Below the pieces are notes generated by a model. The model searched no databases and was not told the origin of the DNA. It was given only the letters and a program-made list of their open reading frames with translations. Below are positions 1 through 64,000 of a stretch of 64,000 nt of DNA, one piece after another (the stretch's first letter is position 1; each line of letters starts with the position of its first letter). The position numbers and the translations under genes were made by a program. Origin of the DNA: a bacterium (GTDB taxonomy: Bacteria > Electryoneota > RPQS01); the NCBI GenBank assembly GCA_020846695.1, contig JADLDM010000187.1, forward strand, positions 1,010 through 65,009. Direction: 5' to 3'.

Positions 1-1214
1 GGTCGTCGCTGCCGAATATCAATCTTGACAATCCTGAAACCGCGCGCTATTATATTGATATGTGCAAGTGGTGGATAGAGGAGTTTGATATTGACGGCTA
101 CCGTTGCGACGTGGCTTGGGGGCCGATGCAGCGCACACCGGAATTCTGGGTGAATTGGAGGGCTGCGTTGAAGGAGATCAAGCCCGAGGTGCTGCTGCTC
201 GCCGAAACCGGCGCGAATGACTTTGCAATTTTTGAAGACCGCTTCGATCTCGCGCTCGATTGGAATTTGCATCATGAGGGCGCGGCCTCGTTTGCAGATA
301 TGTTCCCTTCGATTCCGAGCTTCACAAATTTGACGGATTTGATTACCAACTACGGTTTCCCATGGCCGGAGTACAAGAATCCGCTGCGCTTCATGGAGAA
401 TCACGACGAGTCCCGATACATCAGCTACAAGACTCCGGCGCAAACGAAGCTCGTGTCTGAGTTGATGTTCACGATTCCGGGAGTTCCGATGATTTATGCG
501 GGACAGGAGATCGGCGAGACGTCGCAACGCGGCGTGATCGGCTGGGGAACCGACGCGAACAGTCTCTATCCGCATTATTACCGCCTGATGAACGCGCGCA
601 AGATTCTGCCTGCGATGCGCACAGGTGATTTTACGCTGATTCCCAATTCGCAAACTGGCGCGTGCTATAGCTTCGCGCGCACTGGCGAGGGCATGGACCC
701 TGTCGTCTTCCTCGGGAATTTCAGTTCCGTCTCGCAGGTGGTGAGTGTGACGATTGATCCGACGCTTTTTGGTTTGCATCCCGATTCAACGTACGTTGTG
801 TCTGAGATACTGGGCGGAACGCATTATGAATCGCTTGGCTCAGGTCTGACTTCGATCTTCACGAGTCTTTCGTCGTATTCAGGGCGCGTGTGGGTGATTT
901 CTGATTCGGTGATCACAACCGACGCTCCCGAGCACACGCCGGAAATTCCTAAGACCACTGAGTTGCTTTCGCCATATCCGAATCCGTTTAATCCGCTGGT
1001 GACAATACCATTTGAATTGGCGCGCGCAGGTCGAGTCCAATTGCGCGTCTTTGACGTACTGGGAAGAACCGCAGCCATTTTGCAGGACGGATTGATGACT
1101 GCGGGAACTCACAATCTCGCGTGGGACGGTTCCGGTTTTTCGAGCGGCGTCTATTTTGCCACGCTCGAAGCGGACGGAGTGCGGCAGACCAGAAAGATAT
1201 TGTTGTTGAAGTGA
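1..1214 (+). CDS. GH13 alpha-amylase-family glycoside hydrolase, 5'-truncated by the window edge, with a C-terminal T9SS (Por) sorting domain
   Basis: Frame 0 reads ...LPNINLDNPETARYYIDMCKWWIEEFDIDGYRCDVAW, which is GH13 region II (GYRCD). LAET and FMENHD match regions III/IV. The last ~80 aa (PNPFNPLVTIPFEL...GVYFATLEADG...KILLLK) match the T9SS type-A CTD pattern. The ORF is open to position 1. Confidence 0.8.
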   Translation, partial: SSLPNINLDNPETARYYIDMCKWWIEEFDIDGYRCDVAWGPMQRTPEFWVNWRAALKEIKPEVLLLAETGANDFAIFEDRFDLALDWNLHHEGAASFADMFPSIPSFTNLTDLITNYGFPWPEYKNPLRFMENHDESRYISYKTPAQTKLVSELMFTIPGVPMIYAGQEIGETSQRGVIGWGTDANSLYPHYYRLMNARKILPAMRTGDFTLIPNSQTGACYSFARTGEGMDPVVFLGNFSSVSQVVSVTIDPTLFGLHPDSTYVVSEILGGTHYESLGSGLTSIFTSLSSYSGRVWVISDSVITTDAPEHTPEIPKTTELLSPYPNPFNPLVTIPFELARAGRVQLRVFDVLGRTAAILQDGLMTAGTHNLAWDGSGFSSGVYFATLEADGVRQTRKILLLK

Positions 1215-3895
1215 GAGTGAGATACACCCTTCTTGCAGTATTTCTGCTTTTTACGGAGACCTGCGTTGCACAAATTGAGGTGAAGGCAAGTGAGAATCGT
1301 CCGTTTCTGATTTCCAATGGCAATGGAACCTATCTCTATGGCTCGACGGGCGACAACTGGGACTCTGGATGGATGGGGCTGTGGGTAGACAGGGAGCGCG
1401 TGGCGCCGCCGATAAGGCCTTATAGCCGCCTCGTACGCGGTGGAAGGGGTTTTAACCCCCATAGATTCTCACACTGGGTCTGTGAGGTTGGAAAACGGTC
1501 CGTACGTTGGATAAGCAACGACAAGGAGATGCTCGCGCTGTGGTTTCGACCGAGCAATGACACGCTGTTCTGGTCCTCCGCAGATTGGGTGACGATTAAC
1601 GCTGATACGACGTGGTTCAAGTTCGTTGCATCGGGGGATTCGTCCGAAGTCGGAATGTCTAATGGCCTGCTGAGCGCGGACTCAGATGTAAATGAACCAG
1701 TGGCATGGGCACACGCCCAGCTCCTGAATCTGCTTGCAGAGAACGATTCTCTGCTTTATGCCGGAATTCCATGGTTCAATGAGGGATGGGGACGCGACAC
1801 GTTTATTTCGTTGCCGGGGTTTTTGGTCACGGGGCACTTTGATGTTGCGCGAAAACTGTTAATGAGATTTGCGGGTTGGATTGACCGAGATCCGAAAAGT
1901 CCGACTTACGGGAGGATTCCCAATCGCGTCAGGCCCGGCGAAGACATCGCCTACAACACCGCCGATGGGACAGCGTGGTGGATGCGCGAAGTGTATGAGT
2001 ACGGCATCTACTCCGGCGATTACAGTTTGTGGGATACGCTGCTTGCGGAAGACGGAGCGATGCGGATTGCGCTCGATGCGGCAGTCTTGAAAAGTGATTC
2101 GCTCGGATTTCTCATGCATGGCGACGCGGATACGTGGATGGATGCGGTCGGTCCGAATGGAGCGCACAGCCCGAGGGGAAATCGTGCGATTGAGATTCAG
2201 GCGCTGCACTACGCGAGTTTTGATAACGCGCTGCGCATGACGAAGAATGCGCCGGATGCTTGGGAAGATGCAAAGAAGCGGCTGCGCTGGAATGTGTTCG
2301 CAAACTACTACAATGAAGCTGGAGAGTATTTCTACGACCGGTTGATGCCGGATGGTCGCGCCGACACGACGATGCGGCCCAATCAGCTCTTTGTCTATAC
2401 GATTCCCATGACGCCGCTTGTGCCGCCGCAAACAGAATTGCCGGTCTTGGAAAATGCTGCGCGCGAGACGATTCACGAGCATGGCGTGCTGTCGCTTTCG
2501 CCGGAGGATACGTGCTTTCATCCTTATCACATGGATTGGCACTATCCGAAGGACGACGCCTATCATCAGGGAATTGCGTGGGTGTGGCTCTCGGGGCCTG
2601 CAAAGAGTTTGCTCGTGAGGAATGGGCGCGGCGATCTTGCGTTGAAGATTGCGGAATACGAAGCAGAGCTGATTCGCGAGCGCGGATTGGTGGGATCGCT
2701 GCCGGAGTTGCTCGACGCGATGAAGCGGCCCGGCGAAGATGAAATCGCAATGTCTGGAACAACGTCGCAGGCGTGGAGCTTAGCGGAGTTCTTGCGAACG
2801 ACGTATCAGGACTTTTTGGGAATCCGCCCGGTGATCCATGGCCGCGATGAACCGTTTTGGCTTTTTGCGCCGAGGATACCTGAGAAGTGGGGTATGGTGG
2901 AGACGCGCGTGACGTGCGGCGGACTTCCGATTCAGGTGAGGATGCAGCAGTTTGCGGATTCTACGGTGATTGATCTGCTTCCTGAGCAGAAGCCCACGAC
3001 GCCGTTGGCGGTGAAGTTCTTCGACATCGAAAAGGGAATCACAGGACTCATCAAGACGGACGATCCGCTGCATGTGGTGTATCGGAAGAAAGATAACGTC
3101 TGTCTTGCGGACGGCGTGCCGACGGCGCAGGTGAAGCTCACCGGATGGCCCTATGACAAGGGCCCGAAAGAGCTTGAGCTTGCCAAGCCCATCACGCGAA
3201 CGGATTTCACTTCGTTGAAAGATCCCGATTGGGAGATTCTCGCGGGGGACGATATTCACTGCGACATTCAGTATTCGCTGCTGTTGACGCGGGCCACGGA
3301 TTCTTTGGGTGATGACGATGGCGGTGCGGGATACGTTTACCCGAGTGACGAAAACTTCGTTAAGGGTATTCTCGATATTGAGCAGCTTGAAGTGCGAGAC
3401 GCAAAGGATAGATACTACTTTGAATTGAAGTTTGATTCGCTCGCGCAGCCGGGTTGGCATCCCGAATACGGATTTCAATTGACCTATGCGGCAATCTGCC
3501 TGCACACGGAAAACGCGAAGCGCACGGAGCTCGGTGCGAATTCCAATTTGACGCTTGACACTCCCGCCGAGCGCATTATTTATGTCGGCGGTGGAGTGCG
3601 CGTTGAAGATGAGCGCGGCAAGATTTTGGGCGAGTTCATTCCGCGTGATAACAAGGACGCGTTTGGCAACGTCGCGACTTCGACGATTTCATTTTGTCTG
3701 CCGAAATCGCTCTTTCCTCCGAACGACGGAAGTTGGACGTGGACGATATTCTCCGGTGCGCAGGATGATCACGGTGGCGCGGGAATCGGAGAATTTCGCA
3801 GCGTGAAACCAGCCGTCGAGCGCTGGGCAGGCGGAGGAAACGAGCACGACGGACCAAACATTTACGATCGGCTGAGCACACTCAGTCCGAAATGA
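1211..3895 (+). CDS. Secreted amylo-alpha-1,6-glucosidase / glycogen-debranching-enzyme (GDE_C-like) family protein
   Basis: A GTG at 1211 overlaps the upstream stop (GTGA) and gives the signal peptide VRVRYTLLAVFLLFTETCVAQ. The motif GDADTWMDAVGPNG...RGNRAIEIQALHYASFDNAL is typical of the GDE_C (amylo-1,6-glucosidase) fold. Confidence 0.7.
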   Translation: MRVRYTLLAVFLLFTETCVAQIEVKASENRPFLISNGNGTYLYGSTGDNWDSGWMGLWVDRERVAPPIRPYSRLVRGGRGFNPHRFSHWVCEVGKRSVRWISNDKEMLALWFRPSNDTLFWSSADWVTINADTTWFKFVASGDSSEVGMSNGLLSADSDVNEPVAWAHAQLLNLLAENDSLLYAGIPWFNEGWGRDTFISLPGFLVTGHFDVARKLLMRFAGWIDRDPKSPTYGRIPNRVRPGEDIAYNTADGTAWWMREVYEYGIYSGDYSLWDTLLAEDGAMRIALDAAVLKSDSLGFLMHGDADTWMDAVGPNGAHSPRGNRAIEIQALHYASFDNALRMTKNAPDAWEDAKKRLRWNVFANYYNEAGEYFYDRLMPDGRADTTMRPNQLFVYTIPMTPLVPPQTELPVLENAARETIHEHGVLSLSPEDTCFHPYHMDWHYPKDDAYHQGIAWVWLSGPAKSLLVRNGRGDLALKIAEYEAELIRERGLVGSLPELLDAMKRPGEDEIAMSGTTSQAWSLAEFLRTTYQDFLGIRPVIHGRDEPFWLFAPRIPEKWGMVETRVTCGGLPIQVRMQQFADSTVIDLLPEQKPTTPLAVKFFDIEKGITGLIKTDDPLHVVYRKKDNVCLADGVPTAQVKLTGWPYDKGPKELELAKPITRTDFTSLKDPDWEILAGDDIHCDIQYSLLLTRATDSLGDDDGGAGYVYPSDENFVKGILDIEQLEVRDAKDRYYFELKFDSLAQPGWHPEYGFQLTYAAICLHTENAKRTELGANSNLTLDTPAERIIYVGGGVRVEDERGKILGEFIPRDNKDAFGNVATSTISFCLPKSLFPPNDGSWTWTIFSGAQDDHGGAGIGEFRSVKPAVERWAGGGNEHDGPNIYDRLSTLSPK

Positions 3896-3918
3896 TCGCA
3901 ACTTAGCGAAACAACTTC

Positions 3919-4992
3919 ATGGCAAGCATTGAGCTGCGCAACATTCGCAAGGTCTTCGGCAGTACGATAGTTTTGCCGGATATCAGTTTCACGGTGCGCG
4001 AGGACGAATTCGTCGTGCTGGTGGGACCTTCCGGCTGCGGCAAGTCCACAATTTTGAGAACCATCGCAGGTCTCGAAACGCCGACTTCCGGCGAAGTGTG
4101 GATCGGAGGAAAGAATATCACCGAGGTGCATCCACGCGACCGCGACGTGGCGATGGTGTTTCAAAGCTACGCGCTCTATCCGCATCTTTCCGTCTATGAC
4201 AACATGGCTTTCGGCCTGCGTATGAGAAAATTCGCGGAGAGCGAAATTGACAAGCGAGTGCGCGAGGCTGCGGCCTTTTTCCAACTCGATGAACTCCTGC
4301 AAAGAAAGCCTAAGCAGCTTTCCGGCGGACAGAGGCAGCGCGTTGCCTTAGGCCGCGCGGTCGTGAGAAATCCCTCGACGTTTCTTTTCGACGAGCCGCT
4401 TTCCAATCTTGATGCAAAGCTGCGCGCGCATACCAGAACGGAGATTGCGCGTTTGCATAAGCGCCTTAAGACCTCGATGGTCTATGTGACGCACGATCAG
4501 ATTGAAGCGATGACTATGGGAGAGAGAATTGTCGTCTTGAAGGATGGCGAAATACAGCAGATTGATACACCGCTCAATGTCTATCGCAAGCCAGCGAATC
4601 GCTTTGTCGCCGGATTCATCGGATCGCCTGCGATGAATTTCATACCCGGAACACGCGAGGGGGGGTCGCTGCGAACGGATTTCTGTAAATTCGAGTTGTT
4701 GGCCGCCACGCAATCGGCCGCAAAGAGTTCCATAACACTTGGACTTCGTCCCGAGCAGATTCTATTAGGCCCTGCGCAGAACGGGCACGTTGGATTCAAT
4801 CTCCTCGTGGACGTCGTGGAGCCGATGGGTAACGAGCTTCTGGTTTACGGTCGTGCCGGTACGCAATCGCTCGTGGTGCGCTGTGATCCGAAGGCCGCTA
4901 TCGCTATTGATCAGACGGTGCCGATGCACTTTGATCCACAGGCGGTTCACTATTTTGATGGTGAAAACGAAAAGGCGCTCCCCATTTCCTGA
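3919..4992 (+). CDS. Sugar ABC transporter ATP-binding protein (MalK/MsmX/UgpC type)
   Basis: Walker A GPSGCGKST, signature LSGGQRQR, Walker B FLFDEPLSNLD, and a C-terminal TOBE-like regulatory domain. Confidence 0.9.
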   Translation: MASIELRNIRKVFGSTIVLPDISFTVREDEFVVLVGPSGCGKSTILRTIAGLETPTSGEVWIGGKNITEVHPRDRDVAMVFQSYALYPHLSVYDNMAFGLRMRKFAESEIDKRVREAAAFFQLDELLQRKPKQLSGGQRQRVALGRAVVRNPSTFLFDEPLSNLDAKLRAHTRTEIARLHKRLKTSMVYVTHDQIEAMTMGERIVVLKDGEIQQIDTPLNVYRKPANRFVAGFIGSPAMNFIPGTREGGSLRTDFCKFELLAATQSAAKSSITLGLRPEQILLGPAQNGHVGFNLLVDVVEPMGNELLVYGRAGTQSLVVRCDPKAAIAIDQTVPMHFDPQAVHYFDGENEKALPIS

Positions 4993-5002
4993 GCGCAACA
5001 TT

Positions 5003-7273
5003 ATGCCGATACTCCTTGCACTCCTTCTTATTGTGACGACCAGCTGCGCCGCCAAGACGGGCGACCTCTATCTGAATATCATCTGGCATCAGCATCAGCC
5101 GCTCTATCTTGACCCGGAAACGGATGAGCTGCGCGGGCCGTGGGTGCGCACGCACGCGACGAAAGATTACTATGACATGGCGGAACTCATTGGGCGTTAT
5201 CCCGAGATTCACGCCACGATCAATCTGACGTCGTCGCTCTTGATGCAGCTTCAGGACTACTACGTCGTGCGTTTGTCGCCGCATCTTCGTGACGGTGCGG
5301 ATGGAAAACGCGAAATTGATGCCGCAGCGTATTTTGCCGCGGGTCGTAAGACGGATCCGTGGATTGATCTTGCGTTGAGGCCAACAGAGTCCTTCACGGA
5401 AGCGGATCGCGCGAAGCTTGTGAGTGAATCGTGGAACGCGTTCGGAATTTCTGACGTGCAGATTCAGCACTTTCCTGAGTATCTTGCGTTAAGGACAAAG
5501 GCGCGCGATTCCTTGACGACTGACGATCTGCGCGACATCAAGGCGTGGTTTTTCCTCGCGCATTTTGATCCCGACTTCCTACGCGGCACGTCGCCTCTCG
5601 ATGTCAACTTGACCGACCTTGTTGAAGAGCGCGAAGGCAAGTTCTATCGAGACGGACACTTCAGCGAGCGCGATGCGAATCGGTTGGTTGCCGATGCGGT
5701 TCGCGTCATGCAAGAGGTTCGGAGTGTTCACGGCAGTCTCGACTTTGATAATGAGAAGCGGAGAGCGGACGGAACCGCCATTTGGCAGTGCGAATTAATT
5801 ACAACACCTTTCTATCATCCGATACTCCCGCTGCTGATTGACTCTGACATCGCAAGGACATGCCAACCGAACGCAGCGTTGCCGAATAGGTTTGCGTACC
5901 CGTCGGATGCTGAAGCGCAGATTGTGAAAGGCAGTTATAATTTCGTCATGACGTTCGGCTATCCGAACATAGGTATGTGGCCGGCGGAAGGTTCGATCTC
6001 GAAGGATGCAGCGGAAGCCTTTGCAAAACTCGGCATGAAGTGGATCTGCGGAGATATGCACGTCTTGTCGAAATCAAAGCCTTCGTCGCTTCCCGTTGCG
6101 CGGCCCTATCGCATCGAGTCGCCGAGCGGGCCGATTGCCATTGTATTTCGTGAGACCACGCTTTCTGATCACATCGGATTCAGCTATCAGAAGATGGAGC
6201 CGAAAGCATCCGTCGAGCACTTTATTCGCGAGATTCTGAAGTTCAAGCCTAAAGGCGATGAGGGCGACTGCCTGCTCACGGTGATTCTCGACGGCGAGAA
6301 CGCTTGGGAATGGTACGAACACGACATGGACGGCAAGGAGTTCCTGCGCGGATTGTACGAGCGCTTAACTGCTTTACGTGAGAACAAAGTTGTTACATGC
6401 GTAACGCCCACTGAGTACTTCATGGGCAATCCCGAACGCGGCGTGCCGCCACATCCCATCAAGGACCTTACCGAGATAACAGAACTCTGGCCAGGGTCGT
6501 GGATCAATGCGAACTACGATACATGGATTGGTGAGTCCGAAGAAAATAAGGCTTGGGAATACTTGCTTCAGACCCGTAGAGATCTTGAAATGAGTGGATT
6601 GCCGCAGCCGCCCTTTATTAACAATGCGATGCCCGAGATGACGCGGGGATTCCGGGAGAGCGGACTTACCGAAGAACAATGGTATGCGGCAAGCGCTGCC
6701 TACGAATCTATGTACGCCGCGGAAGGCTCTGACTGGTTTTGGTGGTACGGCGCCGATCAGAGCGCTGGCGGAGGTGACAAGCCATTCGAGGACGCATTCT
6801 TCTCGCACCTGCGCGCAGTCTATCGCCACATGCAAGAGGCCGGTGTGAAGATTGAGACGCCGGAATTCGCTCCGATCCTAAGCGCAGCGAAACGAGACGT
6901 GCAGGAAGCCGGCGGAGCTATGGCGCGCAATTCAGAAATGCGGCAGGTGCGCTTCGAGTGTGAAGCGCGGCGGATTGAAGTACTGCGCTCCATTTTCATA
7001 GCAGGTAATCGCCCGGAATTTTCCGATTGGAATCCCAACGTCACCGCGTTATTCGATGACGGAACGCGCGGCGACGTGAAAGCCAAAGACGGCGTCTGGA
7101 GTCTCCTCATTGAACTTCCCGTCGGCGCCGAAATACAATATAAGTACACGAATTCCGGTGAGCCAGGGCAGTGGCAGCCTTCGGAAGAATTTCAGCAGGG
7201 CAATCGTGCCTTCACGGTAGAAGCCGGTGATGGGCCTCTTGTTCGACACGACAAGTTCGGTGTGCATGAGTAA
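5003..7273 (+). CDS. GH57-family glycoside hydrolase (alpha-amylase / 4-alpha-glucanotransferase-like) with a C-terminal CBM20/48-like starch-binding domain
   Basis: It has a signal peptide MPILLALLLIVTTSCAA. GH57 region I is WHQHQPLY and region III is MWPAEGS. The C-terminus ...VLRSIFIAGNRPEFSDWNPNV...EIQYKYT is CBM20/48-like. The ATG at 5003 lies 11 nt after the malK-like stop. Confidence 0.8.
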   Translation: MPILLALLLIVTTSCAAKTGDLYLNIIWHQHQPLYLDPETDELRGPWVRTHATKDYYDMAELIGRYPEIHATINLTSSLLMQLQDYYVVRLSPHLRDGADGKREIDAAAYFAAGRKTDPWIDLALRPTESFTEADRAKLVSESWNAFGISDVQIQHFPEYLALRTKARDSLTTDDLRDIKAWFFLAHFDPDFLRGTSPLDVNLTDLVEEREGKFYRDGHFSERDANRLVADAVRVMQEVRSVHGSLDFDNEKRRADGTAIWQCELITTPFYHPILPLLIDSDIARTCQPNAALPNRFAYPSDAEAQIVKGSYNFVMTFGYPNIGMWPAEGSISKDAAEAFAKLGMKWICGDMHVLSKSKPSSLPVARPYRIESPSGPIAIVFRETTLSDHIGFSYQKMEPKASVEHFIREILKFKPKGDEGDCLLTVILDGENAWEWYEHDMDGKEFLRGLYERLTALRENKVVTCVTPTEYFMGNPERGVPPHPIKDLTEITELWPGSWINANYDTWIGESEENKAWEYLLQTRRDLEMSGLPQPPFINNAMPEMTRGFRESGLTEEQWYAASAAYESMYAAEGSDWFWWYGADQSAGGGDKPFEDAFFSHLRAVYRHMQEAGVKIETPEFAPILSAAKRDVQEAGGAMARNSEMRQVRFECEARRIEVLRSIFIAGNRPEFSDWNPNVTALFDDGTRGDVKAKDGVWSLLIELPVGAEIQYKYTNSGEPGQWQPSEEFQQGNRAFTVEAGDGPLVRHDKFGVHE

Positions 7274-8489
7274 ATTTCTGACAGTCGCCGCGATGCTGCT
7301 CTGCGCGCTCGGCTGTGAAAAGCGCGACGGAGCGACACGCATTCAGCTCTGGCATCAGATGCAGCCGGAAGATCGCGCCGTGCTGATGCAAGTGATTGCC
7401 GAATATGACAGCGCACATGCGAACGTCGAGGTTGAGGTGATCTATAAGGAAACGGAAGATCTTCGCTCGAGTTTTCAGACGGCGGCGCTCGCGGGATTGG
7501 GACCTGATTTGATCTATGGCCCCTCCGATCAGGTGGGACCCTTTGCCACGATGCAATTCGTCGAGCCGCTTGATCGTCTCGTGGACGCAAACTTATTGAA
7601 GAAGCTCGACGAGCGCGCGGCAGTGAAATTCAAGGGACACATCTATCAGGTCGCGGATCGCATCGGAAATCACCTCACGCTGGTTTACAACAAGAAGCTC
7701 CTCCCTACACCGCCGAAGACGACTGACGAGTTGATTGAAATGGGTAGAGCAGTTTCGCGCGACACAAACGGCGACGGCGCAACAGATATCTACGGCATCG
7801 TCTGGAATTTCACCGAACCGTTTTTTTTCGTTCCGTGGTTCTCAGGTTTCGGCGGATGGGTGATGGATGAGCAGGGCAATCCGAGCTTGAGCGGCGACGC
7901 GGCGGCAAATGCCTTTCGCTTCGTGAAATCGTTGCGCGATGACTATCACATCGTGCCGCCCGATTGCGATTATAACACCGCGGACGTGCTCTTCAAAGAA
8001 GGGCGCGCCGCGATGCTGGTGAACGGCCCGTGGTCATGGGCGGGATATGGAAATGCAGGCGTGGATTACGAACTTGCGCGCATTCCGCAAGTCACTTCAA
8101 CGGGATTGTGGCCTGCGCCGATGGTGTCGCCATTGGGCTACTCCCTGAACGCGAACAGTGAAGATAAAGAGCGCGACGAGGCCCTGCTCTTGTTGGATTA
8201 TTTGTTATCTGACGGAGTGCAACAGAAGTTTGTCGAAGCAACGGGAATTATTCCGGCGAGCCTTGCCCTGCGCGCTGATTCAAGTTTTCTTTCGCGCCCG
8301 CACATGGAGGAGAGCCTCTCGCAGCTTGAAGTCGGACGCGCGATGCCGGTCGTTCCTGAACTGCGCGCAGTGTGGGATGCGATGAGACCTGCGTATCAAG
8401 CGGTGCTGGGCGGATATCTTTCGCCGGAAGAGGCCGCGAAACAGATGCAGAAGGACGCCGAGCAGAAGATTCGGGAGATGAATGAATAA
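7266..8489 (+). CDS. ABC transporter substrate-binding lipoprotein (maltodextrin/oligosaccharide, MalE-like family 1 SBP)
   Basis: MSKFLTVAAMLLCALGC carries a lipobox LGC. The length (~407 aa) and composition fit a cluster-B SBP. It lies between the ATPase and the permeases. Confidence 0.8.
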   Translation: MSKFLTVAAMLLCALGCEKRDGATRIQLWHQMQPEDRAVLMQVIAEYDSAHANVEVEVIYKETEDLRSSFQTAALAGLGPDLIYGPSDQVGPFATMQFVEPLDRLVDANLLKKLDERAAVKFKGHIYQVADRIGNHLTLVYNKKLLPTPPKTTDELIEMGRAVSRDTNGDGATDIYGIVWNFTEPFFFVPWFSGFGGWVMDEQGNPSLSGDAAANAFRFVKSLRDDYHIVPPDCDYNTADVLFKEGRAAMLVNGPWSWAGYGNAGVDYELARIPQVTSTGLWPAPMVSPLGYSLNANSEDKERDEALLLLDYLLSDGVQQKFVEATGIIPASLALRADSSFLSRPHMEESLSQLEVGRAMPVVPELRAVWDAMRPAYQAVLGGYLSPEEAAKQMQKDAEQKIREMNE

Positions 8490-9357
8490 GGAACGAAATT
8501 TCGCAATGTGGATGGTGATGCCCGCCGCGATTGTGGTAGGACTGGTCGTGGTATGGCCTTTCATCTACAATGTGTTCATCTCGCTCTCGAACATGAGCCT
8601 CCTGCACATTCATGATTGGAAGTTTGTCGGACTGAAGCAGTATCAGAAGGTCTTCAGCGACACAGCTTTTTATGTGGTAATGGGAAAGACGTTTGTTTGG
8701 ACGATTATCAACGTTACCTTTCACGTGACGATCGGCGTTGCGTTGGCGGTGATTCTGCATGAGAATGTGCCCGGCAAACGACTTTTCCGCACGCTGCTGA
8801 TTCTGCCGTGGGCGATTCCGCCGGTGGTCACTGCATTGACTTGGCGCGGATTGTTTCACTATGAATATGGCGCCGTCAATCTGATTTGGACTAAGGTTTT
8901 CGAGCAGACTCCGATTCAGTGGCTGAATGATCCTGTCGGCACGTTTGCGGCGTGTGTGGTGACGAATGTCTGGCTCGGATTTCCCTTCATGATGGTCGTT
9001 GCGCTCGGAGGACTTCAGAGTATTCCGCGCGAACTCTATGAGGCCGCCATGATTGACGGCGCATCTGCATGGCAGAGATTTAAGACCATTACTCTTCCGA
9101 TGCTCGTGCCAGTCTTGACGCCGGCAATCGTCTTAGGGTTCGTTTGGACCTTCAACAAAGTTGACATTATCTGGCTTGTTTCAAACGGCGGGGAACCCGC
9201 TGACAAGACTCACATATTGGTTTCGTTTGTTTATCGCGCGGCCTTCAATCTCTATCGCTACGGCTATGCCGCCGCGGGGTCCATCGTGATTTTTGCCTTG
9301 CTGGTCATATTCTCCGTCGTGTTCATGCGGCGCGCCAAAATGAAGATGGCGGACTGA
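8482..9357 (+). CDS. Sugar ABC transporter permease (MalF/UgpA-like)
   Basis: Multi-TM protein with an EAA-like loop (YEAAMIDGASAWQRFKTITLP). It overlaps the SBP stop. Confidence 0.85.
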   Translation: MNKERNFAMWMVMPAAIVVGLVVVWPFIYNVFISLSNMSLLHIHDWKFVGLKQYQKVFSDTAFYVVMGKTFVWTIINVTFHVTIGVALAVILHENVPGKRLFRTLLILPWAIPPVVTALTWRGLFHYEYGAVNLIWTKVFEQTPIQWLNDPVGTFAACVVTNVWLGFPFMMVVALGGLQSIPRELYEAAMIDGASAWQRFKTITLPMLVPVLTPAIVLGFVWTFNKVDIIWLVSNGGEPADKTHILVSFVYRAAFNLYRYGYAAAGSIVIFALLVIFSVVFMRRAKMKMAD

Positions 9358-9358
9358 G

Positions 9359-10177
9359 ATGCTCAGAAAAATTGTTCTCACAACCGTCATGATCGTCATC
9401 ACCGTGATGACGCTCTATCCCGTGCTCACGGTGGTCACGGTTTCGTTGCGCCCAGCGGATCGTTTGCTTTCGACGTCGCTCGAAATTATTCCTGACGACG
9501 CGACGTTTGACAACTATGTCGCACTGTTCACCGAGCGGCCCTTTGCACGCTGGCTCTTGAACAGCACGCTGGTCGCCGCCGCTGTTACGATCTTCGCAAC
9601 GGCGTTAGCTTCAACGGCGGGTTATGCTTTTTCACGTTTCCGATTTCCGGGTTACAGGGCCGGCATGAGTCTGCTTCTGATTACTCAGATGTTTCCGGCG
9701 ACGATGCTCCTCTTGCCGCTCTTTCTGATGCTGGCGAAACTTCATCTCATCAATTCTTATATAGGATTGATGGTGGTTTATTCGGCGACAGCGCTTCCCT
9801 TCACGGTTTGGCAGATGAAGGGCTACTACGATACGATTCCGCGCGAACTGGAAGAAGCTGCGATGCTGGACGGCGCGAGCCGGTTTAAGACCTTCTATTT
9901 GGTCATCCTGCCGCTCGCCGCTCCGGCTCTGGTGATTACCGCGTTGTTCAGTTTTCTGACCGCTTGGAGTGAATACATCGTCGCCGCGCAGGTGCTGCTG
10001 ACGGAGGATATGTACACGCTTCCTATCGGATTGAAGCAGTTTCAGTCGAGCATGACTACCGAATGGGGACTTTACGCGGCGGGCTCAATTGTGGTTAGTA
10101 TTCCTGTGATTGCATTGTTCTTGAAATTGTCCAAATGGCTTGTGTCAGGACTTACACTTGGCAGCGTGAAGGGATAG
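9359..10177 (+). CDS. Sugar ABC transporter permease (MalG/UgpE-like)
   Basis: Multi-TM protein with the EAA motif ELEEAAMLDGASRFKTFYLVILP. It starts 2 nt after the previous gene. Confidence 0.85.
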   Translation: MLRKIVLTTVMIVITVMTLYPVLTVVTVSLRPADRLLSTSLEIIPDDATFDNYVALFTERPFARWLLNSTLVAAAVTIFATALASTAGYAFSRFRFPGYRAGMSLLLITQMFPATMLLLPLFLMLAKLHLINSYIGLMVVYSATALPFTVWQMKGYYDTIPRELEEAAMLDGASRFKTFYLVILPLAAPALVITALFSFLTAWSEYIVAAQVLLTEDMYTLPIGLKQFQSSMTTEWGLYAAGSIVVSIPVIALFLKLSKWLVSGLTLGSVKG

Positions 10178-10255
10178 ATGATTATGAAGAGACTTGTATT
10201 TATTTTGCTCATGGTTTCCGGCGCATGGGCCGGAACAGACACGGATTGGAAGTAG
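10178..10255 (+). other. Orphan 25-codon signal-peptide ORF (MIMKRLVFILLMVSGAWAGTDTDWK) ending in TAG, in frame with the downstream 1099-aa ORF
   Basis: ATG at 10178 directly follows the malG-like stop. The peptide has an n-region KR, an h-region and an AWA|G signal-peptidase site. A TAG at 10253-10255 is followed in the same frame by EYWIATDAINEVERGDLDLCNV..., which is the N-terminus of ORF 10304. Confidence 0.5.
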
Positions 10256-10303
10256 GAGTATTGGATTGCCACCGACGCCATCAATGAAGTCGAGCGCGGT
10301 GAC

Positions 10304-13300
10304 TTGGACTTGTGCAACGTTTTTTATCGCGTGGATGGGGATCGCGCGATTCTGAAGACGACCTTGCGCGAGGATTGGAAGCAGAGCGGCTCGCTTGAGT
10401 GGACGATCGCACTCGACGGACGCGATCTGCGCGTGAAACCGGAGACCGCGCAGATGCTGGGCATTTCCCTTGAGCAGTATCGCGGCGTGTTTGAGCTTGC
10501 GATTCCGCTCAACGGCGCAAAGGGCGTGCTTGAGTCTGTCGTGATTTCGACTGGCGAAGATCGGATTGAGTGGTCGCGCGATACGCATCGTTCACTCGAC
10601 GGTTTGACCGGTAACTGCGCGTTTGTGCATCACGGAAATCAGGGCTTGACCTACACGGACGTCTTTCGCGGAAGCGGCTCGTCGAACGGTTTCGATGAAG
10701 TCCTGAGCATTCATGATACGCGAAATCTTCCCGGTAACTTTCATCTTTCAGGCACGCTGATTACGGCTGCCGATTGGTATGACAAGCCGTTTTTGCAGTG
10801 GATGCGTGATGGAATCGCCGAGGGTTGGCTCGCCGTGCTCACTTCCGCCTATGCGCAGCACATCATGCCCTTTGTCAATGACAATATGAATAACTGGGCA
10901 GTACATATCGAGCAGGAGTTGATCAGCGACAAACTTGGCTACGAAGCGCATGTCGCGTGGATTCCCGAGCGCGTGTGGTGCGCGCAGGGCATTTCGCCCG
11001 ATGCGGGACTCAGCGATCCTTGGCTCGGCGATAATTGGACACAGCACGGCGTGAACGCCGTTATACTTGACGACTGGCCTCATGTTTCCGGACACGAAAG
11101 CCGGCAGATACATTGGATGAACAACGGAGCCGGCATCACGCTCCGAGTGATTCCGATTACCGGCAGTTTCACGGGAAACTGTCACTACGATCCCGGCGCG
11201 GCTATCTCGCAAATTCAAGGAACCGGACAATACCGTATTGTTGTCTATGGAACCGATTGGGAAGCCGCAGCGGAGATGGCGGATTTCAGTTGCCCCAACT
11301 GTCTCGAAAACTACTCCCAAGTTGCCAATTGGGTCGCCGACAACATGCCCGCTGTCGAGTCATGGAAGCTCGATGCCGCGCTGAATAATCCTGACTTCAA
11401 CGGAACCGGAATCAACGTCGGCAACGGAACGTACGGATTGATCGGCGGAGATCAGGGGTACGGCGGAACCAATAACAGTTGGTACACTGATTGGGCGGGT
11501 ACCGCTTCACATTCGGATTATCATACACCATCTCCGTGGAACTACGGACAGATTTGGACGACGGTTTACAATCAAATTGTTGCCGCGCCCTCAAACAACC
11601 TTTCTGAAACCGCCTGGTACGTGATGATGACCAACCTGCACGAAACCGCGTGGCATGATTACATGGGCGGCCCGATCAGCGGTTGGGAACATCGCTACTC
11701 AAGTCACATCAAGAATGCCGCAGTCTATGCCGAAGCTGCTCGCTGGGCCGCTGGGCTCTACGCGACCACCTGCGCCGCCTTCTATTCGGACATTGATATA
11801 GACGGCATCAACGAGCTTGTGATTCACAATGATCGCGTGTTTGCGGTGTTTGAATCCATTGGCGGCCGCGCGCAGTACATCTTCTCGAAAGGCCCCGGCA
11901 GTGAGAACTTCTCGATTGTGGGAAGCTGCAACACTTATTGGGCGGAGACCGACGGCGACTACGACGAATCCGGTTCGAACAATCATCAGGCCGCATTCGC
12001 CGAAGTCAGCCCGCACTATCGCAACGACCTTTTCGCATTGAGCATTGACTCCAGTTCGACAAGCTATGCGAAGATTCGCCTGTCCTTCGGAGGAGTTACC
12101 AAGACCATCGAAGTTACGCCGGGCAATCCTTATCTCGACGTGCGTTACAGCGTGGGTGCGCAGGATTGCTACATCAAGCACGGCATCACGCCCGATCTGC
12201 TCAGTCTAATTTGGGATGCGGACATGGAGCGCGTCTATGATCCTTCGGTTGCTTACACCGGATTTCGCAATCCGAATGGCGGAGCAACAGGTGCGCTGAT
12301 TCTGGGTAACGGCGGCGCGACTCATAATCTCGAATTTTCCGGCACGCTCCTGCGCGGCGATGAAATCAAAGGCAGCAACGATTTCGGCTATCTGTTTTAT
12401 GCTGGGCCTACTTCACCCGCCGACCCGCAAGGGAACATCACGGAACTTGAAGCTCTTGCGGCGTTGAATCTGGATCACTTCGCACCGAAGCTGGATGCGC
12501 AAGCCGTGTTCATCAATGCGAACACCATCGAGGTCTCGTTTAATGAATCGGTCCATCAGACGCTCGCGCAAACACCGGCAAACTGGTCGCTATCCGGTTT
12601 CACGCAGAGCCACACGGTGACTGCCGCCGTGCGTCAATCCGATTGGAGGCGCGTGAGACTCACCGTGACTCCAAACCTCGCGGGTGGTCAGACCGGACTC
12701 GTCTCGGTGATCAATGTGCAGGACTTGAACGGCAACGCCGTCAATCCAAACTACGACACGGCGACGCTGAATACTCCGTCGGGCTTGACGCCGCATACGA
12801 TTGTGATTGACGGCATCAAAGATTTTGACGTAGCTAACGAGTGCCTGTTCGTCGGAACGGACACGCTGACAATTACGTGGGATACGTCTGCTCTTTACTT
12901 CGGTTACTGGAACAAAGACCTCGCGACGGGCGACTTTTTCATTGACATTGACACGAATCAGACGGTTGGCTCCGGCGCGGCGACAGATTCTTGGGGCAGA
13001 GTGAATCTTGCCAATCCCTATCGCATCGAATATCAGATTGCGATTGAGGGCGGACCCAACAACATCCAAATTAATCGCTGGAACGGTGCAAGCTGGGTCT
13101 TTCTGAATCATGGATCGCATGGCGCGACAAGCTACAATGGATGGTCTGGAAATCCGTTCACCGAAGTCCGCATTCCGTGGAGCGATTTGAACAATCCGAC
13201 CAAGATGGCGTTAGCCGTTCACCTCACACAGGAGAACACAACCACTACGACGCGCGCATTTCCGACTACAAATCCCACGGGCGTGATGGTAACGCTTTCG

Positions 13301-13603
13301 CAATTCTATTTACTCTTCCCGCCGCATACGTCCGGTCCGCTGCCAATCTTCGGAGCGCGCACGAAGAACATTCTTTCTGCGCCGCTGCAAGTCGCCGATT
13401 CGCTGGTGATTCAGCCAGTCGCGGGTGTGCCGCGCTTAACCTGGCCGATTGTTCCGCAGGCGCACACCTATGAAATATGGAGAGCGACGACTCCCGATGG
13501 TGTCTATTCGAAAATTGATGACACCGCTGCGACGACTTATGACGATTTGGCGCCTCCCGCCGATAAGGCATTTTATTACGTTATCGCGCGCGGCGGACTT
13601 TGA
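10304..13603 (+). CDS. Large secreted GH57-like glycoside hydrolase domain protein with a C-terminal Fn3-like module (N-terminus possibly interrupted, see 10178-10255)
   Basis: VHHGNQ resembles GH57 region I and HVAWIPERVW resembles the GH57 region III nucleophile motif. 1099 aa. The C-terminal ~60 aa are shared with three other large proteins in the window. Confidence 0.6.
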   Translation: MDLCNVFYRVDGDRAILKTTLREDWKQSGSLEWTIALDGRDLRVKPETAQMLGISLEQYRGVFELAIPLNGAKGVLESVVISTGEDRIEWSRDTHRSLDGLTGNCAFVHHGNQGLTYTDVFRGSGSSNGFDEVLSIHDTRNLPGNFHLSGTLITAADWYDKPFLQWMRDGIAEGWLAVLTSAYAQHIMPFVNDNMNNWAVHIEQELISDKLGYEAHVAWIPERVWCAQGISPDAGLSDPWLGDNWTQHGVNAVILDDWPHVSGHESRQIHWMNNGAGITLRVIPITGSFTGNCHYDPGAAISQIQGTGQYRIVVYGTDWEAAAEMADFSCPNCLENYSQVANWVADNMPAVESWKLDAALNNPDFNGTGINVGNGTYGLIGGDQGYGGTNNSWYTDWAGTASHSDYHTPSPWNYGQIWTTVYNQIVAAPSNNLSETAWYVMMTNLHETAWHDYMGGPISGWEHRYSSHIKNAAVYAEAARWAAGLYATTCAAFYSDIDIDGINELVIHNDRVFAVFESIGGRAQYIFSKGPGSENFSIVGSCNTYWAETDGDYDESGSNNHQAAFAEVSPHYRNDLFALSIDSSSTSYAKIRLSFGGVTKTIEVTPGNPYLDVRYSVGAQDCYIKHGITPDLLSLIWDADMERVYDPSVAYTGFRNPNGGATGALILGNGGATHNLEFSGTLLRGDEIKGSNDFGYLFYAGPTSPADPQGNITELEALAALNLDHFAPKLDAQAVFINANTIEVSFNESVHQTLAQTPANWSLSGFTQSHTVTAAVRQSDWRRVRLTVTPNLAGGQTGLVSVINVQDLNGNAVNPNYDTATLNTPSGLTPHTIVIDGIKDFDVANECLFVGTDTLTITWDTSALYFGYWNKDLATGDFFIDIDTNQTVGSGAATDSWGRVNLANPYRIEYQIAIEGGPNNIQINRWNGASWVFLNHGSHGATSYNGWSGNPFTEVRIPWSDLNNPTKMALAVHLTQENTTTTTRAFPTTNPTGVMVTLSQFYLLFPPHTSGPLPIFGARTKNILSAPLQVADSLVIQPVAGVPRLTWPIVPQAHTYEIWRATTPDGVYSKIDDTAATTYDDLAPPADKAFYYVIARGGL

Positions 13604-13655
13604 ACTAAGAATATTGTCTTGGCTATACGATACATGAATCTATAAGGAGAAGAAA

Positions 13656-16439
13656 ATGAAAAACTGGCGCAAAATGTTTCTACTCGCCGCAATTATGGCG
13701 GCAACAAGTGCCTTCGCAGTTCCAACCTTTACACCCGTCATAGACGGAGTAAAAGATGCAGGCTGGGGCAACGTACCCGACATCTCACCATCCTCACAGG
13801 CGCAGCCCATCACTTTCAATCTCGACAGTGGCCTGTATATCACAGATGATGCGGCAAATTTGTATTTCGGATTCTGGGGAACGCCTGATCCCTGGGATGA
13901 TGCCGCAAATGTGCACATTCATCTTCTAATTGACACCGGCACCGTCTCTGGTGCGCTGTCTGCTTGTTGGCCCCCGGTCGGAGTGAACTACGCAATGCCC
14001 AATCGCCCTGAGTACGCAATCATGATGCAATGGGGCGACTACTATGTCGGTGACACTGCCTCAATCGGAGAGAGCTTCGTCATGCGTTACAACGCGGGAT
14101 CTTGGTCGCAAGTGGAGCCCCAGATTGCTTTGGACGCAGGCGGATCCGATTCATGGACAGAAATCGCGGTTCCCAAGTCAAGAATCAACCGTCCGGTGGA
14201 AGGTCAGCCCATAAATATCAGCATGTGGCTGCGCCCCTCATTTTGGAACGCCACCTCCCCGGGTGGTGTTGCCTGTCTGCCTGCTCAAGCAAACTTCCCC
14301 TCAGATAATGGCGCCGTTTCTGGGAGGACTCTCACTGTACAACAGGCCTACATGATGCAGGTTGCCGCGAATGACACCGTTCGCCCGCGCATTCATCAGG
14401 TCAAGCAGATTGATCGAACCGGAGTCGAGATTCAGTTCAATGAACCGATGCTCGAGCAGACTTTGGGCAGCTCGCTGAACTATACAACCTTTGGCTGGCC
14501 ATTTAACGGGTCGCGCTATATCACCACGCAGAGTGTCGGAATCAACAACTTCGCAGGCTTCACGGCAGGAAACACATATTCGGTACTGTGTCTGCCCGGT
14601 ATTCGCGATATCTCCAGCAATTCGATTGATCCGGCATTTGATTCCGCAGGTTGGGTGGCGCCGACCTATGCTGATGTCACGTTCCGAGTGATTGACCAAA
14701 GCGCAACCCATGATTCTATCGAAATGAAGGGCTCGTTCAATTTCTATCACGAGCACGATAACTTCTGGGGCGGCGGCAACCAGATCATGTACGACAACGG
14801 CACCCACGGAGATGATGTTGCCGGAGACCACATCTTCACTCTGCTGTGGCCGCTTGTTCCGAGTCCAAACACTTATGAGTGGGGCTGCACTGACGAGCTT
14901 GACAGCTGGTTAGTCGTGGAAGGCAATCAGACATTCAATATTGCGGACGCAACTCCCATCACAGTAACCTACACGATTCCGAGCCTCACGATTCAGGATG
15001 TCACCGTGACTTTTCGCTGCGACATGCGCTGCGTTTTCGATCCGATTGACAGCGTAACTGTGGCCGGTGTCTTTGATAACTGGACCGGAGCGCTGATGAC
15101 CGACGCAAACTCTGACGACGTGTATGAATTGACGATCATCATTCCAGCAGGATCCTCACGCGCTCAAGAATACAAGTATCGTCGTCATGCCGATCTGGGA
15201 CAAACGTACTACGAGGACCCCATGCCGAATCGTGCGTTTGATATCACCGATGAGCAGACGGTCTATGATTTCGGCATTCAGCTTTTCGCCAACTACGAGT
15301 GCGTGCCCCGAATTCAAGAAGTGAGACAGATAGACCAAACAGGGGTCGAAATCCGATTTGACAAAGAGATGTCGGAACCGGCGCTCTCGATCTTGGCAAA
15401 CTACACAATGTTCGGCTGGGCGGCATCCAGCATTCGTTACACATCCCCCTACGTAGTTGCCTTCGAGTATCCGACCGGATTCGCTCCCAACGTTACGTAC
15501 TCCGTTCTATGCGGACAGAACATTACGGCTGTTGACAATACGCCGATTCACTTAGACTACGATTCAGCAGGCTGGATTGCTCCCGATTACGCCGACGTGA
15601 CATTTGAAGTAACCGATCAGACCGCGACTCACGATTCACTTCGCATTCGGGGATCGTGGAATTGGTTCCATGAATACGATGTGGCCTGGTCCGGTGGAAT
15701 AACGTGGCTCTACGATGACGGAACACACGGCGACGTAACCGCAGGCGATCACATCTTCACGACGGTTTGGGTGCTCGTTCCAAGCGCCACGGATTATGCC
15801 TGGGGAGTCGAAGATGAACTCGGTAACTGGCTGCTCGATGGTCCCGATCAGACCTTTAACTTGCCGGACAACAACGACGTCACGGTGACTTACACCATAA
15901 CCCAAGCGCAGGCGACGACGGCGGATGCAACCGTGACCTTCCTTTGTGATATGCAGTGTCAGCCGGCAGGCTATGATGCCGTGAATGTTGCCGGCACATT
16001 CAGCAGCTTCACGCCGGTTGCCATGACTGATGCTGACCTGAACGGACAGTACGAAATCGCGGTGGTGATTCCCGCCGGCTCACCAAGCTTGCAACAGTAT
16101 CTCTTCCTCAAACACACCGTCGAGGGAGATGTGGCCGAACCCATTGCGATTCGTCAATTCACAATTCTTCCCGGTCAGACAGAAGTGAATCTGGGCAACA
16201 AGTTCTTCGGCGATGAACTCTGCCAACCGACCAACCTCACTGTGTATCGAGTTGGTAATTCAATTGAGTTGCGCTGGAGCGGCCCCGATCGCGCAGCCTA
16301 TCAAGTGTGGGAGCGTGATGTGCCGGACCAGATTGCCGAGCTTGGCGCAATCCTTGGGACAACCTCAGCCAAGAGCTATTCCTACTCTCCGATCACACCT
16401 CTGAAGGCATTCTATCAAGTCAAGACCGTGATGCCTTAA
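13656..16439 (+). CDS. Secreted tandem-repeat alpha-glucan (starch) binding protein with two ~300-aa internal repeats containing CBM20/48-like modules
   Basis: AAGGAGA SD lies 8 nt upstream. Signal peptide MKNWRKMFLLAAIMAATSAFA. Repeat 1 (VRPRIHQVKQIDRTGVEIQFNEPM...) and repeat 2 (VPRIQEVRQIDQTGVEIRFDKEM...) are clearly homologous. VTFRCDM...VAGVFDNWTG...EYKY is a CBM20/48-like glycogen-binding pattern. Confidence 0.7.
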   Translation: MKNWRKMFLLAAIMAATSAFAVPTFTPVIDGVKDAGWGNVPDISPSSQAQPITFNLDSGLYITDDAANLYFGFWGTPDPWDDAANVHIHLLIDTGTVSGALSACWPPVGVNYAMPNRPEYAIMMQWGDYYVGDTASIGESFVMRYNAGSWSQVEPQIALDAGGSDSWTEIAVPKSRINRPVEGQPINISMWLRPSFWNATSPGGVACLPAQANFPSDNGAVSGRTLTVQQAYMMQVAANDTVRPRIHQVKQIDRTGVEIQFNEPMLEQTLGSSLNYTTFGWPFNGSRYITTQSVGINNFAGFTAGNTYSVLCLPGIRDISSNSIDPAFDSAGWVAPTYADVTFRVIDQSATHDSIEMKGSFNFYHEHDNFWGGGNQIMYDNGTHGDDVAGDHIFTLLWPLVPSPNTYEWGCTDELDSWLVVEGNQTFNIADATPITVTYTIPSLTIQDVTVTFRCDMRCVFDPIDSVTVAGVFDNWTGALMTDANSDDVYELTIIIPAGSSRAQEYKYRRHADLGQTYYEDPMPNRAFDITDEQTVYDFGIQLFANYECVPRIQEVRQIDQTGVEIRFDKEMSEPALSILANYTMFGWAASSIRYTSPYVVAFEYPTGFAPNVTYSVLCGQNITAVDNTPIHLDYDSAGWIAPDYADVTFEVTDQTATHDSLRIRGSWNWFHEYDVAWSGGITWLYDDGTHGDVTAGDHIFTTVWVLVPSATDYAWGVEDELGNWLLDGPDQTFNLPDNNDVTVTYTITQAQATTADATVTFLCDMQCQPAGYDAVNVAGTFSSFTPVAMTDADLNGQYEIAVVIPAGSPSLQQYLFLKHTVEGDVAEPIAIRQFTILPGQTEVNLGNKFFGDELCQPTNLTVYRVGNSIELRWSGPDRAAYQVWERDVPDQIAELGAILGTTSAKSYSYSPITPLKAFYQVKTVMP

Positions 16440-16458
16440 GGATTCGAAATACGGCATG

Positions 16459-16495
16459 AAAAAAGGGTCGCGATATTTCGCGGCCCTTTTCTTTT
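16459..16495. terminator. Bidirectional rho-independent terminator between convergent genes
   Basis: aaaaaGGGTCGCGatatttCGCGGCCCttttctttt. The GC stem is flanked by an A-run and a T-run. Confidence 0.5.
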
Positions 16496-16510
16496 CTCAA
16501 CACTTGAATT

Positions 16511-17857
16511 CTATCTTGTCAGCAACAGCGCTTCGCCCGGCTCAAGCGGCAACGACGTGTCGAGACCCAACGAGTAACTCTGATCACTCAAGACGTCATG
16601 CCAAGCGCCGCTCGCGCGCGAATCGGTCAATCGAAGTGAAATCGGCGTCGAGCTAAGATTGGCAATCACCATCACCTTCGCACTATCCTTTGTCCGTTGA
16701 AAACAGAAAGCTCGTTCAGGCTCCGAGTGCGAAATCACAACGAGGTCGCCGCCCTCCGCTCCGTTCAAGAGAGCAGGATGCGTGTGCTTCAACTCAAAGA
16801 GCTTACTATAGAAGAGCGTCCATTCACTCTCCTTCCATCCCACACTATCTTTGTCGAAGAACTTCAGCCTTCGATCAAGTCCCACTTCCTGACCTGTGTA
16901 CAACAGAGGAATGCCGGGGGAAGTCATCGCCAGCACGGCAAACGCTCTTGCCAGTGAACCGAAACGCTCAAACTCCGTTCCGTTCCAAGTGTTCTCGTCG
17001 TGATTGCTGGTGAAGTACATCCTGAACGCGTCGCGCGGATAGTCGGCTTCATTCTGAATAAAATAGGTTCCCAATTCTCCCGCAGGCCGCCTGCGCTGCG
17101 CCACGTCCACCATCGTATGAAAAAGATGCCAACCGTAACTTGCATCAAACGCCGAATGATACTCCGCAGCTTCATGTTCCGCCAGCATGAAGAGATGTTT
17201 GCTCTCGTTCAGCTTCGAATAGGCGTCTTTCCAGAAATCAAGCGGAACCATGCCCGCTACGTCGCAACGAAAACCGTCAATATCCGCTTCACGCACCCAG
17301 AACTGCATCGCGTCAATCATCCACGCGCGCAACTCTTGCGAATCGTAGTTCAAATCCGCAACATCAGACCAATCGGGAACCGGCGGAATCATCGCGCCCG
17401 ATGAATCACGCGTCATCCACTCGGGATGTTCGGTCACAATCGGATTGTCCCATGCGCAGTGATTGGCAACCCAGTCAATGATCACATGAAATCCCATCTC
17501 GTGACATTCTTTCACGAGCGCTTTGAAATCTTCGAGTGTTCCGAACTCGGGATTTAACGCGCGATAATCACGGACTGAGTAGTAGCTTCCCAAACTCCCT
17601 TTCCGGTTCTTCTCGCCAATCGGATTGATCGGCATGAACCAGAGAATATCCGCGCCGAGGTCTTTCAGTCGCGGAAGATGGGAACGAAAAGCGGCGATAG
17701 TTCCTTCCTCCGTGAACTGGCGAAGATTCACTTCATAGATCACCGCGTTGCGTGACCACTCAGGATGCGCGACAGACGGCGATTGTGCGCGCACGGCATT
17801 CGTATAGCTCATGGCTGCGAGCAAAATGAGAATTAGCAGACGAAAATAGCTCTGCAT
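16511..17857 (-). CDS. Secreted GH13 alpha-amylase
   Basis: Start at MQSYFRLLILILLAAMSYTNAVRA (signal peptide). GH13 regions are DWVANH, GFRCDVAGMVP, MLAEHE and FTSNHD. Confidence 0.85.
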   Translation of the reverse strand: MQSYFRLLILILLAAMSYTNAVRAQSPSVAHPEWSRNAVIYEVNLRQFTEEGTIAAFRSHLPRLKDLGADILWFMPINPIGEKNRKGSLGSYYSVRDYRALNPEFGTLEDFKALVKECHEMGFHVIIDWVANHCAWDNPIVTEHPEWMTRDSSGAMIPPVPDWSDVADLNYDSQELRAWMIDAMQFWVREADIDGFRCDVAGMVPLDFWKDAYSKLNESKHLFMLAEHEAAEYHSAFDASYGWHLFHTMVDVAQRRRPAGELGTYFIQNEADYPRDAFRMYFTSNHDENTWNGTEFERFGSLARAFAVLAMTSPGIPLLYTGQEVGLDRRLKFFDKDSVGWKESEWTLFYSKLFELKHTHPALLNGAEGGDLVVISHSEPERAFCFQRTKDSAKVMVIANLSSTPISLRLTDSRASGAWHDVLSDQSYSLGLDTSLPLEPGEALLLTR

Positions 17858-17867
17858 GGGCGAAGAT

Positions 17868-20800
17868 TTAGAATTGTGGTTCGATCCAATAGATAGCACG
17901 ATCCGAGACAATCGGATCGGAGTAATTTGTCGTGGTCGTCGTGCCAATCAATGTAGGCACGGCATCGGGCGCCGGCGCGCGCCAGATCTGATAGTAGGAT
18001 GCGGCAAACACAGCGGGCCAGCGTAACGTCACGTTTCCTCCGTTCGGATAGATCGTCACGTCACGCGCGGAAAGCGAAAGCTCAATCCACTCGCTTGCTT
18101 CGATGTTGCCGTTGGAGACAACCGCAGCAGGAACTTGTCCCGTCAACGCGCCGCCGTTTGCAGTTGCGTAGCGACCGATGCAAATATACGCGCGGTTGGG
18201 GTAACTTCCAAACTCATCTATCAGGTTCAGCGTTCCTTCCAACACCGCGCCCGTCGCAGAGCCAGTTCCACCGGTCGCATCAAACCAGCCGCGCCATCCG
18301 TTGTCCGCCTCTTCCGCAAGAAACGCGCTCCACGCTGCAACCTGCCCCGCCTTCGACCACGGAGCAGTCTGCATCGCGCCGGGCAGTGATGCGATCATCA
18401 GAAAACGATCCGCGCCTGTTCCCTGCGCGCGCTCGGTCGCAAGATACAGTTCACTTCCATTCCAATCGGCCCATAGATTGATTCCCGAAACAGTTCCCAG
18501 CAACGTCGAACTCGTCTCGAGCGTTCCATCCATCAGGAATCCACTTCCGCCCGTCGGTGTTGCGGGAATGTGCCAGTCGAGACCCGTGTTGTTATCCCAA
18601 TTCCCGAGATTATCCGTGAAGACAAAATCCACGGATGTTGCCGACATCGGAATCGTGTACGTATAATGCCAGACTTCCGCCGTGTCGTGGATCATCACCG
18701 GATTCGGATTCACTACTCCTTGCCAGCCGGAATGTCCGATGTGAATATAGAGTGGCGATGCGCCTTGCGGCAGCGTTCCCAAGTCCGCATTGTAGTAGAT
18801 CGTCACCTGATCGCCGCCGTGCAGCGTATCGGGATCCCACCACACTCGATCACCGCCGCCGCCGTTGCCCTGTCCCGTTCCGACGTAGGTGTGAAATATC
18901 TCCGAGCGGGAGACGTTGCCGAGTGAGTCCGTCGCTTCAACATAGTAATCCAAGAGCACGCCGCCCGCGTCGGTGACCTCCGAATCATTCAGATGATAGG
19001 TGTACTGCTGCGCGATGTAAGAAGGCAATTCCTCAAACACGATGTCGCCATAACCATAGGGATTGCCGGCGGGGAACACTCTTCTCGTCATCGCGCGCGA
19101 ACGCCACGCCGACACCTCCGCGCCGCCCGAGTACGTCTCATTCTGAAAGGACGACAGCGGATTCGCGCCGTCAAGATCAAGCCTGTAGTTCAGCGTCGCG
19201 TTCTGCACTCCACTCACATCCGAGATGAATGTCCACACGCGAAAATCTCTCGGATTCTGCACCTGCGTGTATCCGTGCAAAGGGCCGTAACCCGTCGCGC
19301 CCGGATTGTGCGGCCATTGCTGTGGACTCCAAATTGTCGGACCAACCGGATCACCGCCACCTTGCAGAATCTGATCCGCGTAATCCGTAGCTTCATTGCA
19401 AGCAACAACCGGTTTCTGCTCCATGTCCAAAATCGTGCCGTAATACATGTAGCCTGAATTCAAAGAGCCAAGGAGAAAATGCCACGCCAGATCAATCAAT
19501 CCCGGTGAATGCAAGCGCGGATCCTGAATCGCGGCAAGATTCGGAGCGCTGCCGATTGCTTCCGCAGTTACGACACGATTCGTCGCCGCGGTAATCACCG
19601 CCCAGTTGTGCGCGTCAATCGCCCAACCGTTGTCAATATCAATTTGACCGGACGAACTATGTAGCGGCCACAACCAATTGGGAAAATCAGGATCGCCGAA
19701 ATCGCCGTCCGCATTCACCCATGCGCCGTCTTCAACATGAACAACATCGTTCAGTGGAACCGCGTGATCTGCCAGATATTCAGGAACCGTCGTCGGTTCG
19801 TAACCGCGTGACACGGCTTGCGAAGTGAAATTCGGAACACTCTCCATATAATAGGAGTAGCCGCCGCCGAAGGCATTGTCTCCGTCGTGCCCGAGTACGA
19901 CCAGCATTGGACGACTCGGATCGTTCCACGAGGCAATCGCGTCTATGTCATTCGGCGAATAAGGCTGATAGCCGTCCCACCAACTCATCGCCATCGCAAC
20001 CGGAACCACAACAATCGAATCGGCAATTCCCGTAGAGGGATCAACATGTATCGCGCGATGCGGCTGAAAGGAAAATGGAACGGCATCAGTCGGCGAGCAG
20101 CCGCGACTGATATATTGCGTGTTCCAATTTGTCTGCGCGGAATTTACCTGATCCGCAAGATTGGGAGGATTGCAGTTCTCACCTCCGGTTCCAAGCGTCA
20201 ACGGAAAGTTCGAGCAGGCGCGCGAAAGATGCGTCGAAGAAATAAACGTCCACGTCAAGCCGCAATCGCGCAGAACTGGAATAATTCTCTCCGAGAAAGC
20301 AATCTCAGGCGGAAAGAATCCGGTGGAGGGTGCGGGCGAAGCTCCCCACACGCTTGCATAGACCTGCTGATAAATTTGTATATCCTTCTTCAATACCTGC
20401 GGATCAAGCAACGGCGCGAAACTGTGATGATAGGAAATCTGAGTCAACTCCATCTGCGGTCTTCCGCCCGATGTCGTCCAACTGCGCGCGGTCTGATTGT
20501 GCAAGTTCCACGAAGAGTTGTATCCCTGCTCATTGAACGCAGCCAGACTCCCCACGTTGCGCAGGAGACCGCCCGAGTAGGTTACCTGCGCACCGGCGTC
20601 CGCCCCACTCATCACGTCTATCGAGAGCTTGGGCCGATCCTGGTAGGCCGCCACGCGATCCGCTATCCCGAAGATCATGGCCACGTCATTTTCGGGATGC
20701 GGCCAGCCGCCGTTCCTCCGCAATATGGACTCGTGCGCCGTCTCGTAGCCGTTCCCATAGGTGGACTGGTCCGGCCAGTAGATCGGCTGTTCCATGTGCC

Positions 20801-20882
20801 AAAGGTAGGTCGTGTGGATCGGGGCTGCCAAAACCACAGAGGCCGCGACCAATCCCATAAAATAATTTGCTATTGCACGCAT
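17868..20882 (-). CDS. Large secreted GH57-like / alpha-glucan-active protein with a C-terminal Fn3-like module
   Basis: Signal peptide MGLVAASVVLAAP. LWHMEQPIYW resembles GH57 region I and FFPPEIAFSE resembles region III. 1004 aa. The C-terminus ...VTLRWPAVFAASYYQIWRAPAPD... is shared with ORFs ending at 13603, 16439 and 60832. Confidence 0.55.
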   Translation of the reverse strand: MRAIANYFMGLVAASVVLAAPIHTTYLWHMEQPIYWPDQSTYGNGYETAHESILRRNGGWPHPENDVAMIFGIADRVAAYQDRPKLSIDVMSGADAGAQVTYSGGLLRNVGSLAAFNEQGYNSSWNLHNQTARSWTTSGGRPQMELTQISYHHSFAPLLDPQVLKKDIQIYQQVYASVWGASPAPSTGFFPPEIAFSERIIPVLRDCGLTWTFISSTHLSRACSNFPLTLGTGGENCNPPNLADQVNSAQTNWNTQYISRGCSPTDAVPFSFQPHRAIHVDPSTGIADSIVVVPVAMAMSWWDGYQPYSPNDIDAIASWNDPSRPMLVVLGHDGDNAFGGGYSYYMESVPNFTSQAVSRGYEPTTVPEYLADHAVPLNDVVHVEDGAWVNADGDFGDPDFPNWLWPLHSSSGQIDIDNGWAIDAHNWAVITAATNRVVTAEAIGSAPNLAAIQDPRLHSPGLIDLAWHFLLGSLNSGYMYYGTILDMEQKPVVACNEATDYADQILQGGGDPVGPTIWSPQQWPHNPGATGYGPLHGYTQVQNPRDFRVWTFISDVSGVQNATLNYRLDLDGANPLSSFQNETYSGGAEVSAWRSRAMTRRVFPAGNPYGYGDIVFEELPSYIAQQYTYHLNDSEVTDAGGVLLDYYVEATDSLGNVSRSEIFHTYVGTGQGNGGGGDRVWWDPDTLHGGDQVTIYYNADLGTLPQGASPLYIHIGHSGWQGVVNPNPVMIHDTAEVWHYTYTIPMSATSVDFVFTDNLGNWDNNTGLDWHIPATPTGGSGFLMDGTLETSSTLLGTVSGINLWADWNGSELYLATERAQGTGADRFLMIASLPGAMQTAPWSKAGQVAAWSAFLAEEADNGWRGWFDATGGTGSATGAVLEGTLNLIDEFGSYPNRAYICIGRYATANGGALTGQVPAAVVSNGNIEASEWIELSLSARDVTIYPNGGNVTLRWPAVFAASYYQIWRAPAPDAVPTLIGTTTTTNYSDPIVSDRAIYWIEPQF

Positions 20883-21402
20883 TTCCTCTCCACAATCGTC
20901 TAATGTGACGGTGTCACGTAAGGCTCAACTCGGGATTTTCACAGCTCGGCTCCCGATCCATCCGCCACGCACCGCCGCACAGATTACATTTGCATCTTAA
21001 CGCAATAATATACGCAATTTCGCCTTCGGAAGCACTTGCCACAGGGGGCTGTAGCATTTTGTCGCGACGTCACAAATCATTGGAATCTGACTCTAAATAT
21101 CATATTAGCATGAGGATAATGGAAATTCCTGGGTTGCAAATTGGTTTCAAATCATGTATATTGTTGGTGATGAATTGCGGCCGAATCCACTGTTCGCCAT
21201 TATCCGCAATCAATCGCCAGAATCGAGTTCCGCTGGTGACCATAAAACTGTTCCGCGCGGGATTCTGCTTGATAATCAACAATCACCCGATTTTGTGAGT
21301 CCCGTCACCCGCGCGACTCTCAACCCAATGCCGACAAATAGGTGGCTCGGCAAGCTGAACAGCCCGGACCACCATAAACCACACCTCAAACGGATAGAAG
21401 AA

Positions 21403-21969
21403 ATGATTCGCTACACCGCAAAGACACTCGCCGTCGTCGCCATCGTTTTTGGCTGGCTCCTCGTCACAGGCGCTGCGCTCGCGCAAGACTCCACCAAGAC
21501 CCCCACCTACATCGGCGGATCAAAGTGCAAGATGTGCCACAAAGGAGAGAAGAACGGCAACATGTGGGAAATCTGGGAAGGCTCCACGCACGCAAAGTCC
21601 CTGCAAACCCTGATTGACAAGGGCGAGCAGAACAATGCCGAGTGCCTTGCCTGTCACACCACCGGACACGGAGTCGCAGGAGGATACGGCACCGCCGGAA
21701 TGGAAGCGCCTGAAGCTCTCGGTTCCGTAAGCTGTGAAGCATGTCACGGCCCCGGATCCGAATACAAATCCAAGAAAGTGATGGAAGATCACGCCGCTTC
21801 CGTGGCCGCGGGACTCTGGATTCCTGACGAAAACACCTGTAAGAAGTGCCACAATGAAAAGTCTCCGACTTTCAAGGGCTTCAACTTCGCCGAAGCGTGG
21901 GCGAAGATCAAGCACGAGACTCCCGCTGTCGCCGACAGCGCCGCCGCACCCGCGGGCGGATCGAACTAA
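21403..21969 (+). CDS. Periplasmic tetrahaem cytochrome c
   Basis: MIRYTAKTLAVVAIVFGWLLVTGAALA signal or anchor. Four CxxCH motifs (CKMCH, CLACH, CEACH, CKKCH). Confidence 0.8.
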   Translation: MIRYTAKTLAVVAIVFGWLLVTGAALAQDSTKTPTYIGGSKCKMCHKGEKNGNMWEIWEGSTHAKSLQTLIDKGEQNNAECLACHTTGHGVAGGYGTAGMEAPEALGSVSCEACHGPGSEYKSKKVMEDHAASVAAGLWIPDENTCKKCHNEKSPTFKGFNFAEAWAKIKHETPAVADSAAAPAGGSN

Positions 21970-22123
21970 CCCGCCGCAGCACATTCACTCTATTCAACGC
22001 GGCTTCCGAAATGGAGCCGCGTTGAGTAGGGAACTCCGATTTCGCTGTCTGAATCACGGGCCGACGAACCTGCATTTGTGAAAAGAATCACATTGCGCCG
22101 ACGGCCCGATTGAAGGCAAGATT

Positions 22124-23050
22124 ATGAATCTCAACCGTCGCGACTTCCTCAAATTCGCCGGAGCGACGACTGCTACAGCCGCACTCACTTCGCTCCCGAT
22201 CAAAGCGGAAGCGACCGAACATTTCACGGGACATCCTGATCGCAAAGGAATCCTCGTGGATACCTCGCTCTGCATCGGACACAACTGCCGACGCTGCGAA
22301 TTTGCCTGCGCCAAAGAAAATTACTTGCCGACTCCTGACAAACCTCCGGAAGATGCAAGTGTCTTCGACCAGCGCCGCCGCACTCACCCTGATCAGTTTA
22401 CCGTTATCAATCGCTTTCCCGGCCGTTCCGAGGACATGCCTGTCTATGCAAAAAAACAGTGTATGCACTGCGACGAACCGGCCTGCGCATCCGCCTGCTT
22501 AGTCGGAGCATTCAAGAAAACCCCTGAAGGAGCCGTCACCTACGATGCCTCCGTCTGCATCGGCTGCCGCTACTGCATGGTCGCCTGCCCCTTCGACATT
22601 CCAACTTACGAATACAACAGTGCACTTCACCCTCGCGTCAGGAAGTGCACTTTCTGTTTTGAGACTAAACTGAAAGAAGGGAAAGCTCCGGCCTGCGTCG
22701 AAGCCTGCCCGCGCGAAGTGATGACCTTCGGAAAACGCGAAGACTTGATCAAAGTCGCGCGTCAGAAGATCGCCCGCAACCCCGACAAATACGTTGACCA
22801 CATCTACGGTGAGCATGAAGTCGGCGGGACAAGCTGGATGTATCTCTCGCCCGTGCCGTTCGATTCTATCGGCATGAGAACCGATCTCGGCACGACGCCC
22901 TATCCCGAACTCACGCGCAACTATCTTTCCGCGGCCCCGCTCGTTATGGCCATCTGGCCGAGCTTCTTCCTCACTCTGTATCTGTTCAACAAACGCAAAG
23001 ACCAGATCGCCGCCGAAGAAAACGGCAAGCATAAAGAGGAGAGTGCTTAG
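22124..23050 (+). CDS. Tat-exported 4Fe-4S ferredoxin-type subunit (NrfC/PsrB/HybA/ActB-like) with a C-terminal TM helix
   Basis: Twin-arginine motif NRRDFLKF. Four Cys clusters of the CxxCxxCxxxCP type (CMHCDEPACASAC, CIGCRYCMVACP, CTFC...CVEACP). Confidence 0.85.
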   Translation: MNLNRRDFLKFAGATTATAALTSLPIKAEATEHFTGHPDRKGILVDTSLCIGHNCRRCEFACAKENYLPTPDKPPEDASVFDQRRRTHPDQFTVINRFPGRSEDMPVYAKKQCMHCDEPACASACLVGAFKKTPEGAVTYDASVCIGCRYCMVACPFDIPTYEYNSALHPRVRKCTFCFETKLKEGKAPACVEACPREVMTFGKREDLIKVARQKIARNPDKYVDHIYGEHEVGGTSWMYLSPVPFDSIGMRTDLGTTPYPELTRNYLSAAPLVMAIWPSFFLTLYLFNKRKDQIAAEENGKHKEESA

Positions 23051-24288
23051 TGGCAACCTTCTCTCCTTCTCTTCCGGGAAACGTGAACACCGGATCATGG
23101 CTGCGAGACAAGCTATTCCTCGGTATGACGCCGAAAGCCTATCTGCGCTCGTTGATCACGCCGTGGCACATGGTCGCCGCAGCAATCCTCGCAATCGGCC
23201 TGCCCGTCTTCTTCCAGAGATTTGCCTATGGAATCGGAGCGGTCTCTAATCTCACCGACACAAATCCGTGGGGAATCTGGATCGGCATTGACGTGCTCTG
23301 CGGAGTTGCTTTAGCCGCCGGAGGATTCATCATCGCCTCAATTGTGCATCTCTTCGGCATGAAAGAATATGCGCCGCTTGTCAGACCCGCAATCCTCACC
23401 GGATTTCTCGGCTACGCATTCGTCGTCGTCGGTTTGATGTTCGACTTGGGCCGACCGTGGAGACTTCCTTATCCGATGACGTTTGCATTCGGAACGAGTT
23501 CCGTCATGTTTGAAGTCGGCTGGTGTGTCGCGCTCTACTTGGGATGCCAATTCGTCGAGATGTTCCCGCCGATTTTTGAATGGCTCGGATACAAGAGGCT
23601 CCGCGCATGGGCCATGACCTTAGTGCTCGGCACAACCGTCCTGGCCGTCGTGCTCTCGACCTTGCATCAATCTTCACTCGGCGCACTCTTCTTGATTGCC
23701 CCAAGTAAACTGCATCCGCTCTGGTACAGCATGTATCTGCCGGTCTATTTTCTGATCAGCGCGGTCGCCGGCGGAATCGGCATGATCATCTTTGAATCCA
23801 CACTTTCACATCGCACTTTCAAAACTCAAACCGGACATTTGAGTCACGCGCAGCTTGATCACCTCGCGCTCGGACTTGCGAAGGGCGGCGCGATTGTCCT
23901 CTACCTCTATTTCTGGCTGAAAGTCGTCGGCCTTGCGCATGAACACCAATGGTCGTTACTTCTCTCTGGATGGGGACTATGGTGGCTCGTCGAAGTCATC
24001 GGTTTCATTCTTGCTCCGGCCTTTCTCTTCCTCTTTGCCGTGCGCGGTTTAAGTCCGCTCCTCGCGCGCGTCGCTGCAGTCTGGACCGTACTCGGATTGA
24101 TCCTTAATCGGCTGAATGTTTCGGTTGTCGCGTTAAATTGGAATCAAACCGAGCGCTACATTCCGCACTGGAAAGAAATCACGATTACCATCACAATCAT
24201 CACGATCGGCGTGCTGGTCTTCCAATGGATGGTCAACCGTATGCCAATTCTTTTACAGCATCCAGATTACGCCGGCGAAAGCCACTAA
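23050..24288 (+). CDS. NrfD/PsrC/HybB-family integral membrane quinol-interacting subunit
   Basis: ~10 TM helices. The start overlaps the Fe-S subunit stop. This is the typical partner of NrfC-like proteins. Confidence 0.85.
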   Translation: MATFSPSLPGNVNTGSWLRDKLFLGMTPKAYLRSLITPWHMVAAAILAIGLPVFFQRFAYGIGAVSNLTDTNPWGIWIGIDVLCGVALAAGGFIIASIVHLFGMKEYAPLVRPAILTGFLGYAFVVVGLMFDLGRPWRLPYPMTFAFGTSSVMFEVGWCVALYLGCQFVEMFPPIFEWLGYKRLRAWAMTLVLGTTVLAVVLSTLHQSSLGALFLIAPSKLHPLWYSMYLPVYFLISAVAGGIGMIIFESTLSHRTFKTQTGHLSHAQLDHLALGLAKGGAIVLYLYFWLKVVGLAHEHQWSLLLSGWGLWWLVEVIGFILAPAFLFLFAVRGLSPLLARVAAVWTVLGLILNRLNVSVVALNWNQTERYIPHWKEITITITIITIGVLVFQWMVNRMPILLQHPDYAGESH

Positions 24289-24449
24289 CCGCGTACACAC
24301 CATGCACACACTTCACGAATTCACGCTCGTTACGCAAGCAGGCGAGTATATCACCGGAATCGTCGGTCTGCTTCTGTTTGTTCCCTTCTGGAAAGCTCTC
24401 AACGCGCGACCCAAGCGCAAACACTAATTTTCGAGTCGGGCGACCGACC

Positions 24450-25541
24450 ATGAAACACTTACTCGCTTTCACCGTCCTCTTCGCGCTGCTTCTGATCGGC
24501 GAATCTTCCCACGCGAAGTCCGGTCCTAATAACGGCTGTGCAGAGTGCCACGTCTGCAGCAACCCCACGCTCTCCGATCCCTGCCTGCGCGGATGCCCGC
24601 GCTCCCGCGCAACGGTTGAAGACATCAAGCTCGGTCCCGATCGCATTCTCATCAACGAAATTGAAGTCGAGTATGACGCGGTTCCCTTTGCTCATCGCCT
24701 TCATGCCGAAATGACTGCGATGGACAAGGGCTGCCAGAATTGCCATCACTTTCAGGAAATCGGCGGTATCACCGCGTGCAAGAATTGCCACCCCGAGCAT
24801 ATCGCAGAAGAGAATCTCGAACAGCCCGGCTTGAAGGGCGCCTATCACCGTCAATGTCTCGGCTGTCATCAGGAGTGGAGCCACGACACGTCGTGCGAAA
24901 TCTGCCACCTGAAGAAGGGATCAGAGCTCGCCGAACCGCAAGTTAAGAGCGGACCCGGCAGTAGATTCGCCGGATTGAATGAGCCCGTCAAAAGAGTTTG
25001 GAATTCAACCTACGGCGGCGGCACCGTCGTCACACTTCACCATCGCAATCACACCGAAAAGTACGGAGTGGAATGCGCGGCATGTCATCACGCCGAAGGC
25101 TGTGCGGTTTGCCATGCGAAAAAAGAGCAGACTACTCAGGTGCGTCACAGCGAAGAGGCTCTGCACGCGATCTGCAATAGCTGTCACGCCGAGATGAGTT
25201 GCGATCAGTGCCATTTGAAGAGCGAGGCGCTGGAGTTTTCTCACGCACGCACAGGCTGGCCTTTGAAGACTTACCACGAGCGTCTGACATGCAGACGTTG
25301 TCACGGTGACAATCATCACTTCACCAAACCCTCCACAGATTGTGCAAGCTGCCACAAACCGTGGGATACCACTACCTTCAAGCATGAGCGCACGGGGCTT
25401 GCTCTCAACGAAACACACCTTGAGACTGATTGCGCTGAGTGTCATGTTGGAGCAAATTACACCGTCGCGCCAACGTGCAACAGCTGTCACGATACGGACA
25501 TTACTTTTCCCGCTTCCTTGCCGGGCAACCGGACGAGGTAA
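24450..25541 (+). CDS. Periplasmic multihaem cytochrome c (13 CxxCH)
   Basis: MKHLLAFTVLFALLLIGESSHA signal peptide. 13 CxxCH motifs counted in the translation. Confidence 0.85.
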   Translation: MKHLLAFTVLFALLLIGESSHAKSGPNNGCAECHVCSNPTLSDPCLRGCPRSRATVEDIKLGPDRILINEIEVEYDAVPFAHRLHAEMTAMDKGCQNCHHFQEIGGITACKNCHPEHIAEENLEQPGLKGAYHRQCLGCHQEWSHDTSCEICHLKKGSELAEPQVKSGPGSRFAGLNEPVKRVWNSTYGGGTVVTLHHRNHTEKYGVECAACHHAEGCAVCHAKKEQTTQVRHSEEALHAICNSCHAEMSCDQCHLKSEALEFSHARTGWPLKTYHERLTCRRCHGDNHHFTKPSTDCASCHKPWDTTTFKHERTGLALNETHLETDCAECHVGANYTVAPTCNSCHDTDITFPASLPGNRTR

Positions 25542-25544
25542 CAT

Positions 25545-28004
25545 ATGAGTCGCACCTACATTCTGCTCCTTGCTCTATTGATTCCGCTCGCGGCTTTCGC
25601 GGGCGATGACGCCGCGTGCGTGGATTGTCACTCCGACGGAACGCTTACCCGAACTCTGGACAACGGAACCGTCATTTCGCTTTGCGTCACATCCGATTCG
25701 CTCAAACTATCGCAACATGCCGCGCTCGCCTGCGTGGATTGCCATGCCGATTTGAAGGGCTTCGACGATTTCCCGCACGACGATAAACTCAAAGTGGTCA
25801 ACTGCGCAAGCTGTCACGCCGGAGCCGCGACTGAAGTCGCGGCAGGAGGACACGAGGGCGCGCTGAAATGCGCAGGCTGTCACGGCAAACACGACATTCT
25901 CTCGCCCAAAACTCCCGGCTCGCTTCTCTCGCCCGATCGCGTTGACAAGACGTGTGCAGAATGTCACAACCGGATGCACCCGCCGCAGAGAGGACGCTCC
26001 GCAGCCTACGCAAGTTATGACGTCGGCATTCACGGAAGGCTGACCGGAAAAAGTACGCGCGACTTGCCGAAGTGCACAACGTGCCATCACGCGCACACGG
26101 TCTCAAGCGAGCACAGGATGTCGAATGTGCTGGAAGACGCCTGCCTGAAATGTCATGACAATATCCGAGAGGAATTTAAGCAATCCGTTCACGGCGCATT
26201 GAATGAAGGACGTAATAAGACGCATTGCTTTGATTGTCACGGAGAACACAGAAGCCGCGCGCCCTCCGACACAACGCTGCGTGTGACCAATGAATCCCCC
26301 GCCGAAGCAACGTGCGGAGCCTGCCACCCTGAATCCGTGCAGCGCTACAATCAGAGTTTGCACGCGTGGGCGCTGGAAACCGGCTCTGTCCGCGCGCCTC
26401 GCTGCGAAAGCTGTCACGGCGCGCATAACATCAGACCCGTCAGTGATCCGCAATCTCCTATGCATCGTTCGCGGCAAGTAGAAACCTGCGCGAAGTGCCA
26501 CAGCCAAATCGGAATCACGCTCGATCCCGATGTGCGCCTACCGCGCTCTTTTGAGAACTATCTTGAGAGCACGCACGGCAAGAAACTGAAAGAGGGAAAC
26601 ACCGAAGTTCCAGTCTGCATAGATTGTCACGGGGGGCACGCGATTCGAGGCGGCAACGATCCCAATTCGACCATTGCGCACGTCAACATTGACAAGACCT
26701 GCGGAAAATGCCATGAGAAGGAGCAGGGTCTCTACCGTCAGTCCATTCACTATCGCGCTTTGATCAGCGGAATTGATGACAGCCCGACTTGCACGGGTTG
26801 TCACGGAGAGCACTTGTTGATCTCGCCGAAAGACCCGCTCTCAAAGGTGAGTCACTCGCGAGTCGCCGCCGAAACCTGCGGCAAATGCCACGAGAACCCC
26901 GATGTGATCCGCAAATACGGATTAGCGCCGGACGTGGTTTCAACCTATTCGGATAGCTATCACGGATTGGCAACGCAGGCGAAGCACAAGGACACTCCCT
27001 CCTGCGCAGATTGCCACGAGGCTCACGACGTTCGCACTGCGCATGATTCGCTCTCAACGATTCACAAGAGCAACGTCACCGAAACGTGCGCGAAGTGTCA
27101 CCCCAAAGCCGATGACAAGTTCGCGGCCTCCTATACGCACGTCGCGCTGCAGCCGGTGGAGGGTGGAGCCAATTGGTGGATCGCACGAATCTACTGGGTG
27201 TTATTGGCCGTGATTATCGGCGGAATGGTTGTTCATAATCTCCTGATTCTGAACTTCCACATGGTGAAAGCGCGCGAGCATCAGACAGCCGGCAAGAAAG
27301 TCACGCGCTTTGACAAACACCAATTAGTCCAGCACATGGCGCTGTCGGTCTCCTTCATCATGCTTGCCGTGACGGGCTTCGCGCTGAAATTCCCGAATGC
27401 ATGGTGGGTGAAATTCTCTGCGATGATCGGTTTCAGCGAACCGGTTCGCAGGATCACGCACCGAATCATGGCCGTGATTCTCATCGGCTGCTCCATCTAT
27501 CACGTCGTCTACCTGTTTATGACGCGCCGCGGACAGGAAGAGTTGAAGGCAATGCTGCCCGCAAAATCCGACGTCAGCGAATTCTCTGAGAACATGGCCT
27601 ATCACCTCAACAAGAGGAAAGACCCGCCGAAATTCGATCGCTATGACTATTCGCAGAAGGCCGAGTATTGGGCCTTGATCTGGGGAACCGTTCTAATGAT
27701 CGCTACAGGATTTGTGCTGTGGTTCCCGGCCGAACTTTCTCCGATACTTCCGGCTTGGGCCGTTCCCGTGAGCCAGACGATTCACCTTTATGAAGCATGG
27801 CTTGCAACGCTCGCGATTGTCGTGTGGCACTTCTTCTTCGTGATCTTCCATCCCGAAGAGTATCCCATGAGCTGGACGTGGTTGACCGGAAAGATTTCGC
27901 TCGATCTGGTCAAGCATCGCCACGAACGCTGGTACGACAAGATCGTGAAGGAAGAGGACGCCAAGCCCGATGCTGCAACCAAAACAGAGAGTCCAAAGCA
28001 ATAG
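25545..28004 (+). CDS. 17-haem cytochrome c fused to a C-terminal multi-TM dihaem cytochrome b-like membrane domain (CbcL-like c/b fusion), paralogue 1
   Basis: Signal peptide MSRTYILLLALLIPLAAFA. 17 CxxCH motifs. The C-terminal ~270 aa have ≥4 hydrophobic helices with conserved His (FDKHQLVQHMALSVSF..., ITHRIMAVIL..., IHLYEAWLATLAIVVWHFF). Confidence 0.8.
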   Translation: MSRTYILLLALLIPLAAFAGDDAACVDCHSDGTLTRTLDNGTVISLCVTSDSLKLSQHAALACVDCHADLKGFDDFPHDDKLKVVNCASCHAGAATEVAAGGHEGALKCAGCHGKHDILSPKTPGSLLSPDRVDKTCAECHNRMHPPQRGRSAAYASYDVGIHGRLTGKSTRDLPKCTTCHHAHTVSSEHRMSNVLEDACLKCHDNIREEFKQSVHGALNEGRNKTHCFDCHGEHRSRAPSDTTLRVTNESPAEATCGACHPESVQRYNQSLHAWALETGSVRAPRCESCHGAHNIRPVSDPQSPMHRSRQVETCAKCHSQIGITLDPDVRLPRSFENYLESTHGKKLKEGNTEVPVCIDCHGGHAIRGGNDPNSTIAHVNIDKTCGKCHEKEQGLYRQSIHYRALISGIDDSPTCTGCHGEHLLISPKDPLSKVSHSRVAAETCGKCHENPDVIRKYGLAPDVVSTYSDSYHGLATQAKHKDTPSCADCHEAHDVRTAHDSLSTIHKSNVTETCAKCHPKADDKFAASYTHVALQPVEGGANWWIARIYWVLLAVIIGGMVVHNLLILNFHMVKAREHQTAGKKVTRFDKHQLVQHMALSVSFIMLAVTGFALKFPNAWWVKFSAMIGFSEPVRRITHRIMAVILIGCSIYHVVYLFMTRRGQEELKAMLPAKSDVSEFSENMAYHLNKRKDPPKFDRYDYSQKAEYWALIWGTVLMIATGFVLWFPAELSPILPAWAVPVSQTIHLYEAWLATLAIVVWHFFFVIFHPEEYPMSWTWLTGKISLDLVKHRHERWYDKIVKEEDAKPDAATKTESPKQ

Positions 28005-28013
28005 ATTGAAGTA

Positions 28014-30512
28014 ATGACGCACCGCATTCCCAAACTTGTTGCGTGGCTGCTCACGCTCGCATTTGCCTGCGCAATTCTTCAGGCGCAATCAAACAGCGAC
28101 TGCATGGACTGCCACAGCGACCCCACGCTGTCGGCCGATCGCCTGACCGGCCCGGTTTCGCTCACGGTGACCACCGACAGTTTGAAGGGCAGCGTGCATG
28201 AAGGTCTCGACTGTATTGACTGTCACGCCGATCTCAAAAATGCGGAATTTCCGCACGAGAGACCGCGCAATGTCAATTGCGGTGAGTGTCATGACGCGGA
28301 GATGAAGACTTTCATGGCGGGCTTTTTCAACAAGCTGAACGCCATGGGTTTTCGTGGTGTGCCGGAGTGTTCGGATTGTCACGGCTCGCACAAGATCACG
28401 GCGCATGCGGATTCGCGGAGAGTGTGCGGGATTTGTCACCGCAATGAGTTAGCCGCCTTCGACAAAAGTGTGCACTCACGCACCGGCAAGGCCGCGAAGG
28501 AACAGATGAGCTGCACGTCGTGCCACGACCCGCATTTCAAATCGCGACGTGACAGTATGTCGGTTGCCGAATGGCGCGAGTACAATGTGCACGGCTGTAT
28601 GGAGTGCCACAAGGGCGAATCCAAGAACTACGTCGCAAGTAAGCACTTCGAAAAGTTGAAAGGCGGCGATCTCGACGCTCCGAACTGCGTGTCCTGTCAC
28701 GGTGAACACGGAGTCCTTTCACCTTCCGATCCCGCTTCGCACGCTTCGGTGGAGCGACTTGATGCCCTCTGCTCAACTTGCCACCAGGGATATGAGGAGT
28801 CACTGCACCGCAAGGACAGCGTGGACGCAAGGCTGATGACTTGTGTCGCTTGTCACACGGGACATCAGACGCAGATGGTTCACGCCTCCGGTGGAATATT
28901 TCGCGAGCAGCTCCCCGCGACCTGTAATCGCTGTCATGAAGGCGAGCGCCACACGAAGGAGTTTCTCGCGCACGGCAAGATCATGACGACATCTGAGACG
29001 GGGGACATTGCAAACTGTACGCAGTGTCACGTCTATCACTTCCAGCGCAAGATTGAAGGGCAGGAGCCTAAATCCAATCTGAGAATGCAGTGCGAAAACT
29101 GCCATTCAAAGGAGTATCAGGAGTACATGCGCTCGGAGCACGGAATCGCCTTTGCAAAGGGGCACACCGAAGCTCCGACCTGCGTTACTTGTCATGGGGA
29201 CAAGGACATTCAGAAGGTTAGTGAAGCGATGCGTCCTCGGCACATCATTGACATGTGCAGCAAGTGTCACGGCAATCGCGACTTCGCTCTGAAGTTCCAA
29301 TTGAATCCTGAAGTCGTGCGCTCTTACGAGCGAACGTACCATGGGCAGGCCTACAATCTTGGCTATCAGGGGGATGACTTTGCGACGTGCGTGAACTGTC
29401 ACGGCAATCACGATATTCGTTCACAAGACGATCCGGAATCAAAGGTCAGCCGACAGCATATCATTGAAACGTGCGCGCGTTGTCATAAGGACGCCAACGA
29501 AAATTTCGTGCAGTTTCTTTCGCACTACGATCCGCACGGCGGGCCGGAAGGAGCGACGAAGTCCGAGCGCAACGTGAGCTACGCCGAGAAATTCATGACG
29601 AATCTTCTGTTTTTCGTCTTTGGTTTCTTCGGATTGCACACGGCGCTTTGGCTGATTCGCGGATTTGCGGAAGGTAGACCGAAACGTTCCAAAGAATCGG
29701 AGCGGAAATGGGTTAGGCGGTTTTCTCCGTGGCAGAGAACACTGCATATCGCGCTGGCTTCAAGCTTCCTGTTGCAGGCGATGACGGGATTGCCGTTGAA
29801 GTTCTCACACAGTGAAGCAGCCTATTGGATCACCAATCATCTGATTGATTTGCGGACGATGGCCATCATTCATCGTATCGGCGCGGCGATTATGATCGCG
29901 ACGTTTGTCCTGCATGTGCTGACGCTGATTTCCGCTTGGCTCTTCTTGAAGAAGAGAGGGTTGTTCTGGGGCGACGGCTCAATGGTTCCGCAATTGCGCG
30001 ACGGCAAGGACATCTTCGCGCACTTCCGCTGGTTCCTCTGGCTTGGGCCGAAACCGAAGTTCGGCAAGTTTACGTATTGGGAGAAGTTCGATTACTTCGC
30101 GGTGTTCTGGGGCGTCTTGATCATCGGATCGAGCGGCTTCATTCTCTGGTATCCGGAGTTTTTCACACAGCTTCTGCCGGGTTGGGTGATTAATCTCGCG
30201 CACATAGTTCATAGTGAGGAAGCTCTGCTTGCAACGGCATTCATCTTCTCGATCCACTTTTTCAACGGACATCTTCGCCCGAGCAAATTCCCGTTCGACG
30301 ACGTGATCTTCACGGGACGCGAATCCACCGAAGAGCTTGAACGCGAGCGGCCGCTCGAAATTGAGCAGCTTATTAAGGAAGGCAAACTTGATGCGCACGT
30401 CGTGCCGCCAATGAAGACGTGGCATAAGTTATTTCTCAAGACGTGGGGATGGTCGGCGTTTCTTGCAGGACTTGTTGTGCTCATCTTCATCATCTATGCG
30501 ATGTTCGGATAG
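28014..30512 (+). CDS. 17-haem cytochrome c fused to a C-terminal multi-TM dihaem cytochrome b-like membrane domain (CbcL-like c/b fusion), paralogue 2
   Basis: Signal peptide MTHRIPKLVAWLLTLAFACAILQA. 17 CxxCH motifs. The C-terminal TM domain has His-containing helices (WQRTLHIALASSFLLQAMTGLPLKF...). It has the same architecture as the upstream gene. Confidence 0.8.
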   Translation: MTHRIPKLVAWLLTLAFACAILQAQSNSDCMDCHSDPTLSADRLTGPVSLTVTTDSLKGSVHEGLDCIDCHADLKNAEFPHERPRNVNCGECHDAEMKTFMAGFFNKLNAMGFRGVPECSDCHGSHKITAHADSRRVCGICHRNELAAFDKSVHSRTGKAAKEQMSCTSCHDPHFKSRRDSMSVAEWREYNVHGCMECHKGESKNYVASKHFEKLKGGDLDAPNCVSCHGEHGVLSPSDPASHASVERLDALCSTCHQGYEESLHRKDSVDARLMTCVACHTGHQTQMVHASGGIFREQLPATCNRCHEGERHTKEFLAHGKIMTTSETGDIANCTQCHVYHFQRKIEGQEPKSNLRMQCENCHSKEYQEYMRSEHGIAFAKGHTEAPTCVTCHGDKDIQKVSEAMRPRHIIDMCSKCHGNRDFALKFQLNPEVVRSYERTYHGQAYNLGYQGDDFATCVNCHGNHDIRSQDDPESKVSRQHIIETCARCHKDANENFVQFLSHYDPHGGPEGATKSERNVSYAEKFMTNLLFFVFGFFGLHTALWLIRGFAEGRPKRSKESERKWVRRFSPWQRTLHIALASSFLLQAMTGLPLKFSHSEAAYWITNHLIDLRTMAIIHRIGAAIMIATFVLHVLTLISAWLFLKKRGLFWGDGSMVPQLRDGKDIFAHFRWFLWLGPKPKFGKFTYWEKFDYFAVFWGVLIIGSSGFILWYPEFFTQLLPGWVINLAHIVHSEEALLATAFIFSIHFFNGHLRPSKFPFDDVIFTGRESTEELERERPLEIEQLIKEGKLDAHVVPPMKTWHKLFLKTWGWSAFLAGLVVLIFIIYAMFG

Positions 30513-30532
30513 ATAAGCTTGCGCGTTTTTTG

Positions 30533-30568
30533 AGAGCCGTTCGCTAAATGCGGGCGGCTCTTTTGTTT
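30533..30568 (+). terminator. Rho-independent terminator after the cytochrome c/b operon
   Basis: AGAGCCGttcgctaaatgcgggCGGCTCTtttgttt. A 7-bp GC-rich stem plus a T-tract, 20 nt after the stop. Confidence 0.55.
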
Positions 30569-30643
30569 AGCACACTAAGTGATGAAGAAACAGAAGGCGT
30601 GGAAAAAAATTTTGCAGAACGGAGGTGGTTGAAAAGATGAGAG

Positions 30644-30856
30644 ATGAAGCGGGAAGTGAAGAATCTGCGGGCAGGAACACGTAAGCTGTTGTGTTACCTA
30701 TTGAACGTTGCGAAGAGTGAAAAGTTCCGGGCTGTTCTTGAAAGAGATAGAGATTGGAGGAGGATTCAGAGCGCACGCAGTGCGGCACTACAGGAAGCAG
30801 ACAGACACGATTTATCATGTCCCTGCGATGAGAAAGAGAAACGGTCGCTTGAGTGA
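30644..30856 (+). CDS. Candidate small charged protein (70 aa) between two terminators
   Basis: A GGAGGTGG SD lies ~15 nt upstream. The ORF MKREVKNLRAGTRKLLCYLL...CPCDEKEKRSLE has its stop inside the loop of the downstream hairpin. The region is purine-rich. The call is speculative. Confidence 0.2.
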   Translation: MKREVKNLRAGTRKLLCYLLNVAKSEKFRAVLERDRDWRRIQSARSAALQEADRHDLSCPCDEKEKRSLE

Positions 30857-30876
30857 GCGACCGTTTGATGTTTTTG
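30838..30876 (-). terminator. Bidirectional hairpin terminator downstream of the minus-strand cytochrome operon
   Basis: AAACGGTCGCttgagtgaGCGACCGTTT. A perfect 10-bp stem with T-rich flanks on both strands. It lies 14-50 nt downstream of the gene ending at 30890. Confidence 0.5.
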
Positions 30877-30889
30877 ATAGGGGAGACGT

Positions 30890-31894
30890 TTACGGGAAGG
30901 TCGCGTTCACAACACCGTTCACGTGAAGTGAAGGATCGAGGAAGCGAATTTCATTTGCGTCATTGTAGTTGGAATTCGGATCTACGTGCGGATGACAGAA
31001 GTGGCAGCGATTCTCCGTCGGATGAAATGGAGCAGTCGGCGGAACCTGATGACAGCCACGACATTGCGTGATCGTCTGACCAGTTGCCCACTCCACTGCG
31101 ACAAGCGGAGCACCCTGATGCAAATCCGAGTGACAATAGGTTGCGCAGGTTCCGTTGCCGAGTTCACTCGGATCTGGAGTGTAGCTGTTCGGGAATCCAT
31201 TCGCATTGGAGATGTGCGCGTCATTGAAGGCAACGTCTGCGGGCAATGCATCAATGTGACTCAAGTCATCTACGTTGCTGTGGCACTCCGTGCAAGCATA
31301 GCGCGAGTGAGCGCCGTGTGCGCCGGGAGGAATAGAACCTATCGGCTCAATCGGCGGCATGCCGTGACATGTGATACAGGCGGCAGGGCCGCCGGGTTCG
31401 GTGTGGCAAGTCAAGCACGAAGAACCGCTGCGACCACCAGCGAAATCTACACCGTGACAGGATTGACAGCTTGCGAGATTCTGCCATTCGAAGTTCAAGA
31501 TATGAACAGGGTGGTTTGCGGTGTAGTTGCTTACATGCGGATAGGAATGACAGTTTGAACAAGCAACGTCGCTGACATATTCCTGCGGATCGGGCGGAAG
31601 CACATCCGGAAAGACGCCGCCCAGAGACGTGGATACGTTGTGACATTCCGCGCAACTCTGACCTTTGCTTCCCAACGCCGCAGTGCCGTGCCATTCTTGG
31701 CTATAGGGATCCATCCAATTGGAAGGATGCACTTGATAGCTGTCGGTAACACGATCTTCACTGCAAGACATGAAGGAGAAAAGCGCGAGCACAAATACTG
31801 TGAACAAGATGAAAATGCGCTTGGGAGTTTGACCCCCCCTTGCCCCCCCGGAAGACCGGTGGGGAATATGAAGTATGGATTTATTTCGCATCAT
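30890..31894 (-). CDS. Multihaem cytochrome c (8 CxxCH + 1 CxxxCH), probable lipoprotein or secreted protein
   Basis: Start chosen at MMRNKSILH... A hydrophobic signal (KRIFILFTVFVLALFSFMSC) follows a Gly-rich leader encoded by G7-CAA-G7. The C-terminus is terminal in the operon. Confidence 0.7.
   Translation of the reverse strand: MMRNKSILHIPHRSSGGARGGQTPKRIFILFTVFVLALFSFMSCSEDRVTDSYQVHPSNWMDPYSQEWHGTAALGSKGQSCAECHNVSTSLGGVFPDVLPPDPQEYVSDVACSNCHSYPHVSNYTANHPVHILNFEWQNLASCQSCHGVDFAGGRSGSSCLTCHTEPGGPAACITCHGMPPIEPIGSIPPGAHGAHSRYACTECHSNVDDLSHIDALPADVAFNDAHISNANGFPNSYTPDPSELGNGTCATYCHSDLHQGAPLVAVEWATGQTITQCRGCHQVPPTAPFHPTENRCHFCHPHVDPNSNYNDANEIRFLDPSLHVNGVVNATFP
31833..31849. repeat. Paired homopolymer tract C7-TTG-C7 (coding strand G7-CAA-G7) in the 5' coding leader of cytochrome gene 30890-31894
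   Basis: Read directly. It encodes SGGARGG upstream of the signal peptide h-region. Confidence 0.6.
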
Positions 31895-32885
31895 GGCACC
31901 TCGCGCAAACCGGTTCCTGATTCGGCACGTCGTGACAGGACATGCAGCTTTCCAAATCAAATTCGGCACTCATGCCGTGCGTTCCGCCGTCGGAAGTTAC
32001 AAAACCCGCGCGGAAGTGATCGGCGGGAAGAATTCCCATGTCGCGATGGCACTCGGTGCAGAAACTTCTCTGTTCGTGACACACTCCGCAACGCATGTCG
32101 GAGAGATGCGCGTCATGTCCATGCGTCGAGAGATATTCGTGCGGGTGCGGACTGATGACCGCATCGCCGTTGTGACAGCTTGCGCAATCGCGCTCTGAAC
32201 CCGATTGATGGCACATCGCGCAATTTGCCGATGTGATATTGGAGGCGATGCCATGCTGCTGAATCCACATCACATTGTGATCGGCGGGTTTCAGTTTGTC
32301 TTCGGGCATGTGACAGACATTGCACTCGCTCGTGACCACGCGTTCGGTGTGACAGTTCACACACGTGGCCATGTCCGGCAGCGGAGCCTTGGTCAAAGCG
32401 CTGCGTGCATCATCTAAACCTACGTGACAGATCGCGCAATCCAATCCAACCTTTTTCACGTGGCGTTCGTGATTAAACTTGGGAAGATACTCCGGAGCGC
32501 GAATCGTTGCGAATCCTTCCGTCTCGCCTTTCAAGCGAATGCCCTTGCCGGACAAGTCATTCTGCTCGTGACAGGCTGCGCAAACCGACCATTCGGGAAG
32601 CAGATTGTCATTGCCTGAAATGCTTGCATCAACGACGTGACACTCGGCGCATTTCATTCCGACTTCTTCGGTGTGGTAGCCGTGACTGAATGCGGGTTTG
32701 CTTGCACTCGAACGAGTCAGCGGGTATTTGTCATCGGCGAGTGATGGACGCGCAATGAGAAGGAGCGTTAGAGCAAGAATACAGAGGGTCGGCTGCAAGC
32801 AGCCAACACCGGAAGAAGGGGGGCAGCCGACACCGGAAGTTATGGAGCCGACACTGCAAGGGGGGGCGAACAATATCGTTTTCAT
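31881..32885 (-). CDS. Multihaem cytochrome c (11 CxxCH)
   Basis: The ATG at 32885 overlaps the porin stop (ATGA). A leader with SGVGC duplications and poly-Pro precedes the signal LCILALTLLLIARPSLA. 11 CxxCH motifs. Confidence 0.75.
   Translation of the reverse strand: MKTILFAPPCSVGSITSGVGCPPSSGVGCLQPTLCILALTLLLIARPSLADDKYPLTRSSASKPAFSHGYHTEEVGMKCAECHVVDASISGNDNLLPEWSVCAACHEQNDLSGKGIRLKGETEGFATIRAPEYLPKFNHERHVKKVGLDCAICHVGLDDARSALTKAPLPDMATCVNCHTERVVTSECNVCHMPEDKLKPADHNVMWIQQHGIASNITSANCAMCHQSGSERDCASCHNGDAVISPHPHEYLSTHGHDAHLSDMRCGVCHEQRSFCTECHRDMGILPADHFRAGFVTSDGGTHGMSAEFDLESCMSCHDVPNQEPVCARCHDAK
32814..32867. repeat. G6 and G7 tracts plus short direct repeats (gcagccRacaccggaag) in the 5' coding leader of cytochrome gene 31881-32885
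   Basis: Read directly. They encode the APP... and ...CPPS... segments and an SGVGC duplication. Confidence 0.55.
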
Positions 32886-34120
32886 TGCTGCCCTCCTTTC
32901 ACGCTCGAAAATCTTCGCGAAAGAGAAAACAGCGCGCGAATGTCCTCGTCGCTGCCTCTATCCTTGATGTGTTCAATGCGCGCCCCAAGCGCACCCATCG
33001 GACACGGCGAGAACGTCAAACCCGCGAAGATCATCTGCGATTCGGAATTGGGGCGCACTTCAGAATTTGAGCCTCTTGAATAGTCGAAGCCTACGCGACC
33101 TGTGAACTTGCCTTTTTCTTTGTGCAGTTCGCCGTAGAATCCGTCCATGTCGCCTTTGTCGGCGGCAAGCCAGTGCACATAGCCCATTTCAACACAAGAG
33201 CGTCCGATTCCCGCGCGAGTCTTGTAGAGCATGTCTTCTTCCGTGAAGAGCAGATAGCCCATGCCCGTCGCGTAGAACTCATTCCAGAAGGTCCACTGCG
33301 CGCCGCCTCGTGCGGAATTTGTTTTTGAGTCCTCGAGGAAATTGGCGAAGAAGGAATCCTCGAAAATTCTCGGCGTCTGCGTGCGCACGTCGGCGGAAAC
33401 CAGCAGATCGGGCCGCGTTTGCCAATAGACCGAAAGTTGTCCCGTCTCAATTGCGCCCTGCTCAAGATTCATGTGCAGGCGCGCGCGAATTGTGACGTCG
33501 CGATTGCGATCGCAGAAAAAGTCAAGACCCGCCCCATTGTAGAGCAGGTCTCCGTCTTTTCCGACATAATAATAGGAGAGCATCAGATTGCGCCCGTAGA
33601 GATTCGTGCGCAAATTGACACCCGCTGCGATTCCCTGATCGGGAACCGATTCATCGAGACTGATCGAGTTGGACAGGCGGGAGCCGCCATAAGCAGCGAA
33701 ACTTGTCTTAGGGCTGAACTGATAGCGGCCCCAGACGCCTGCCACATTTCCACGACCAACTCCCTCCGACAGCCACTGCTGACCAAGCCTGAGAGAGAGT
33801 TTCGATTTCCGGGGTGTGTAGAGGATCAGGCAGCGCTGTATGCGCAGGCTCGTATTCTCACGAGTTCCATTCTGAAAATCCGTAAAACCCCGGAAGGTGC
33901 TTTCAAATCTCCATGCGTCGCCGGCAAATTGGCCGACATTCAAATTGAGCAGCGGCACCACCTGGACGTGATCCACAGAATCATCGCGCAAATAAGACCA
34001 CAACCCAAAACGCCCGGAAACGGAGACAGCTTGCGCTGTCTCCGTTCCGGCTAAAACCAGTCCCATACATGCCGACACGAGGCCGACAAGTAGCATTCTC
34101 CTGCCCAAGATAATCGGCAT
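32882..34120 (-). CDS. Outer-membrane porin-like beta-barrel protein (candidate cytochrome-sheathing porin of a porin-cytochrome conduit)
   Basis: Signal peptide MLLVGLVSACMGLVLAGTETAQA. The sequence has alternating amphipathic beta-strand character rich in Y/F/W/G. No Cys or haem motifs. It is sandwiched between multihaem cytochrome genes. Confidence 0.55.
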   Translation of the reverse strand: MPIILGRRMLLVGLVSACMGLVLAGTETAQAVSVSGRFGLWSYLRDDSVDHVQVVPLLNLNVGQFAGDAWRFESTFRGFTDFQNGTRENTSLRIQRCLILYTPRKSKLSLRLGQQWLSEGVGRGNVAGVWGRYQFSPKTSFAAYGGSRLSNSISLDESVPDQGIAAGVNLRTNLYGRNLMLSYYYVGKDGDLLYNGAGLDFFCDRNRDVTIRARLHMNLEQGAIETGQLSVYWQTRPDLLVSADVRTQTPRIFEDSFFANFLEDSKTNSARGGAQWTFWNEFYATGMGYLLFTEEDMLYKTRAGIGRSCVEMGYVHWLAADKGDMDGFYGELHKEKGKFTGRVGFDYSRGSNSEVRPNSESQMIFAGLTFSPCPMGALGARIEHIKDRGSDEDIRALFSLSRRFSSVKGGQQ

Positions 34121-34148
34121 GAGGGAAACTGCTCCTTTCTGCTGAAAC

Positions 34149-35852
34149 TTACCGGACGGTCATCCTCTTCTGTTCGTTCAGGAGCGGCTGACCCGGCGTC
34201 AAATAATCAATCGCATTCGTCAACAACGAATAAGCGTATTCGTAGTTGTGGACGCCCATCGAGCCTTCATTGGTGATGAAGTACCAGGCATAGGCGGCTT
34301 CGCGCTGTTCACGCGTTGTGCTCGTGGTGTCGAAATTCGGCTCTTCGCCATTGTTCGGCAGCATGGCGAACAGTTGATCCATCAAGCCCTGAATTTCCGT
34401 GCGGCGACCGTGATAGTCGAATCCTTCAGGAGTCGCGTGGCACTGATTGCAAGCCTCGACGCGCGGCTCAAAGGCGTGACCATGATAGTCGTGGCCGGGA
34501 GTGTCGCCCGGAATCGTGTGCACGTGACAGGTCACGCACATATCCGCAAGATTGCCCTCACCAATCACTACATCCGGCTGGTGAGCCGATTCACGATTGT
34601 AAGTATAGCCTGCAATTTCGTAGGAACCGCGACCCAGCATCATGTCTGCCTGGCAGCTTGCGTGTGGTCCGGCGTGCGCGCTACCGTTGTTGATCTGGCC
34701 AACGATGTTTGAGTAGGTGCGGCGAGCATGGTGACACTGTGCGCAGAGCTGTCCCTTGCCGAAGCTCAGAACGCCCAATTCTTCATCGGGAACCCACAGC
34801 GTATCGGCGATGTCCGGTCCAGGATAGACGATGGGGAATGCGCCCAGACCACGCAGGTAGCCCGGATTGTCCTCGCTGAACTCATGCACGTCGTGGCAGG
34901 TTGCACAGGAAACTTGCCAGCCTTCCGCCGGCACTGCTACGTCCGCCCATTCCGGGTCCCATTTCTTAATGAAGGCTTCGGAGATGTGACAGAAGTTGCA
35001 AGACGAGCGATTCCACTCCGTATTGAACTCCTCGATTCCGCCGGCGCGCTCGATCGCGGTGCCGTGCGCGGATTCTTCGTACTCTTCAAATTGCGAGTGG
35101 CAGCGATTACAGGTCTCACCCGTGATAACCAGTTCGACATCCGGCTCATGCGACGAGAAATCCGGGCCCATCGGGCCGTGACAGGCTTCGCAAGTCACAT
35201 TGCGAAGCATGGCATTAGGATAGTCATCATATCCGCCATTGTCAACCCCCGGTGTGGTCACCGAGCCGTCGTAGGCGACGATATCGTCCCAACCGGTGGT
35301 GTGGCACTGCAAGCAGTAGGGATTGTTTTCCGCGCTTGAAGCGACTAATGCATCATAAGCGCCTGCATGGTGGGTGCCGCGCCAGCTTTCCACCTTGGCC
35401 TGATGGCAGTGCGCGCAACGATTCTCACTGTCGCCCAAGTAGCTCGGATAGACCGACGGAACATAGGTGTTCACGCCGACGCGAACCGTGCCAGTCGCCG
35501 ATCCGTCTTCGTCGGTGACGGTGACGGTGATTTCATAGAGACCGATGCCCGAGGGCGGCGTGTAGGTGGTTACTGCCGCGTTGGTGCTGGACAGTGTGCC
35601 CGAAGCTGCCGACCAGTGATAGGTCATGGCGTCGCCATTGGGGTCATAGGCGCTGACAAAGAGCACCGTGCTTTCGCCTGTGCCGACCGAATCAGGAGCC
35701 GCAACAACCGCCGTGATAATCGGCGCCATGTCCGGATTCAAGCCCGACGGTCCCGCAGGCCCTTGGTCGCCTTCGCAACCCCAGAATGCAACGCTGACCG
35801 TAAGCAAGCCTACAATCAGAAATGCAACCGGATGAAGTCTTCTACGTGTCAT
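34149..35852 (-). CDS. Lipoprotein multihaem cytochrome c (9 CxxCH) with an N-terminal PKD/Ig-like domain
   Basis: MTRRRLHPVAFLIVGLLTVSVAFWGC carries a lipobox. A PKD-like segment (VLFVSAYDPNGDAMTYHWSAASG) follows. 9 CxxCH motifs. Confidence 0.8.
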   Translation of the reverse strand: MTRRRLHPVAFLIVGLLTVSVAFWGCEGDQGPAGPSGLNPDMAPIITAVVAAPDSVGTGESTVLFVSAYDPNGDAMTYHWSAASGTLSSTNAAVTTYTPPSGIGLYEITVTVTDEDGSATGTVRVGVNTYVPSVYPSYLGDSENRCAHCHQAKVESWRGTHHAGAYDALVASSAENNPYCLQCHTTGWDDIVAYDGSVTTPGVDNGGYDDYPNAMLRNVTCEACHGPMGPDFSSHEPDVELVITGETCNRCHSQFEEYEESAHGTAIERAGGIEEFNTEWNRSSCNFCHISEAFIKKWDPEWADVAVPAEGWQVSCATCHDVHEFSEDNPGYLRGLGAFPIVYPGPDIADTLWVPDEELGVLSFGKGQLCAQCHHARRTYSNIVGQINNGSAHAGPHASCQADMMLGRGSYEIAGYTYNRESAHQPDVVIGEGNLADMCVTCHVHTIPGDTPGHDYHGHAFEPRVEACNQCHATPEGFDYHGRRTEIQGLMDQLFAMLPNNGEEPNFDTTSTTREQREAAYAWYFITNEGSMGVHNYEYAYSLLTNAIDYLTPGQPLLNEQKRMTVR

Positions 35853-35914
35853 GATTCTTCCCTTTCTTTTCTCTCCCAAGAAACAATTCTACCGCATGTT
35901 ATGTGAATGAAATA

Positions 35915-35937
35915 CCCTCGATTCAATGAATCGAGGG
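35915..35937. promoter_or_regulatory. Perfect 11-bp inverted repeat (CCCTCGATTCA a TGAATCGAGGG) in the leader/promoter of the cytochrome-porin operon
   Basis: The arms were read directly. It lies 63-85 nt upstream of the 35852 start codon on the minus strand. Confidence 0.3.
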
Positions 35938-36366
35938 TAAAAATGTGGCTCAGGTGGGCAGACTCGTCACCTGCAACATCACTTGGCAATGATGCACGGC
36001 ATATTTGAGTTCGTTTGTTTGTCCTGTCCAGCGGGCTTTCATGTTCCGCGACCAATTCTTATTTTATTGAAAGCACTCTGCAACAAACTTATTCAATTTT
36101 CACGCCAACTTCAAGTGAAAATTGTCACTAAGTAACAAACTCACATATGCCGCGCGCCCATCCATAACACGTAAAAACTGCGATGTAGAGTCTTTTTGTC
36201 AACTTCAAATTGTCATATTCGAGAGGCGAAGCGCGATGAGAAGATGCTCATTAAAGTCTCTCTCGCGATGATTTTGCAAGATTATCCGCAATAGAAATGC
36301 AAATCGCGCCACTCTCCTCTATGGGGAGGGACAATCTTGCCCAATAACCGACTAATTTGTCGCCCG

Positions 36367-36672
36367 CTACTTGCCTGAATCGCGGTGCGAGCGAACAAAC
36401 CGCTGAATCTCGTCCGGCTCAAACAGAATCACTTTGCGGGAAAGTCGGACACAGCGCAGCTTGTCCTCCTTCACCCAACGCATAATCGTCGTACGATGGA
36501 CATGGCCGAGCATCTGCGCGGCTTCGGTCAATGTCAGGAGCTTGGAAGGATCGTGCTCGACTGCGGCACTCATCGGGCGCGGGCGAACCTTCGTCATTGC
36601 AGGATCAGGTCGTGTGCCGACCACGGCCTTTTTTAGGCTATTCATGTGCTTGCCTTTCGTTTGCGCAAACAA
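36367..36672 (-). CDS. Small helix-turn-helix DNA-binding protein (excisionase/AlpA/MerR-like HTH)
   Basis: LTLTEAAQMLGHVHRTTIMRWVKEDKLRCVRLSRKVILFEPDEIQRFV is a typical Xis/MerR-type HTH. The start may be the internal M (MNSLKK) at 36645. Confidence 0.55.
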   Translation of the reverse strand: MFAQTKGKHMNSLKKAVVGTRPDPAMTKVRPRPMSAAVEHDPSKLLTLTEAAQMLGHVHRTTIMRWVKEDKLRCVRLSRKVILFEPDEIQRFVRSHRDSGK

Positions 36673-36685
36673 AAGATGAAGACGG

Positions 36686-38626
36686 CTATTGAGCCGTACT
36701 TATCGTCTCAAACCACTTATGGAACAGCTCGGGATTGTGAACCGTCTTGCTGCCGTCCTTGCGCAGCATCTCGGCCAATTCCGAGTATTGTCGCTGAATT
36801 TCAGAACCGGGACGATATTGTCCAACCGCGAGATCTGCACGCTTCATCAGATCACTTCCCGAATCCACCCAAACCTTGAGCGAATCGGAGTATTCCGCAT
36901 CGTGACAAGTGACACAGCTTGCGGACACATCGCGCAGAACCTTGCTCTTGCCCGCTTCATGGCAATCCGTGCAGGAGACATCTTCTTGCCACATCGCAGA
37001 GGGAATTTTCGAGGCGAAGCTCTTCACCTCGCCCTTGTACACCGCGAGTTGTGCCGCGTGACAGCGCGAACAATCCTCCTTGCCGGTTGCCACGCTCTGA
37101 TGGTGACAGCTATTGCACTGCTCGCGCGACATCACCAGCTTGCCATGCGGTTCTCCTCCGACCTCATGACAGGTCTCGCATTTGCTCTGTGAAGTGTGCT
37201 TGCGGTGATCGAACATCCTTCCGTCGAAGGCCACCAACGCGTCGCCCGCCGAGGGATGACATCCCATGCAGGTCGTCGAACTGGAGCGCGCGCTGATCGG
37301 TTCAATCTGCATCGCGAGCTTCTCGATCATCTCCGGATTGTGAATCGGATTGCCCGCTTCATAAATCCGCAGCGCCGCCACAAGCGAATCGCGCGAAGCG
37401 GGTTCGAGCTTTTCGGCGCCGACCATTAATTCACGCACGCGCCTCTTCAACGGCTCTTCCCAGCGCTTCCAAAGATCGCCGTATCCGGTGTCGTGACAGG
37501 GAATGCAAGTCGGTTCGGGGCGCATCTCCTTTGCCGCGTGAACATCGCCGACATGACAGGAGGAGCAGGTCATTCCCGCGCGCGACATCGAGGAGGGCGC
37601 GAGTTCCATGCCCGGGAGATTTCCCTCCCATACGCGCTCGATGGCATTTTCCGGCCCGCCGTGACATGTTCCGCACTCGCGATCAACATTCGCCTGCGCG
37701 ACGGCCTCTTTTCCGTGACGAATTACCACGTGACATTGCGTGCACTCAACCGTGTGCTCCGTTACGTGCATCTGGTGGACGAACTCGCGATCCTCATACT
37801 TCTCGATGTGATCCACCTTCGCGTGACAGGAATTGCAGCGTTCCTTCGGAACAAATCCGTCGCCCGCGACTTCCGCCGCGTGGCAGCTTGAGCAATTCGC
37901 ATTGCGCGCCAGCATCTCCGTGTGATCAAAGCTCGTATCCGCGGCGGCAACTCCCTTCGGAGGATTGTGACATTTCGTACAAGTCGCAAGTTCCGACCAT
38001 TTGCCTGATGCATCCGGCTTGAAATGGCAGAGAAAACAGGTTGTCTCATTCACGCTGATATGCTCGCCCTGAACAATCTGCGCGTGACACGACGTGCATC
38101 TCAATTGCCGGTCGCGACGCACCTGCTCCAAGTGAGGCTTGTGATCAAAGAGCACACCCTTGAAATCCTCGGCGCTCTGCAAAAGTCTTGTGTCGTGACA
38201 GCCTGAACGCAAACAGGATGCGTCTTCGATTTCCGCCCACGGCTTCGAGCGCTTGTAAACTCCCGTGAAGTAGTTCGCCACCATCGAGAGCGCCATGAAT
38301 TTCGAATGCACCGTGCCCTCGAACCCCGGAGGAATGTGACATTCGGTGCACGTCACTTGACTGTGTGTCGAAGTTTCCCACGCGGCGAAATACGGCTCCA
38401 TCACGTGACACGATTTGCAGAACGTCGGCTGCGACGTCACCTTCACAAACGCCGTCATCGCAATCACCGTCACGACGACCGTAGCCATCAACACCAAGCC
38501 AATCCGCTTCGGACCGAAAGCGAGCAGTCTTGCCCACCCTACCTTGATCATCCAAAACGGGAGCTTGATCGTCTCCCAGCAGGCGACGAAAAACTCTTTG
38601 AACAAGCTGTTCTTCGGCTCCGTCAT
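36686..38626 (-). CDS. Membrane-anchored NapC/NirT/ImcH-like multihaem cytochrome c (17 CxxCH), putative quinol dehydrogenase
   Basis: An N-terminal TM helix is immediately followed by FCKSCH (the NapC/NirT hallmark). 17 CxxCH motifs. The start was chosen at MTEPKN, but upstream in-frame starts are possible. Confidence 0.7.
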   Translation of the reverse strand: MTEPKNSLFKEFFVACWETIKLPFWMIKVGWARLLAFGPKRIGLVLMATVVVTVIAMTAFVKVTSQPTFCKSCHVMEPYFAAWETSTHSQVTCTECHIPPGFEGTVHSKFMALSMVANYFTGVYKRSKPWAEIEDASCLRSGCHDTRLLQSAEDFKGVLFDHKPHLEQVRRDRQLRCTSCHAQIVQGEHISVNETTCFLCHFKPDASGKWSELATCTKCHNPPKGVAAADTSFDHTEMLARNANCSSCHAAEVAGDGFVPKERCNSCHAKVDHIEKYEDREFVHQMHVTEHTVECTQCHVVIRHGKEAVAQANVDRECGTCHGGPENAIERVWEGNLPGMELAPSSMSRAGMTCSSCHVGDVHAAKEMRPEPTCIPCHDTGYGDLWKRWEEPLKRRVRELMVGAEKLEPASRDSLVAALRIYEAGNPIHNPEMIEKLAMQIEPISARSSSTTCMGCHPSAGDALVAFDGRMFDHRKHTSQSKCETCHEVGGEPHGKLVMSREQCNSCHHQSVATGKEDCSRCHAAQLAVYKGEVKSFASKIPSAMWQEDVSCTDCHEAGKSKVLRDVSASCVTCHDAEYSDSLKVWVDSGSDLMKRADLAVGQYRPGSEIQRQYSELAEMLRKDGSKTVHNPELFHKWFETISTAQ

Positions 38627-38994
38627 GGCGCGCTTCGCTTCGCTGCGGCGGTGTGACGAGCCGTCTGAACACGCGAGGCAGACCGGCTCTGCTGCAAAGC
38701 CGGTCGAAGAAGTGGAGAGGCGAAATGTGTCAAGGCGCTGCTTCTTGAGGGAGGTCAGCTTTCGTGAAAATTTACACAAGTAATATCGTTAAGCAGTCGT
38801 GCATAGTCAAGCAGAAAGGACGGGTTTTTGTCACAAACCCTTTATTTCCCATGCTTACCCTGCCATCGCAATTCCAAAATTTCCCTATAATCCGACTCGT
38901 ATTCTCCACTTAAAAGAGAGGAGCTCCCCATTTCTCCCTAAACTACATACTCTTACGTCCGCTTTCTCTGTTGTGCCTCGCGATCTTTCATATA

Positions 38995-39009
38995 TGTGAC
39001 CCAGTCACA
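38995..39009. promoter_or_regulatory. Palindrome TGTGACccaGTCACA in the divergent promoter region
   Basis: A 6-bp perfect inverted repeat with a 3-nt spacer, ~80 nt upstream of the ACD start. It is CRP/FNR-like but the spacing is non-canonical. Confidence 0.25.
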
Positions 39010-39086
39010 GAAGTCCAAACTTGCGCCCCGTTTGGAATCGCCGTATTTTACAGTCTGGTGACTTCGAGAACCTCTTACACGGAACT

Positions 39087-41264
39087 ATGACTACTCTGAT
39101 CAAGCCTCAAACTCGCGCGAGCGAACCCGCTCCAATTAGTGCGAAGGATGAACTTCGCACCTTTTTTGAACCCAAATCCATCGCCGTCGTCGGCGCAAGC
39201 CGTCAGCCCGGAACCATTGGCCGTGATATGCTGAAGAAGATTCTTGACTTCGGCTTCAATGGCATCGTTTATCCCGTCAATCCTTCCGCGCGATTCGTGA
39301 ACTCGATTCGCTCCTACCGCAATGTGCTCGAAATTCCCGACTCCGTTGAGATGGCCGTCATTTGCGTGCCCAAGCATCTCGCGCTGCAAGCAATTGACGA
39401 CTGCGGAAGAAAGGACATCAAGTCCATCATTATGATTACGGCGGGATTTTCTGAGACAGGACCTGCCGGAGCGGAACTTGAAAAATTGCTCTTTGAGAAA
39501 GTTCGCTCATATCGCATGAGAATGATCGGCCCCAATTGCATGGGCGTGATCAACACGGACCCTGAAGTGCGCATGGATGCGACCTTCGCCGGCCCGAAAC
39601 CCGTGCCGGGGAATATCGGATTTCTTTCGCAAAGCGGCGCGCTTGGTGTAGCAATTCTTGAGCGCACTGCGGGAATGCAGCTCGGACTTTCTTCCTTTGT
39701 TAGTCTGGGAAATCGCACGGACGTCTCCGTGGACGACGTGTTAGCCCATTGGAAGGATGATCCGCGCACGGACCTCGCGCTGCTCTATATTGAGAGCTTC
39801 GGAAATGCTACGCGCTTCATTCAAGTTGCGCGAGAAATGGTCAAGACTAAGCCGATTATCGCAGTGAAGGCGGGACGCACCGGAGCAGGCGCGCGCGCGG
39901 CAAGTTCGCACACCGCAAGCCTCGCCGCAACCGACGTGGCCGTGGATGCAATCTTTGAATCAGCCGGCGTGATCCGTGTTGATACGGTTGAGAAACTCTT
40001 CGATTATGCGCAAGCCTTCGCCACACAGCCACTTCCTAAGGGTAAGCGTGTCGGCGTGATGTCCAACGGCGGCGGTCCGGCAATTCTCGCGACTGATGCC
40101 GTCGAAGGAAACGGTCTCATCATGGCCGAGTTCGCGGAAGAGACGACGATTGAAATGAAGAAAGTGCTGGCCGACTTAGCCAGCGCGCGCAATCCCGTGG
40201 ATATGGTTTCCGGCGCGGGCTTTTCGCATTTCGAGCGCGTGGTCGAGCTTCTGATGAATGATCCAAATACCGATGCCGTGATCGCACTGTTTGTGCAGCC
40301 GATCACATCCAACTCGCGTGAAGTTGCGGATGCAATTGCCCGCGCCTACAAGAAAAATATGCACGTCGGAAAGCCCGTGCTTGTCTGTTTCATGACGCGT
40401 GACGGAGATACGCAAGGCACTCCCGTCCTGCGCGAAGCCGGTCTGCCGGTGTATGTCTTCCCGGAATCCGCCGTGCAGTCGCTCGCCGCGATGGATCACT
40501 ATCGCGAAATCCGAGAGAGACCGACGGGAACAGTGCGCATGTTTGACGACGTGGACAAGAAGAAGGTCGCGCAGATTATTTCCGAAGCGCTTGCCTCGGG
40601 TCAGAAGCAACTCCCCACTGAAAAGGTGGTCGAGATTCTGCGCGCTTATAGATTCCCCACGCTGCGAGTGCACAAGGTTGACTCGCGTAGCGCGCTTGCG
40701 AAGACCGCAAATGAAATCGGTTATCCGCTGGTAATGAAGATCGTCGCGGAGGGGATCACGCATAAGTCTGACGTCGGCGGAGTCCGTCTGAATCTTCGCG
40801 ATGCGCAGGAAGTCGAGCTTGCATGGGATGAAATCGCAGCGGCAATTATGAGGCTCCCGCAGAAAGTTGACTCGTGGAGCGTGACGCTCGAACCGATGAT
40901 CTCCGGCGGACGCGAACTCGTGATGGGGATTCACTCCGAGCCGCTGTTCGGGCCATTGGTGATGGTGGGAATGGGCGGAATCTATGTCGAAGTTCTGAAA
41001 GACGTCGCCTTCCGTTTGACTCCGATTACCGACACGGATATTGATCACATGTTAAAGAGTCTGCGCGGTTATCCGATTCTTTCGGGCGTGCGCGGCGAGC
41101 CTTCGATTGCTTTCGATTTCGTGTATGATATGCTCGCGCGGCTTTCTCAACTCGCGCGGGACTTCCCGCAGATCAAGGAACTCGACATCAATCCGCTGCT
41201 GACCTTCCCCGCCGCCGAGGATTGCGTGGTCGTGGACGCTCGCATGGGGCTTGAGGCAAAATAG
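39087..41264 (+). CDS. ADP-forming acetyl-CoA synthetase (acetate--CoA ligase [ADP-forming]), fused alpha+beta
   Basis: The CoA-binding N-terminus (KSIAVVGAS...) is succinyl-CoA-synthetase-like (MIGPNCMGVINT). The central part is a CoA-ligase flavodoxin-like domain and the C-terminus is ATP-grasp (VMKIVAEGITHKSDVGGV). Confidence 0.8.
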   Translation: MTTLIKPQTRASEPAPISAKDELRTFFEPKSIAVVGASRQPGTIGRDMLKKILDFGFNGIVYPVNPSARFVNSIRSYRNVLEIPDSVEMAVICVPKHLALQAIDDCGRKDIKSIIMITAGFSETGPAGAELEKLLFEKVRSYRMRMIGPNCMGVINTDPEVRMDATFAGPKPVPGNIGFLSQSGALGVAILERTAGMQLGLSSFVSLGNRTDVSVDDVLAHWKDDPRTDLALLYIESFGNATRFIQVAREMVKTKPIIAVKAGRTGAGARAASSHTASLAATDVAVDAIFESAGVIRVDTVEKLFDYAQAFATQPLPKGKRVGVMSNGGGPAILATDAVEGNGLIMAEFAEETTIEMKKVLADLASARNPVDMVSGAGFSHFERVVELLMNDPNTDAVIALFVQPITSNSREVADAIARAYKKNMHVGKPVLVCFMTRDGDTQGTPVLREAGLPVYVFPESAVQSLAAMDHYREIRERPTGTVRMFDDVDKKKVAQIISEALASGQKQLPTEKVVEILRAYRFPTLRVHKVDSRSALAKTANEIGYPLVMKIVAEGITHKSDVGGVRLNLRDAQEVELAWDEIAAAIMRLPQKVDSWSVTLEPMISGGRELVMGIHSEPLFGPLVMVGMGGIYVEVLKDVAFRLTPITDTDIDHMLKSLRGYPILSGVRGEPSIAFDFVYDMLARLSQLARDFPQIKELDINPLLTFPAAEDCVVVDARMGLEAK

Positions 41265-41338
41265 TTTCTTGATGGGCGCCGGGGCCTTGTGATTGCGCGA
41301 GTGCGGCCTTATATTAGGGCAACAAGTGAGGTGTGTTT

Positions 41339-44257
41339 ATGAAGCGCTATTGTCTTCTTCTGCTTTGTATTTTCAGCGGCGCATTTGCAATCGAGAAATC
41401 GCTTGACCCGCCCCGCGCTCCGCAATCTCGACACGAGGGCGGCGCACTCGACGAGCAGCCCGTTACCAGCCTTACGATTCAGCGGGATACTGTGAAGTGC
41501 ATTCTTCGCTGGCAACCTCCGGAGGGTCAACACTACTGGGTCGTCACCGCGAGTTCATCGGCAGCGATGACTGTTGCCGACACTCTCGGCATTACACCCG
41601 ACACTTTTTTTGTGGTCTCTGACGCGCTGGGCTTCCCCTCAGCGCGTTTCTTTATGGTCTCGGGAATTGATCTGCCTCAGCCGGTTGACACGGTGCTTAC
41701 GATTGAGAATTTTGAAAATGAGCCGACGCTGATGAGTATCGCCGGTGAAGACGATGAACCCAGTGACTACGAGTTCATAGATACCGATGCCTACGGCGGC
41801 ACGGTGCACTCGCTAAGACTGTTTGGGAACACATGGAAGCGCGAGACGATTGCACCGCGACAGGTTGAATTCAACTCGCAGTGGAGTTTCGGCTGCAAGC
41901 TGATTACGCGCGGAGAAGTTCAGGCCATCGGTTTCGCCGACTCGGCCAATTATCTCTACTACATCATTTGGGGCAAAGAGGCTCCGCAGTCGCTCTACTG
42001 GATCACTACCTACGAGGGCTTCTTTGACGACGACGTGTGGACGCGCGTGGATCTTCCAATCGGAGAGGATTGGGTCGGGCGATTTGGATATGAACCGCGC
42101 ATCACTGAGCTTCGCTATGTGAACGATAACGACACGACAATTCAAAACGGCGAGTGGCTGATTGACGAGATCGTGGATGTAACCAACGGACTGAAAGATG
42201 ATCCGACCGCCGCCTTCGAGTGGACGTGGATTGCCGATCCGCATCCCGATAGTATGCAGATTTCCTTTCACTCCATGAGTTATGATCTTGATAGTCCCGC
42301 GCTTTCTCATCGCTGGAGTTTCGGCGACGGCGCATTTTCCTACGAGGTCAATCCTACGCACACCTATCTCGGCAATTCGCAATATACCGTCACGCTCACG
42401 GTCAGCGATAGCGACGGCGGCGAAGCGTGGACCGGGGTGATGATTTTTGATTCGGTAGTCACGCAGCGGCGCAACATGTGGATGGCGTTTACGGGTGACG
42501 TGATGATCGGCAGAGGCTACGAAAATAGCGGTGGGATTATTGACACTTGGGGTGTGGACACAATCTTCACCGGGACGAAGCGCCTGCTTGAGTCGGCGGA
42601 TATTGCATCAATCAACCTTGAAGTGCCGTTGACGACCGCCACCACCGCGCATCCGACTAAGGGGATTGTGATGAAAGCCAATCCCAACAGCGTGAGCGGA
42701 TTGGTCAACGCGGGAATTGACTTTGCAACGTTGGCCAACAATCACGCTTACGACTATCTTGATGCGGGACTGCTTCAAACGCTGCATGTTCTGGACAGCG
42801 TGGGGATTGTGAACAACGGCTCCAACATGACGGACTTGCTTGCAAGGAGGCCGGAATTTGTTTCGGGGAACGGACTCTCGGTCGCGATGCTTTCGATGTC
42901 TGATCGCACCGGCTCATATAATAATGTGCAGCCGTTCCTCGATGCGGGCCGCTCGCGCCCAGGATTTGCCATGTGGAATCGCAGCGCGATTGAGGCAACT
43001 GTTCCGCAGGCCGATACGCTGGCAGATTTTACCGTCCTGAACATCCACTCGGGAAGCGAGTATTCGCTTTCACCAATTTTGAGCCAACCCGCCGCACTCG
43101 ATCCGCTCGGCGATGAGGACATGCTCTTTGAGTTGATTCCTGATACGCTCGAACGTCAGCTTCGGCAGTATTCGATTGATCTCGGCGCGGACATTGTGAT
43201 CTGCCATCATCCGCACATCATGCAGGGCTTCGAAGTTCACGCGGGCAAGTTGATTGCGCACAGCCTCGGCAACTACGTGTTCGATCTGAATTATGCCGAG
43301 ACGATGCCGACCGTGATTGTGCGCGCGCACTTCGACGAGTGGGACGGAGTTGATTCGGCTTACGTCTATCCGGTCTATATTGATCGTTGGATTCCGCGAC
43401 AAGCAAGGGGCGCATTGGCGCGCAACATGCTGGACTATGAGTCCGAGATGTCGCGCAGATTGGATACGTGGCTTCTGCGCGCACCGGGCGCCGACAGCGC
43501 CGAAGTGATTTGGGACACGACAACCGTTGCGCTCCTGGATTCGCAGTGGACGGACACGCTCACGCTTTCACAGAGCGGTGCGACTTGGTTTTCACTTCCC
43601 ACCAAACTGCGCGGTGAAGGCTACATGGTTTTGGCGGAAGTGCTCGAGCCTGCGGGATGCGAGGTTCGTTTTGGACGTGAGAAGATGTGGTTTGGGAATA
43701 TGGAGGATGAGGGCTGTAACGGCTGGCTCTTGAACAGCGCTGATGAGGGTTATTTCGCGGACAGCGTTCATAGCGGGTTGCGCAGTATTCGCTTGCGGCG
43801 CGCCTTCAATCAACCGGGCAACGTCGTAACGAATAATGAGCATCGCATTCCGATCAATACGTCCCTTGAGCACTCGCTGAGCGGCTGGCTGATGACACAA
43901 GGCGCGGGCGATTGCTCCTATCAAGTGCAATTTTGGAATGCGCGCTCGGGCGGAACTAATCTCGGGCAGGTGAATATCGGCGCCGTATTGACCGGCAACA
44001 ACTCGTGGACCTATCGCCATGATGCGCTCGCGTTTCCCGGCGGCACTTCGTTTCTTGTGATTCGCGCTTCGCTCAACAATCCGACAACCGGAACAGGTTA
44101 CGCATGGTTTGATGATACTGCGCTAATCGAGTGGCAGCCGTGGCACGCCGCTCCTGATTCCGCAGGGTTTCCGAATGACTATCACTTTCTCCAAGTCCGC
44201 AGCTCCACCGCGCAAACCCAAGCCGTTATTCGTTACACGACGAGGTGCGGAGAGTAG
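41339..44257 (+). CDS. Large secreted CapA (PGA_cap) family metallophosphatase-like protein with a PKD domain
   Basis: SD AAGTGAGG. Signal peptide MKRYCLLLLCIFSGAFA. The PKD motif is WSFGDGAFSYEVNPTHTY...TVTLTVSD. CapA motifs are GDVMIGRG and LANNHAYDYLDAG. Confidence 0.65.
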   Translation: MKRYCLLLLCIFSGAFAIEKSLDPPRAPQSRHEGGALDEQPVTSLTIQRDTVKCILRWQPPEGQHYWVVTASSSAAMTVADTLGITPDTFFVVSDALGFPSARFFMVSGIDLPQPVDTVLTIENFENEPTLMSIAGEDDEPSDYEFIDTDAYGGTVHSLRLFGNTWKRETIAPRQVEFNSQWSFGCKLITRGEVQAIGFADSANYLYYIIWGKEAPQSLYWITTYEGFFDDDVWTRVDLPIGEDWVGRFGYEPRITELRYVNDNDTTIQNGEWLIDEIVDVTNGLKDDPTAAFEWTWIADPHPDSMQISFHSMSYDLDSPALSHRWSFGDGAFSYEVNPTHTYLGNSQYTVTLTVSDSDGGEAWTGVMIFDSVVTQRRNMWMAFTGDVMIGRGYENSGGIIDTWGVDTIFTGTKRLLESADIASINLEVPLTTATTAHPTKGIVMKANPNSVSGLVNAGIDFATLANNHAYDYLDAGLLQTLHVLDSVGIVNNGSNMTDLLARRPEFVSGNGLSVAMLSMSDRTGSYNNVQPFLDAGRSRPGFAMWNRSAIEATVPQADTLADFTVLNIHSGSEYSLSPILSQPAALDPLGDEDMLFELIPDTLERQLRQYSIDLGADIVICHHPHIMQGFEVHAGKLIAHSLGNYVFDLNYAETMPTVIVRAHFDEWDGVDSAYVYPVYIDRWIPRQARGALARNMLDYESEMSRRLDTWLLRAPGADSAEVIWDTTTVALLDSQWTDTLTLSQSGATWFSLPTKLRGEGYMVLAEVLEPAGCEVRFGREKMWFGNMEDEGCNGWLLNSADEGYFADSVHSGLRSIRLRRAFNQPGNVVTNNEHRIPINTSLEHSLSGWLMTQGAGDCSYQVQFWNARSGGTNLGQVNIGAVLTGNNSWTYRHDALAFPGGTSFLVIRASLNNPTTGTGYAWFDDTALIEWQPWHAAPDSAGFPNDYHFLQVRSSTAQTQAVIRYTTRCGE

Positions 44258-44419
44258 GAGAAGGTGGCGGGATTCGTTTGTGTTAGCGATTTGTATGTGA
44301 CCTCGGAAGATAGAGGCTTGGCCTCTGATTGGTCGGAAAAGTGTTCGCGAGTGCCGTTGTATCGTCGTAAACCCCCGATACTCGGGAAGGTGGTTTTTTC
44401 GCAACATGGCAGATTTCTC

Positions 44420-44452
44420 TTGACAAATAGGGGGGGGGGGGTCATTATATTA
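44420..44452 (+). promoter_or_regulatory. Sigma70-like promoter (TTGACA ... TATATT) whose spacer contains a G11 homopolymer
   Basis: TTGACA aatag G11 tcat TATATT gives a 20-nt spacer as read. It is ~60 nt upstream of the SD and ATG at 44513. Confidence 0.35.
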
Positions 44453-44512
44453 TAGCAACCTCCTTGGCCAAGGGGAAATCAGGTGGGAGAAATCTAAACA
44501 AAGGAGATTGCC

Positions 44513-44908
44513 ATGAAGAAGAGACCGGTACTGCCAATCAAGTCGGCGCTTCGCGTCGCAATTTTGTGTGCATTTGCTGGCACAGCGAGTGCACTATTAG
44601 TTAGTCACACCCACACAATCAGCGACGATCCTAAGAACACGAATTTTACGGCGGTGTCCGGAGCGTACAAGCATGAGGCTCTTGCGCCTACGTCAGGAAG
44701 TGTTAATACGGTTATCTATGACGCGGACACCAACACCGTAAGTTTGCTGCATCCCTCGGACGGCATCTGTCAAGCCGCATCCATAATGCTGCTCTCGACT
44801 AACTATCGACTATACAGCACAGCTACGATCTCGGTAGGAATAGCAAGGGCCCGCGTGAGAGGCAACAGTGTTGCCCCGCCGCTGTGCGAAACCGGCAGCG
44901 GGAACTGA
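44513..44908 (+). CDS. Small secreted hypothetical protein
   Basis: Strong SD AAGGAGA. Signal peptide MKKRPVLPIKSALRVAILCAFAGTASA. No recognisable domain. Confidence 0.5.
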   Translation: MKKRPVLPIKSALRVAILCAFAGTASALLVSHTHTISDDPKNTNFTAVSGAYKHEALAPTSGSVNTVIYDADTNTVSLLHPSDGICQAASIMLLSTNYRLYSTATISVGIARARVRGNSVAPPLCETGSGN

Positions 44909-44909
44909 A

Positions 44910-46568
44910 TTGACTCGCATCCAGTATTTCAAATTGTTCTTCTTGCACGCTCCTGCAGTAATTGTCGGTGCTCTGTGGTGCGAGCAGAGCCTTGCTGCAA
45001 CTGCCTTTGTGGAGTCAGGACAGAGCATACAAGTGAGTATTGACACTTTGTCTCCTGGTGACACGATCGTCGTCTCGCCGGGGTATTATGCGGAAACGCT
45101 ACAGCTGCATGATAGAAACTTGACCATTGCCAGTTTCTGGCTGCTTACCCGAGACACATCTTATCTATTGTCAACCGTTCTATCTCCATCTCCGGGTCTG
45201 CCAGACACAGGAACCTGTGTTGCGCTACAGTGTCCCCACTGCGACAGCTCCGTACTTGCAGGACTTACTCTTCGGGGCGGATACGGTGTATACTGGACAA
45301 CGGGACAGAGCACTGCCGGCGGCGCAGTCTTCGTGAGCGAAGGACGCCTACTTCTGGATCATTGTGTAGTGGATTCGTCAACCGCTGCATTTGGGGGTGG
45401 TGTGGCTGTGGTCGCAGATGACAGCACAAGTGCCGCGCAACTTACCCTACACGCGACTACAATTCGAAACTGCCTTGCCACTTCTTGGGGTGGTGGACTC
45501 TATTCCATTCGCTCCACATTGATCGTTGACTCCAGTCTGTTTGCAGAGAACTCAGCAGATCTCGGAGGAGGAGGACTTATTGCTTTTCAGTCAGAAATTG
45601 GAATTACGGAGTGCAGTTTCTTGGATAACCTTGGCATTGAAGCAGGGATCGAGCTTAATGCGTGCCGAGGCACTTTATTTGGCTGCCTGTTTCAAGGCAA
45701 CACCGCATTTTCAAATTCTGAATCTTGTGATATTCTGTGTGCAAACTCGTCCGTAGCGTGTACTGGTTGCAGCTTCTTGGGCCTGACGACCTCTGGTTCC
45801 AGAGTCGTGCTTTGTTGCGATCATGTTGCTGAAGTAGAGTTCAGCAGAAACATACTACTGGGATGCGCAGGATCACGGGACCCTGTGCTGCTCTTGGCAG
45901 GAGTGCAGGGAAACATTAGCCATAATGTCTTTCACAGCATTAGCGGTTCAAGAGCGACCATTTACGGATTCCAGGCAACGACAATGAGGATTCATCATAA
46001 TGTCTTCGCAAGTATTTATAACGACAATCCGGTTCTCCGCACTGGTCCCAATTTTCATGGTTCGCTCGACTCAAATTGGATCGAAGGCAACAGTGGCGAC
46101 TGTTTTTTTGATGCAATCCCCCCTGCCGACTCCATCCATGCAGAAAACAACTGGTGGGGTGATGTGAGTGGCCCGTATCATTCTGCGCTCAACCCTAATG
46201 GACTCGGCGATACGCTTGGGTATGGTCTTGTGGACTTTGTTCCTTGGTTGACCTCTCCGCCTGACACGTCATGGTCTGTTGTAAGCCCGACTCGCCCGCA
46301 CATTCCCTCGACGTGGGCGCTGTTGAATGTCTTTCCCAATCCTTTCAATTCGGAAATCCGAATCGAAATTGCCGGGTTTGCGCGGAATGGCTTCTCCATC
46401 AAGCTGTATAATCTTCTCGGAAGAGAGGTGGCGGTTCTTCATGATGGACCGCTCACGGGAAACTCCTTGAGCTTTGTGGCTCCTCCGGGCCTTGCGAGCG
46501 GTGTCTATCTGCTCAGAGCATCAGACAAGACATCCTCCAGCACAAGGAAAGTTATCTTGCTGAAGTGA
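44910..46568 (+). CDS. Right-handed parallel beta-helix (pectin-lyase-fold) repeat protein with a T9SS C-terminal sorting domain
   Basis: The beta-helix repeats are Gly/Ser/Asn-rich (GGGVAVVADD..., NNWWGDVSGPY). The C-terminus ...FPNPFNSEIRIEI...LYNLLGREVAVL...GVYLLRASD...KVILLK is a T9SS type-A CTD. The start (TTG at 44910) is uncertain. Confidence 0.6.
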   Translation: MTRIQYFKLFFLHAPAVIVGALWCEQSLAATAFVESGQSIQVSIDTLSPGDTIVVSPGYYAETLQLHDRNLTIASFWLLTRDTSYLLSTVLSPSPGLPDTGTCVALQCPHCDSSVLAGLTLRGGYGVYWTTGQSTAGGAVFVSEGRLLLDHCVVDSSTAAFGGGVAVVADDSTSAAQLTLHATTIRNCLATSWGGGLYSIRSTLIVDSSLFAENSADLGGGGLIAFQSEIGITECSFLDNLGIEAGIELNACRGTLFGCLFQGNTAFSNSESCDILCANSSVACTGCSFLGLTTSGSRVVLCCDHVAEVEFSRNILLGCAGSRDPVLLLAGVQGNISHNVFHSISGSRATIYGFQATTMRIHHNVFASIYNDNPVLRTGPNFHGSLDSNWIEGNSGDCFFDAIPPADSIHAENNWWGDVSGPYHSALNPNGLGDTLGYGLVDFVPWLTSPPDTSWSVVSPTRPHIPSTWALLNVFPNPFNSEIRIEIAGFARNGFSIKLYNLLGREVAVLHDGPLTGNSLSFVAPPGLASGVYLLRASDKTSSSTRKVILLK

Positions 46569-46678
46569 AGCGAAGAGTGCCAATCCCATCAATTCACATG
46601 ACATCAACGCCCGACGATTTCTCGCCGGGCGTTCCTGTTCATCGTATGTCTTCCGTCAAGCCATACCGTTCTCAAACT

Positions 46679-47119
46679 CTAATTCGCGCAGGGGGCATTC
46701 CACAGCAGATTCCAGTGATCCTCCACGTCGCGCACCACCTTCCGCAGTTGACCCGAATCCATCGGCTTCAGAAAATATCCGGTCACGCCGTGCGAAATCG
46801 TGTAAGCCAAATCCGATTCATCTAATCCATCCGTAATCACGACGACCGGAATCGTCATCAGCTTGGGATCGGTGCGAATTTCATGCAGCACCTCAAACCC
46901 TTGCGCGCTGTCCATATTGATGTCAAGTAGAATCAGACCCGGCTTGGTCAACCCGTGATCCGCATCGAAGGGTCCGAAGCTCGCCGCGTGCCGGAGGTAG
47001 TGCAGCGCCTCCATGTGCGACCGCGCAACGACCATTCGATTGCCAAGCTTTGTCTCGTGAATCGCGTCTTCGACCATTTCTATGCCGTCGTCGCGATCCT
47101 CAATCAGAAGGATGTCCAT
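46679..47119 (-). CDS. Single-domain response regulator (CheY-like receiver)
   Basis: MDILLIEDRDD...LILLDINMDS...VVVITD...LKP. Conserved receiver Asp and Lys positions are present. An alternative upstream start is at 47185. Confidence 0.7.
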   Translation of the reverse strand: MDILLIEDRDDGIEMVEDAIHETKLGNRMVVARSHMEALHYLRHAASFGPFDADHGLTKPGLILLDINMDSAQGFEVLHEIRTDPKLMTIPVVVITDGLDESDLAYTISHGVTGYFLKPMDSGQLRKVVRDVEDHWNLLWNAPCAN

Positions 47120-47227
47120 CGGCACCCGCTGATCCTGCTGCATCCAGCCCGAAGTATTCATCGTATCTTCTCGTTCTAATCGCATCGTCGTATTCCCTTA
47201 AGGCAAAGGGTGGACCGGAGCAAAAAC

Positions 47228-47265
47228 AAATCGCCGCCGCAACCAAATGCGACGGCGATTTTCAT
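47228..47265 (-). terminator. Hairpin terminator downstream of the methyltransferase gene
   Basis: AAATCGCCGccgcaaccaaatgcgaCGGCGATTT with a T-run on the plus strand and GTTTTTG on the minus strand. Confidence 0.45.
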
Positions 47266-47420
47266 TACAATAAGATGCTTACTTTTCTGACCCGCGGGTC
47301 ACTCTTCCAATTCTAATTCAAGCGGGAGTCGGGCGCGTTGAGTTCACACGACGCAGTGGCTGGAGGAAATCAACCTATAACATCTGCGCTTTGCACAATG
47401 CAATGCGCAATCATGCGAGG

Positions 47421-48068
47421 TTACACCGGCGTAGAATGATGCTTAGGCCGCACGTCCACCAGAGTAATCTGATAAACCGTTGTGCGTTCCCATGCGTGCA
47501 GCTTTCCGGCTTTTCGACAGAACGAACGAAACTGCGCGGGCCGCCAATGATTCACGTGACCCGGGTCTCCTCCGATTCCCAATTTCACCGAAAGCCACGT
47601 CAGCGTTCTGAAATACGGTTCAAGCGGAACGGACAGCAACAGCCAATGCTCTGCGACACGGTCGAGTTCGGCTAAGACTTTCTCAGGCTCGGGAAGATGC
47701 TCTAACACCTGCGAACAGAAAATCACGTCAAAGCTCTCGTCGAGAAAAGGAATTTCGTAGGCGCTCGCCGCAACCCAATTCGCTTCCGGTGATGCCTGAC
47801 GAGCGAACTCGACCGCTTCCGCGCTGAAATCAAATCCCGTCCACTTGCCTTTGTATCCGCGCTCCTTCATCGCGCGATAGACAATTCCTTCACCGCAACC
47901 CGCATCGAGAACATTCTTCGCTCCGGTGAATTCGAGCAGATGATACATGTGATCCAAGTAGAGTTCAAGATGCCGCTGATAGAGGCTGTTGTTGAACTCC
48001 CATTTGCGGTGATTATCCGACGTGTAGCCCTTCGGCTTCTCCTTGCGTGCGTGCTCAATTACCGGCAA
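47421..48068 (-). CDS. Class I SAM-dependent methyltransferase
   Basis: Motif I VLDAGCGEG and a Rossmann-like pattern. Confidence 0.8.
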   Translation of the reverse strand: MPVIEHARKEKPKGYTSDNHRKWEFNNSLYQRHLELYLDHMYHLLEFTGAKNVLDAGCGEGIVYRAMKERGYKGKWTGFDFSAEAVEFARQASPEANWVAASAYEIPFLDESFDVIFCSQVLEHLPEPEKVLAELDRVAEHWLLLSVPLEPYFRTLTWLSVKLGIGGDPGHVNHWRPAQFRSFCRKAGKLHAWERTTVYQITLVDVRPKHHSTPV

Positions 48069-48096
48069 TTTATTTCTCCATATCGTTTATCGCGCT

Positions 48097-50544
48097 TCAG
48101 GCAATAACCACTGCGCGAATTTCTTCGTCTGCTTTGGGATAGGGATTCTCGTCCCAAAATTCTCGAAATGCTGTTGACCAATCGCGCGTCGCCGCTCGCG
48201 CTCTTGCAGCGGAGGCCATGCGCTGACGCAACGCCGGCGACTCAACTAATGCGTGCATCGCCTTGCGCCACGCTTCCACGTCATAGCCGGAAAGCACGTA
48301 GCCGCTTTCATCAGGCAAGATAATTTCTTTCGGACCGCCTTCATCGGACACAAGCGACGGCAACCCCGAGGCTTGCGCTTCCAACACCGAGTTGCCGTAA
48401 GTGTCAGTCGTCGAAGGAAACACAAACACGTCACCCGAGGCGTACGCTCTTGCCAGCTGCTTGCCCTTTACGAAGCCCGGCAGCGCGACACATTTCGGAA
48501 GATTGCGCTTCAGAAGTTCGTCGCGATAAGGCCCGTCCCCGACAATCGCAAGCGCGGCCTTCTCCTTCAATAGTTCATCGCGCAGGAAAGCGTCTATCAC
48601 CACGTCAAGATTCTTCTCGCGTGAAACTCTTCCCGTGTAGACAAAGATCACGCGGTCCTTCAAGCCGTGCGGCTCGTAGAAATGTTCGTCACGATGTCGC
48701 GGATTGTAGAAATCGAGATCGGTGCCGCGCGTGTAGATGAAGAGCCTGCGCGGATTGAAACCGTGTTCGACCAACTGCTTTCTGTAGTGATCGCTCGGCG
48801 AATAAACCGCATCCGCTTTGCCGTAGAACCAGCGCATGAACGTCCATGTGTGCTGCTCAAGCCCCTCGTCCCCCGTTATCTGCCGGACGTGCTGCGGGAA
48901 ATCACTGTGATAGATCGCGCGCACCGGAACCCCGAACAGTTTCGATGCGTAAAGCGCAATTAAACCCACCGGCCCCGGCGTCGAAATAATATACTCCGAG
49001 AAATTCTGTGATTCAAGATAGCGCAGCATCTTCAGAATCGGCGGCACCGAGAGCTTCTGCAATTCGTAATCGGGAATCGCCATCTCGCCCACCGGAGGGA
49101 AATTCAGAAACTTTGATCCCTTTGGCGCGCGAGCTTCGACCACCGAACAGATAATTTCAAGATCGGCGTCGAGCTTCTCGGCAACTTCGGACATCTTGTG
49201 CAGAGTCATCGAAACGCCATTCACGTCACTGACCGTATCGGAAAACCACGCGACCTTCTTGCGCGGCGCGGCCTGCGGCAATTCGAGTGTTCCCGAAGTT
49301 CGCTCGCGCAGTGCGGCGATCAGCTTGCGATCGCGATTCAGCTTGTCAAAGGAGAAGAGATACGGGCCGAGCGCGGCCTGCAAGGGCAAAAGCCCCGCGC
49401 CAAACGACAACCCTCTTCCCACTTCACCCGCAGCAAATGCCTCTATCGCCTCTTCCAACAAACGAAAGCTCACGCGGCTGATCAACTGATCCGCCATGCC
49501 ATACAGCCGCTCATCGAACGTGTTCAAAGCATCTCGATCAATTCCACCAAGCCGCTCGCTACGAGGAATCTCACGATACGCCCGATACATTTCACGGATC
49601 AGTTTGCGCTCCAAAGGCGACGGTCGGCGCTTCATCTTCACAAGCTGCTTGATTCCGCTCCAAAGGGAACGCACTACCTTTCGCTTTGTTGGACGCTCAG
49701 GAGTCAAAACGCGCGTCAAAATCAAATCGAGAAGTCCGGGCACTTCGCCTCGCTCCTCGCGAACTCGCCGCGCGTAAACTTGCGCACCCACGCGATACAT
49801 CGAATGCGCCGAAGACATCGTCGAGCCGTGATTGCCACCGGGAGTTCCCGCGCGCTTCCGAAGATGCGCAATAACATCTTCAGGAGTCTTCGCCTCGGGA
49901 ATCTCCGTCCACGTCAAGCCCGCGTACTGTCCGCAGTAATCATTCGACGAACCGATCTGCCCTTTCTGCCACGGCGTGCTCGATGCAGGCTTGATCTTCC
50001 AGCGTCGTTGAATCTGATCGAGATATTCCGGCGTCAACGCATCAAGAAACACCGCCGTGAACTCGTTGGAGCGCTGTTGTCGTCCACCGCTTCTGCTCTC
50101 AAAATGATCAAATAGGAGAAGCAGACGCTCGACGTGATCCGGGCTGAGCTTGCCGTCATAGACTTCAAGCGGCTGCGCGACAACGTGAAAGAGATTCTCC
50201 GACAACAAATACTCGCGCACGTCGTAAAGCTGTGCGCGAAGAGAGAGCATCTTAGCAAGCTGCAAGTCGCCAAGTCCATACACAATCAAACGGACAGGAC
50301 AACCGTCTTCAGGAAAATAGCAGGTTGTCTCGCACGCAGGAATGACATTCGGTAGATGCGCAAGCTCGTGATAGCCTTGAAGCGTGTCGCTGTCCGTAAT
50401 CGCGACAAAATCCATCCCGCGACGACGCGCGAGTTCGTAAGCCGCCTTCGGATCCGTATGCGATTCCGGCACACCGAGCTTCTTCAGAAAGAAATTCGTC
50501 GGGCGATTGGAGTGCTTCGTATGTATGTGCAGATCCGCGCGCAT
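48097..50544 (-). CDS. PHP-domain (CpsB/YwqE-like phosphoesterase) fused to a GT4/GT1 glycosyltransferase
   Basis: The N-terminus MRADLHIHTKHS...FVAITDSD matches the PHP His/Asp motifs. The C-terminus ...FVYTGRVSREKNLDVVIDAF...VGDGPYRDEL...FPSTTDTYGNSVLEAQASGLP matches the GT4 EX7E region. Confidence 0.75.
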   Translation of the reverse strand: MRADLHIHTKHSNRPTNFFLKKLGVPESHTDPKAAYELARRRGMDFVAITDSDTLQGYHELAHLPNVIPACETTCYFPEDGCPVRLIVYGLGDLQLAKMLSLRAQLYDVREYLLSENLFHVVAQPLEVYDGKLSPDHVERLLLLFDHFESRSGGRQQRSNEFTAVFLDALTPEYLDQIQRRWKIKPASSTPWQKGQIGSSNDYCGQYAGLTWTEIPEAKTPEDVIAHLRKRAGTPGGNHGSTMSSAHSMYRVGAQVYARRVREERGEVPGLLDLILTRVLTPERPTKRKVVRSLWSGIKQLVKMKRRPSPLERKLIREMYRAYREIPRSERLGGIDRDALNTFDERLYGMADQLISRVSFRLLEEAIEAFAAGEVGRGLSFGAGLLPLQAALGPYLFSFDKLNRDRKLIAALRERTSGTLELPQAAPRKKVAWFSDTVSDVNGVSMTLHKMSEVAEKLDADLEIICSVVEARAPKGSKFLNFPPVGEMAIPDYELQKLSVPPILKMLRYLESQNFSEYIISTPGPVGLIALYASKLFGVPVRAIYHSDFPQHVRQITGDEGLEQHTWTFMRWFYGKADAVYSPSDHYRKQLVEHGFNPRRLFIYTRGTDLDFYNPRHRDEHFYEPHGLKDRVIFVYTGRVSREKNLDVVIDAFLRDELLKEKAALAIVGDGPYRDELLKRNLPKCVALPGFVKGKQLARAYASGDVFVFPSTTDTYGNSVLEAQASGLPSLVSDEGGPKEIILPDESGYVLSGYDVEAWRKAMHALVESPALRQRMASAARARAATRDWSTAFREFWDENPYPKADEEIRAVVIA

Positions 50545-50548
50545 GATG

Positions 50549-52006
50549 TTATGCAGCAGATTCCTTCTTATGATGCCAGAGGTAGTAAACCGGAAGTCCG
50601 AGCAGCACGATAATCAAACCGGGCCACGTGAAGTTGGGTTTGTAGATAATCAAATTGATGCAGAAGAGAGCGGCAAGCGCAATGTATAGAATCTGAAAAT
50701 AGGGATAGCCCGGCGCGCGAACGGGACGCTCGTCGTTCGGTCTCAGTTTGCGCAATCTGAAAATTCCATACACCGTGAAAATATAGAAGAGCACGGCGGC
50801 GAAGGTCACGTAGTCCAACAGGTCGCCGTATTTTCCAGAGAGGCACAGCACGCCGGCCCAGATTCCTTGCACAGCAAGCGCAACGCCCGGAACATCCTTC
50901 TTGTTCAACTTGCCGACAGATTTGAAAAAGAGTCCGTGCTGCGCCATCGCGTAATAGACGCGCGCGCCCGTCAGCACGATGCCGTTGTTGCAGCCGAAGG
51001 TCGAAATCATCACGGCAACCGCAATCAACACCGTCGCCGCGCCGCCGAAGATCGTCTCCGTCGCAGCCGTAGCAACGCGGTCGCTCGTCGCGAATGCGAT
51101 TCCTCTTGACACTGTGTCCGCGCCATTGACGTCGCCCGTGATCGGCAGCAGAAAGAGATAGGCAACATTCGTCAGAATGTAGAGCAGCGCGACCAATCCC
51201 GTTCCCAACGCAAGACTCTTGGCAACGGTTTTTCTCGGATCCTTCGTTTCCGCCGCCGTGAAGGTCGAGCTGTTCCAAGCATCGAGTGCAAACAGCGATC
51301 CGACCGACGCAAGACCGAATGCGGTCAAGAGCGCCGTGCCCGATAGCGGTGTTGTTGTCGTGACGCCATCTTTCACTGTGCTCGTTACTGCCGCCCACAT
51401 GTTCGCAAAGTTCTTCACGACAACTTCGGGATTCCCCGCAATGAAGATGCCAAGCCCGATCACCAACAGCAGGACCGCAATTTTTGTCAGTGTGAAGAGA
51501 TTCTGCACAAACTTCCCTTCACGCACGCCGCGCATATTGATGTGGGTCAATACGCCGATCTGCACAATCGCGAGTAATTGTGCCGCCGAAACCTGATAGC
51601 TCCCCGCCTCAAAGAGAATATTCTTCTCGCTGAACCACGGAATAATCACACCGGTAAACTTCGCAAAGGCGACCGCCACCGCCGCAATCGTTCCGCACTG
51701 TATCACCAGAAAAAACGTCCACCCGAAAAGAAATCCAACCAGCGGACTGAAGGCTTCGCGCAAATAGACATATTGCCCCCCCGCCTGCGGATGCATTCCC
51801 GCGAGTTCGCCGTAGCTCGTCGCGGGAATCAAAGTCATAATCGCGCTCACCACCCACACCAACAGAATCCACCCTGACGAACCCATGTAGCGCGCGATGT
51901 CCGCGCTCACTATGAAGATACCTGAGCCGATCATCGAGCCAACGACCAGCATCGTCGCATCCAGGAGTTTCAGTTCACGACGTAACTCCGTGCGCGCCTC
52001 AGCCAT
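50549..52006 (-). CDS. APC-family amino acid permease
   Basis: 12 TM helices. The N-terminus LLDATMLVVGSMIGSGIF is typical of APC transporters. Confidence 0.85.
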   Translation of the reverse strand: MAEARTELRRELKLLDATMLVVGSMIGSGIFIVSADIARYMGSSGWILLVWVVSAIMTLIPATSYGELAGMHPQAGGQYVYLREAFSPLVGFLFGWTFFLVIQCGTIAAVAVAFAKFTGVIIPWFSEKNILFEAGSYQVSAAQLLAIVQIGVLTHINMRGVREGKFVQNLFTLTKIAVLLLVIGLGIFIAGNPEVVVKNFANMWAAVTSTVKDGVTTTTPLSGTALLTAFGLASVGSLFALDAWNSSTFTAAETKDPRKTVAKSLALGTGLVALLYILTNVAYLFLLPITGDVNGADTVSRGIAFATSDRVATAATETIFGGAATVLIAVAVMISTFGCNNGIVLTGARVYYAMAQHGLFFKSVGKLNKKDVPGVALAVQGIWAGVLCLSGKYGDLLDYVTFAAVLFYIFTVYGIFRLRKLRPNDERPVRAPGYPYFQILYIALAALFCINLIIYKPNFTWPGLIIVLLGLPVYYLWHHKKESAA

Positions 52007-52109
52007 TGTTATCGCGATGCGTCGTCATCACGCGAATCAGACAATAGACAAACAGTCCGATAATCACTACCCACGAGGTGAGCATCAGAATCCAACCTAT
52101 CGGTTTCAT
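51999..52109 (-). CDS. Small single-TM protein (36 aa) translationally coupled to the NSS transporter
   Basis: MKPIGWILMLTSWVVIIGLFVYCLIRVMTTHRDNNG. Its ATG overlaps the stop of the upstream gene (ATGA). It is speculative. Confidence 0.35.
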   Translation of the reverse strand: MKPIGWILMLTSWVVIIGLFVYCLIRVMTTHRDNNG

Positions 52110-53719
52110 GAGCGCTCCTTCCCAAACTTGTGGAATCTTCCCTGCTTGTCCGCCTTCCACACCCAATAGACTAACAGGATGAAGAACCCTGTCATCACAA
52201 ATCGCGTGATGCTCATCCAATAGGCGCGATCCGCATCTACACCCTGCATCGTCGCGATCGGCCACCATTCCTGATAGGCCCAGAACAGCAGAAGTAAAAT
52301 CAAATAGGCCGGCGTTACGAAGCGAATGATGAACTTGTAGATCGGAGGAATTTTGATCAGCGCGCCGTGATGCATCTCGTCCCAGCCCTTGTCAATTCCA
52401 AGATACACATTGAAGATCAGCACCATGATCAAACCCGACACCACAGGCAGCACAGATCCCGCCCAGAAGTCCATCTCGTCTAACGTGCCGTGCTGAATAG
52501 TCAGAATGATAAAGCCTGTGATGATAAGATTGATCACGCCCGTCACGGCAAGAGCTTTTTGCCGAGACATTTTCAACTCATCCTTCAGGAATGTAATCAG
52601 CGGCTCTATCAGAGAGACCGATGATGTGATTCCCGCGATAAAAAGCAGAATGAACCAGATGAAACCGACAATCCCTTCTCCGCCCATCTGCGCGAAGATA
52701 TAGGGCATCGTCACGAAGCCGAGATTAAACGAACCCTGTTGCGCGATCTGCTGCGCGCCCGCCACTCCGAAGAACACTGCCGACGCAACGACCGCGATAC
52801 TTCCTCCCAAAACCACTTCGGCAAACTCATTCGCCGTGGTCGCCGTCAAGCCCGAGAGCGCTACATCGTCCTTCGCTTTCAGATAACTTGCATAGGTCAT
52901 GATGCAGCCCATGCCTACCGACAATGTAAAGAAGATTTGCCCCGCCGCTGCAATCCAGACCTTCGCTTCATCAAGTCTGCTCCAATCCGGATTCCACATG
53001 AAGCCCAGCGCATTGTTCACATTCCAATCGGGATGCTCGGCATTCGGTGTCCCAAGCGTCAACACGCGAATCGCCAAAACGATTCCGCACACAAACAAAA
53101 TCGGCATTCCGATTTTTGATAGCTTCTCTATCCCGCCGGAAATGCCCTTATGCAAAACGAAGTAGTTCAACGCGAAAACGATCGCGAACATCATGATCGC
53201 CGTCCACGGCCCGTCGAAGTAATGATTTACTTCCTGACCCGTGAATCCCGCAAGAAACTTGTCCATCTCATGCGCCGCCACCGCTTCCTGATAGCTTCCC
53301 GATACCGAGAAGAAAGCGAACGACAAGGTCCATGTCTCAATGTAAACATAGTAGAACGTGATGCACAACGGAATAAAGATCGTGATGATCCCAAGATATT
53401 TCGCCCACGGTCTTCCCTTCGTCAACCGATGAAACACTCCAGGGCCGCCGCCGTGTTCATGCTGCCCGCCGTATCGTCCCATCGTCCACTCCACCCACGC
53501 GAGCGGAATTCCCAACAGCAGCATCGCGAGAATATACGGAACCATGAAGGCGCCGCCGCCATTTTGCGCCGCCTGCACAGGAAAGCGCAAAAAATTTCCG
53601 AGACCGACGGCGCTCCCCGCAACAGCCATGATGATGCCGATGCGCGAGCCCCAACTGTCCCGGACCTTTGGGATATTGGATGAATCCGATTTGTGCTTCG
53701 TGGGAGAGGACTGAGACAT
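52106..53719 (-). CDS. Neurotransmitter:sodium symporter (NSS/SLC6, LeuT-like) family transporter
   Basis: AVAGSAVGLGNFLRFPVQAAQNGGGAFMVPYI is the NSS TM1 signature. ~12 TM helices. Confidence 0.85.
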   Translation of the reverse strand: MSQSSPTKHKSDSSNIPKVRDSWGSRIGIIMAVAGSAVGLGNFLRFPVQAAQNGGGAFMVPYILAMLLLGIPLAWVEWTMGRYGGQHEHGGGPGVFHRLTKGRPWAKYLGIITIFIPLCITFYYVYIETWTLSFAFFSVSGSYQEAVAAHEMDKFLAGFTGQEVNHYFDGPWTAIMMFAIVFALNYFVLHKGISGGIEKLSKIGMPILFVCGIVLAIRVLTLGTPNAEHPDWNVNNALGFMWNPDWSRLDEAKVWIAAAGQIFFTLSVGMGCIMTYASYLKAKDDVALSGLTATTANEFAEVVLGGSIAVVASAVFFGVAGAQQIAQQGSFNLGFVTMPYIFAQMGGEGIVGFIWFILLFIAGITSSVSLIEPLITFLKDELKMSRQKALAVTGVINLIITGFIILTIQHGTLDEMDFWAGSVLPVVSGLIMVLIFNVYLGIDKGWDEMHHGALIKIPPIYKFIIRFVTPAYLILLLLFWAYQEWWPIATMQGVDADRAYWMSITRFVMTGFFILLVYWVWKADKQGRFHKFGKERS

Positions 53720-53798
53720 TCACAAACTCCTTTCTTGACCATGCGCAATGAGGACGTGAACGGGAAGTGGCTTATGGAAAGATAAGAGGACTGAGTAA

Positions 53799-54311
53799 TT
53801 ACGACGCCCGTGCATCCCGCTCAACCTCGGCGCGCAGGGCCTCCAACCGCTCTTCCATGAGCTTCGTGAAGGCGCGCAAGTCGGCGTCGGGACCGGGATG
53901 AGGAATCGGCTCGCCGTAATATAACAAAACTCGTGAAAACGGCAACGGTACGGTGAACCGGTCCCACGAGTTGAAGCGCATCACATGTTTCGAGGCAAAA
54001 ATCGCGGGGATTACATCCGCCCCTGAAGCCAGCGCAATATACGCCGCGCCGGGTTTCATCTTGTAAATCGGCCCGCGCGGCCCGTCGCAAATCATCGCCG
54101 CAGCCTGACCCTTTGCCATCTTCTCAATCATCGCAAGCGCCGCCGCAGATCCCCCCCGCGTCGAACTGCCGCGCACCGTCTCAAAACCTATTTTCTCCAC
54201 AACCCGCGACACCAATTCCCCGTCGCGATGCTGCGAAATCATTGCGACCAGCTTGCGATTGCGACAGTGATAGGTGGGAACCAGAAGGCGCCCGTGCCAC
54301 GTGACGGTCAT
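53799..54311 (-). CDS. DUF374 / lysophospholipid-acyltransferase-like protein (lipid A-associated)
   Basis: Matches DUF374-type sequences often found next to lpxB/kdtA. It is immediately downstream of lpxB. Confidence 0.55.
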   Translation of the reverse strand: MTVTWHGRLLVPTYHCRNRKLVAMISQHRDGELVSRVVEKIGFETVRGSSTRGGSAAALAMIEKMAKGQAAAMICDGPRGPIYKMKPGAAYIALASGADVIPAIFASKHVMRFNSWDRFTVPLPFSRVLLYYGEPIPHPGPDADLRAFTKLMEERLEALRAEVERDARAS

Positions 54312-54388
54312 GAGCGGAGAGCGCGCCCTAAGGCGCGCTTCTACCCGTTCAAAGCCGCGAACTTCAAGCCGCCACGTCGCGCCGAGAC

Positions 54389-54835
54389 TCAGGAGGGCCA
54401 GATGACCGAAACGAGAGCCGAGAAAGAAGAGGAGACGATTGATATGAACGATGCGGTGAGAGACTTGATAACTGCGATCGCGGACTCGGTAACGCTTGCG
54501 GTTTCAACATAGGCATTGCGGGCAACATCTCCCGCGTGATGCGCCGTCATGCGCATCTGACGCGGAGCAGTTGAAAGCTCCAGGGCCGCATACTTCGCGC
54601 CCGCGACCGCCGTGCTCACGCACGTCTTCACGCCAAACGTCACCGCCTGAGACACACTCGAACCCGGATGAAAGCCCGCCCCTCCGTCAATCGAAGGTGA
54701 GCATAGCTGAATCGTCGCACGCTTCGGAGCAACAACACGCTCCGGAGAGTCCGCTCCAACTTGCTCCGTCGCAAGCGCAAGCGAAACTCCGCAGAAGACG
54801 GCAACAACAACTAAGTAGCGCAACGGTAGATTCAT
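54389..54835 (-). CDS. Hypothetical secreted protein
   Basis: AAGGAGA SD lies 7 nt before the ATG. Signal peptide MNLPLRYLVVVAVFCGVSLALA. The C-terminal half is low complexity. Confidence 0.45.
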   Translation of the reverse strand: MNLPLRYLVVVAVFCGVSLALATEQVGADSPERVVAPKRATIQLCSPSIDGGAGFHPGSSVSQAVTFGVKTCVSTAVAGAKYAALELSTAPRQMRMTAHHAGDVARNAYVETASVTESAIAVIKSLTASFISIVSSSFSALVSVIWPS

Positions 54836-55187
54836 GGCAGTCTCCTTGAATCGTGAAACACCAAGCGTTATTTCCGCGCGATCCGGGTACGCGCCGAGAA
54901 TCCTTTGAATAGCAACCTAACATCACGAAAGCGCTGTCCTGCAAGGGCATCGCTTAAACAGATGTCCGAAAATGGCGACAGGAACAAACAATCACTACGG
55001 CGAGAGCAACATTCTCCAGAAAGATTTCCTGTTCTTTCTTCCCGTCTTGCCGGACCCAGGCTTATAGTAGCTCTTCTTTCCTGAGCTACTTTCTCCCTTG
55101 AGTCTCTTTCGTTTCAATAAACTGAAGATCATTTGATAACTCCTCCGTCAACAATTATGCCCAGGAAGACTACAAGCACATTCCGAC

Positions 55188-56393
55188 CTACAGAAACCAG
55201 CACGCACCACAAGCAATAAGCAACTCCTTCGCCATCTGTGCAACTCGTTTCGCCGCACCCGGCTCTCCAAGTCGCGCGCGCACGCGATCTAATTTCGCTC
55301 GCGCATTGCGAATGGCATCAGGAATGGTCAACAAGGGCAGTAGCGCACCCGCCAAAGCATCCGGCGTGGCAGCATCCTGCACAAACTCTGGAACAACTTC
55401 CTCACCCGCGAGTAAATTCGCCATCGCGATGTGCGGCACCTTCACGATGCGCTTACCTATCGCGTAGCTCAGGGGAGAAGTCTTGTAAAAAACAAGGAAC
55501 GGATTTCCGAAGAACGCGGCTTCAACTGTTGAAGAGCCCGACTTCACCAGTGATGCATTCGCGTGACACAACAGCTCGTGCGACACACCCCGCGCGCGAA
55601 TAATCCCGCTGTCCTTCAAATACGAATCAAAAAACTTCGGCGAGATCGTCGGCGCTTCGGCCAAAACCGGCTTCACATCCGGCGCCACTTTTCGCAAGAT
55701 CCGCACCGTCTCCACCACCAGGGGCAGATGCCGTCTTAGTTCCTGCTTTCGTGACCCCGGAAGGAGGCACAAAACACGGTCATCGGGTTCGAGACCCAAT
55801 CTTCTTAAGAACTCGCCTCGCGGAGGGATTTCTCCCACCTCGTCCAGAAGCGGATGCCCGACGAACTCGGCATGGCCGTTAAACTTTTGAAATACTTCAA
55901 CTTCAAAAGGAAAAATCACCGCGATCTTGTCGGCCAAATTAGCCAACTCTGGACCGCGCGACGCTTTCCACGCCCACACCTGAGGAACAATATAATACAA
56001 AATTTGCGGACGGTAAACATCTCGACGCAAATTCAAATATCTGAGGAGGCTGAAATGCATCCCCGGATAGTCAATTAGCAGGATCAAGTCCGGCCGCCGC
56101 GCCATTACCTCTCTGAGTACCGTCCGGCGCACATGGGTCAGATAGGGCAGATGCCGGATCACCTCGGCAAAGCCCATGATCGCCAGCTTCTTCGCATGAA
56201 AGAGCAGCTCCACACCCTCCGCCTGCATCCGATCCCCGCCCAAACCAAAAAACTCCGCCTCGGGCAGCAGCGTTTTCAGCTCCCGAACCACATGTGACCC
56301 GTGAAGATCGCCCGACGCCTCACCAGCGGAGATGAAGACTGTGGTTCTCCCCCTCGCTTCAGCGGGGGGGATCAAGGGGGGGTCTACTTTCAT
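55188..56393 (-). CDS. lpxB: Lipid-A-disaccharide synthase
   Basis: FISAGEASGDLHG..., GLGGDRM and IDYPGMHF are LpxB (GT19) hallmarks. The N-terminal leader MKVDPPLIPPAE is encoded by two C7 tracts. Confidence 0.85.
   Translation of the reverse strand: MKVDPPLIPPAEARGRTTVFISAGEASGDLHGSHVVRELKTLLPEAEFFGLGGDRMQAEGVELLFHAKKLAIMGFAEVIRHLPYLTHVRRTVLREVMARRPDLILLIDYPGMHFSLLRYLNLRRDVYRPQILYYIVPQVWAWKASRGPELANLADKIAVIFPFEVEVFQKFNGHAEFVGHPLLDEVGEIPPRGEFLRRLGLEPDDRVLCLLPGSRKQELRRHLPLVVETVRILRKVAPDVKPVLAEAPTISPKFFDSYLKDSGIIRARGVSHELLCHANASLVKSGSSTVEAAFFGNPFLVFYKTSPLSYAIGKRIVKVPHIAMANLLAGEEVVPEFVQDAATPDALAGALLPLLTIPDAIRNARAKLDRVRARLGEPGAAKRVAQMAKELLIACGACWFL
56362..56382. repeat. G7-ATCAA-G7 paired homopolymer tract in codons 4-10 of lpxB (encodes DPPLIPP)
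   Basis: Read directly. It shares the core CGGGGGGG(AT)CAAGGGGGGGTC with the tract at 31833-31849. Confidence 0.55.
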
Positions 56394-56440
56394 CCATCAA
56401 ATCTAACAATTTCAACCCACTACCGCAAGTGGTCGCCCGC

Positions 56441-59400
56441 CTAATGCGCCGCTTCAGCCGCAGCCTTTTCCGCCGCCGCCAACTCCTTCTCCACCAGTTC
56501 GCCCTTGTGCACCGGCGTGTACTTCGCCAGAAGTGAATAGACCACCGGCACCAGAACCAACGTTAAGAACGTCGAGAACAACATGCCTCCCACGACCGCA
56601 ATTCCGAGGGGCCGTCTTGCCTCCGCTCCCGCGCCCAATCCAATCGCAATAGGAAGAATTCCAAACACCGTCGAAAAAGAAGTCATCAGAATCGGTCTCA
56701 AGCGAATCACGGAAGCTTCGATCACTGATTGTGCAATCTCCCTTCCCCGCGCGCGAAGCTGGTTCGAGAATTCCACAATCAAAATCGCATTCTTCGTCAC
56801 CAGCCCTATCAACATAATCAATCCGATTTGCGAGTAAATGTTCAAAGACTGCCCCAACACAAAAAGCGAAACCAGCGCGCCGAACACCGCCAAGGGAACC
56901 GAAAGCAGAATCGTGAACGGGTGCATGAAGCTCTCAAACTGCGCGGCCAGCACCAGAAAAATGAACACCAACGCGAGAATGAAAAAGTAGTTCAAGCCTG
57001 AACTCGATTCCACAAACTCCCGCGACTGTCCGGCATACTCCGTCTTGATTCCCTTCGGCAGACTCGTCTTGACGATGTTATCCAAATCACCGAGCGCCTG
57101 TCCCAGTGAAACAATCGGAATCAGATTCGCCGTCAGGGTCGCCGAGCGTCTGCGATTGAAGTGATTGAGTTCCTTCGGCCCCGAAGTCTCTTTGATCGTC
57201 ACCACATTCGCAAGCTGCACCAAACCTGACTTGCCGCGCACGTACGCGCCGCGAATAATGTCCGGTGTGTCGCGATCTTCCGAGCGCACCTGAATAATCA
57301 CGTCGTATTGCTTTGTCCCGCGCTTGAAATCACTCACGATTCTTCCGCCCAACAGCGCCTGAAGAGTCGAACCAATATCACTCACGGAAATCCCCATCTC
57401 CGATGCGCGATCGCGATCAATTTCAATACTGAGTTCCGGCTTGTCGAGCTTCAAGTCCGTGTTCACATTGTAAAGATACCCGAGCTTGTTCGCGGCCATG
57501 ACCATCAGACCCATCGCCTGACTAAGCTGCTCATAGCTCTCCGCTTCCAGAACAAACTCCACCGGACTTGAAGAGAATTGTCCCAAGCTCGGCGGATTGA
57601 TCACAAACGCAAGCACTCCCGGAATCGAAAACAGCTGCGGAAACAACTCCTCGATAATCTTCTGCTGAGATTTCTCGCGCTCGTCCGGCGAACCAAGATT
57701 CAGGAATAGAAATCCGTCTGTCACGCGACCCGGTCCCTGAAATCCCAAACCCGTCGCGCTGAACAACCCCTTGCGCTCCGGCAGCGGAAGCAGCATACTC
57801 TCAATCGTGCGCATGTTGCGATCCGTATATGCAAGCGTCGAACCCTCCGGCGCGAGCACAATCCCGAATCCGATACCGCGATCTTCCGTCGGCACCAACT
57901 CGCGAGGCATGAACTTGAAAATCCCCGCGCTGATCACAATCAAGACCACCGACGTGATAATCGTCGCCAATCTGTGCCGAAGTGCGAATCTTAGAATCCG
58001 TTCGTAAGTTCGATTCAGCCAATCAAAGAAGGCATCGAAACTTCTTGAAGCCCAGCCGCCTCCCGTGTGGTGTAGCGGCTTCAAGATGCGCGAACTGAAC
58101 ATCGGCGTCAAGGTCAACGCCACAAATCCCGAAATCGCCACTGCAATCGCAACTGTAAATCCAAATTCGCGGAAGAGTCTTCCCACCGAACCCGTCAAGA
58201 ATGCAACCGGCACAAACACCGCCACCAGCGTAATCGTCGTCGCAATCACCGCAAAAGCAATTTCGCGTGAACCGTCCAGCGCCGCGCGAATTTTGCTCTT
58301 GCCCATCTCCATGTGGCGGAAAATATTTTCCAAAACCACAATCGCATCGTCCACCACCAATCCTATCGCCAGCACAAGCGCTAAGAGCGTCAGAATGTTG
58401 ATCGTGAAACCCGCAAAATAAATCACCGTAAACGTGCCGATAATCGAAACCGGAATCGCCAAAGTCGGAATTATCGTCGCGCGAATACTCTTCATAAATG
58501 CGAGCACCACCAGAATCACCAAACACATCGCAATCAGCAGCGTGTCCGCGACTTCGCTGATCGAATCGCTGATAAACTCCGAGGAGTCATAGGCAATCGC
58601 AAGTTTCATCCCCTCTGGAAGCGTCGCTTGCAAGTCTTCCAGAACATCGCGAACGGCCTTCGCTACATCAAGTGTTGAAGCCTTCGATTGCTTCACAATC
58701 CCGAGCCCGACCGCGGTCTTTCCATTGTAGCGCGCAATCGAGCGCTCGTCTTCCGCGCCAATTTCCACAGTCGCCACGTCCGAAAGCCTGATCACTCCGG
58801 ATTGATTCTGCGCCACAATAATAGAACCAAACTGCTCCGGTGTATTGATCTGCCCACGCGTGCGAACGGAAAATTCTCTTTCGCTCCCCTCAACCCGCCC
58901 GCTCGGAATCTCCGCATTCTCCCGCGCAATCGCTAATTCCACATCGGAAGGAGTCAGCCCACGCGCGGCAAGCCTTTGCGGATCCAGCCACACGCGCATC
59001 GCATAGCGCCGCTCACCGCCGATAAACACCTGCCCCACACCCGGCAAACGCTGCAAGCGCTCCTTCAAAATTAGATCGGCTGCTTCGGTTAACTCCAACC
59101 CGTCGTGCTTCTCGCTGGAAAGTCCGATCCAGACAATCGGCTGCGCGTTCGCGTCAACCTTCTCAACAATCGGATCCTCAATCCCACGCGGCAGAAATCC
59201 CCGACTTCTGGCCACTCGATCGCGCACGTCGTTCGCGGCCTCTTCAACCGGACGGCTCAACTCAAATTCGATGTTGATCACCGAACCCTCTTCGCGACTC
59301 GAAGAGGTCATCGTCTTCACTCCCGAAAGCGTCGCAAATTGCTCTTCGAGAATATCGGTGATCTCCGTCTCCACCACACTCGCGCTCGCGCCGCGATAAA

Positions 59401-59548
59401 GCGTCACCACCGAAACAATCGGCGGATCAATATCGGGATATTCGCGCACCGGCAATCGCTGAAATGAAATCACGCCAAACAGCACGATGGCGAGACTCAT
59501 CACCGTTGCGAAGACCGGACGCTTTATCGAAAGATCAGATAACTTCAT
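56441..59548 (-). CDS. RND efflux transporter permease (AcrB/CzcA superfamily)
   Basis: 1035 aa with 12 TM helices and two large periplasmic loops. Typical N-terminus MKLSDLSIKRPVFATVMSLAIVLFG. Confidence 0.9.
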   Translation of the reverse strand: MKLSDLSIKRPVFATVMSLAIVLFGVISFQRLPVREYPDIDPPIVSVVTLYRGASASVVETEITDILEEQFATLSGVKTMTSSSREEGSVINIEFELSRPVEEAANDVRDRVARSRGFLPRGIEDPIVEKVDANAQPIVWIGLSSEKHDGLELTEAADLILKERLQRLPGVGQVFIGGERRYAMRVWLDPQRLAARGLTPSDVELAIARENAEIPSGRVEGSEREFSVRTRGQINTPEQFGSIIVAQNQSGVIRLSDVATVEIGAEDERSIARYNGKTAVGLGIVKQSKASTLDVAKAVRDVLEDLQATLPEGMKLAIAYDSSEFISDSISEVADTLLIAMCLVILVVLAFMKSIRATIIPTLAIPVSIIGTFTVIYFAGFTINILTLLALVLAIGLVVDDAIVVLENIFRHMEMGKSKIRAALDGSREIAFAVIATTITLVAVFVPVAFLTGSVGRLFREFGFTVAIAVAISGFVALTLTPMFSSRILKPLHHTGGGWASRSFDAFFDWLNRTYERILRFALRHRLATIITSVVLIVISAGIFKFMPRELVPTEDRGIGFGIVLAPEGSTLAYTDRNMRTIESMLLPLPERKGLFSATGLGFQGPGRVTDGFLFLNLGSPDEREKSQQKIIEELFPQLFSIPGVLAFVINPPSLGQFSSSPVEFVLEAESYEQLSQAMGLMVMAANKLGYLYNVNTDLKLDKPELSIEIDRDRASEMGISVSDIGSTLQALLGGRIVSDFKRGTKQYDVIIQVRSEDRDTPDIIRGAYVRGKSGLVQLANVVTIKETSGPKELNHFNRRRSATLTANLIPIVSLGQALGDLDNIVKTSLPKGIKTEYAGQSREFVESSSGLNYFFILALVFIFLVLAAQFESFMHPFTILLSVPLAVFGALVSLFVLGQSLNIYSQIGLIMLIGLVTKNAILIVEFSNQLRARGREIAQSVIEASVIRLRPILMTSFSTVFGILPIAIGLGAGAEARRPLGIAVVGGMLFSTFLTLVLVPVVYSLLAKYTPVHKGELVEKELAAAEKAAAEAAH

Positions 59549-60642
59549 TGCGCCGCTCCGGCTTGTGCCTGCGCTTGCATCGCCTGTTCAATCGCCTTGA
59601 CGGAATCGGCGCTCGAAACCGGAATCACTTTCGCACCGTCAAAAATCTTCTGTTGACCCGCGCGCACAACCAATTGACTCGGATCAACACCGCTGATAAT
59701 CTCCACGCTTCCGCGCGTTCTGCTGCCCAATCTAACCGGCGTGCGTGCAATCGTCGAGTCCGCTTTCACCACAAAGACATAGGGCTGATTCTGTTCAAGA
59801 AACACCGCTTCGCTCGCGATCGTCAAGGCTGCGTCGCGCACCCTTAACGTCACCGCAACATTCGCCGACATGCCGGGACGCAAGAGTCCGCTCGTGTTAT
59901 CCAAGCGCGCCACAATCCCGATGTTCCGCGTCATTGCATCCACCTGCGGCTCCACAACCATCACTTCACCTACAAATTCACTGTCGGGATAGGCCGTGAT
60001 CAGCACCATGACCGGCGCGCCTTCGCGCAAATCGCCCACGTATCGCTCCGGCACCGAAAAGCTCACGCGCAACAGATCCGTTCGCGCGAATTCTGTTATC
60101 GGAGTGCCCGGCTGAACGTAAGCTCCCGGACTCACCTTGCGCGCTCCGGCAACTCCCGAAAATGGCGCGCGAATTTGCGTCTTATCATGCTGTGCTTTTG
60201 CAAAAGCAACATTCGCCTCCGCAACCTTCAGTGCGGCATTCGCTTCATCAAGTTCCTGCTGTGCGCTCGCGCCGCGCTCCACAATCGTCTTCACACGGTT
60301 GTACGTCAGGCGCGCCTGATCGCGCACCGCTGTCGCCCGATCCAATGCCGCGCGAAATTCGCCGTCGTCAAGCTGAGCAATTAGATCGCCGCGACCAAGC
60401 CGCCCGCCTTCATCAAAAGGAATCCGCTCGACGATGCCGCCCATCTCCGCAACAACCGTCACGGCCTCATCCGCTTCCACCGTTCCAATCGTCTGAAAGC
60501 GATCCGACACCTGCTGCATTGTCGCCTGAGTCACTTCCACCGGAGTCGGAGGCATACTCCAACCGCCGCCCCATCCACCACCGAAACACCCGGCCAGCAC
60601 AAGCGCGGCCAGCATCAGAATTACTGCGTGAACTGTCTTCAT
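59545..60642 (-). CDS. RND efflux periplasmic adaptor (membrane fusion protein, HlyD/AcrA family)
   Basis: Lipoprotein-like N-terminus with a coiled-coil/lipoyl/beta-barrel pattern. Its stop overlaps the RND permease start. Confidence 0.85.
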   Translation of the reverse strand: MKTVHAVILMLAALVLAGCFGGGWGGGWSMPPTPVEVTQATMQQVSDRFQTIGTVEADEAVTVVAEMGGIVERIPFDEGGRLGRGDLIAQLDDGEFRAALDRATAVRDQARLTYNRVKTIVERGASAQQELDEANAALKVAEANVAFAKAQHDKTQIRAPFSGVAGARKVSPGAYVQPGTPITEFARTDLLRVSFSVPERYVGDLREGAPVMVLITAYPDSEFVGEVMVVEPQVDAMTRNIGIVARLDNTSGLLRPGMSANVAVTLRVRDAALTIASEAVFLEQNQPYVFVVKADSTIARTPVRLGSRTRGSVEIISGVDPSQLVVRAGQQKIFDGAKVIPVSSADSVKAIEQAMQAQAQAGAAQ

Positions 60643-60831
60643 GTATTTCTTCTCTGGATAGTTTCTCGTCTGAACTAATTATACGAACATCCGTTCAAAT
60701 CCGCAAGGCTGTCAGATGTTGTGTAGTAGCCGATTCTCTACTACGCTCCCCCTTATCCCCAAGCGACACATCCTAAAACAGAAGCCCCACGGATTGCTCC
60801 GAGGGGCTTCACTGCTGTCAGCTATCGTTTC

Positions 60832-63831
60832 TTACTCCTCTTCAGGCGGATCCTGCATCACAACAACATAGAAGTATTTCTCCGATCCGCTGCTCAAAAC
60901 ATCCTGATCCACAAACATCGGCTCCAAAGTCGTCCCAATTCTGTAGTCCGGATCCAAATCAATATCCGGTTCAGTCAGACGATAGATTTCATAGACCGGC
61001 TCCGTCTCATTCGGAGTCCAATGCAGTTCGATGTGAGGATTCGCATGCCAAATTACAACATCATCAATGAGGCACAAGCCGCAAGTCAGGCGCGACGTGT
61101 ATTCCTTGCACGGAACTCCATTGTAAACCGTCGGAGCAACGTAGAGATAGTAAACGCCCGGCCCCAGACAATTCACGAAACAATTCTTCATCTGGCAGGC
61201 AAGACCGGTCTTGTAGCATACCGTCTGCAAGTTGCAGCCGCCAAGCTCCTTGTAGATCGCCATCTCAAACGGGAATTCCGCGCGAACTCTCCAAATCACC
61301 CTGCGCCAAGTCGTGAGGCTGAACCGATACCAATCCGTGTCGCGCATGCCGCCCATTGCAAAGGACTGCCCGCAAAGTGAACTGCCGCATGTCACCGGAG
61401 TGAAAGACGGAGGAGTCGTAAAACAGCCGCCGTTGTAGAAGTCACCGGCAAGATTCGGACAGGCTTCGCCTTCCGCAGGCCAACTTGGAGGACATTGCAG
61501 CGCACACGGACACTCGCATGTGCGACAGAAGATCGAAAGCACGTAGGGACCAGCCAAACCCGTCGTTGTGCTCACTTGCAAGAGATAAGCCCCCGGCTGC
61601 AAACAACCGGAAACCAATCTGCTGTCCGTACCCACACCGCCGTCATAGTCAAATTCAAGCAGCGTGGAACAGTCGCTTGCATAGAGCGTCAGCGTCGGAT
61701 CGCATCCGCCGCCCGTCGAATAGAATCCAGGTGTATCATTGCCGAAACAATCCACCGCAATACTCTTGCAGCCCGGACCCGGAACATTCACAATGTACCA
61801 ATCCGCATCAAACGGCGACGGAGGAGGACTCTGAACCAACTCACCGCACAACGTATCGCCGCACGTCACCGTCACATTCGCCTGTGCGCAAACATCATTC
61901 ACCGGATCAAAATCCAGATTCGGATACGGACAACTGTCGCCGCACGCGCAGTACTGGCAGCTTGCGAACATCACATACGGCCCGAACGTATTCGCGACTC
62001 CCGTCACACGAGCATAGTAAATACCCGGATCCAAACAGGCGGTCAACATCTGTGCGTCGTTGCCCACTCCCGAATTGTCATCAAAGGCAATCTGATTCGT
62101 ACAGCTCGCATCGTACAATTCCACATAGGAATCGAGCCCCTGCAAGTAACCGAAATAGCCCGGCGTGTCATGCGCGTAAATATCGAGCGTCAACTGCTCA
62201 CACTGCGGCCCAAACACGAAGAACATATACCAGTCTTCATCAGGCGTCGCTCCCGGTGAAATCTCACCGCAAAGCGTGTCGCCGCAAACAAACTCCACAT
62301 TCACCGTTTGGCAATTGTTGTTCGCCGGCTCGAAATCCCGATTCTGATAAGGACACGGTGGAGGACAAGGACACGGCCCGCAACTCAGCGCGAGAATATA
62401 CGGCCCGAGAGTCTGAGCTGCGCCGCCAACGTGAAGATGATAAGTTCCCGGAGTCAAACACCCATACTGCAATAAGGCGTCATTGCCAAATCCGCTGTTG
62501 TTGTCCGCAGCAAGCTGCGTCGTGCAGTTCGCAGACACTAACTCGATCGCCGGATCCAAGCCACCGCCCGCCGGGAACCAGCCCGGAGTATCATTGCCGA
62601 ATACATTCGCCGTTAATCTCATGCACGGGCTGCCGAATGGAATCGTGAACACGTACCAATCGTCATCCGGCGTGCCGTCCGGAGACAGAACAATCTCGCC
62701 GCAAATCGTGTCACCGCACGTCAGCGTCACATTTGTGAACGCGCACGCGTCATTCGCCGGATCAAAATCCAGATCAGGATACGTGCACGGCTGGCCCGTC
62801 GGACAAGGCGCGCAATAAACCGACGCAACATATGGATAGCAAATCGCACCCGTCGGGACCATCGGACGAACATAGAGCCAATAGGTTCCCGGCGGCAAAC
62901 AGGTAACCAAACAAAGCGGAACACACTCCGGAGCATTGCCTTGCGCCCACGGAATCAAATTCACGCAATTCGGATCCGGTGAATAAATCGCCGCAAATAC
63001 GGGGAAGTCCGCCTCTACACACCACACAACCGTATCGCGACTGGTAATCGTCAACTCATAGAAATCGTGATCCGGCAAATCATGATAGAACGAAAAACCA
63101 CATATCGTGTCCCCGCAGGCAACGGGTGTCGCCGACGGAGGAGATGAATAGCAGCCGCCATTATAGTAATCCGTCTGATACATCGGACACGGCTCGCCCT
63201 CAGGTCTTGCGCCCGGAGGACACTCCGGACACGGATCGCATGGATAACACCTCACGCTCGCCGTGTAAGGATCACAATACACATTCGCATAACCCGCACG
63301 AACTGTAAGCCAGTATGTCCCAGCCTGCAAACATACTGAGGCACGCAAGGTGTCGCACTTGACGCCCGCGTCGCCCGCAAGCAAGATCGTACCCACACAG
63401 CCCCCCATCGGCTGCAATATCTCAATGGATGCGGCAATATTCGAGTAAACCAGCCACTCCACGCTGTCCGCCTGAGTCAGGACCAATTCGTAAACATCGT
63501 AGTCGTAGTTCGTCGCCTGCTGCCAAAGCGTCCCGCATACATCGTCCCCGCAATGAATCGGTGTCGTAAACACGCCAACGGGCGTGCAGCCGCCGTTAAA
63601 CAAATCCGGATAATTCGGACACGGCTCGCCCTCCTGCAGAGCAGCAGGATCACACTGAGGACACGGAATACACGGCACGCAATCCAAGGAAACCGTATAA
63701 TCATTATTGATGCAAGTCAAACTCCCCGGAGCGCCCGACGGCGTGATGATGTAGTAATAGGTTCCCGGTTCCAAACAAGCTCCCACACAAAGCGTATCGC
63801 AAGCCTGGCCAACGGCCGAGCTAAATGCCAT
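60832..63831 (-). CDS. Giant Cys-rich modular repeat protein (≥6 ~150-aa units with CxxC-rich linkers and PPC-like DxDWY modules) with a C-terminal Fn3-like module; the N-terminus lacks a signal peptide and is probably interrupted
   Basis: Repeated CxPCxxCPxCxP...EGEPCP...NGGC...CGDT(I/L)CG...DDDWY(V/M)F units. The C-terminus ...LHWTPNETEPVYEIYRLTEPD... is shared with the GH57-like proteins. A TGA lies 2 codons upstream of the ATG. Confidence 0.6.
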   Translation of the reverse strand: MAFSSAVGQACDTLCVGACLEPGTYYYIITPSGAPGSLTCINNDYTVSLDCVPCIPCPQCDPAALQEGEPCPNYPDLFNGGCTPVGVFTTPIHCGDDVCGTLWQQATNYDYDVYELVLTQADSVEWLVYSNIAASIEILQPMGGCVGTILLAGDAGVKCDTLRASVCLQAGTYWLTVRAGYANVYCDPYTASVRCYPCDPCPECPPGARPEGEPCPMYQTDYYNGGCYSSPPSATPVACGDTICGFSFYHDLPDHDFYELTITSRDTVVWCVEADFPVFAAIYSPDPNCVNLIPWAQGNAPECVPLCLVTCLPPGTYWLYVRPMVPTGAICYPYVASVYCAPCPTGQPCTYPDLDFDPANDACAFTNVTLTCGDTICGEIVLSPDGTPDDDWYVFTIPFGSPCMRLTANVFGNDTPGWFPAGGGLDPAIELVSANCTTQLAADNNSGFGNDALLQYGCLTPGTYHLHVGGAAQTLGPYILALSCGPCPCPPPCPYQNRDFEPANNNCQTVNVEFVCGDTLCGEISPGATPDEDWYMFFVFGPQCEQLTLDIYAHDTPGYFGYLQGLDSYVELYDASCTNQIAFDDNSGVGNDAQMLTACLDPGIYYARVTGVANTFGPYVMFASCQYCACGDSCPYPNLDFDPVNDVCAQANVTVTCGDTLCGELVQSPPPSPFDADWYIVNVPGPGCKSIAVDCFGNDTPGFYSTGGGCDPTLTLYASDCSTLLEFDYDGGVGTDSRLVSGCLQPGAYLLQVSTTTGLAGPYVLSIFCRTCECPCALQCPPSWPAEGEACPNLAGDFYNGGCFTTPPSFTPVTCGSSLCGQSFAMGGMRDTDWYRFSLTTWRRVIWRVRAEFPFEMAIYKELGGCNLQTVCYKTGLACQMKNCFVNCLGPGVYYLYVAPTVYNGVPCKEYTSRLTCGLCLIDDVVIWHANPHIELHWTPNETEPVYEIYRLTEPDIDLDPDYRIGTTLEPMFVDQDVLSSGSEKYFYVVVMQDPPEEE

Positions 63832-63834
63832 GCT

Positions 63835-64000
63835 TCAACCACCTGTGTATTGGTACCCCGTTACCGTAAAACCAAATTCCGCATAGAAACAAAGCCGGAT
63901 ACTGTCACGCTGCGTCAGCGTAAAATACCACGCATCATGATCCAAAAACGAAGTCGAATTCTCAGACGTCGCGCACCACCGCTCGCCACAGTGAATCGAG
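63835..64000 (-). pseudogene. 3' end of an upstream ORF of the same Cys-rich repeat family, ending 3 nt before the MAFSS... start (either a split gene, a pseudogene, or a tandem paralogue running off the window)
   Basis: The minus-strand frame reads ...CGERWCATSENSTSFLDHDAWYFTLTQRDSIRLCFYAEFGFTVTGYQYTGG*. This resembles the DxDWYxF...FG... repeat unit of the downstream 999-aa ORF. Confidence 0.4.

Follow-up and report, generated by a model that had tools for sequence, protein, structure and literature searches.

A four-gene locus encoding a probable porin-cytochrome electron conduit with an unannotated outer-membrane barrel in a bacterium of the Electryoneota

We describe here a four-gene unit in a 64,000-nucleotide stretch of bacterial DNA, hereafter the window (GTDB lineage Bacteria; Electryoneota; RPQS01; GenBank assembly GCA_020846695.1, contig JADLDM010000187.1, positions 1,010 to 65,009). 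Genes A, B, C, and D follow one another on the minus strand and are bounded by hairpins on both sides (Table 1); the hairpin after D is the operon end, and the one upstream of A sets the operon apart from HTH_17 and NapC/NirT genes. A preliminary description of this DNA had listed the same four open reading frames and the ATGA shared by the stop codon of B (TGA) and the start codon of C (ATG), and both were found in place. The translational coupling that it read from this overlap stands, but it missed a second one, in which the start codon of D (ATG at 31894, beginning MMRNKS) lies on the stop of C.

Table 1. Features of the operon and its surroundings, in window coordinates
Feature	Position	Strand	Content or basis
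Two paralogous 17-haem cytochrome c/cytochrome b fusions	25545-30512	plus	17 CxxCH each
Terminator-like hairpin directly 3' of D stop	30839-30866	minus	11-pair stem, then T-rich tail
Gene D	30890-31894	minus	Lipoprotein, 8 CxxCH plus CATYCH, candidate cell-surface partner
C stop/D start 14-nt overlap, ATGATGCGAAATAA	31881-31894	minus	Read directly from sequence
Gene C	31881-32885	minus	Secreted, non-lipoprotein, 11 CxxCH, c7-type units, candidate wire inside and below barrel
B stop/C start overlap, ATGA	32882-32885	minus	Read directly from sequence
Gene B	32882-34120	minus	412 aa, predicted outer-membrane barrel, candidate sheath of conduit
Gene A	34149-35852	minus	Lipoprotein, PKD domain, 9 CxxCH
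PKD/Ig-like domain of A (residues 47-127)	35472-35714	minus	Pfam matches and PKD structure 6aem
Terminator-like hairpin upstream of A	35913-35939	minus	12-pair stem
Membrane-anchored 17-haem NapC/NirT-family cytochrome	36686-38779	minus	PF03264 and NrfH-type models at N-terminus

The product of B begins with a signal peptide (residues 1-31, nt 34028-34120, ending AQA/V) and is rich in aromatic residues (12.6%), as previously noted; it is not free of cysteine as had been stated: of its five Cys, none of which is conserved, the signal peptide contains one and the mature chain the other four. It holds no CxxCH and no variant haem motif, and assignment to the Cyc2-type fused porin-cytochromes was rejected on this ground. 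The AlphaFold model (pLDDT 83) consists of the signal helix and a plug-less 22-strand barrel, with no periplasmic TPR or POTRA-type domain. A relative at about 19% identity adopts the same 22-strand fold (pLDDT 95), and the structural neighbours of both models are outer-membrane barrels only. A soluble protein, a helical protein, or a homologue of a known periplasmic protein had been named as outcomes that would speak against a porin; none of these applies, and the prediction of a transmembrane beta-barrel has good confidence. At E values up to 0.1, B has no match among the Pfam and NCBIfam models, those for MtrB and PioB included. Likeness to the MtrB structure is generic, with ushers and substrate porins scoring higher, and MtrB is absent from the matches listed for B's own model.

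Gene C carries 11 CxxCH motifs, in agreement with the earlier count, and has no lipobox. Most orthologues have 12 motifs, and the 11 of the window's subclade result from replacement of the third. An orthologue profile matches the Geobacter dodecahaem c7-polymer GSU1996 (3ov0) at E 2.5e-28 over three stretches, and it also matches ACIII ActA and, weakly, MtrA (6r2q_A, 1.8e-6); C itself gave no match to TIGR03508 (NCBIfam). The homology to GSU1996, a spacing of about 26 residues per haem, and the conservation of about 10 non-motif (distal) His residues together suggest a wire-like protein. The signal region is unusually long (about 50 aa), with a 30-aa insert and a single basic residue, which makes the efficiency of export or the true start codon somewhat uncertain.

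The motif content given previously for D (8 CxxCH and one CxxxCH) was recovered, making nine candidate haem sites in all; its lipoprotein nature (lipobox FMSC, Cys44, then C-SEDR) had gone unnoticed. D contains the CxxxxCH/CxxCH domain (TIGR01904 in NCBIfam, 34.2 bits against a cut-off of 27; PF09698 in Pfam, 24.3 against 21.7), and the atypical motif, CxxxCH here, is CxxxxCH in other orthologues. The D profile matches OmcA at E 1.6e-7.

Gene A encodes 567 aa from the ATG at 35852, within an open reading frame that opens at TTG 35879. It was described as a nine-haem lipoprotein with a PKD/Ig-like domain, a reading borne out by nine CxxCH motifs, a lipobox (FWGC, with Cys26, continuing C-EGDQGPAGP), and a domain that passes the Pfam cut-offs for PKD (27.9 bits, cut-off 23.5), PKD_4 (30.2, 27), and Big_9 (33.9, 23.6) and scores at or above that for K319L-like_PKD. 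A falls under the Pfam cut-off for the MtrC/MtrF domain. Its orthologue profile matches, beyond the PKD structure, OcwA (6i5b; E 1.2e-12, five collinear stretches), cytochrome c554 (3.2e-8), and the C-terminal helices of NrfA (8e-6). OcwA (PMC6703420; 6i5b) is a terminal reductase with nine haems at the surface of Thermincola potens. A fits the OcwA-like nonahaem cytochromes by this homology, by its nine haem sites, and by its two-part build, with a c554-like tetrahaem portion at the N-terminus and an NrfA-like helical, pentahaem portion at the C-terminus. Whereas OcwA resides in a Gram-positive cell wall, A is found in a diderm, is lipid-anchored, has an added N-terminal PKD domain, and is encoded beside a barrel.

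Surface-lipoprotein export in Bacteroidota is signalled by a polar residue and then at least two acidic residues right after the lipidated Cys (PMC5080379). The S-E-D of D resembles this signal, which has been validated only in Bacteroidota, and S-(D/E)-(D/E) follows the anchor Cys of D orthologues in 14 of 19 loci. The EGDQ of A is a loose fit to the same pattern, again with the signal demonstrated only in Bacteroidota. Surface exposure or substrate contact had been suggested from the PKD domain of A, which alone says little about exposure; better arguments are the acidic stretch behind the anchor Cys of D and the presence of lipid anchors.

The B family comprises at least 287 clusters. All members seen so far come from uncultured, metagenome-assembled genomes and are labelled hypothetical; their hosts, found in sediment, groundwater, and wastewater, include Calditrichota-like bacteria, Ignavibacteriota, Bacteroidota, and other candidate phyla. 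MtrB_PioB matched none of 109 distant relatives. A C homologue lies within 40 nt 3' of the barrel gene in 19 of the 19 loci with readable downstream DNA, as well as in the window, at 30-53% identity and with haem motifs aligned. The order of barrel and cytochrome is kept in all five distant relatives examined at locus level, and the synteny persists at barrel identities of 16-21% over several candidate phyla while the partner cytochrome co-diverges. The next gene after C encodes a D-type lipoprotein cytochrome, with 8 CxxCH and one atypical motif, in every readable locus except L027. These two constancies are the strongest available evidence for a porin-cytochrome unit. The barrel-cytochrome junction is tight beyond chance. 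Of 21 independent loci, 12 have a 4-nt NTGA overlap there and 8 more have a spacer of 3 to 12 nt, in most of which a Shine-Dalgarno sequence abuts the stop codon; 20 of the 21 junctions are thus either an NTGA overlap or a spacer no longer than 12 nt. At the C/D junction, orthologues show an overlap of 4 to 14 nt or a gap of 0 to 8 nt, with a single 35-nt gap in L025. B-C-D is the conserved core, and the PKD cytochrome A is accessory and present only in one subclade.

Further multihaem cytochromes flank the operon. The two fusions are built like CbcL, in the manner of inner-membrane quinol dehydrogenases; the first clearly matches Ni_hydr_CYTB and formate-dehydrogenase gamma-type b domains, and the second does so weakly. 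The NapC/NirT-family protein has 17 CxxCH plus CLRSGCH. Genes of both kinds also neighbour the operon in L001 and L028. The window additionally encodes a T9SS-tailed protein, consistent with a host of the FCB group.

Gene content, haem motifs, lipoboxes, the barrel fold prediction, family-wide synteny, and tight gene coupling are established, and we consider an outer-membrane porin-cytochrome electron conduit the likely product of the four genes. The preliminary description had reached the same interpretation, which gains support from the fold of B and the B-C(-D) synteny. Threading of C through B, stoichiometry, and electron transfer are proposed by analogy with MtrCAB and Pcc, and we likewise infer the physical complex, its topology, the direction of electron flow, the substrate, and the function. 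B would form a wide barrel without a plug in the outer membrane. C, exported by Sec and non-lipidated, would form a haem-dense c7-type chain in and below the barrel lumen and receive electrons from the periplasm, their source most likely being the quinol pool by way of the CbcL-like and NapC/NirT-type neighbour cytochromes. D and A would sit on the outer face as lipid-anchored multihaem cytochromes, D as the constant partner meeting C at the barrel mouth and A as an accessory terminal reductase, an OcwA-like nonahaem protein extended on its PKD domain. The acceptor that A may thereby touch outside the cell could be, for example, an Fe(III) or Mn(IV) mineral, humic matter, an electrode, or another cell.

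The proposed conduit belongs to the Geobacter Pcc/Ext kind, as an additional member of a known machine type with an unannotated barrel family. [quoted passage not shown] Pcc porins have 18-22 strands (PMC4282303) and B has 22 in the AlphaFold model. D carries a CxxxxCH/CxxCH domain, which was defined in Geobacter, and a small DNA-binding protein gene lies upstream in both systems. The two differ in haem content (8 in OmaB against 11 in C, or 12 in most orthologues, of poly-c7 type; 12 in OmcB against nine sites in D), in the CxxxCH motif of D, and in the extra upstream lipoprotein A with its PKD and OcwA-like cytochrome parts. OmbB-like porins have been reported in Ignavibacteria (PMC7399161), which also hold distant relatives of B, so a remote link between B and OmbB is possible. 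In ExtABCD and ExtEFG a periplasmic dodecahaem cytochrome and an 18- to 21-strand barrel are likewise combined with small lipoprotein cytochromes, one or two in number (PMC6148476), and C is homologous to GSU1996, the Geobacter dodecahaem c7-polymer. ExtABCD, like the present operon, combines two lipoprotein cytochromes with a roughly dodecahaem periplasmic one, a likeness of composition; gene order is not the same, and the lipoproteins have 5 and 12 haems in ExtCD and 5 in ExtF against 9 and 9 here. Matches of A and D to models and structures of the MtrC/OmcA type are weak. Membership in MtrAB/PioAB/MtoAB was rejected: B lacks an MtrB_PioB match and has 22 strands and 412 aa rather than the 26 strands and about 650 aa of Shewanella MtrB (6r2q), and C is not a DmsE/MtrA-family decahaem cytochrome.

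The same machine might instead run inward, as in MtoAB and PioAB: a donor outside the cell, for instance Fe(II), a reduced mineral, a partner cell, or a cathode, would supply the electrons, and the quinone pool or periplasmic reductases would receive them. Both reducers and oxidisers are reported to carry such conduits and inner-membrane cytochromes of the CbcL/MtoC type, and sequence leaves the direction of flow unfixed (PMC6295460). Genes for a cbb3-type oxidase and for Rieske/cytochrome b proteins lie beside one distant relative (L026), surroundings that typify lithotrophic oxidisers. We nevertheless regard inward flow as improbable. The window encodes an OcwA-like cytochrome, presumably extracellular, and the homologue that has been characterised works as a terminal reductase (PMC6703420); MtoAB and PioAB have no extracellular cytochromes (PMC5566968), and the operon in the window has no adjacent oxidase or carbon-fixation genes, its neighbours being glycan-degrading and acetyl-CoA-ligase-type genes.

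A role for B as a solute or substrate channel serving periplasmic reductases, or as a translocon or anchor exporting the lipoprotein cytochromes, with C wholly periplasmic, is very unlikely. In its favour, the nearest structural neighbours are usher pores, which translocate proteins, and substrate-specific porins of the Occ and sugar types; a few distant relatives weakly match Porin_4 and OMP_b-brl, and one bears the UniRef name 'alginate export domain'. ExtI is a precedent, a porin encoded among cytochromes for which a channel role with selenite and tellurite has been proposed (PMC5877670). The invariant and usually translationally coupled partner of B is, however, the non-lipidated, wire-like C and not a lipoprotein; the TPR or POTRA-type domain of known lipoprotein and protein translocons is missing; and an unfilled plug-less barrel of 22 strands would presumably open an unregulated passage about 3 nm wide. 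That B is a general porin lying by chance in a cytochrome-rich island, as its want of a family annotation and of haem or metal motifs would allow, has a negligible probability against synteny kept across such divergence, a co-diverging partner, and overlapping start and stop codons.

Beyond the outer-membrane conduit favoured here, a broader reading would make B-C-D a separate conduit class, independent of Mtr, Pcc/Ext, PCC3, and PCC4, specific to the FCB group, and defined by the unannotated 22-strand barrel family. A Bacteroidota-type acidic export signal would place its cytochromes on the surface, and an OcwA-type reductase, otherwise characterised in Gram-positive bacteria, would have been recruited in one subclade. 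We hold this reading only tentatively and think it the less probable course.

Through porin-cytochrome conduits, bacteria can respire with minerals, electrodes, and partner cells; the models by which genome surveys recognise such conduits derive from a small number of Shewanella and Geobacter proteins. The known working principle of these conduits stays unchanged by the findings on B-C-D. The OcwA-like lipoprotein A would link the surface reductases of diderms and monoderms. Many uncultured lineages have a conserved three-gene conduit marked by the unannotated barrel family, and a profile of this family would expose a capacity for extracellular electron transfer that current annotation may miss.

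Four open reading frames (ORFs) on the minus strand, here called A to D, lie head to tail. The best-supported reading is that this operon encodes a porin-cytochrome conduit, a kind established for MtrCAB and the Geobacter Pcc complex. As the preliminary description stated, the TGA of B and the ATG of C share the sequence ATGA (32882-32885); the C/D junction, which it did not mention, is also coupled, with the ATG of D located 14 nt upstream of the TAA of C (ATGATGCGAAATAA). A 28-nt spacer containing AGGAG separates A from B. Terminator-like hairpins are found upstream of A and just past D, so the four genes look like a single transcription unit.

Features of the predicted conduit operon and its surroundings
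Feature	Position in window	Strand	Description
A	34149-35852	minus	567 aa, 9 CxxCH; ORF opens at TTG 35879, ATG 35852 fits orthologues
B	32882-34120	minus	412 aa, no haem motifs
C	31881-32885	minus	334 aa, 11 CxxCH
C N-terminus	32790-32885	minus	insert of ~30 aa in signal region
D	30890-31894	minus	334 aa, 8 CxxCH and CATYCH
Terminator-like hairpin	35939-35913	minus	upstream of A
Terminator-like hairpin	30866-30839	minus	just past D
Cytochrome island, part	21154-30512	plus	upstream elements of operon
Cytochrome island, part	36367-38779	minus	other side; HTH_17 gene and NapC/NirT-anchored 17-haem cytochrome
PGA_cap/PKD gene	41333-44257	plus	974 aa, PKD and PGA_cap domains
T9SS-tailed gene	44868-46568	plus	beta-helix protein with T9SS C-terminal sorting domain

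The AlphaFold2 model of B (alignment of 46 homologues; pLDDT 83.3, pTM 0.71) shows a signal helix and then 22 beta-strands connected by short turns, with no other domain. Sequence analysis indicates alternating hydrophobicity in many of the strands, and no stretch of B resembles a helical membrane span. The model of a distant relative approximately 19% identical to B (P0055, alignment A3; pLDDT 95) also has 22 strands and preserves even the short helix linking strand 13 to strand 14. The structure models thus bear out the barrel proposed earlier, giving neither a soluble nor a helical protein. The accompanying claim that B is Cys-free was wrong: the protein has five cysteines, of which the mature chain keeps four, and none is conserved. 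By standard barrel geometry, 22 strands correspond to a C-alpha diameter of ~40 Å (32-34 Å for 18 and 46-48 Å for 26), so the lumen of B could in principle hold a haem-packed polypeptide. A lipobox at the N-terminal cysteine (VSAC) was rejected because this residue lies in the middle of the hydrophobic core, precedes a signal peptidase I site (AQA/V), and is absent from orthologues.

Pfam and NCBIfam scans of B returned no match, nor did a search of its profile against PDB sequences, even at an E value of 10. A word-indexed search found 47 close homologues (including the window's own record, IT157_09705) with 38-64% identity, all labelled hypothetical and derived from metagenomes or metagenome-assembled genomes; when the profiles were broadened, word-indexed searching still yielded close relatives only. 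Scanning one genome per species identified 17 B-type loci, all in metagenome-assembled genomes. A complete HMMER search of 1.84 billion representatives yielded 287 clusters at E ≤1e-3 and 108 at E ≤1e-10; setting aside fragments of the close family, most of the 150 listed are 380-460 aa long, with alignments covering the greater part of each sequence. The close set aligns with the distant set in a profile-profile comparison (383 columns, E 3.7e-57). The 30 distant relatives looked up are labelled Calditrichia, Ignavibacteriota, Bacteroidota, and Handelsmanbacteria; all are from metagenome-assembled genomes, and neither Geobacter nor another cultured organism was found among them. Generic porin models are weakly matched by a few distant family members, and MtrB_PioB by none of those scanned. 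Many of the genomes that carry the cluster (loci L006, L007, L010, L012, L015, L017, L021, and L022) are titled "uncultured Alphaproteobacteria bacterium," yet their closest relatives are labelled Calditrichaeota or just "bacterium"; these titles appear to be placeholders or taxonomic errors.

Family-wide synteny identifies B-C-D as the conserved unit. A homologue of C with 11 to 14 haems directly follows the barrel gene in every locus with readable downstream DNA (30-53% identity, with haem motifs and distal histidines aligned), although split into two ORFs in L018 and truncated to 9 motifs in L009. The next gene in nearly all loci encodes a lipoprotein cytochrome with 8 CxxCH and one CxxxCH or CxxxxCH; the exceptions at this position have 12+1 sites (L002), 7+4 sites (L028), or a short 2-haem lipoprotein (L025), and no D-type lipoprotein cytochrome was found in L027. 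The C-type cytochrome also follows the barrel in each of the five loci examined from distant relatives. In one of these five, L023, public gene calls miss an 11-haem ORF directly after the barrel gene (6117-6965, 4-nt overlap) and place two small opposite-strand ORFs there instead, so automated annotation can hide a conduit of the B-C-D type. Of 21 loci, 12 have an NTGA overlap where the barrel gene meets the cytochrome gene and a further 8 have a 3- to 12-nt spacer there; in most of these 8, a Shine-Dalgarno sequence abuts the stop codon. The PKD cytochrome A occurs only in the window's subclade; upstream of the barrel elsewhere are other lipoprotein cytochromes (L025, L026, and L027) or none.

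Protein C has a cleavable signal (SLA/DD), no lipobox, ~26 residues per haem, and approximately ten conserved non-motif histidines. Its orthologue profile matches GSU1996, the Geobacter dodecahaem c7-polymer (3ov0; E 2.5e-28), as well as ACIII ActA and, weakly, MtrA. The insert in the signal region of C has no counterpart in orthologues and contains a direct repeat (SGVGCPPSSGVGC) and a hairpin with an 8-bp stem (32807-32788). The resulting signal region of ~50 aa has a single basic residue, which makes either the true start codon or the efficiency of export uncertain. In a comparison with loci L002, L004, L010, and L012-L022, C in the A-carrying subclade has lost one haem site, DLSGKGIRLKG standing in place of the third CxxCH of the 12-haem orthologues; this loss coincides with the gain of A.

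Both A and D are lipoproteins, of which only A had been recognized as such in the preliminary description. Protein D has the lipobox FMSC and passes the curated cutoffs of CxxxxCH/CxxCH domain models (Pfam and NCBIfam). Its lipidated cysteine is followed by S-E-D, with S-(D/E)-(D/E) present in 14 of 19 loci. This motif resembles the signal for lipoprotein export demonstrated in Bacteroidota (SDDDD, SDDFE; PMC5080379), which would be a specific argument for exposure of D at the cell surface. The signal peptide of A ends in the lipobox FWGC, and residues 47-127 form a PKD/Ig domain that exceeds Pfam cutoffs. The cytochrome part of A matches c554, NrfB, and NrfA-type models. A profile of nine A orthologues matches OcwA (6i5b; E 1.2e-12), the nonahaem surface reductase of Thermincola potens; the match comprises five collinear stretches and extends from the first haem motif through the C-terminal helices. 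The profile also matches c554 and NrfA. The architecture of A corresponds to that described for OcwA, in which a tetrahaem part resembling c554 is combined with a pentahaem part and a helix bundle (PMC6703420).

Among known systems, the operon has the gene order of ombB-omaB-omcB in Pcc, and the 22 strands of B fall within the 18 to 22 reported for Pcc porins (PMC4282303). With ExtABCD it shares a composition of one approximately dodecahaem periplasmic cytochrome and two lipoprotein cytochromes (PMC6148476). Ignavibacteria are reported to have OmbB-like porins (PMC7399161), which makes remote homology of B to OmbB a real possibility. The operon is not of the Mtr/Pio type: B has no MtrB_PioB match, a DmsE-family decahaem cytochrome is lacking, and B has 22 strands where MtrB has 26; membership of B in MtrB was rejected on the missing model match and the strand count. 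A Cyc2-like fusion was rejected because B carries no haem motif.

The operon lies within a cytochrome island. Its plus-strand genes encode a 4-haem c554-like cytochrome, a TAT-exported 4Fe-4S protein, an NrfD-like membrane subunit, a 13-haem cytochrome, and two paralogous 17-haem cytochrome c-cytochrome b fusions. The architecture of these fusions is like that described for CbcL, whose homologues are known from Calditrichaeota, Ignavibacteriae, and Handelsmanbacteria (PMC6295460). The island layout recurs in L001 and partly in the distant L028. Together, the flanking cytochromes and the operon would provide a plausible route for electrons from quinol to the cell surface. Farther along the window are genes for a PGA_cap (poly-gamma-glutamate capsule synthesis)/PKD protein and a T9SS-tailed protein, which would fit an FCB-group host; a homologous PGA_cap/PKD gene is found near the barrel in L004. 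AABM5-125-24 genomes from wastewater plants in Denmark have been noted to carry multihaem surface proteins (PMC11495043). Two B-type loci have names styled like those of Danish wastewater-plant genomes.

In the proposed conduit, B would be the sheath, C the wire leading into it from the periplasm, D the constant surface partner, and A an accessory terminal reductase; we infer complex formation, threading, stoichiometry, and substrate. The OcwA-like A and the heterotrophic gene context speak for electrons flowing outward, although sequence cannot fix the direction. Inward flow is hinted at for some members: in the distant locus L026 (JGI 3300031965, 1-13320), the barrel-cytochrome unit has a Rieske/cytochrome b complex with a multihaem cytochrome on one side and a cbb3-type oxidase operon on the other, a context in which oxidative electron transfer may operate.

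The preliminary description was right in outline about a feature that proves well conserved across loci, and correct on its genes except for the cysteines of B, the lipoprotein status of D, and the C/D coupling. The operon belongs to an already known kind of conduit. New here are the OcwA-like PKD lipoprotein A, the export-signal-like motif in D, and a 22-strand barrel family without annotation, which in uncultured FCB-related lineages serves as a marker of a conserved three-gene conduit.
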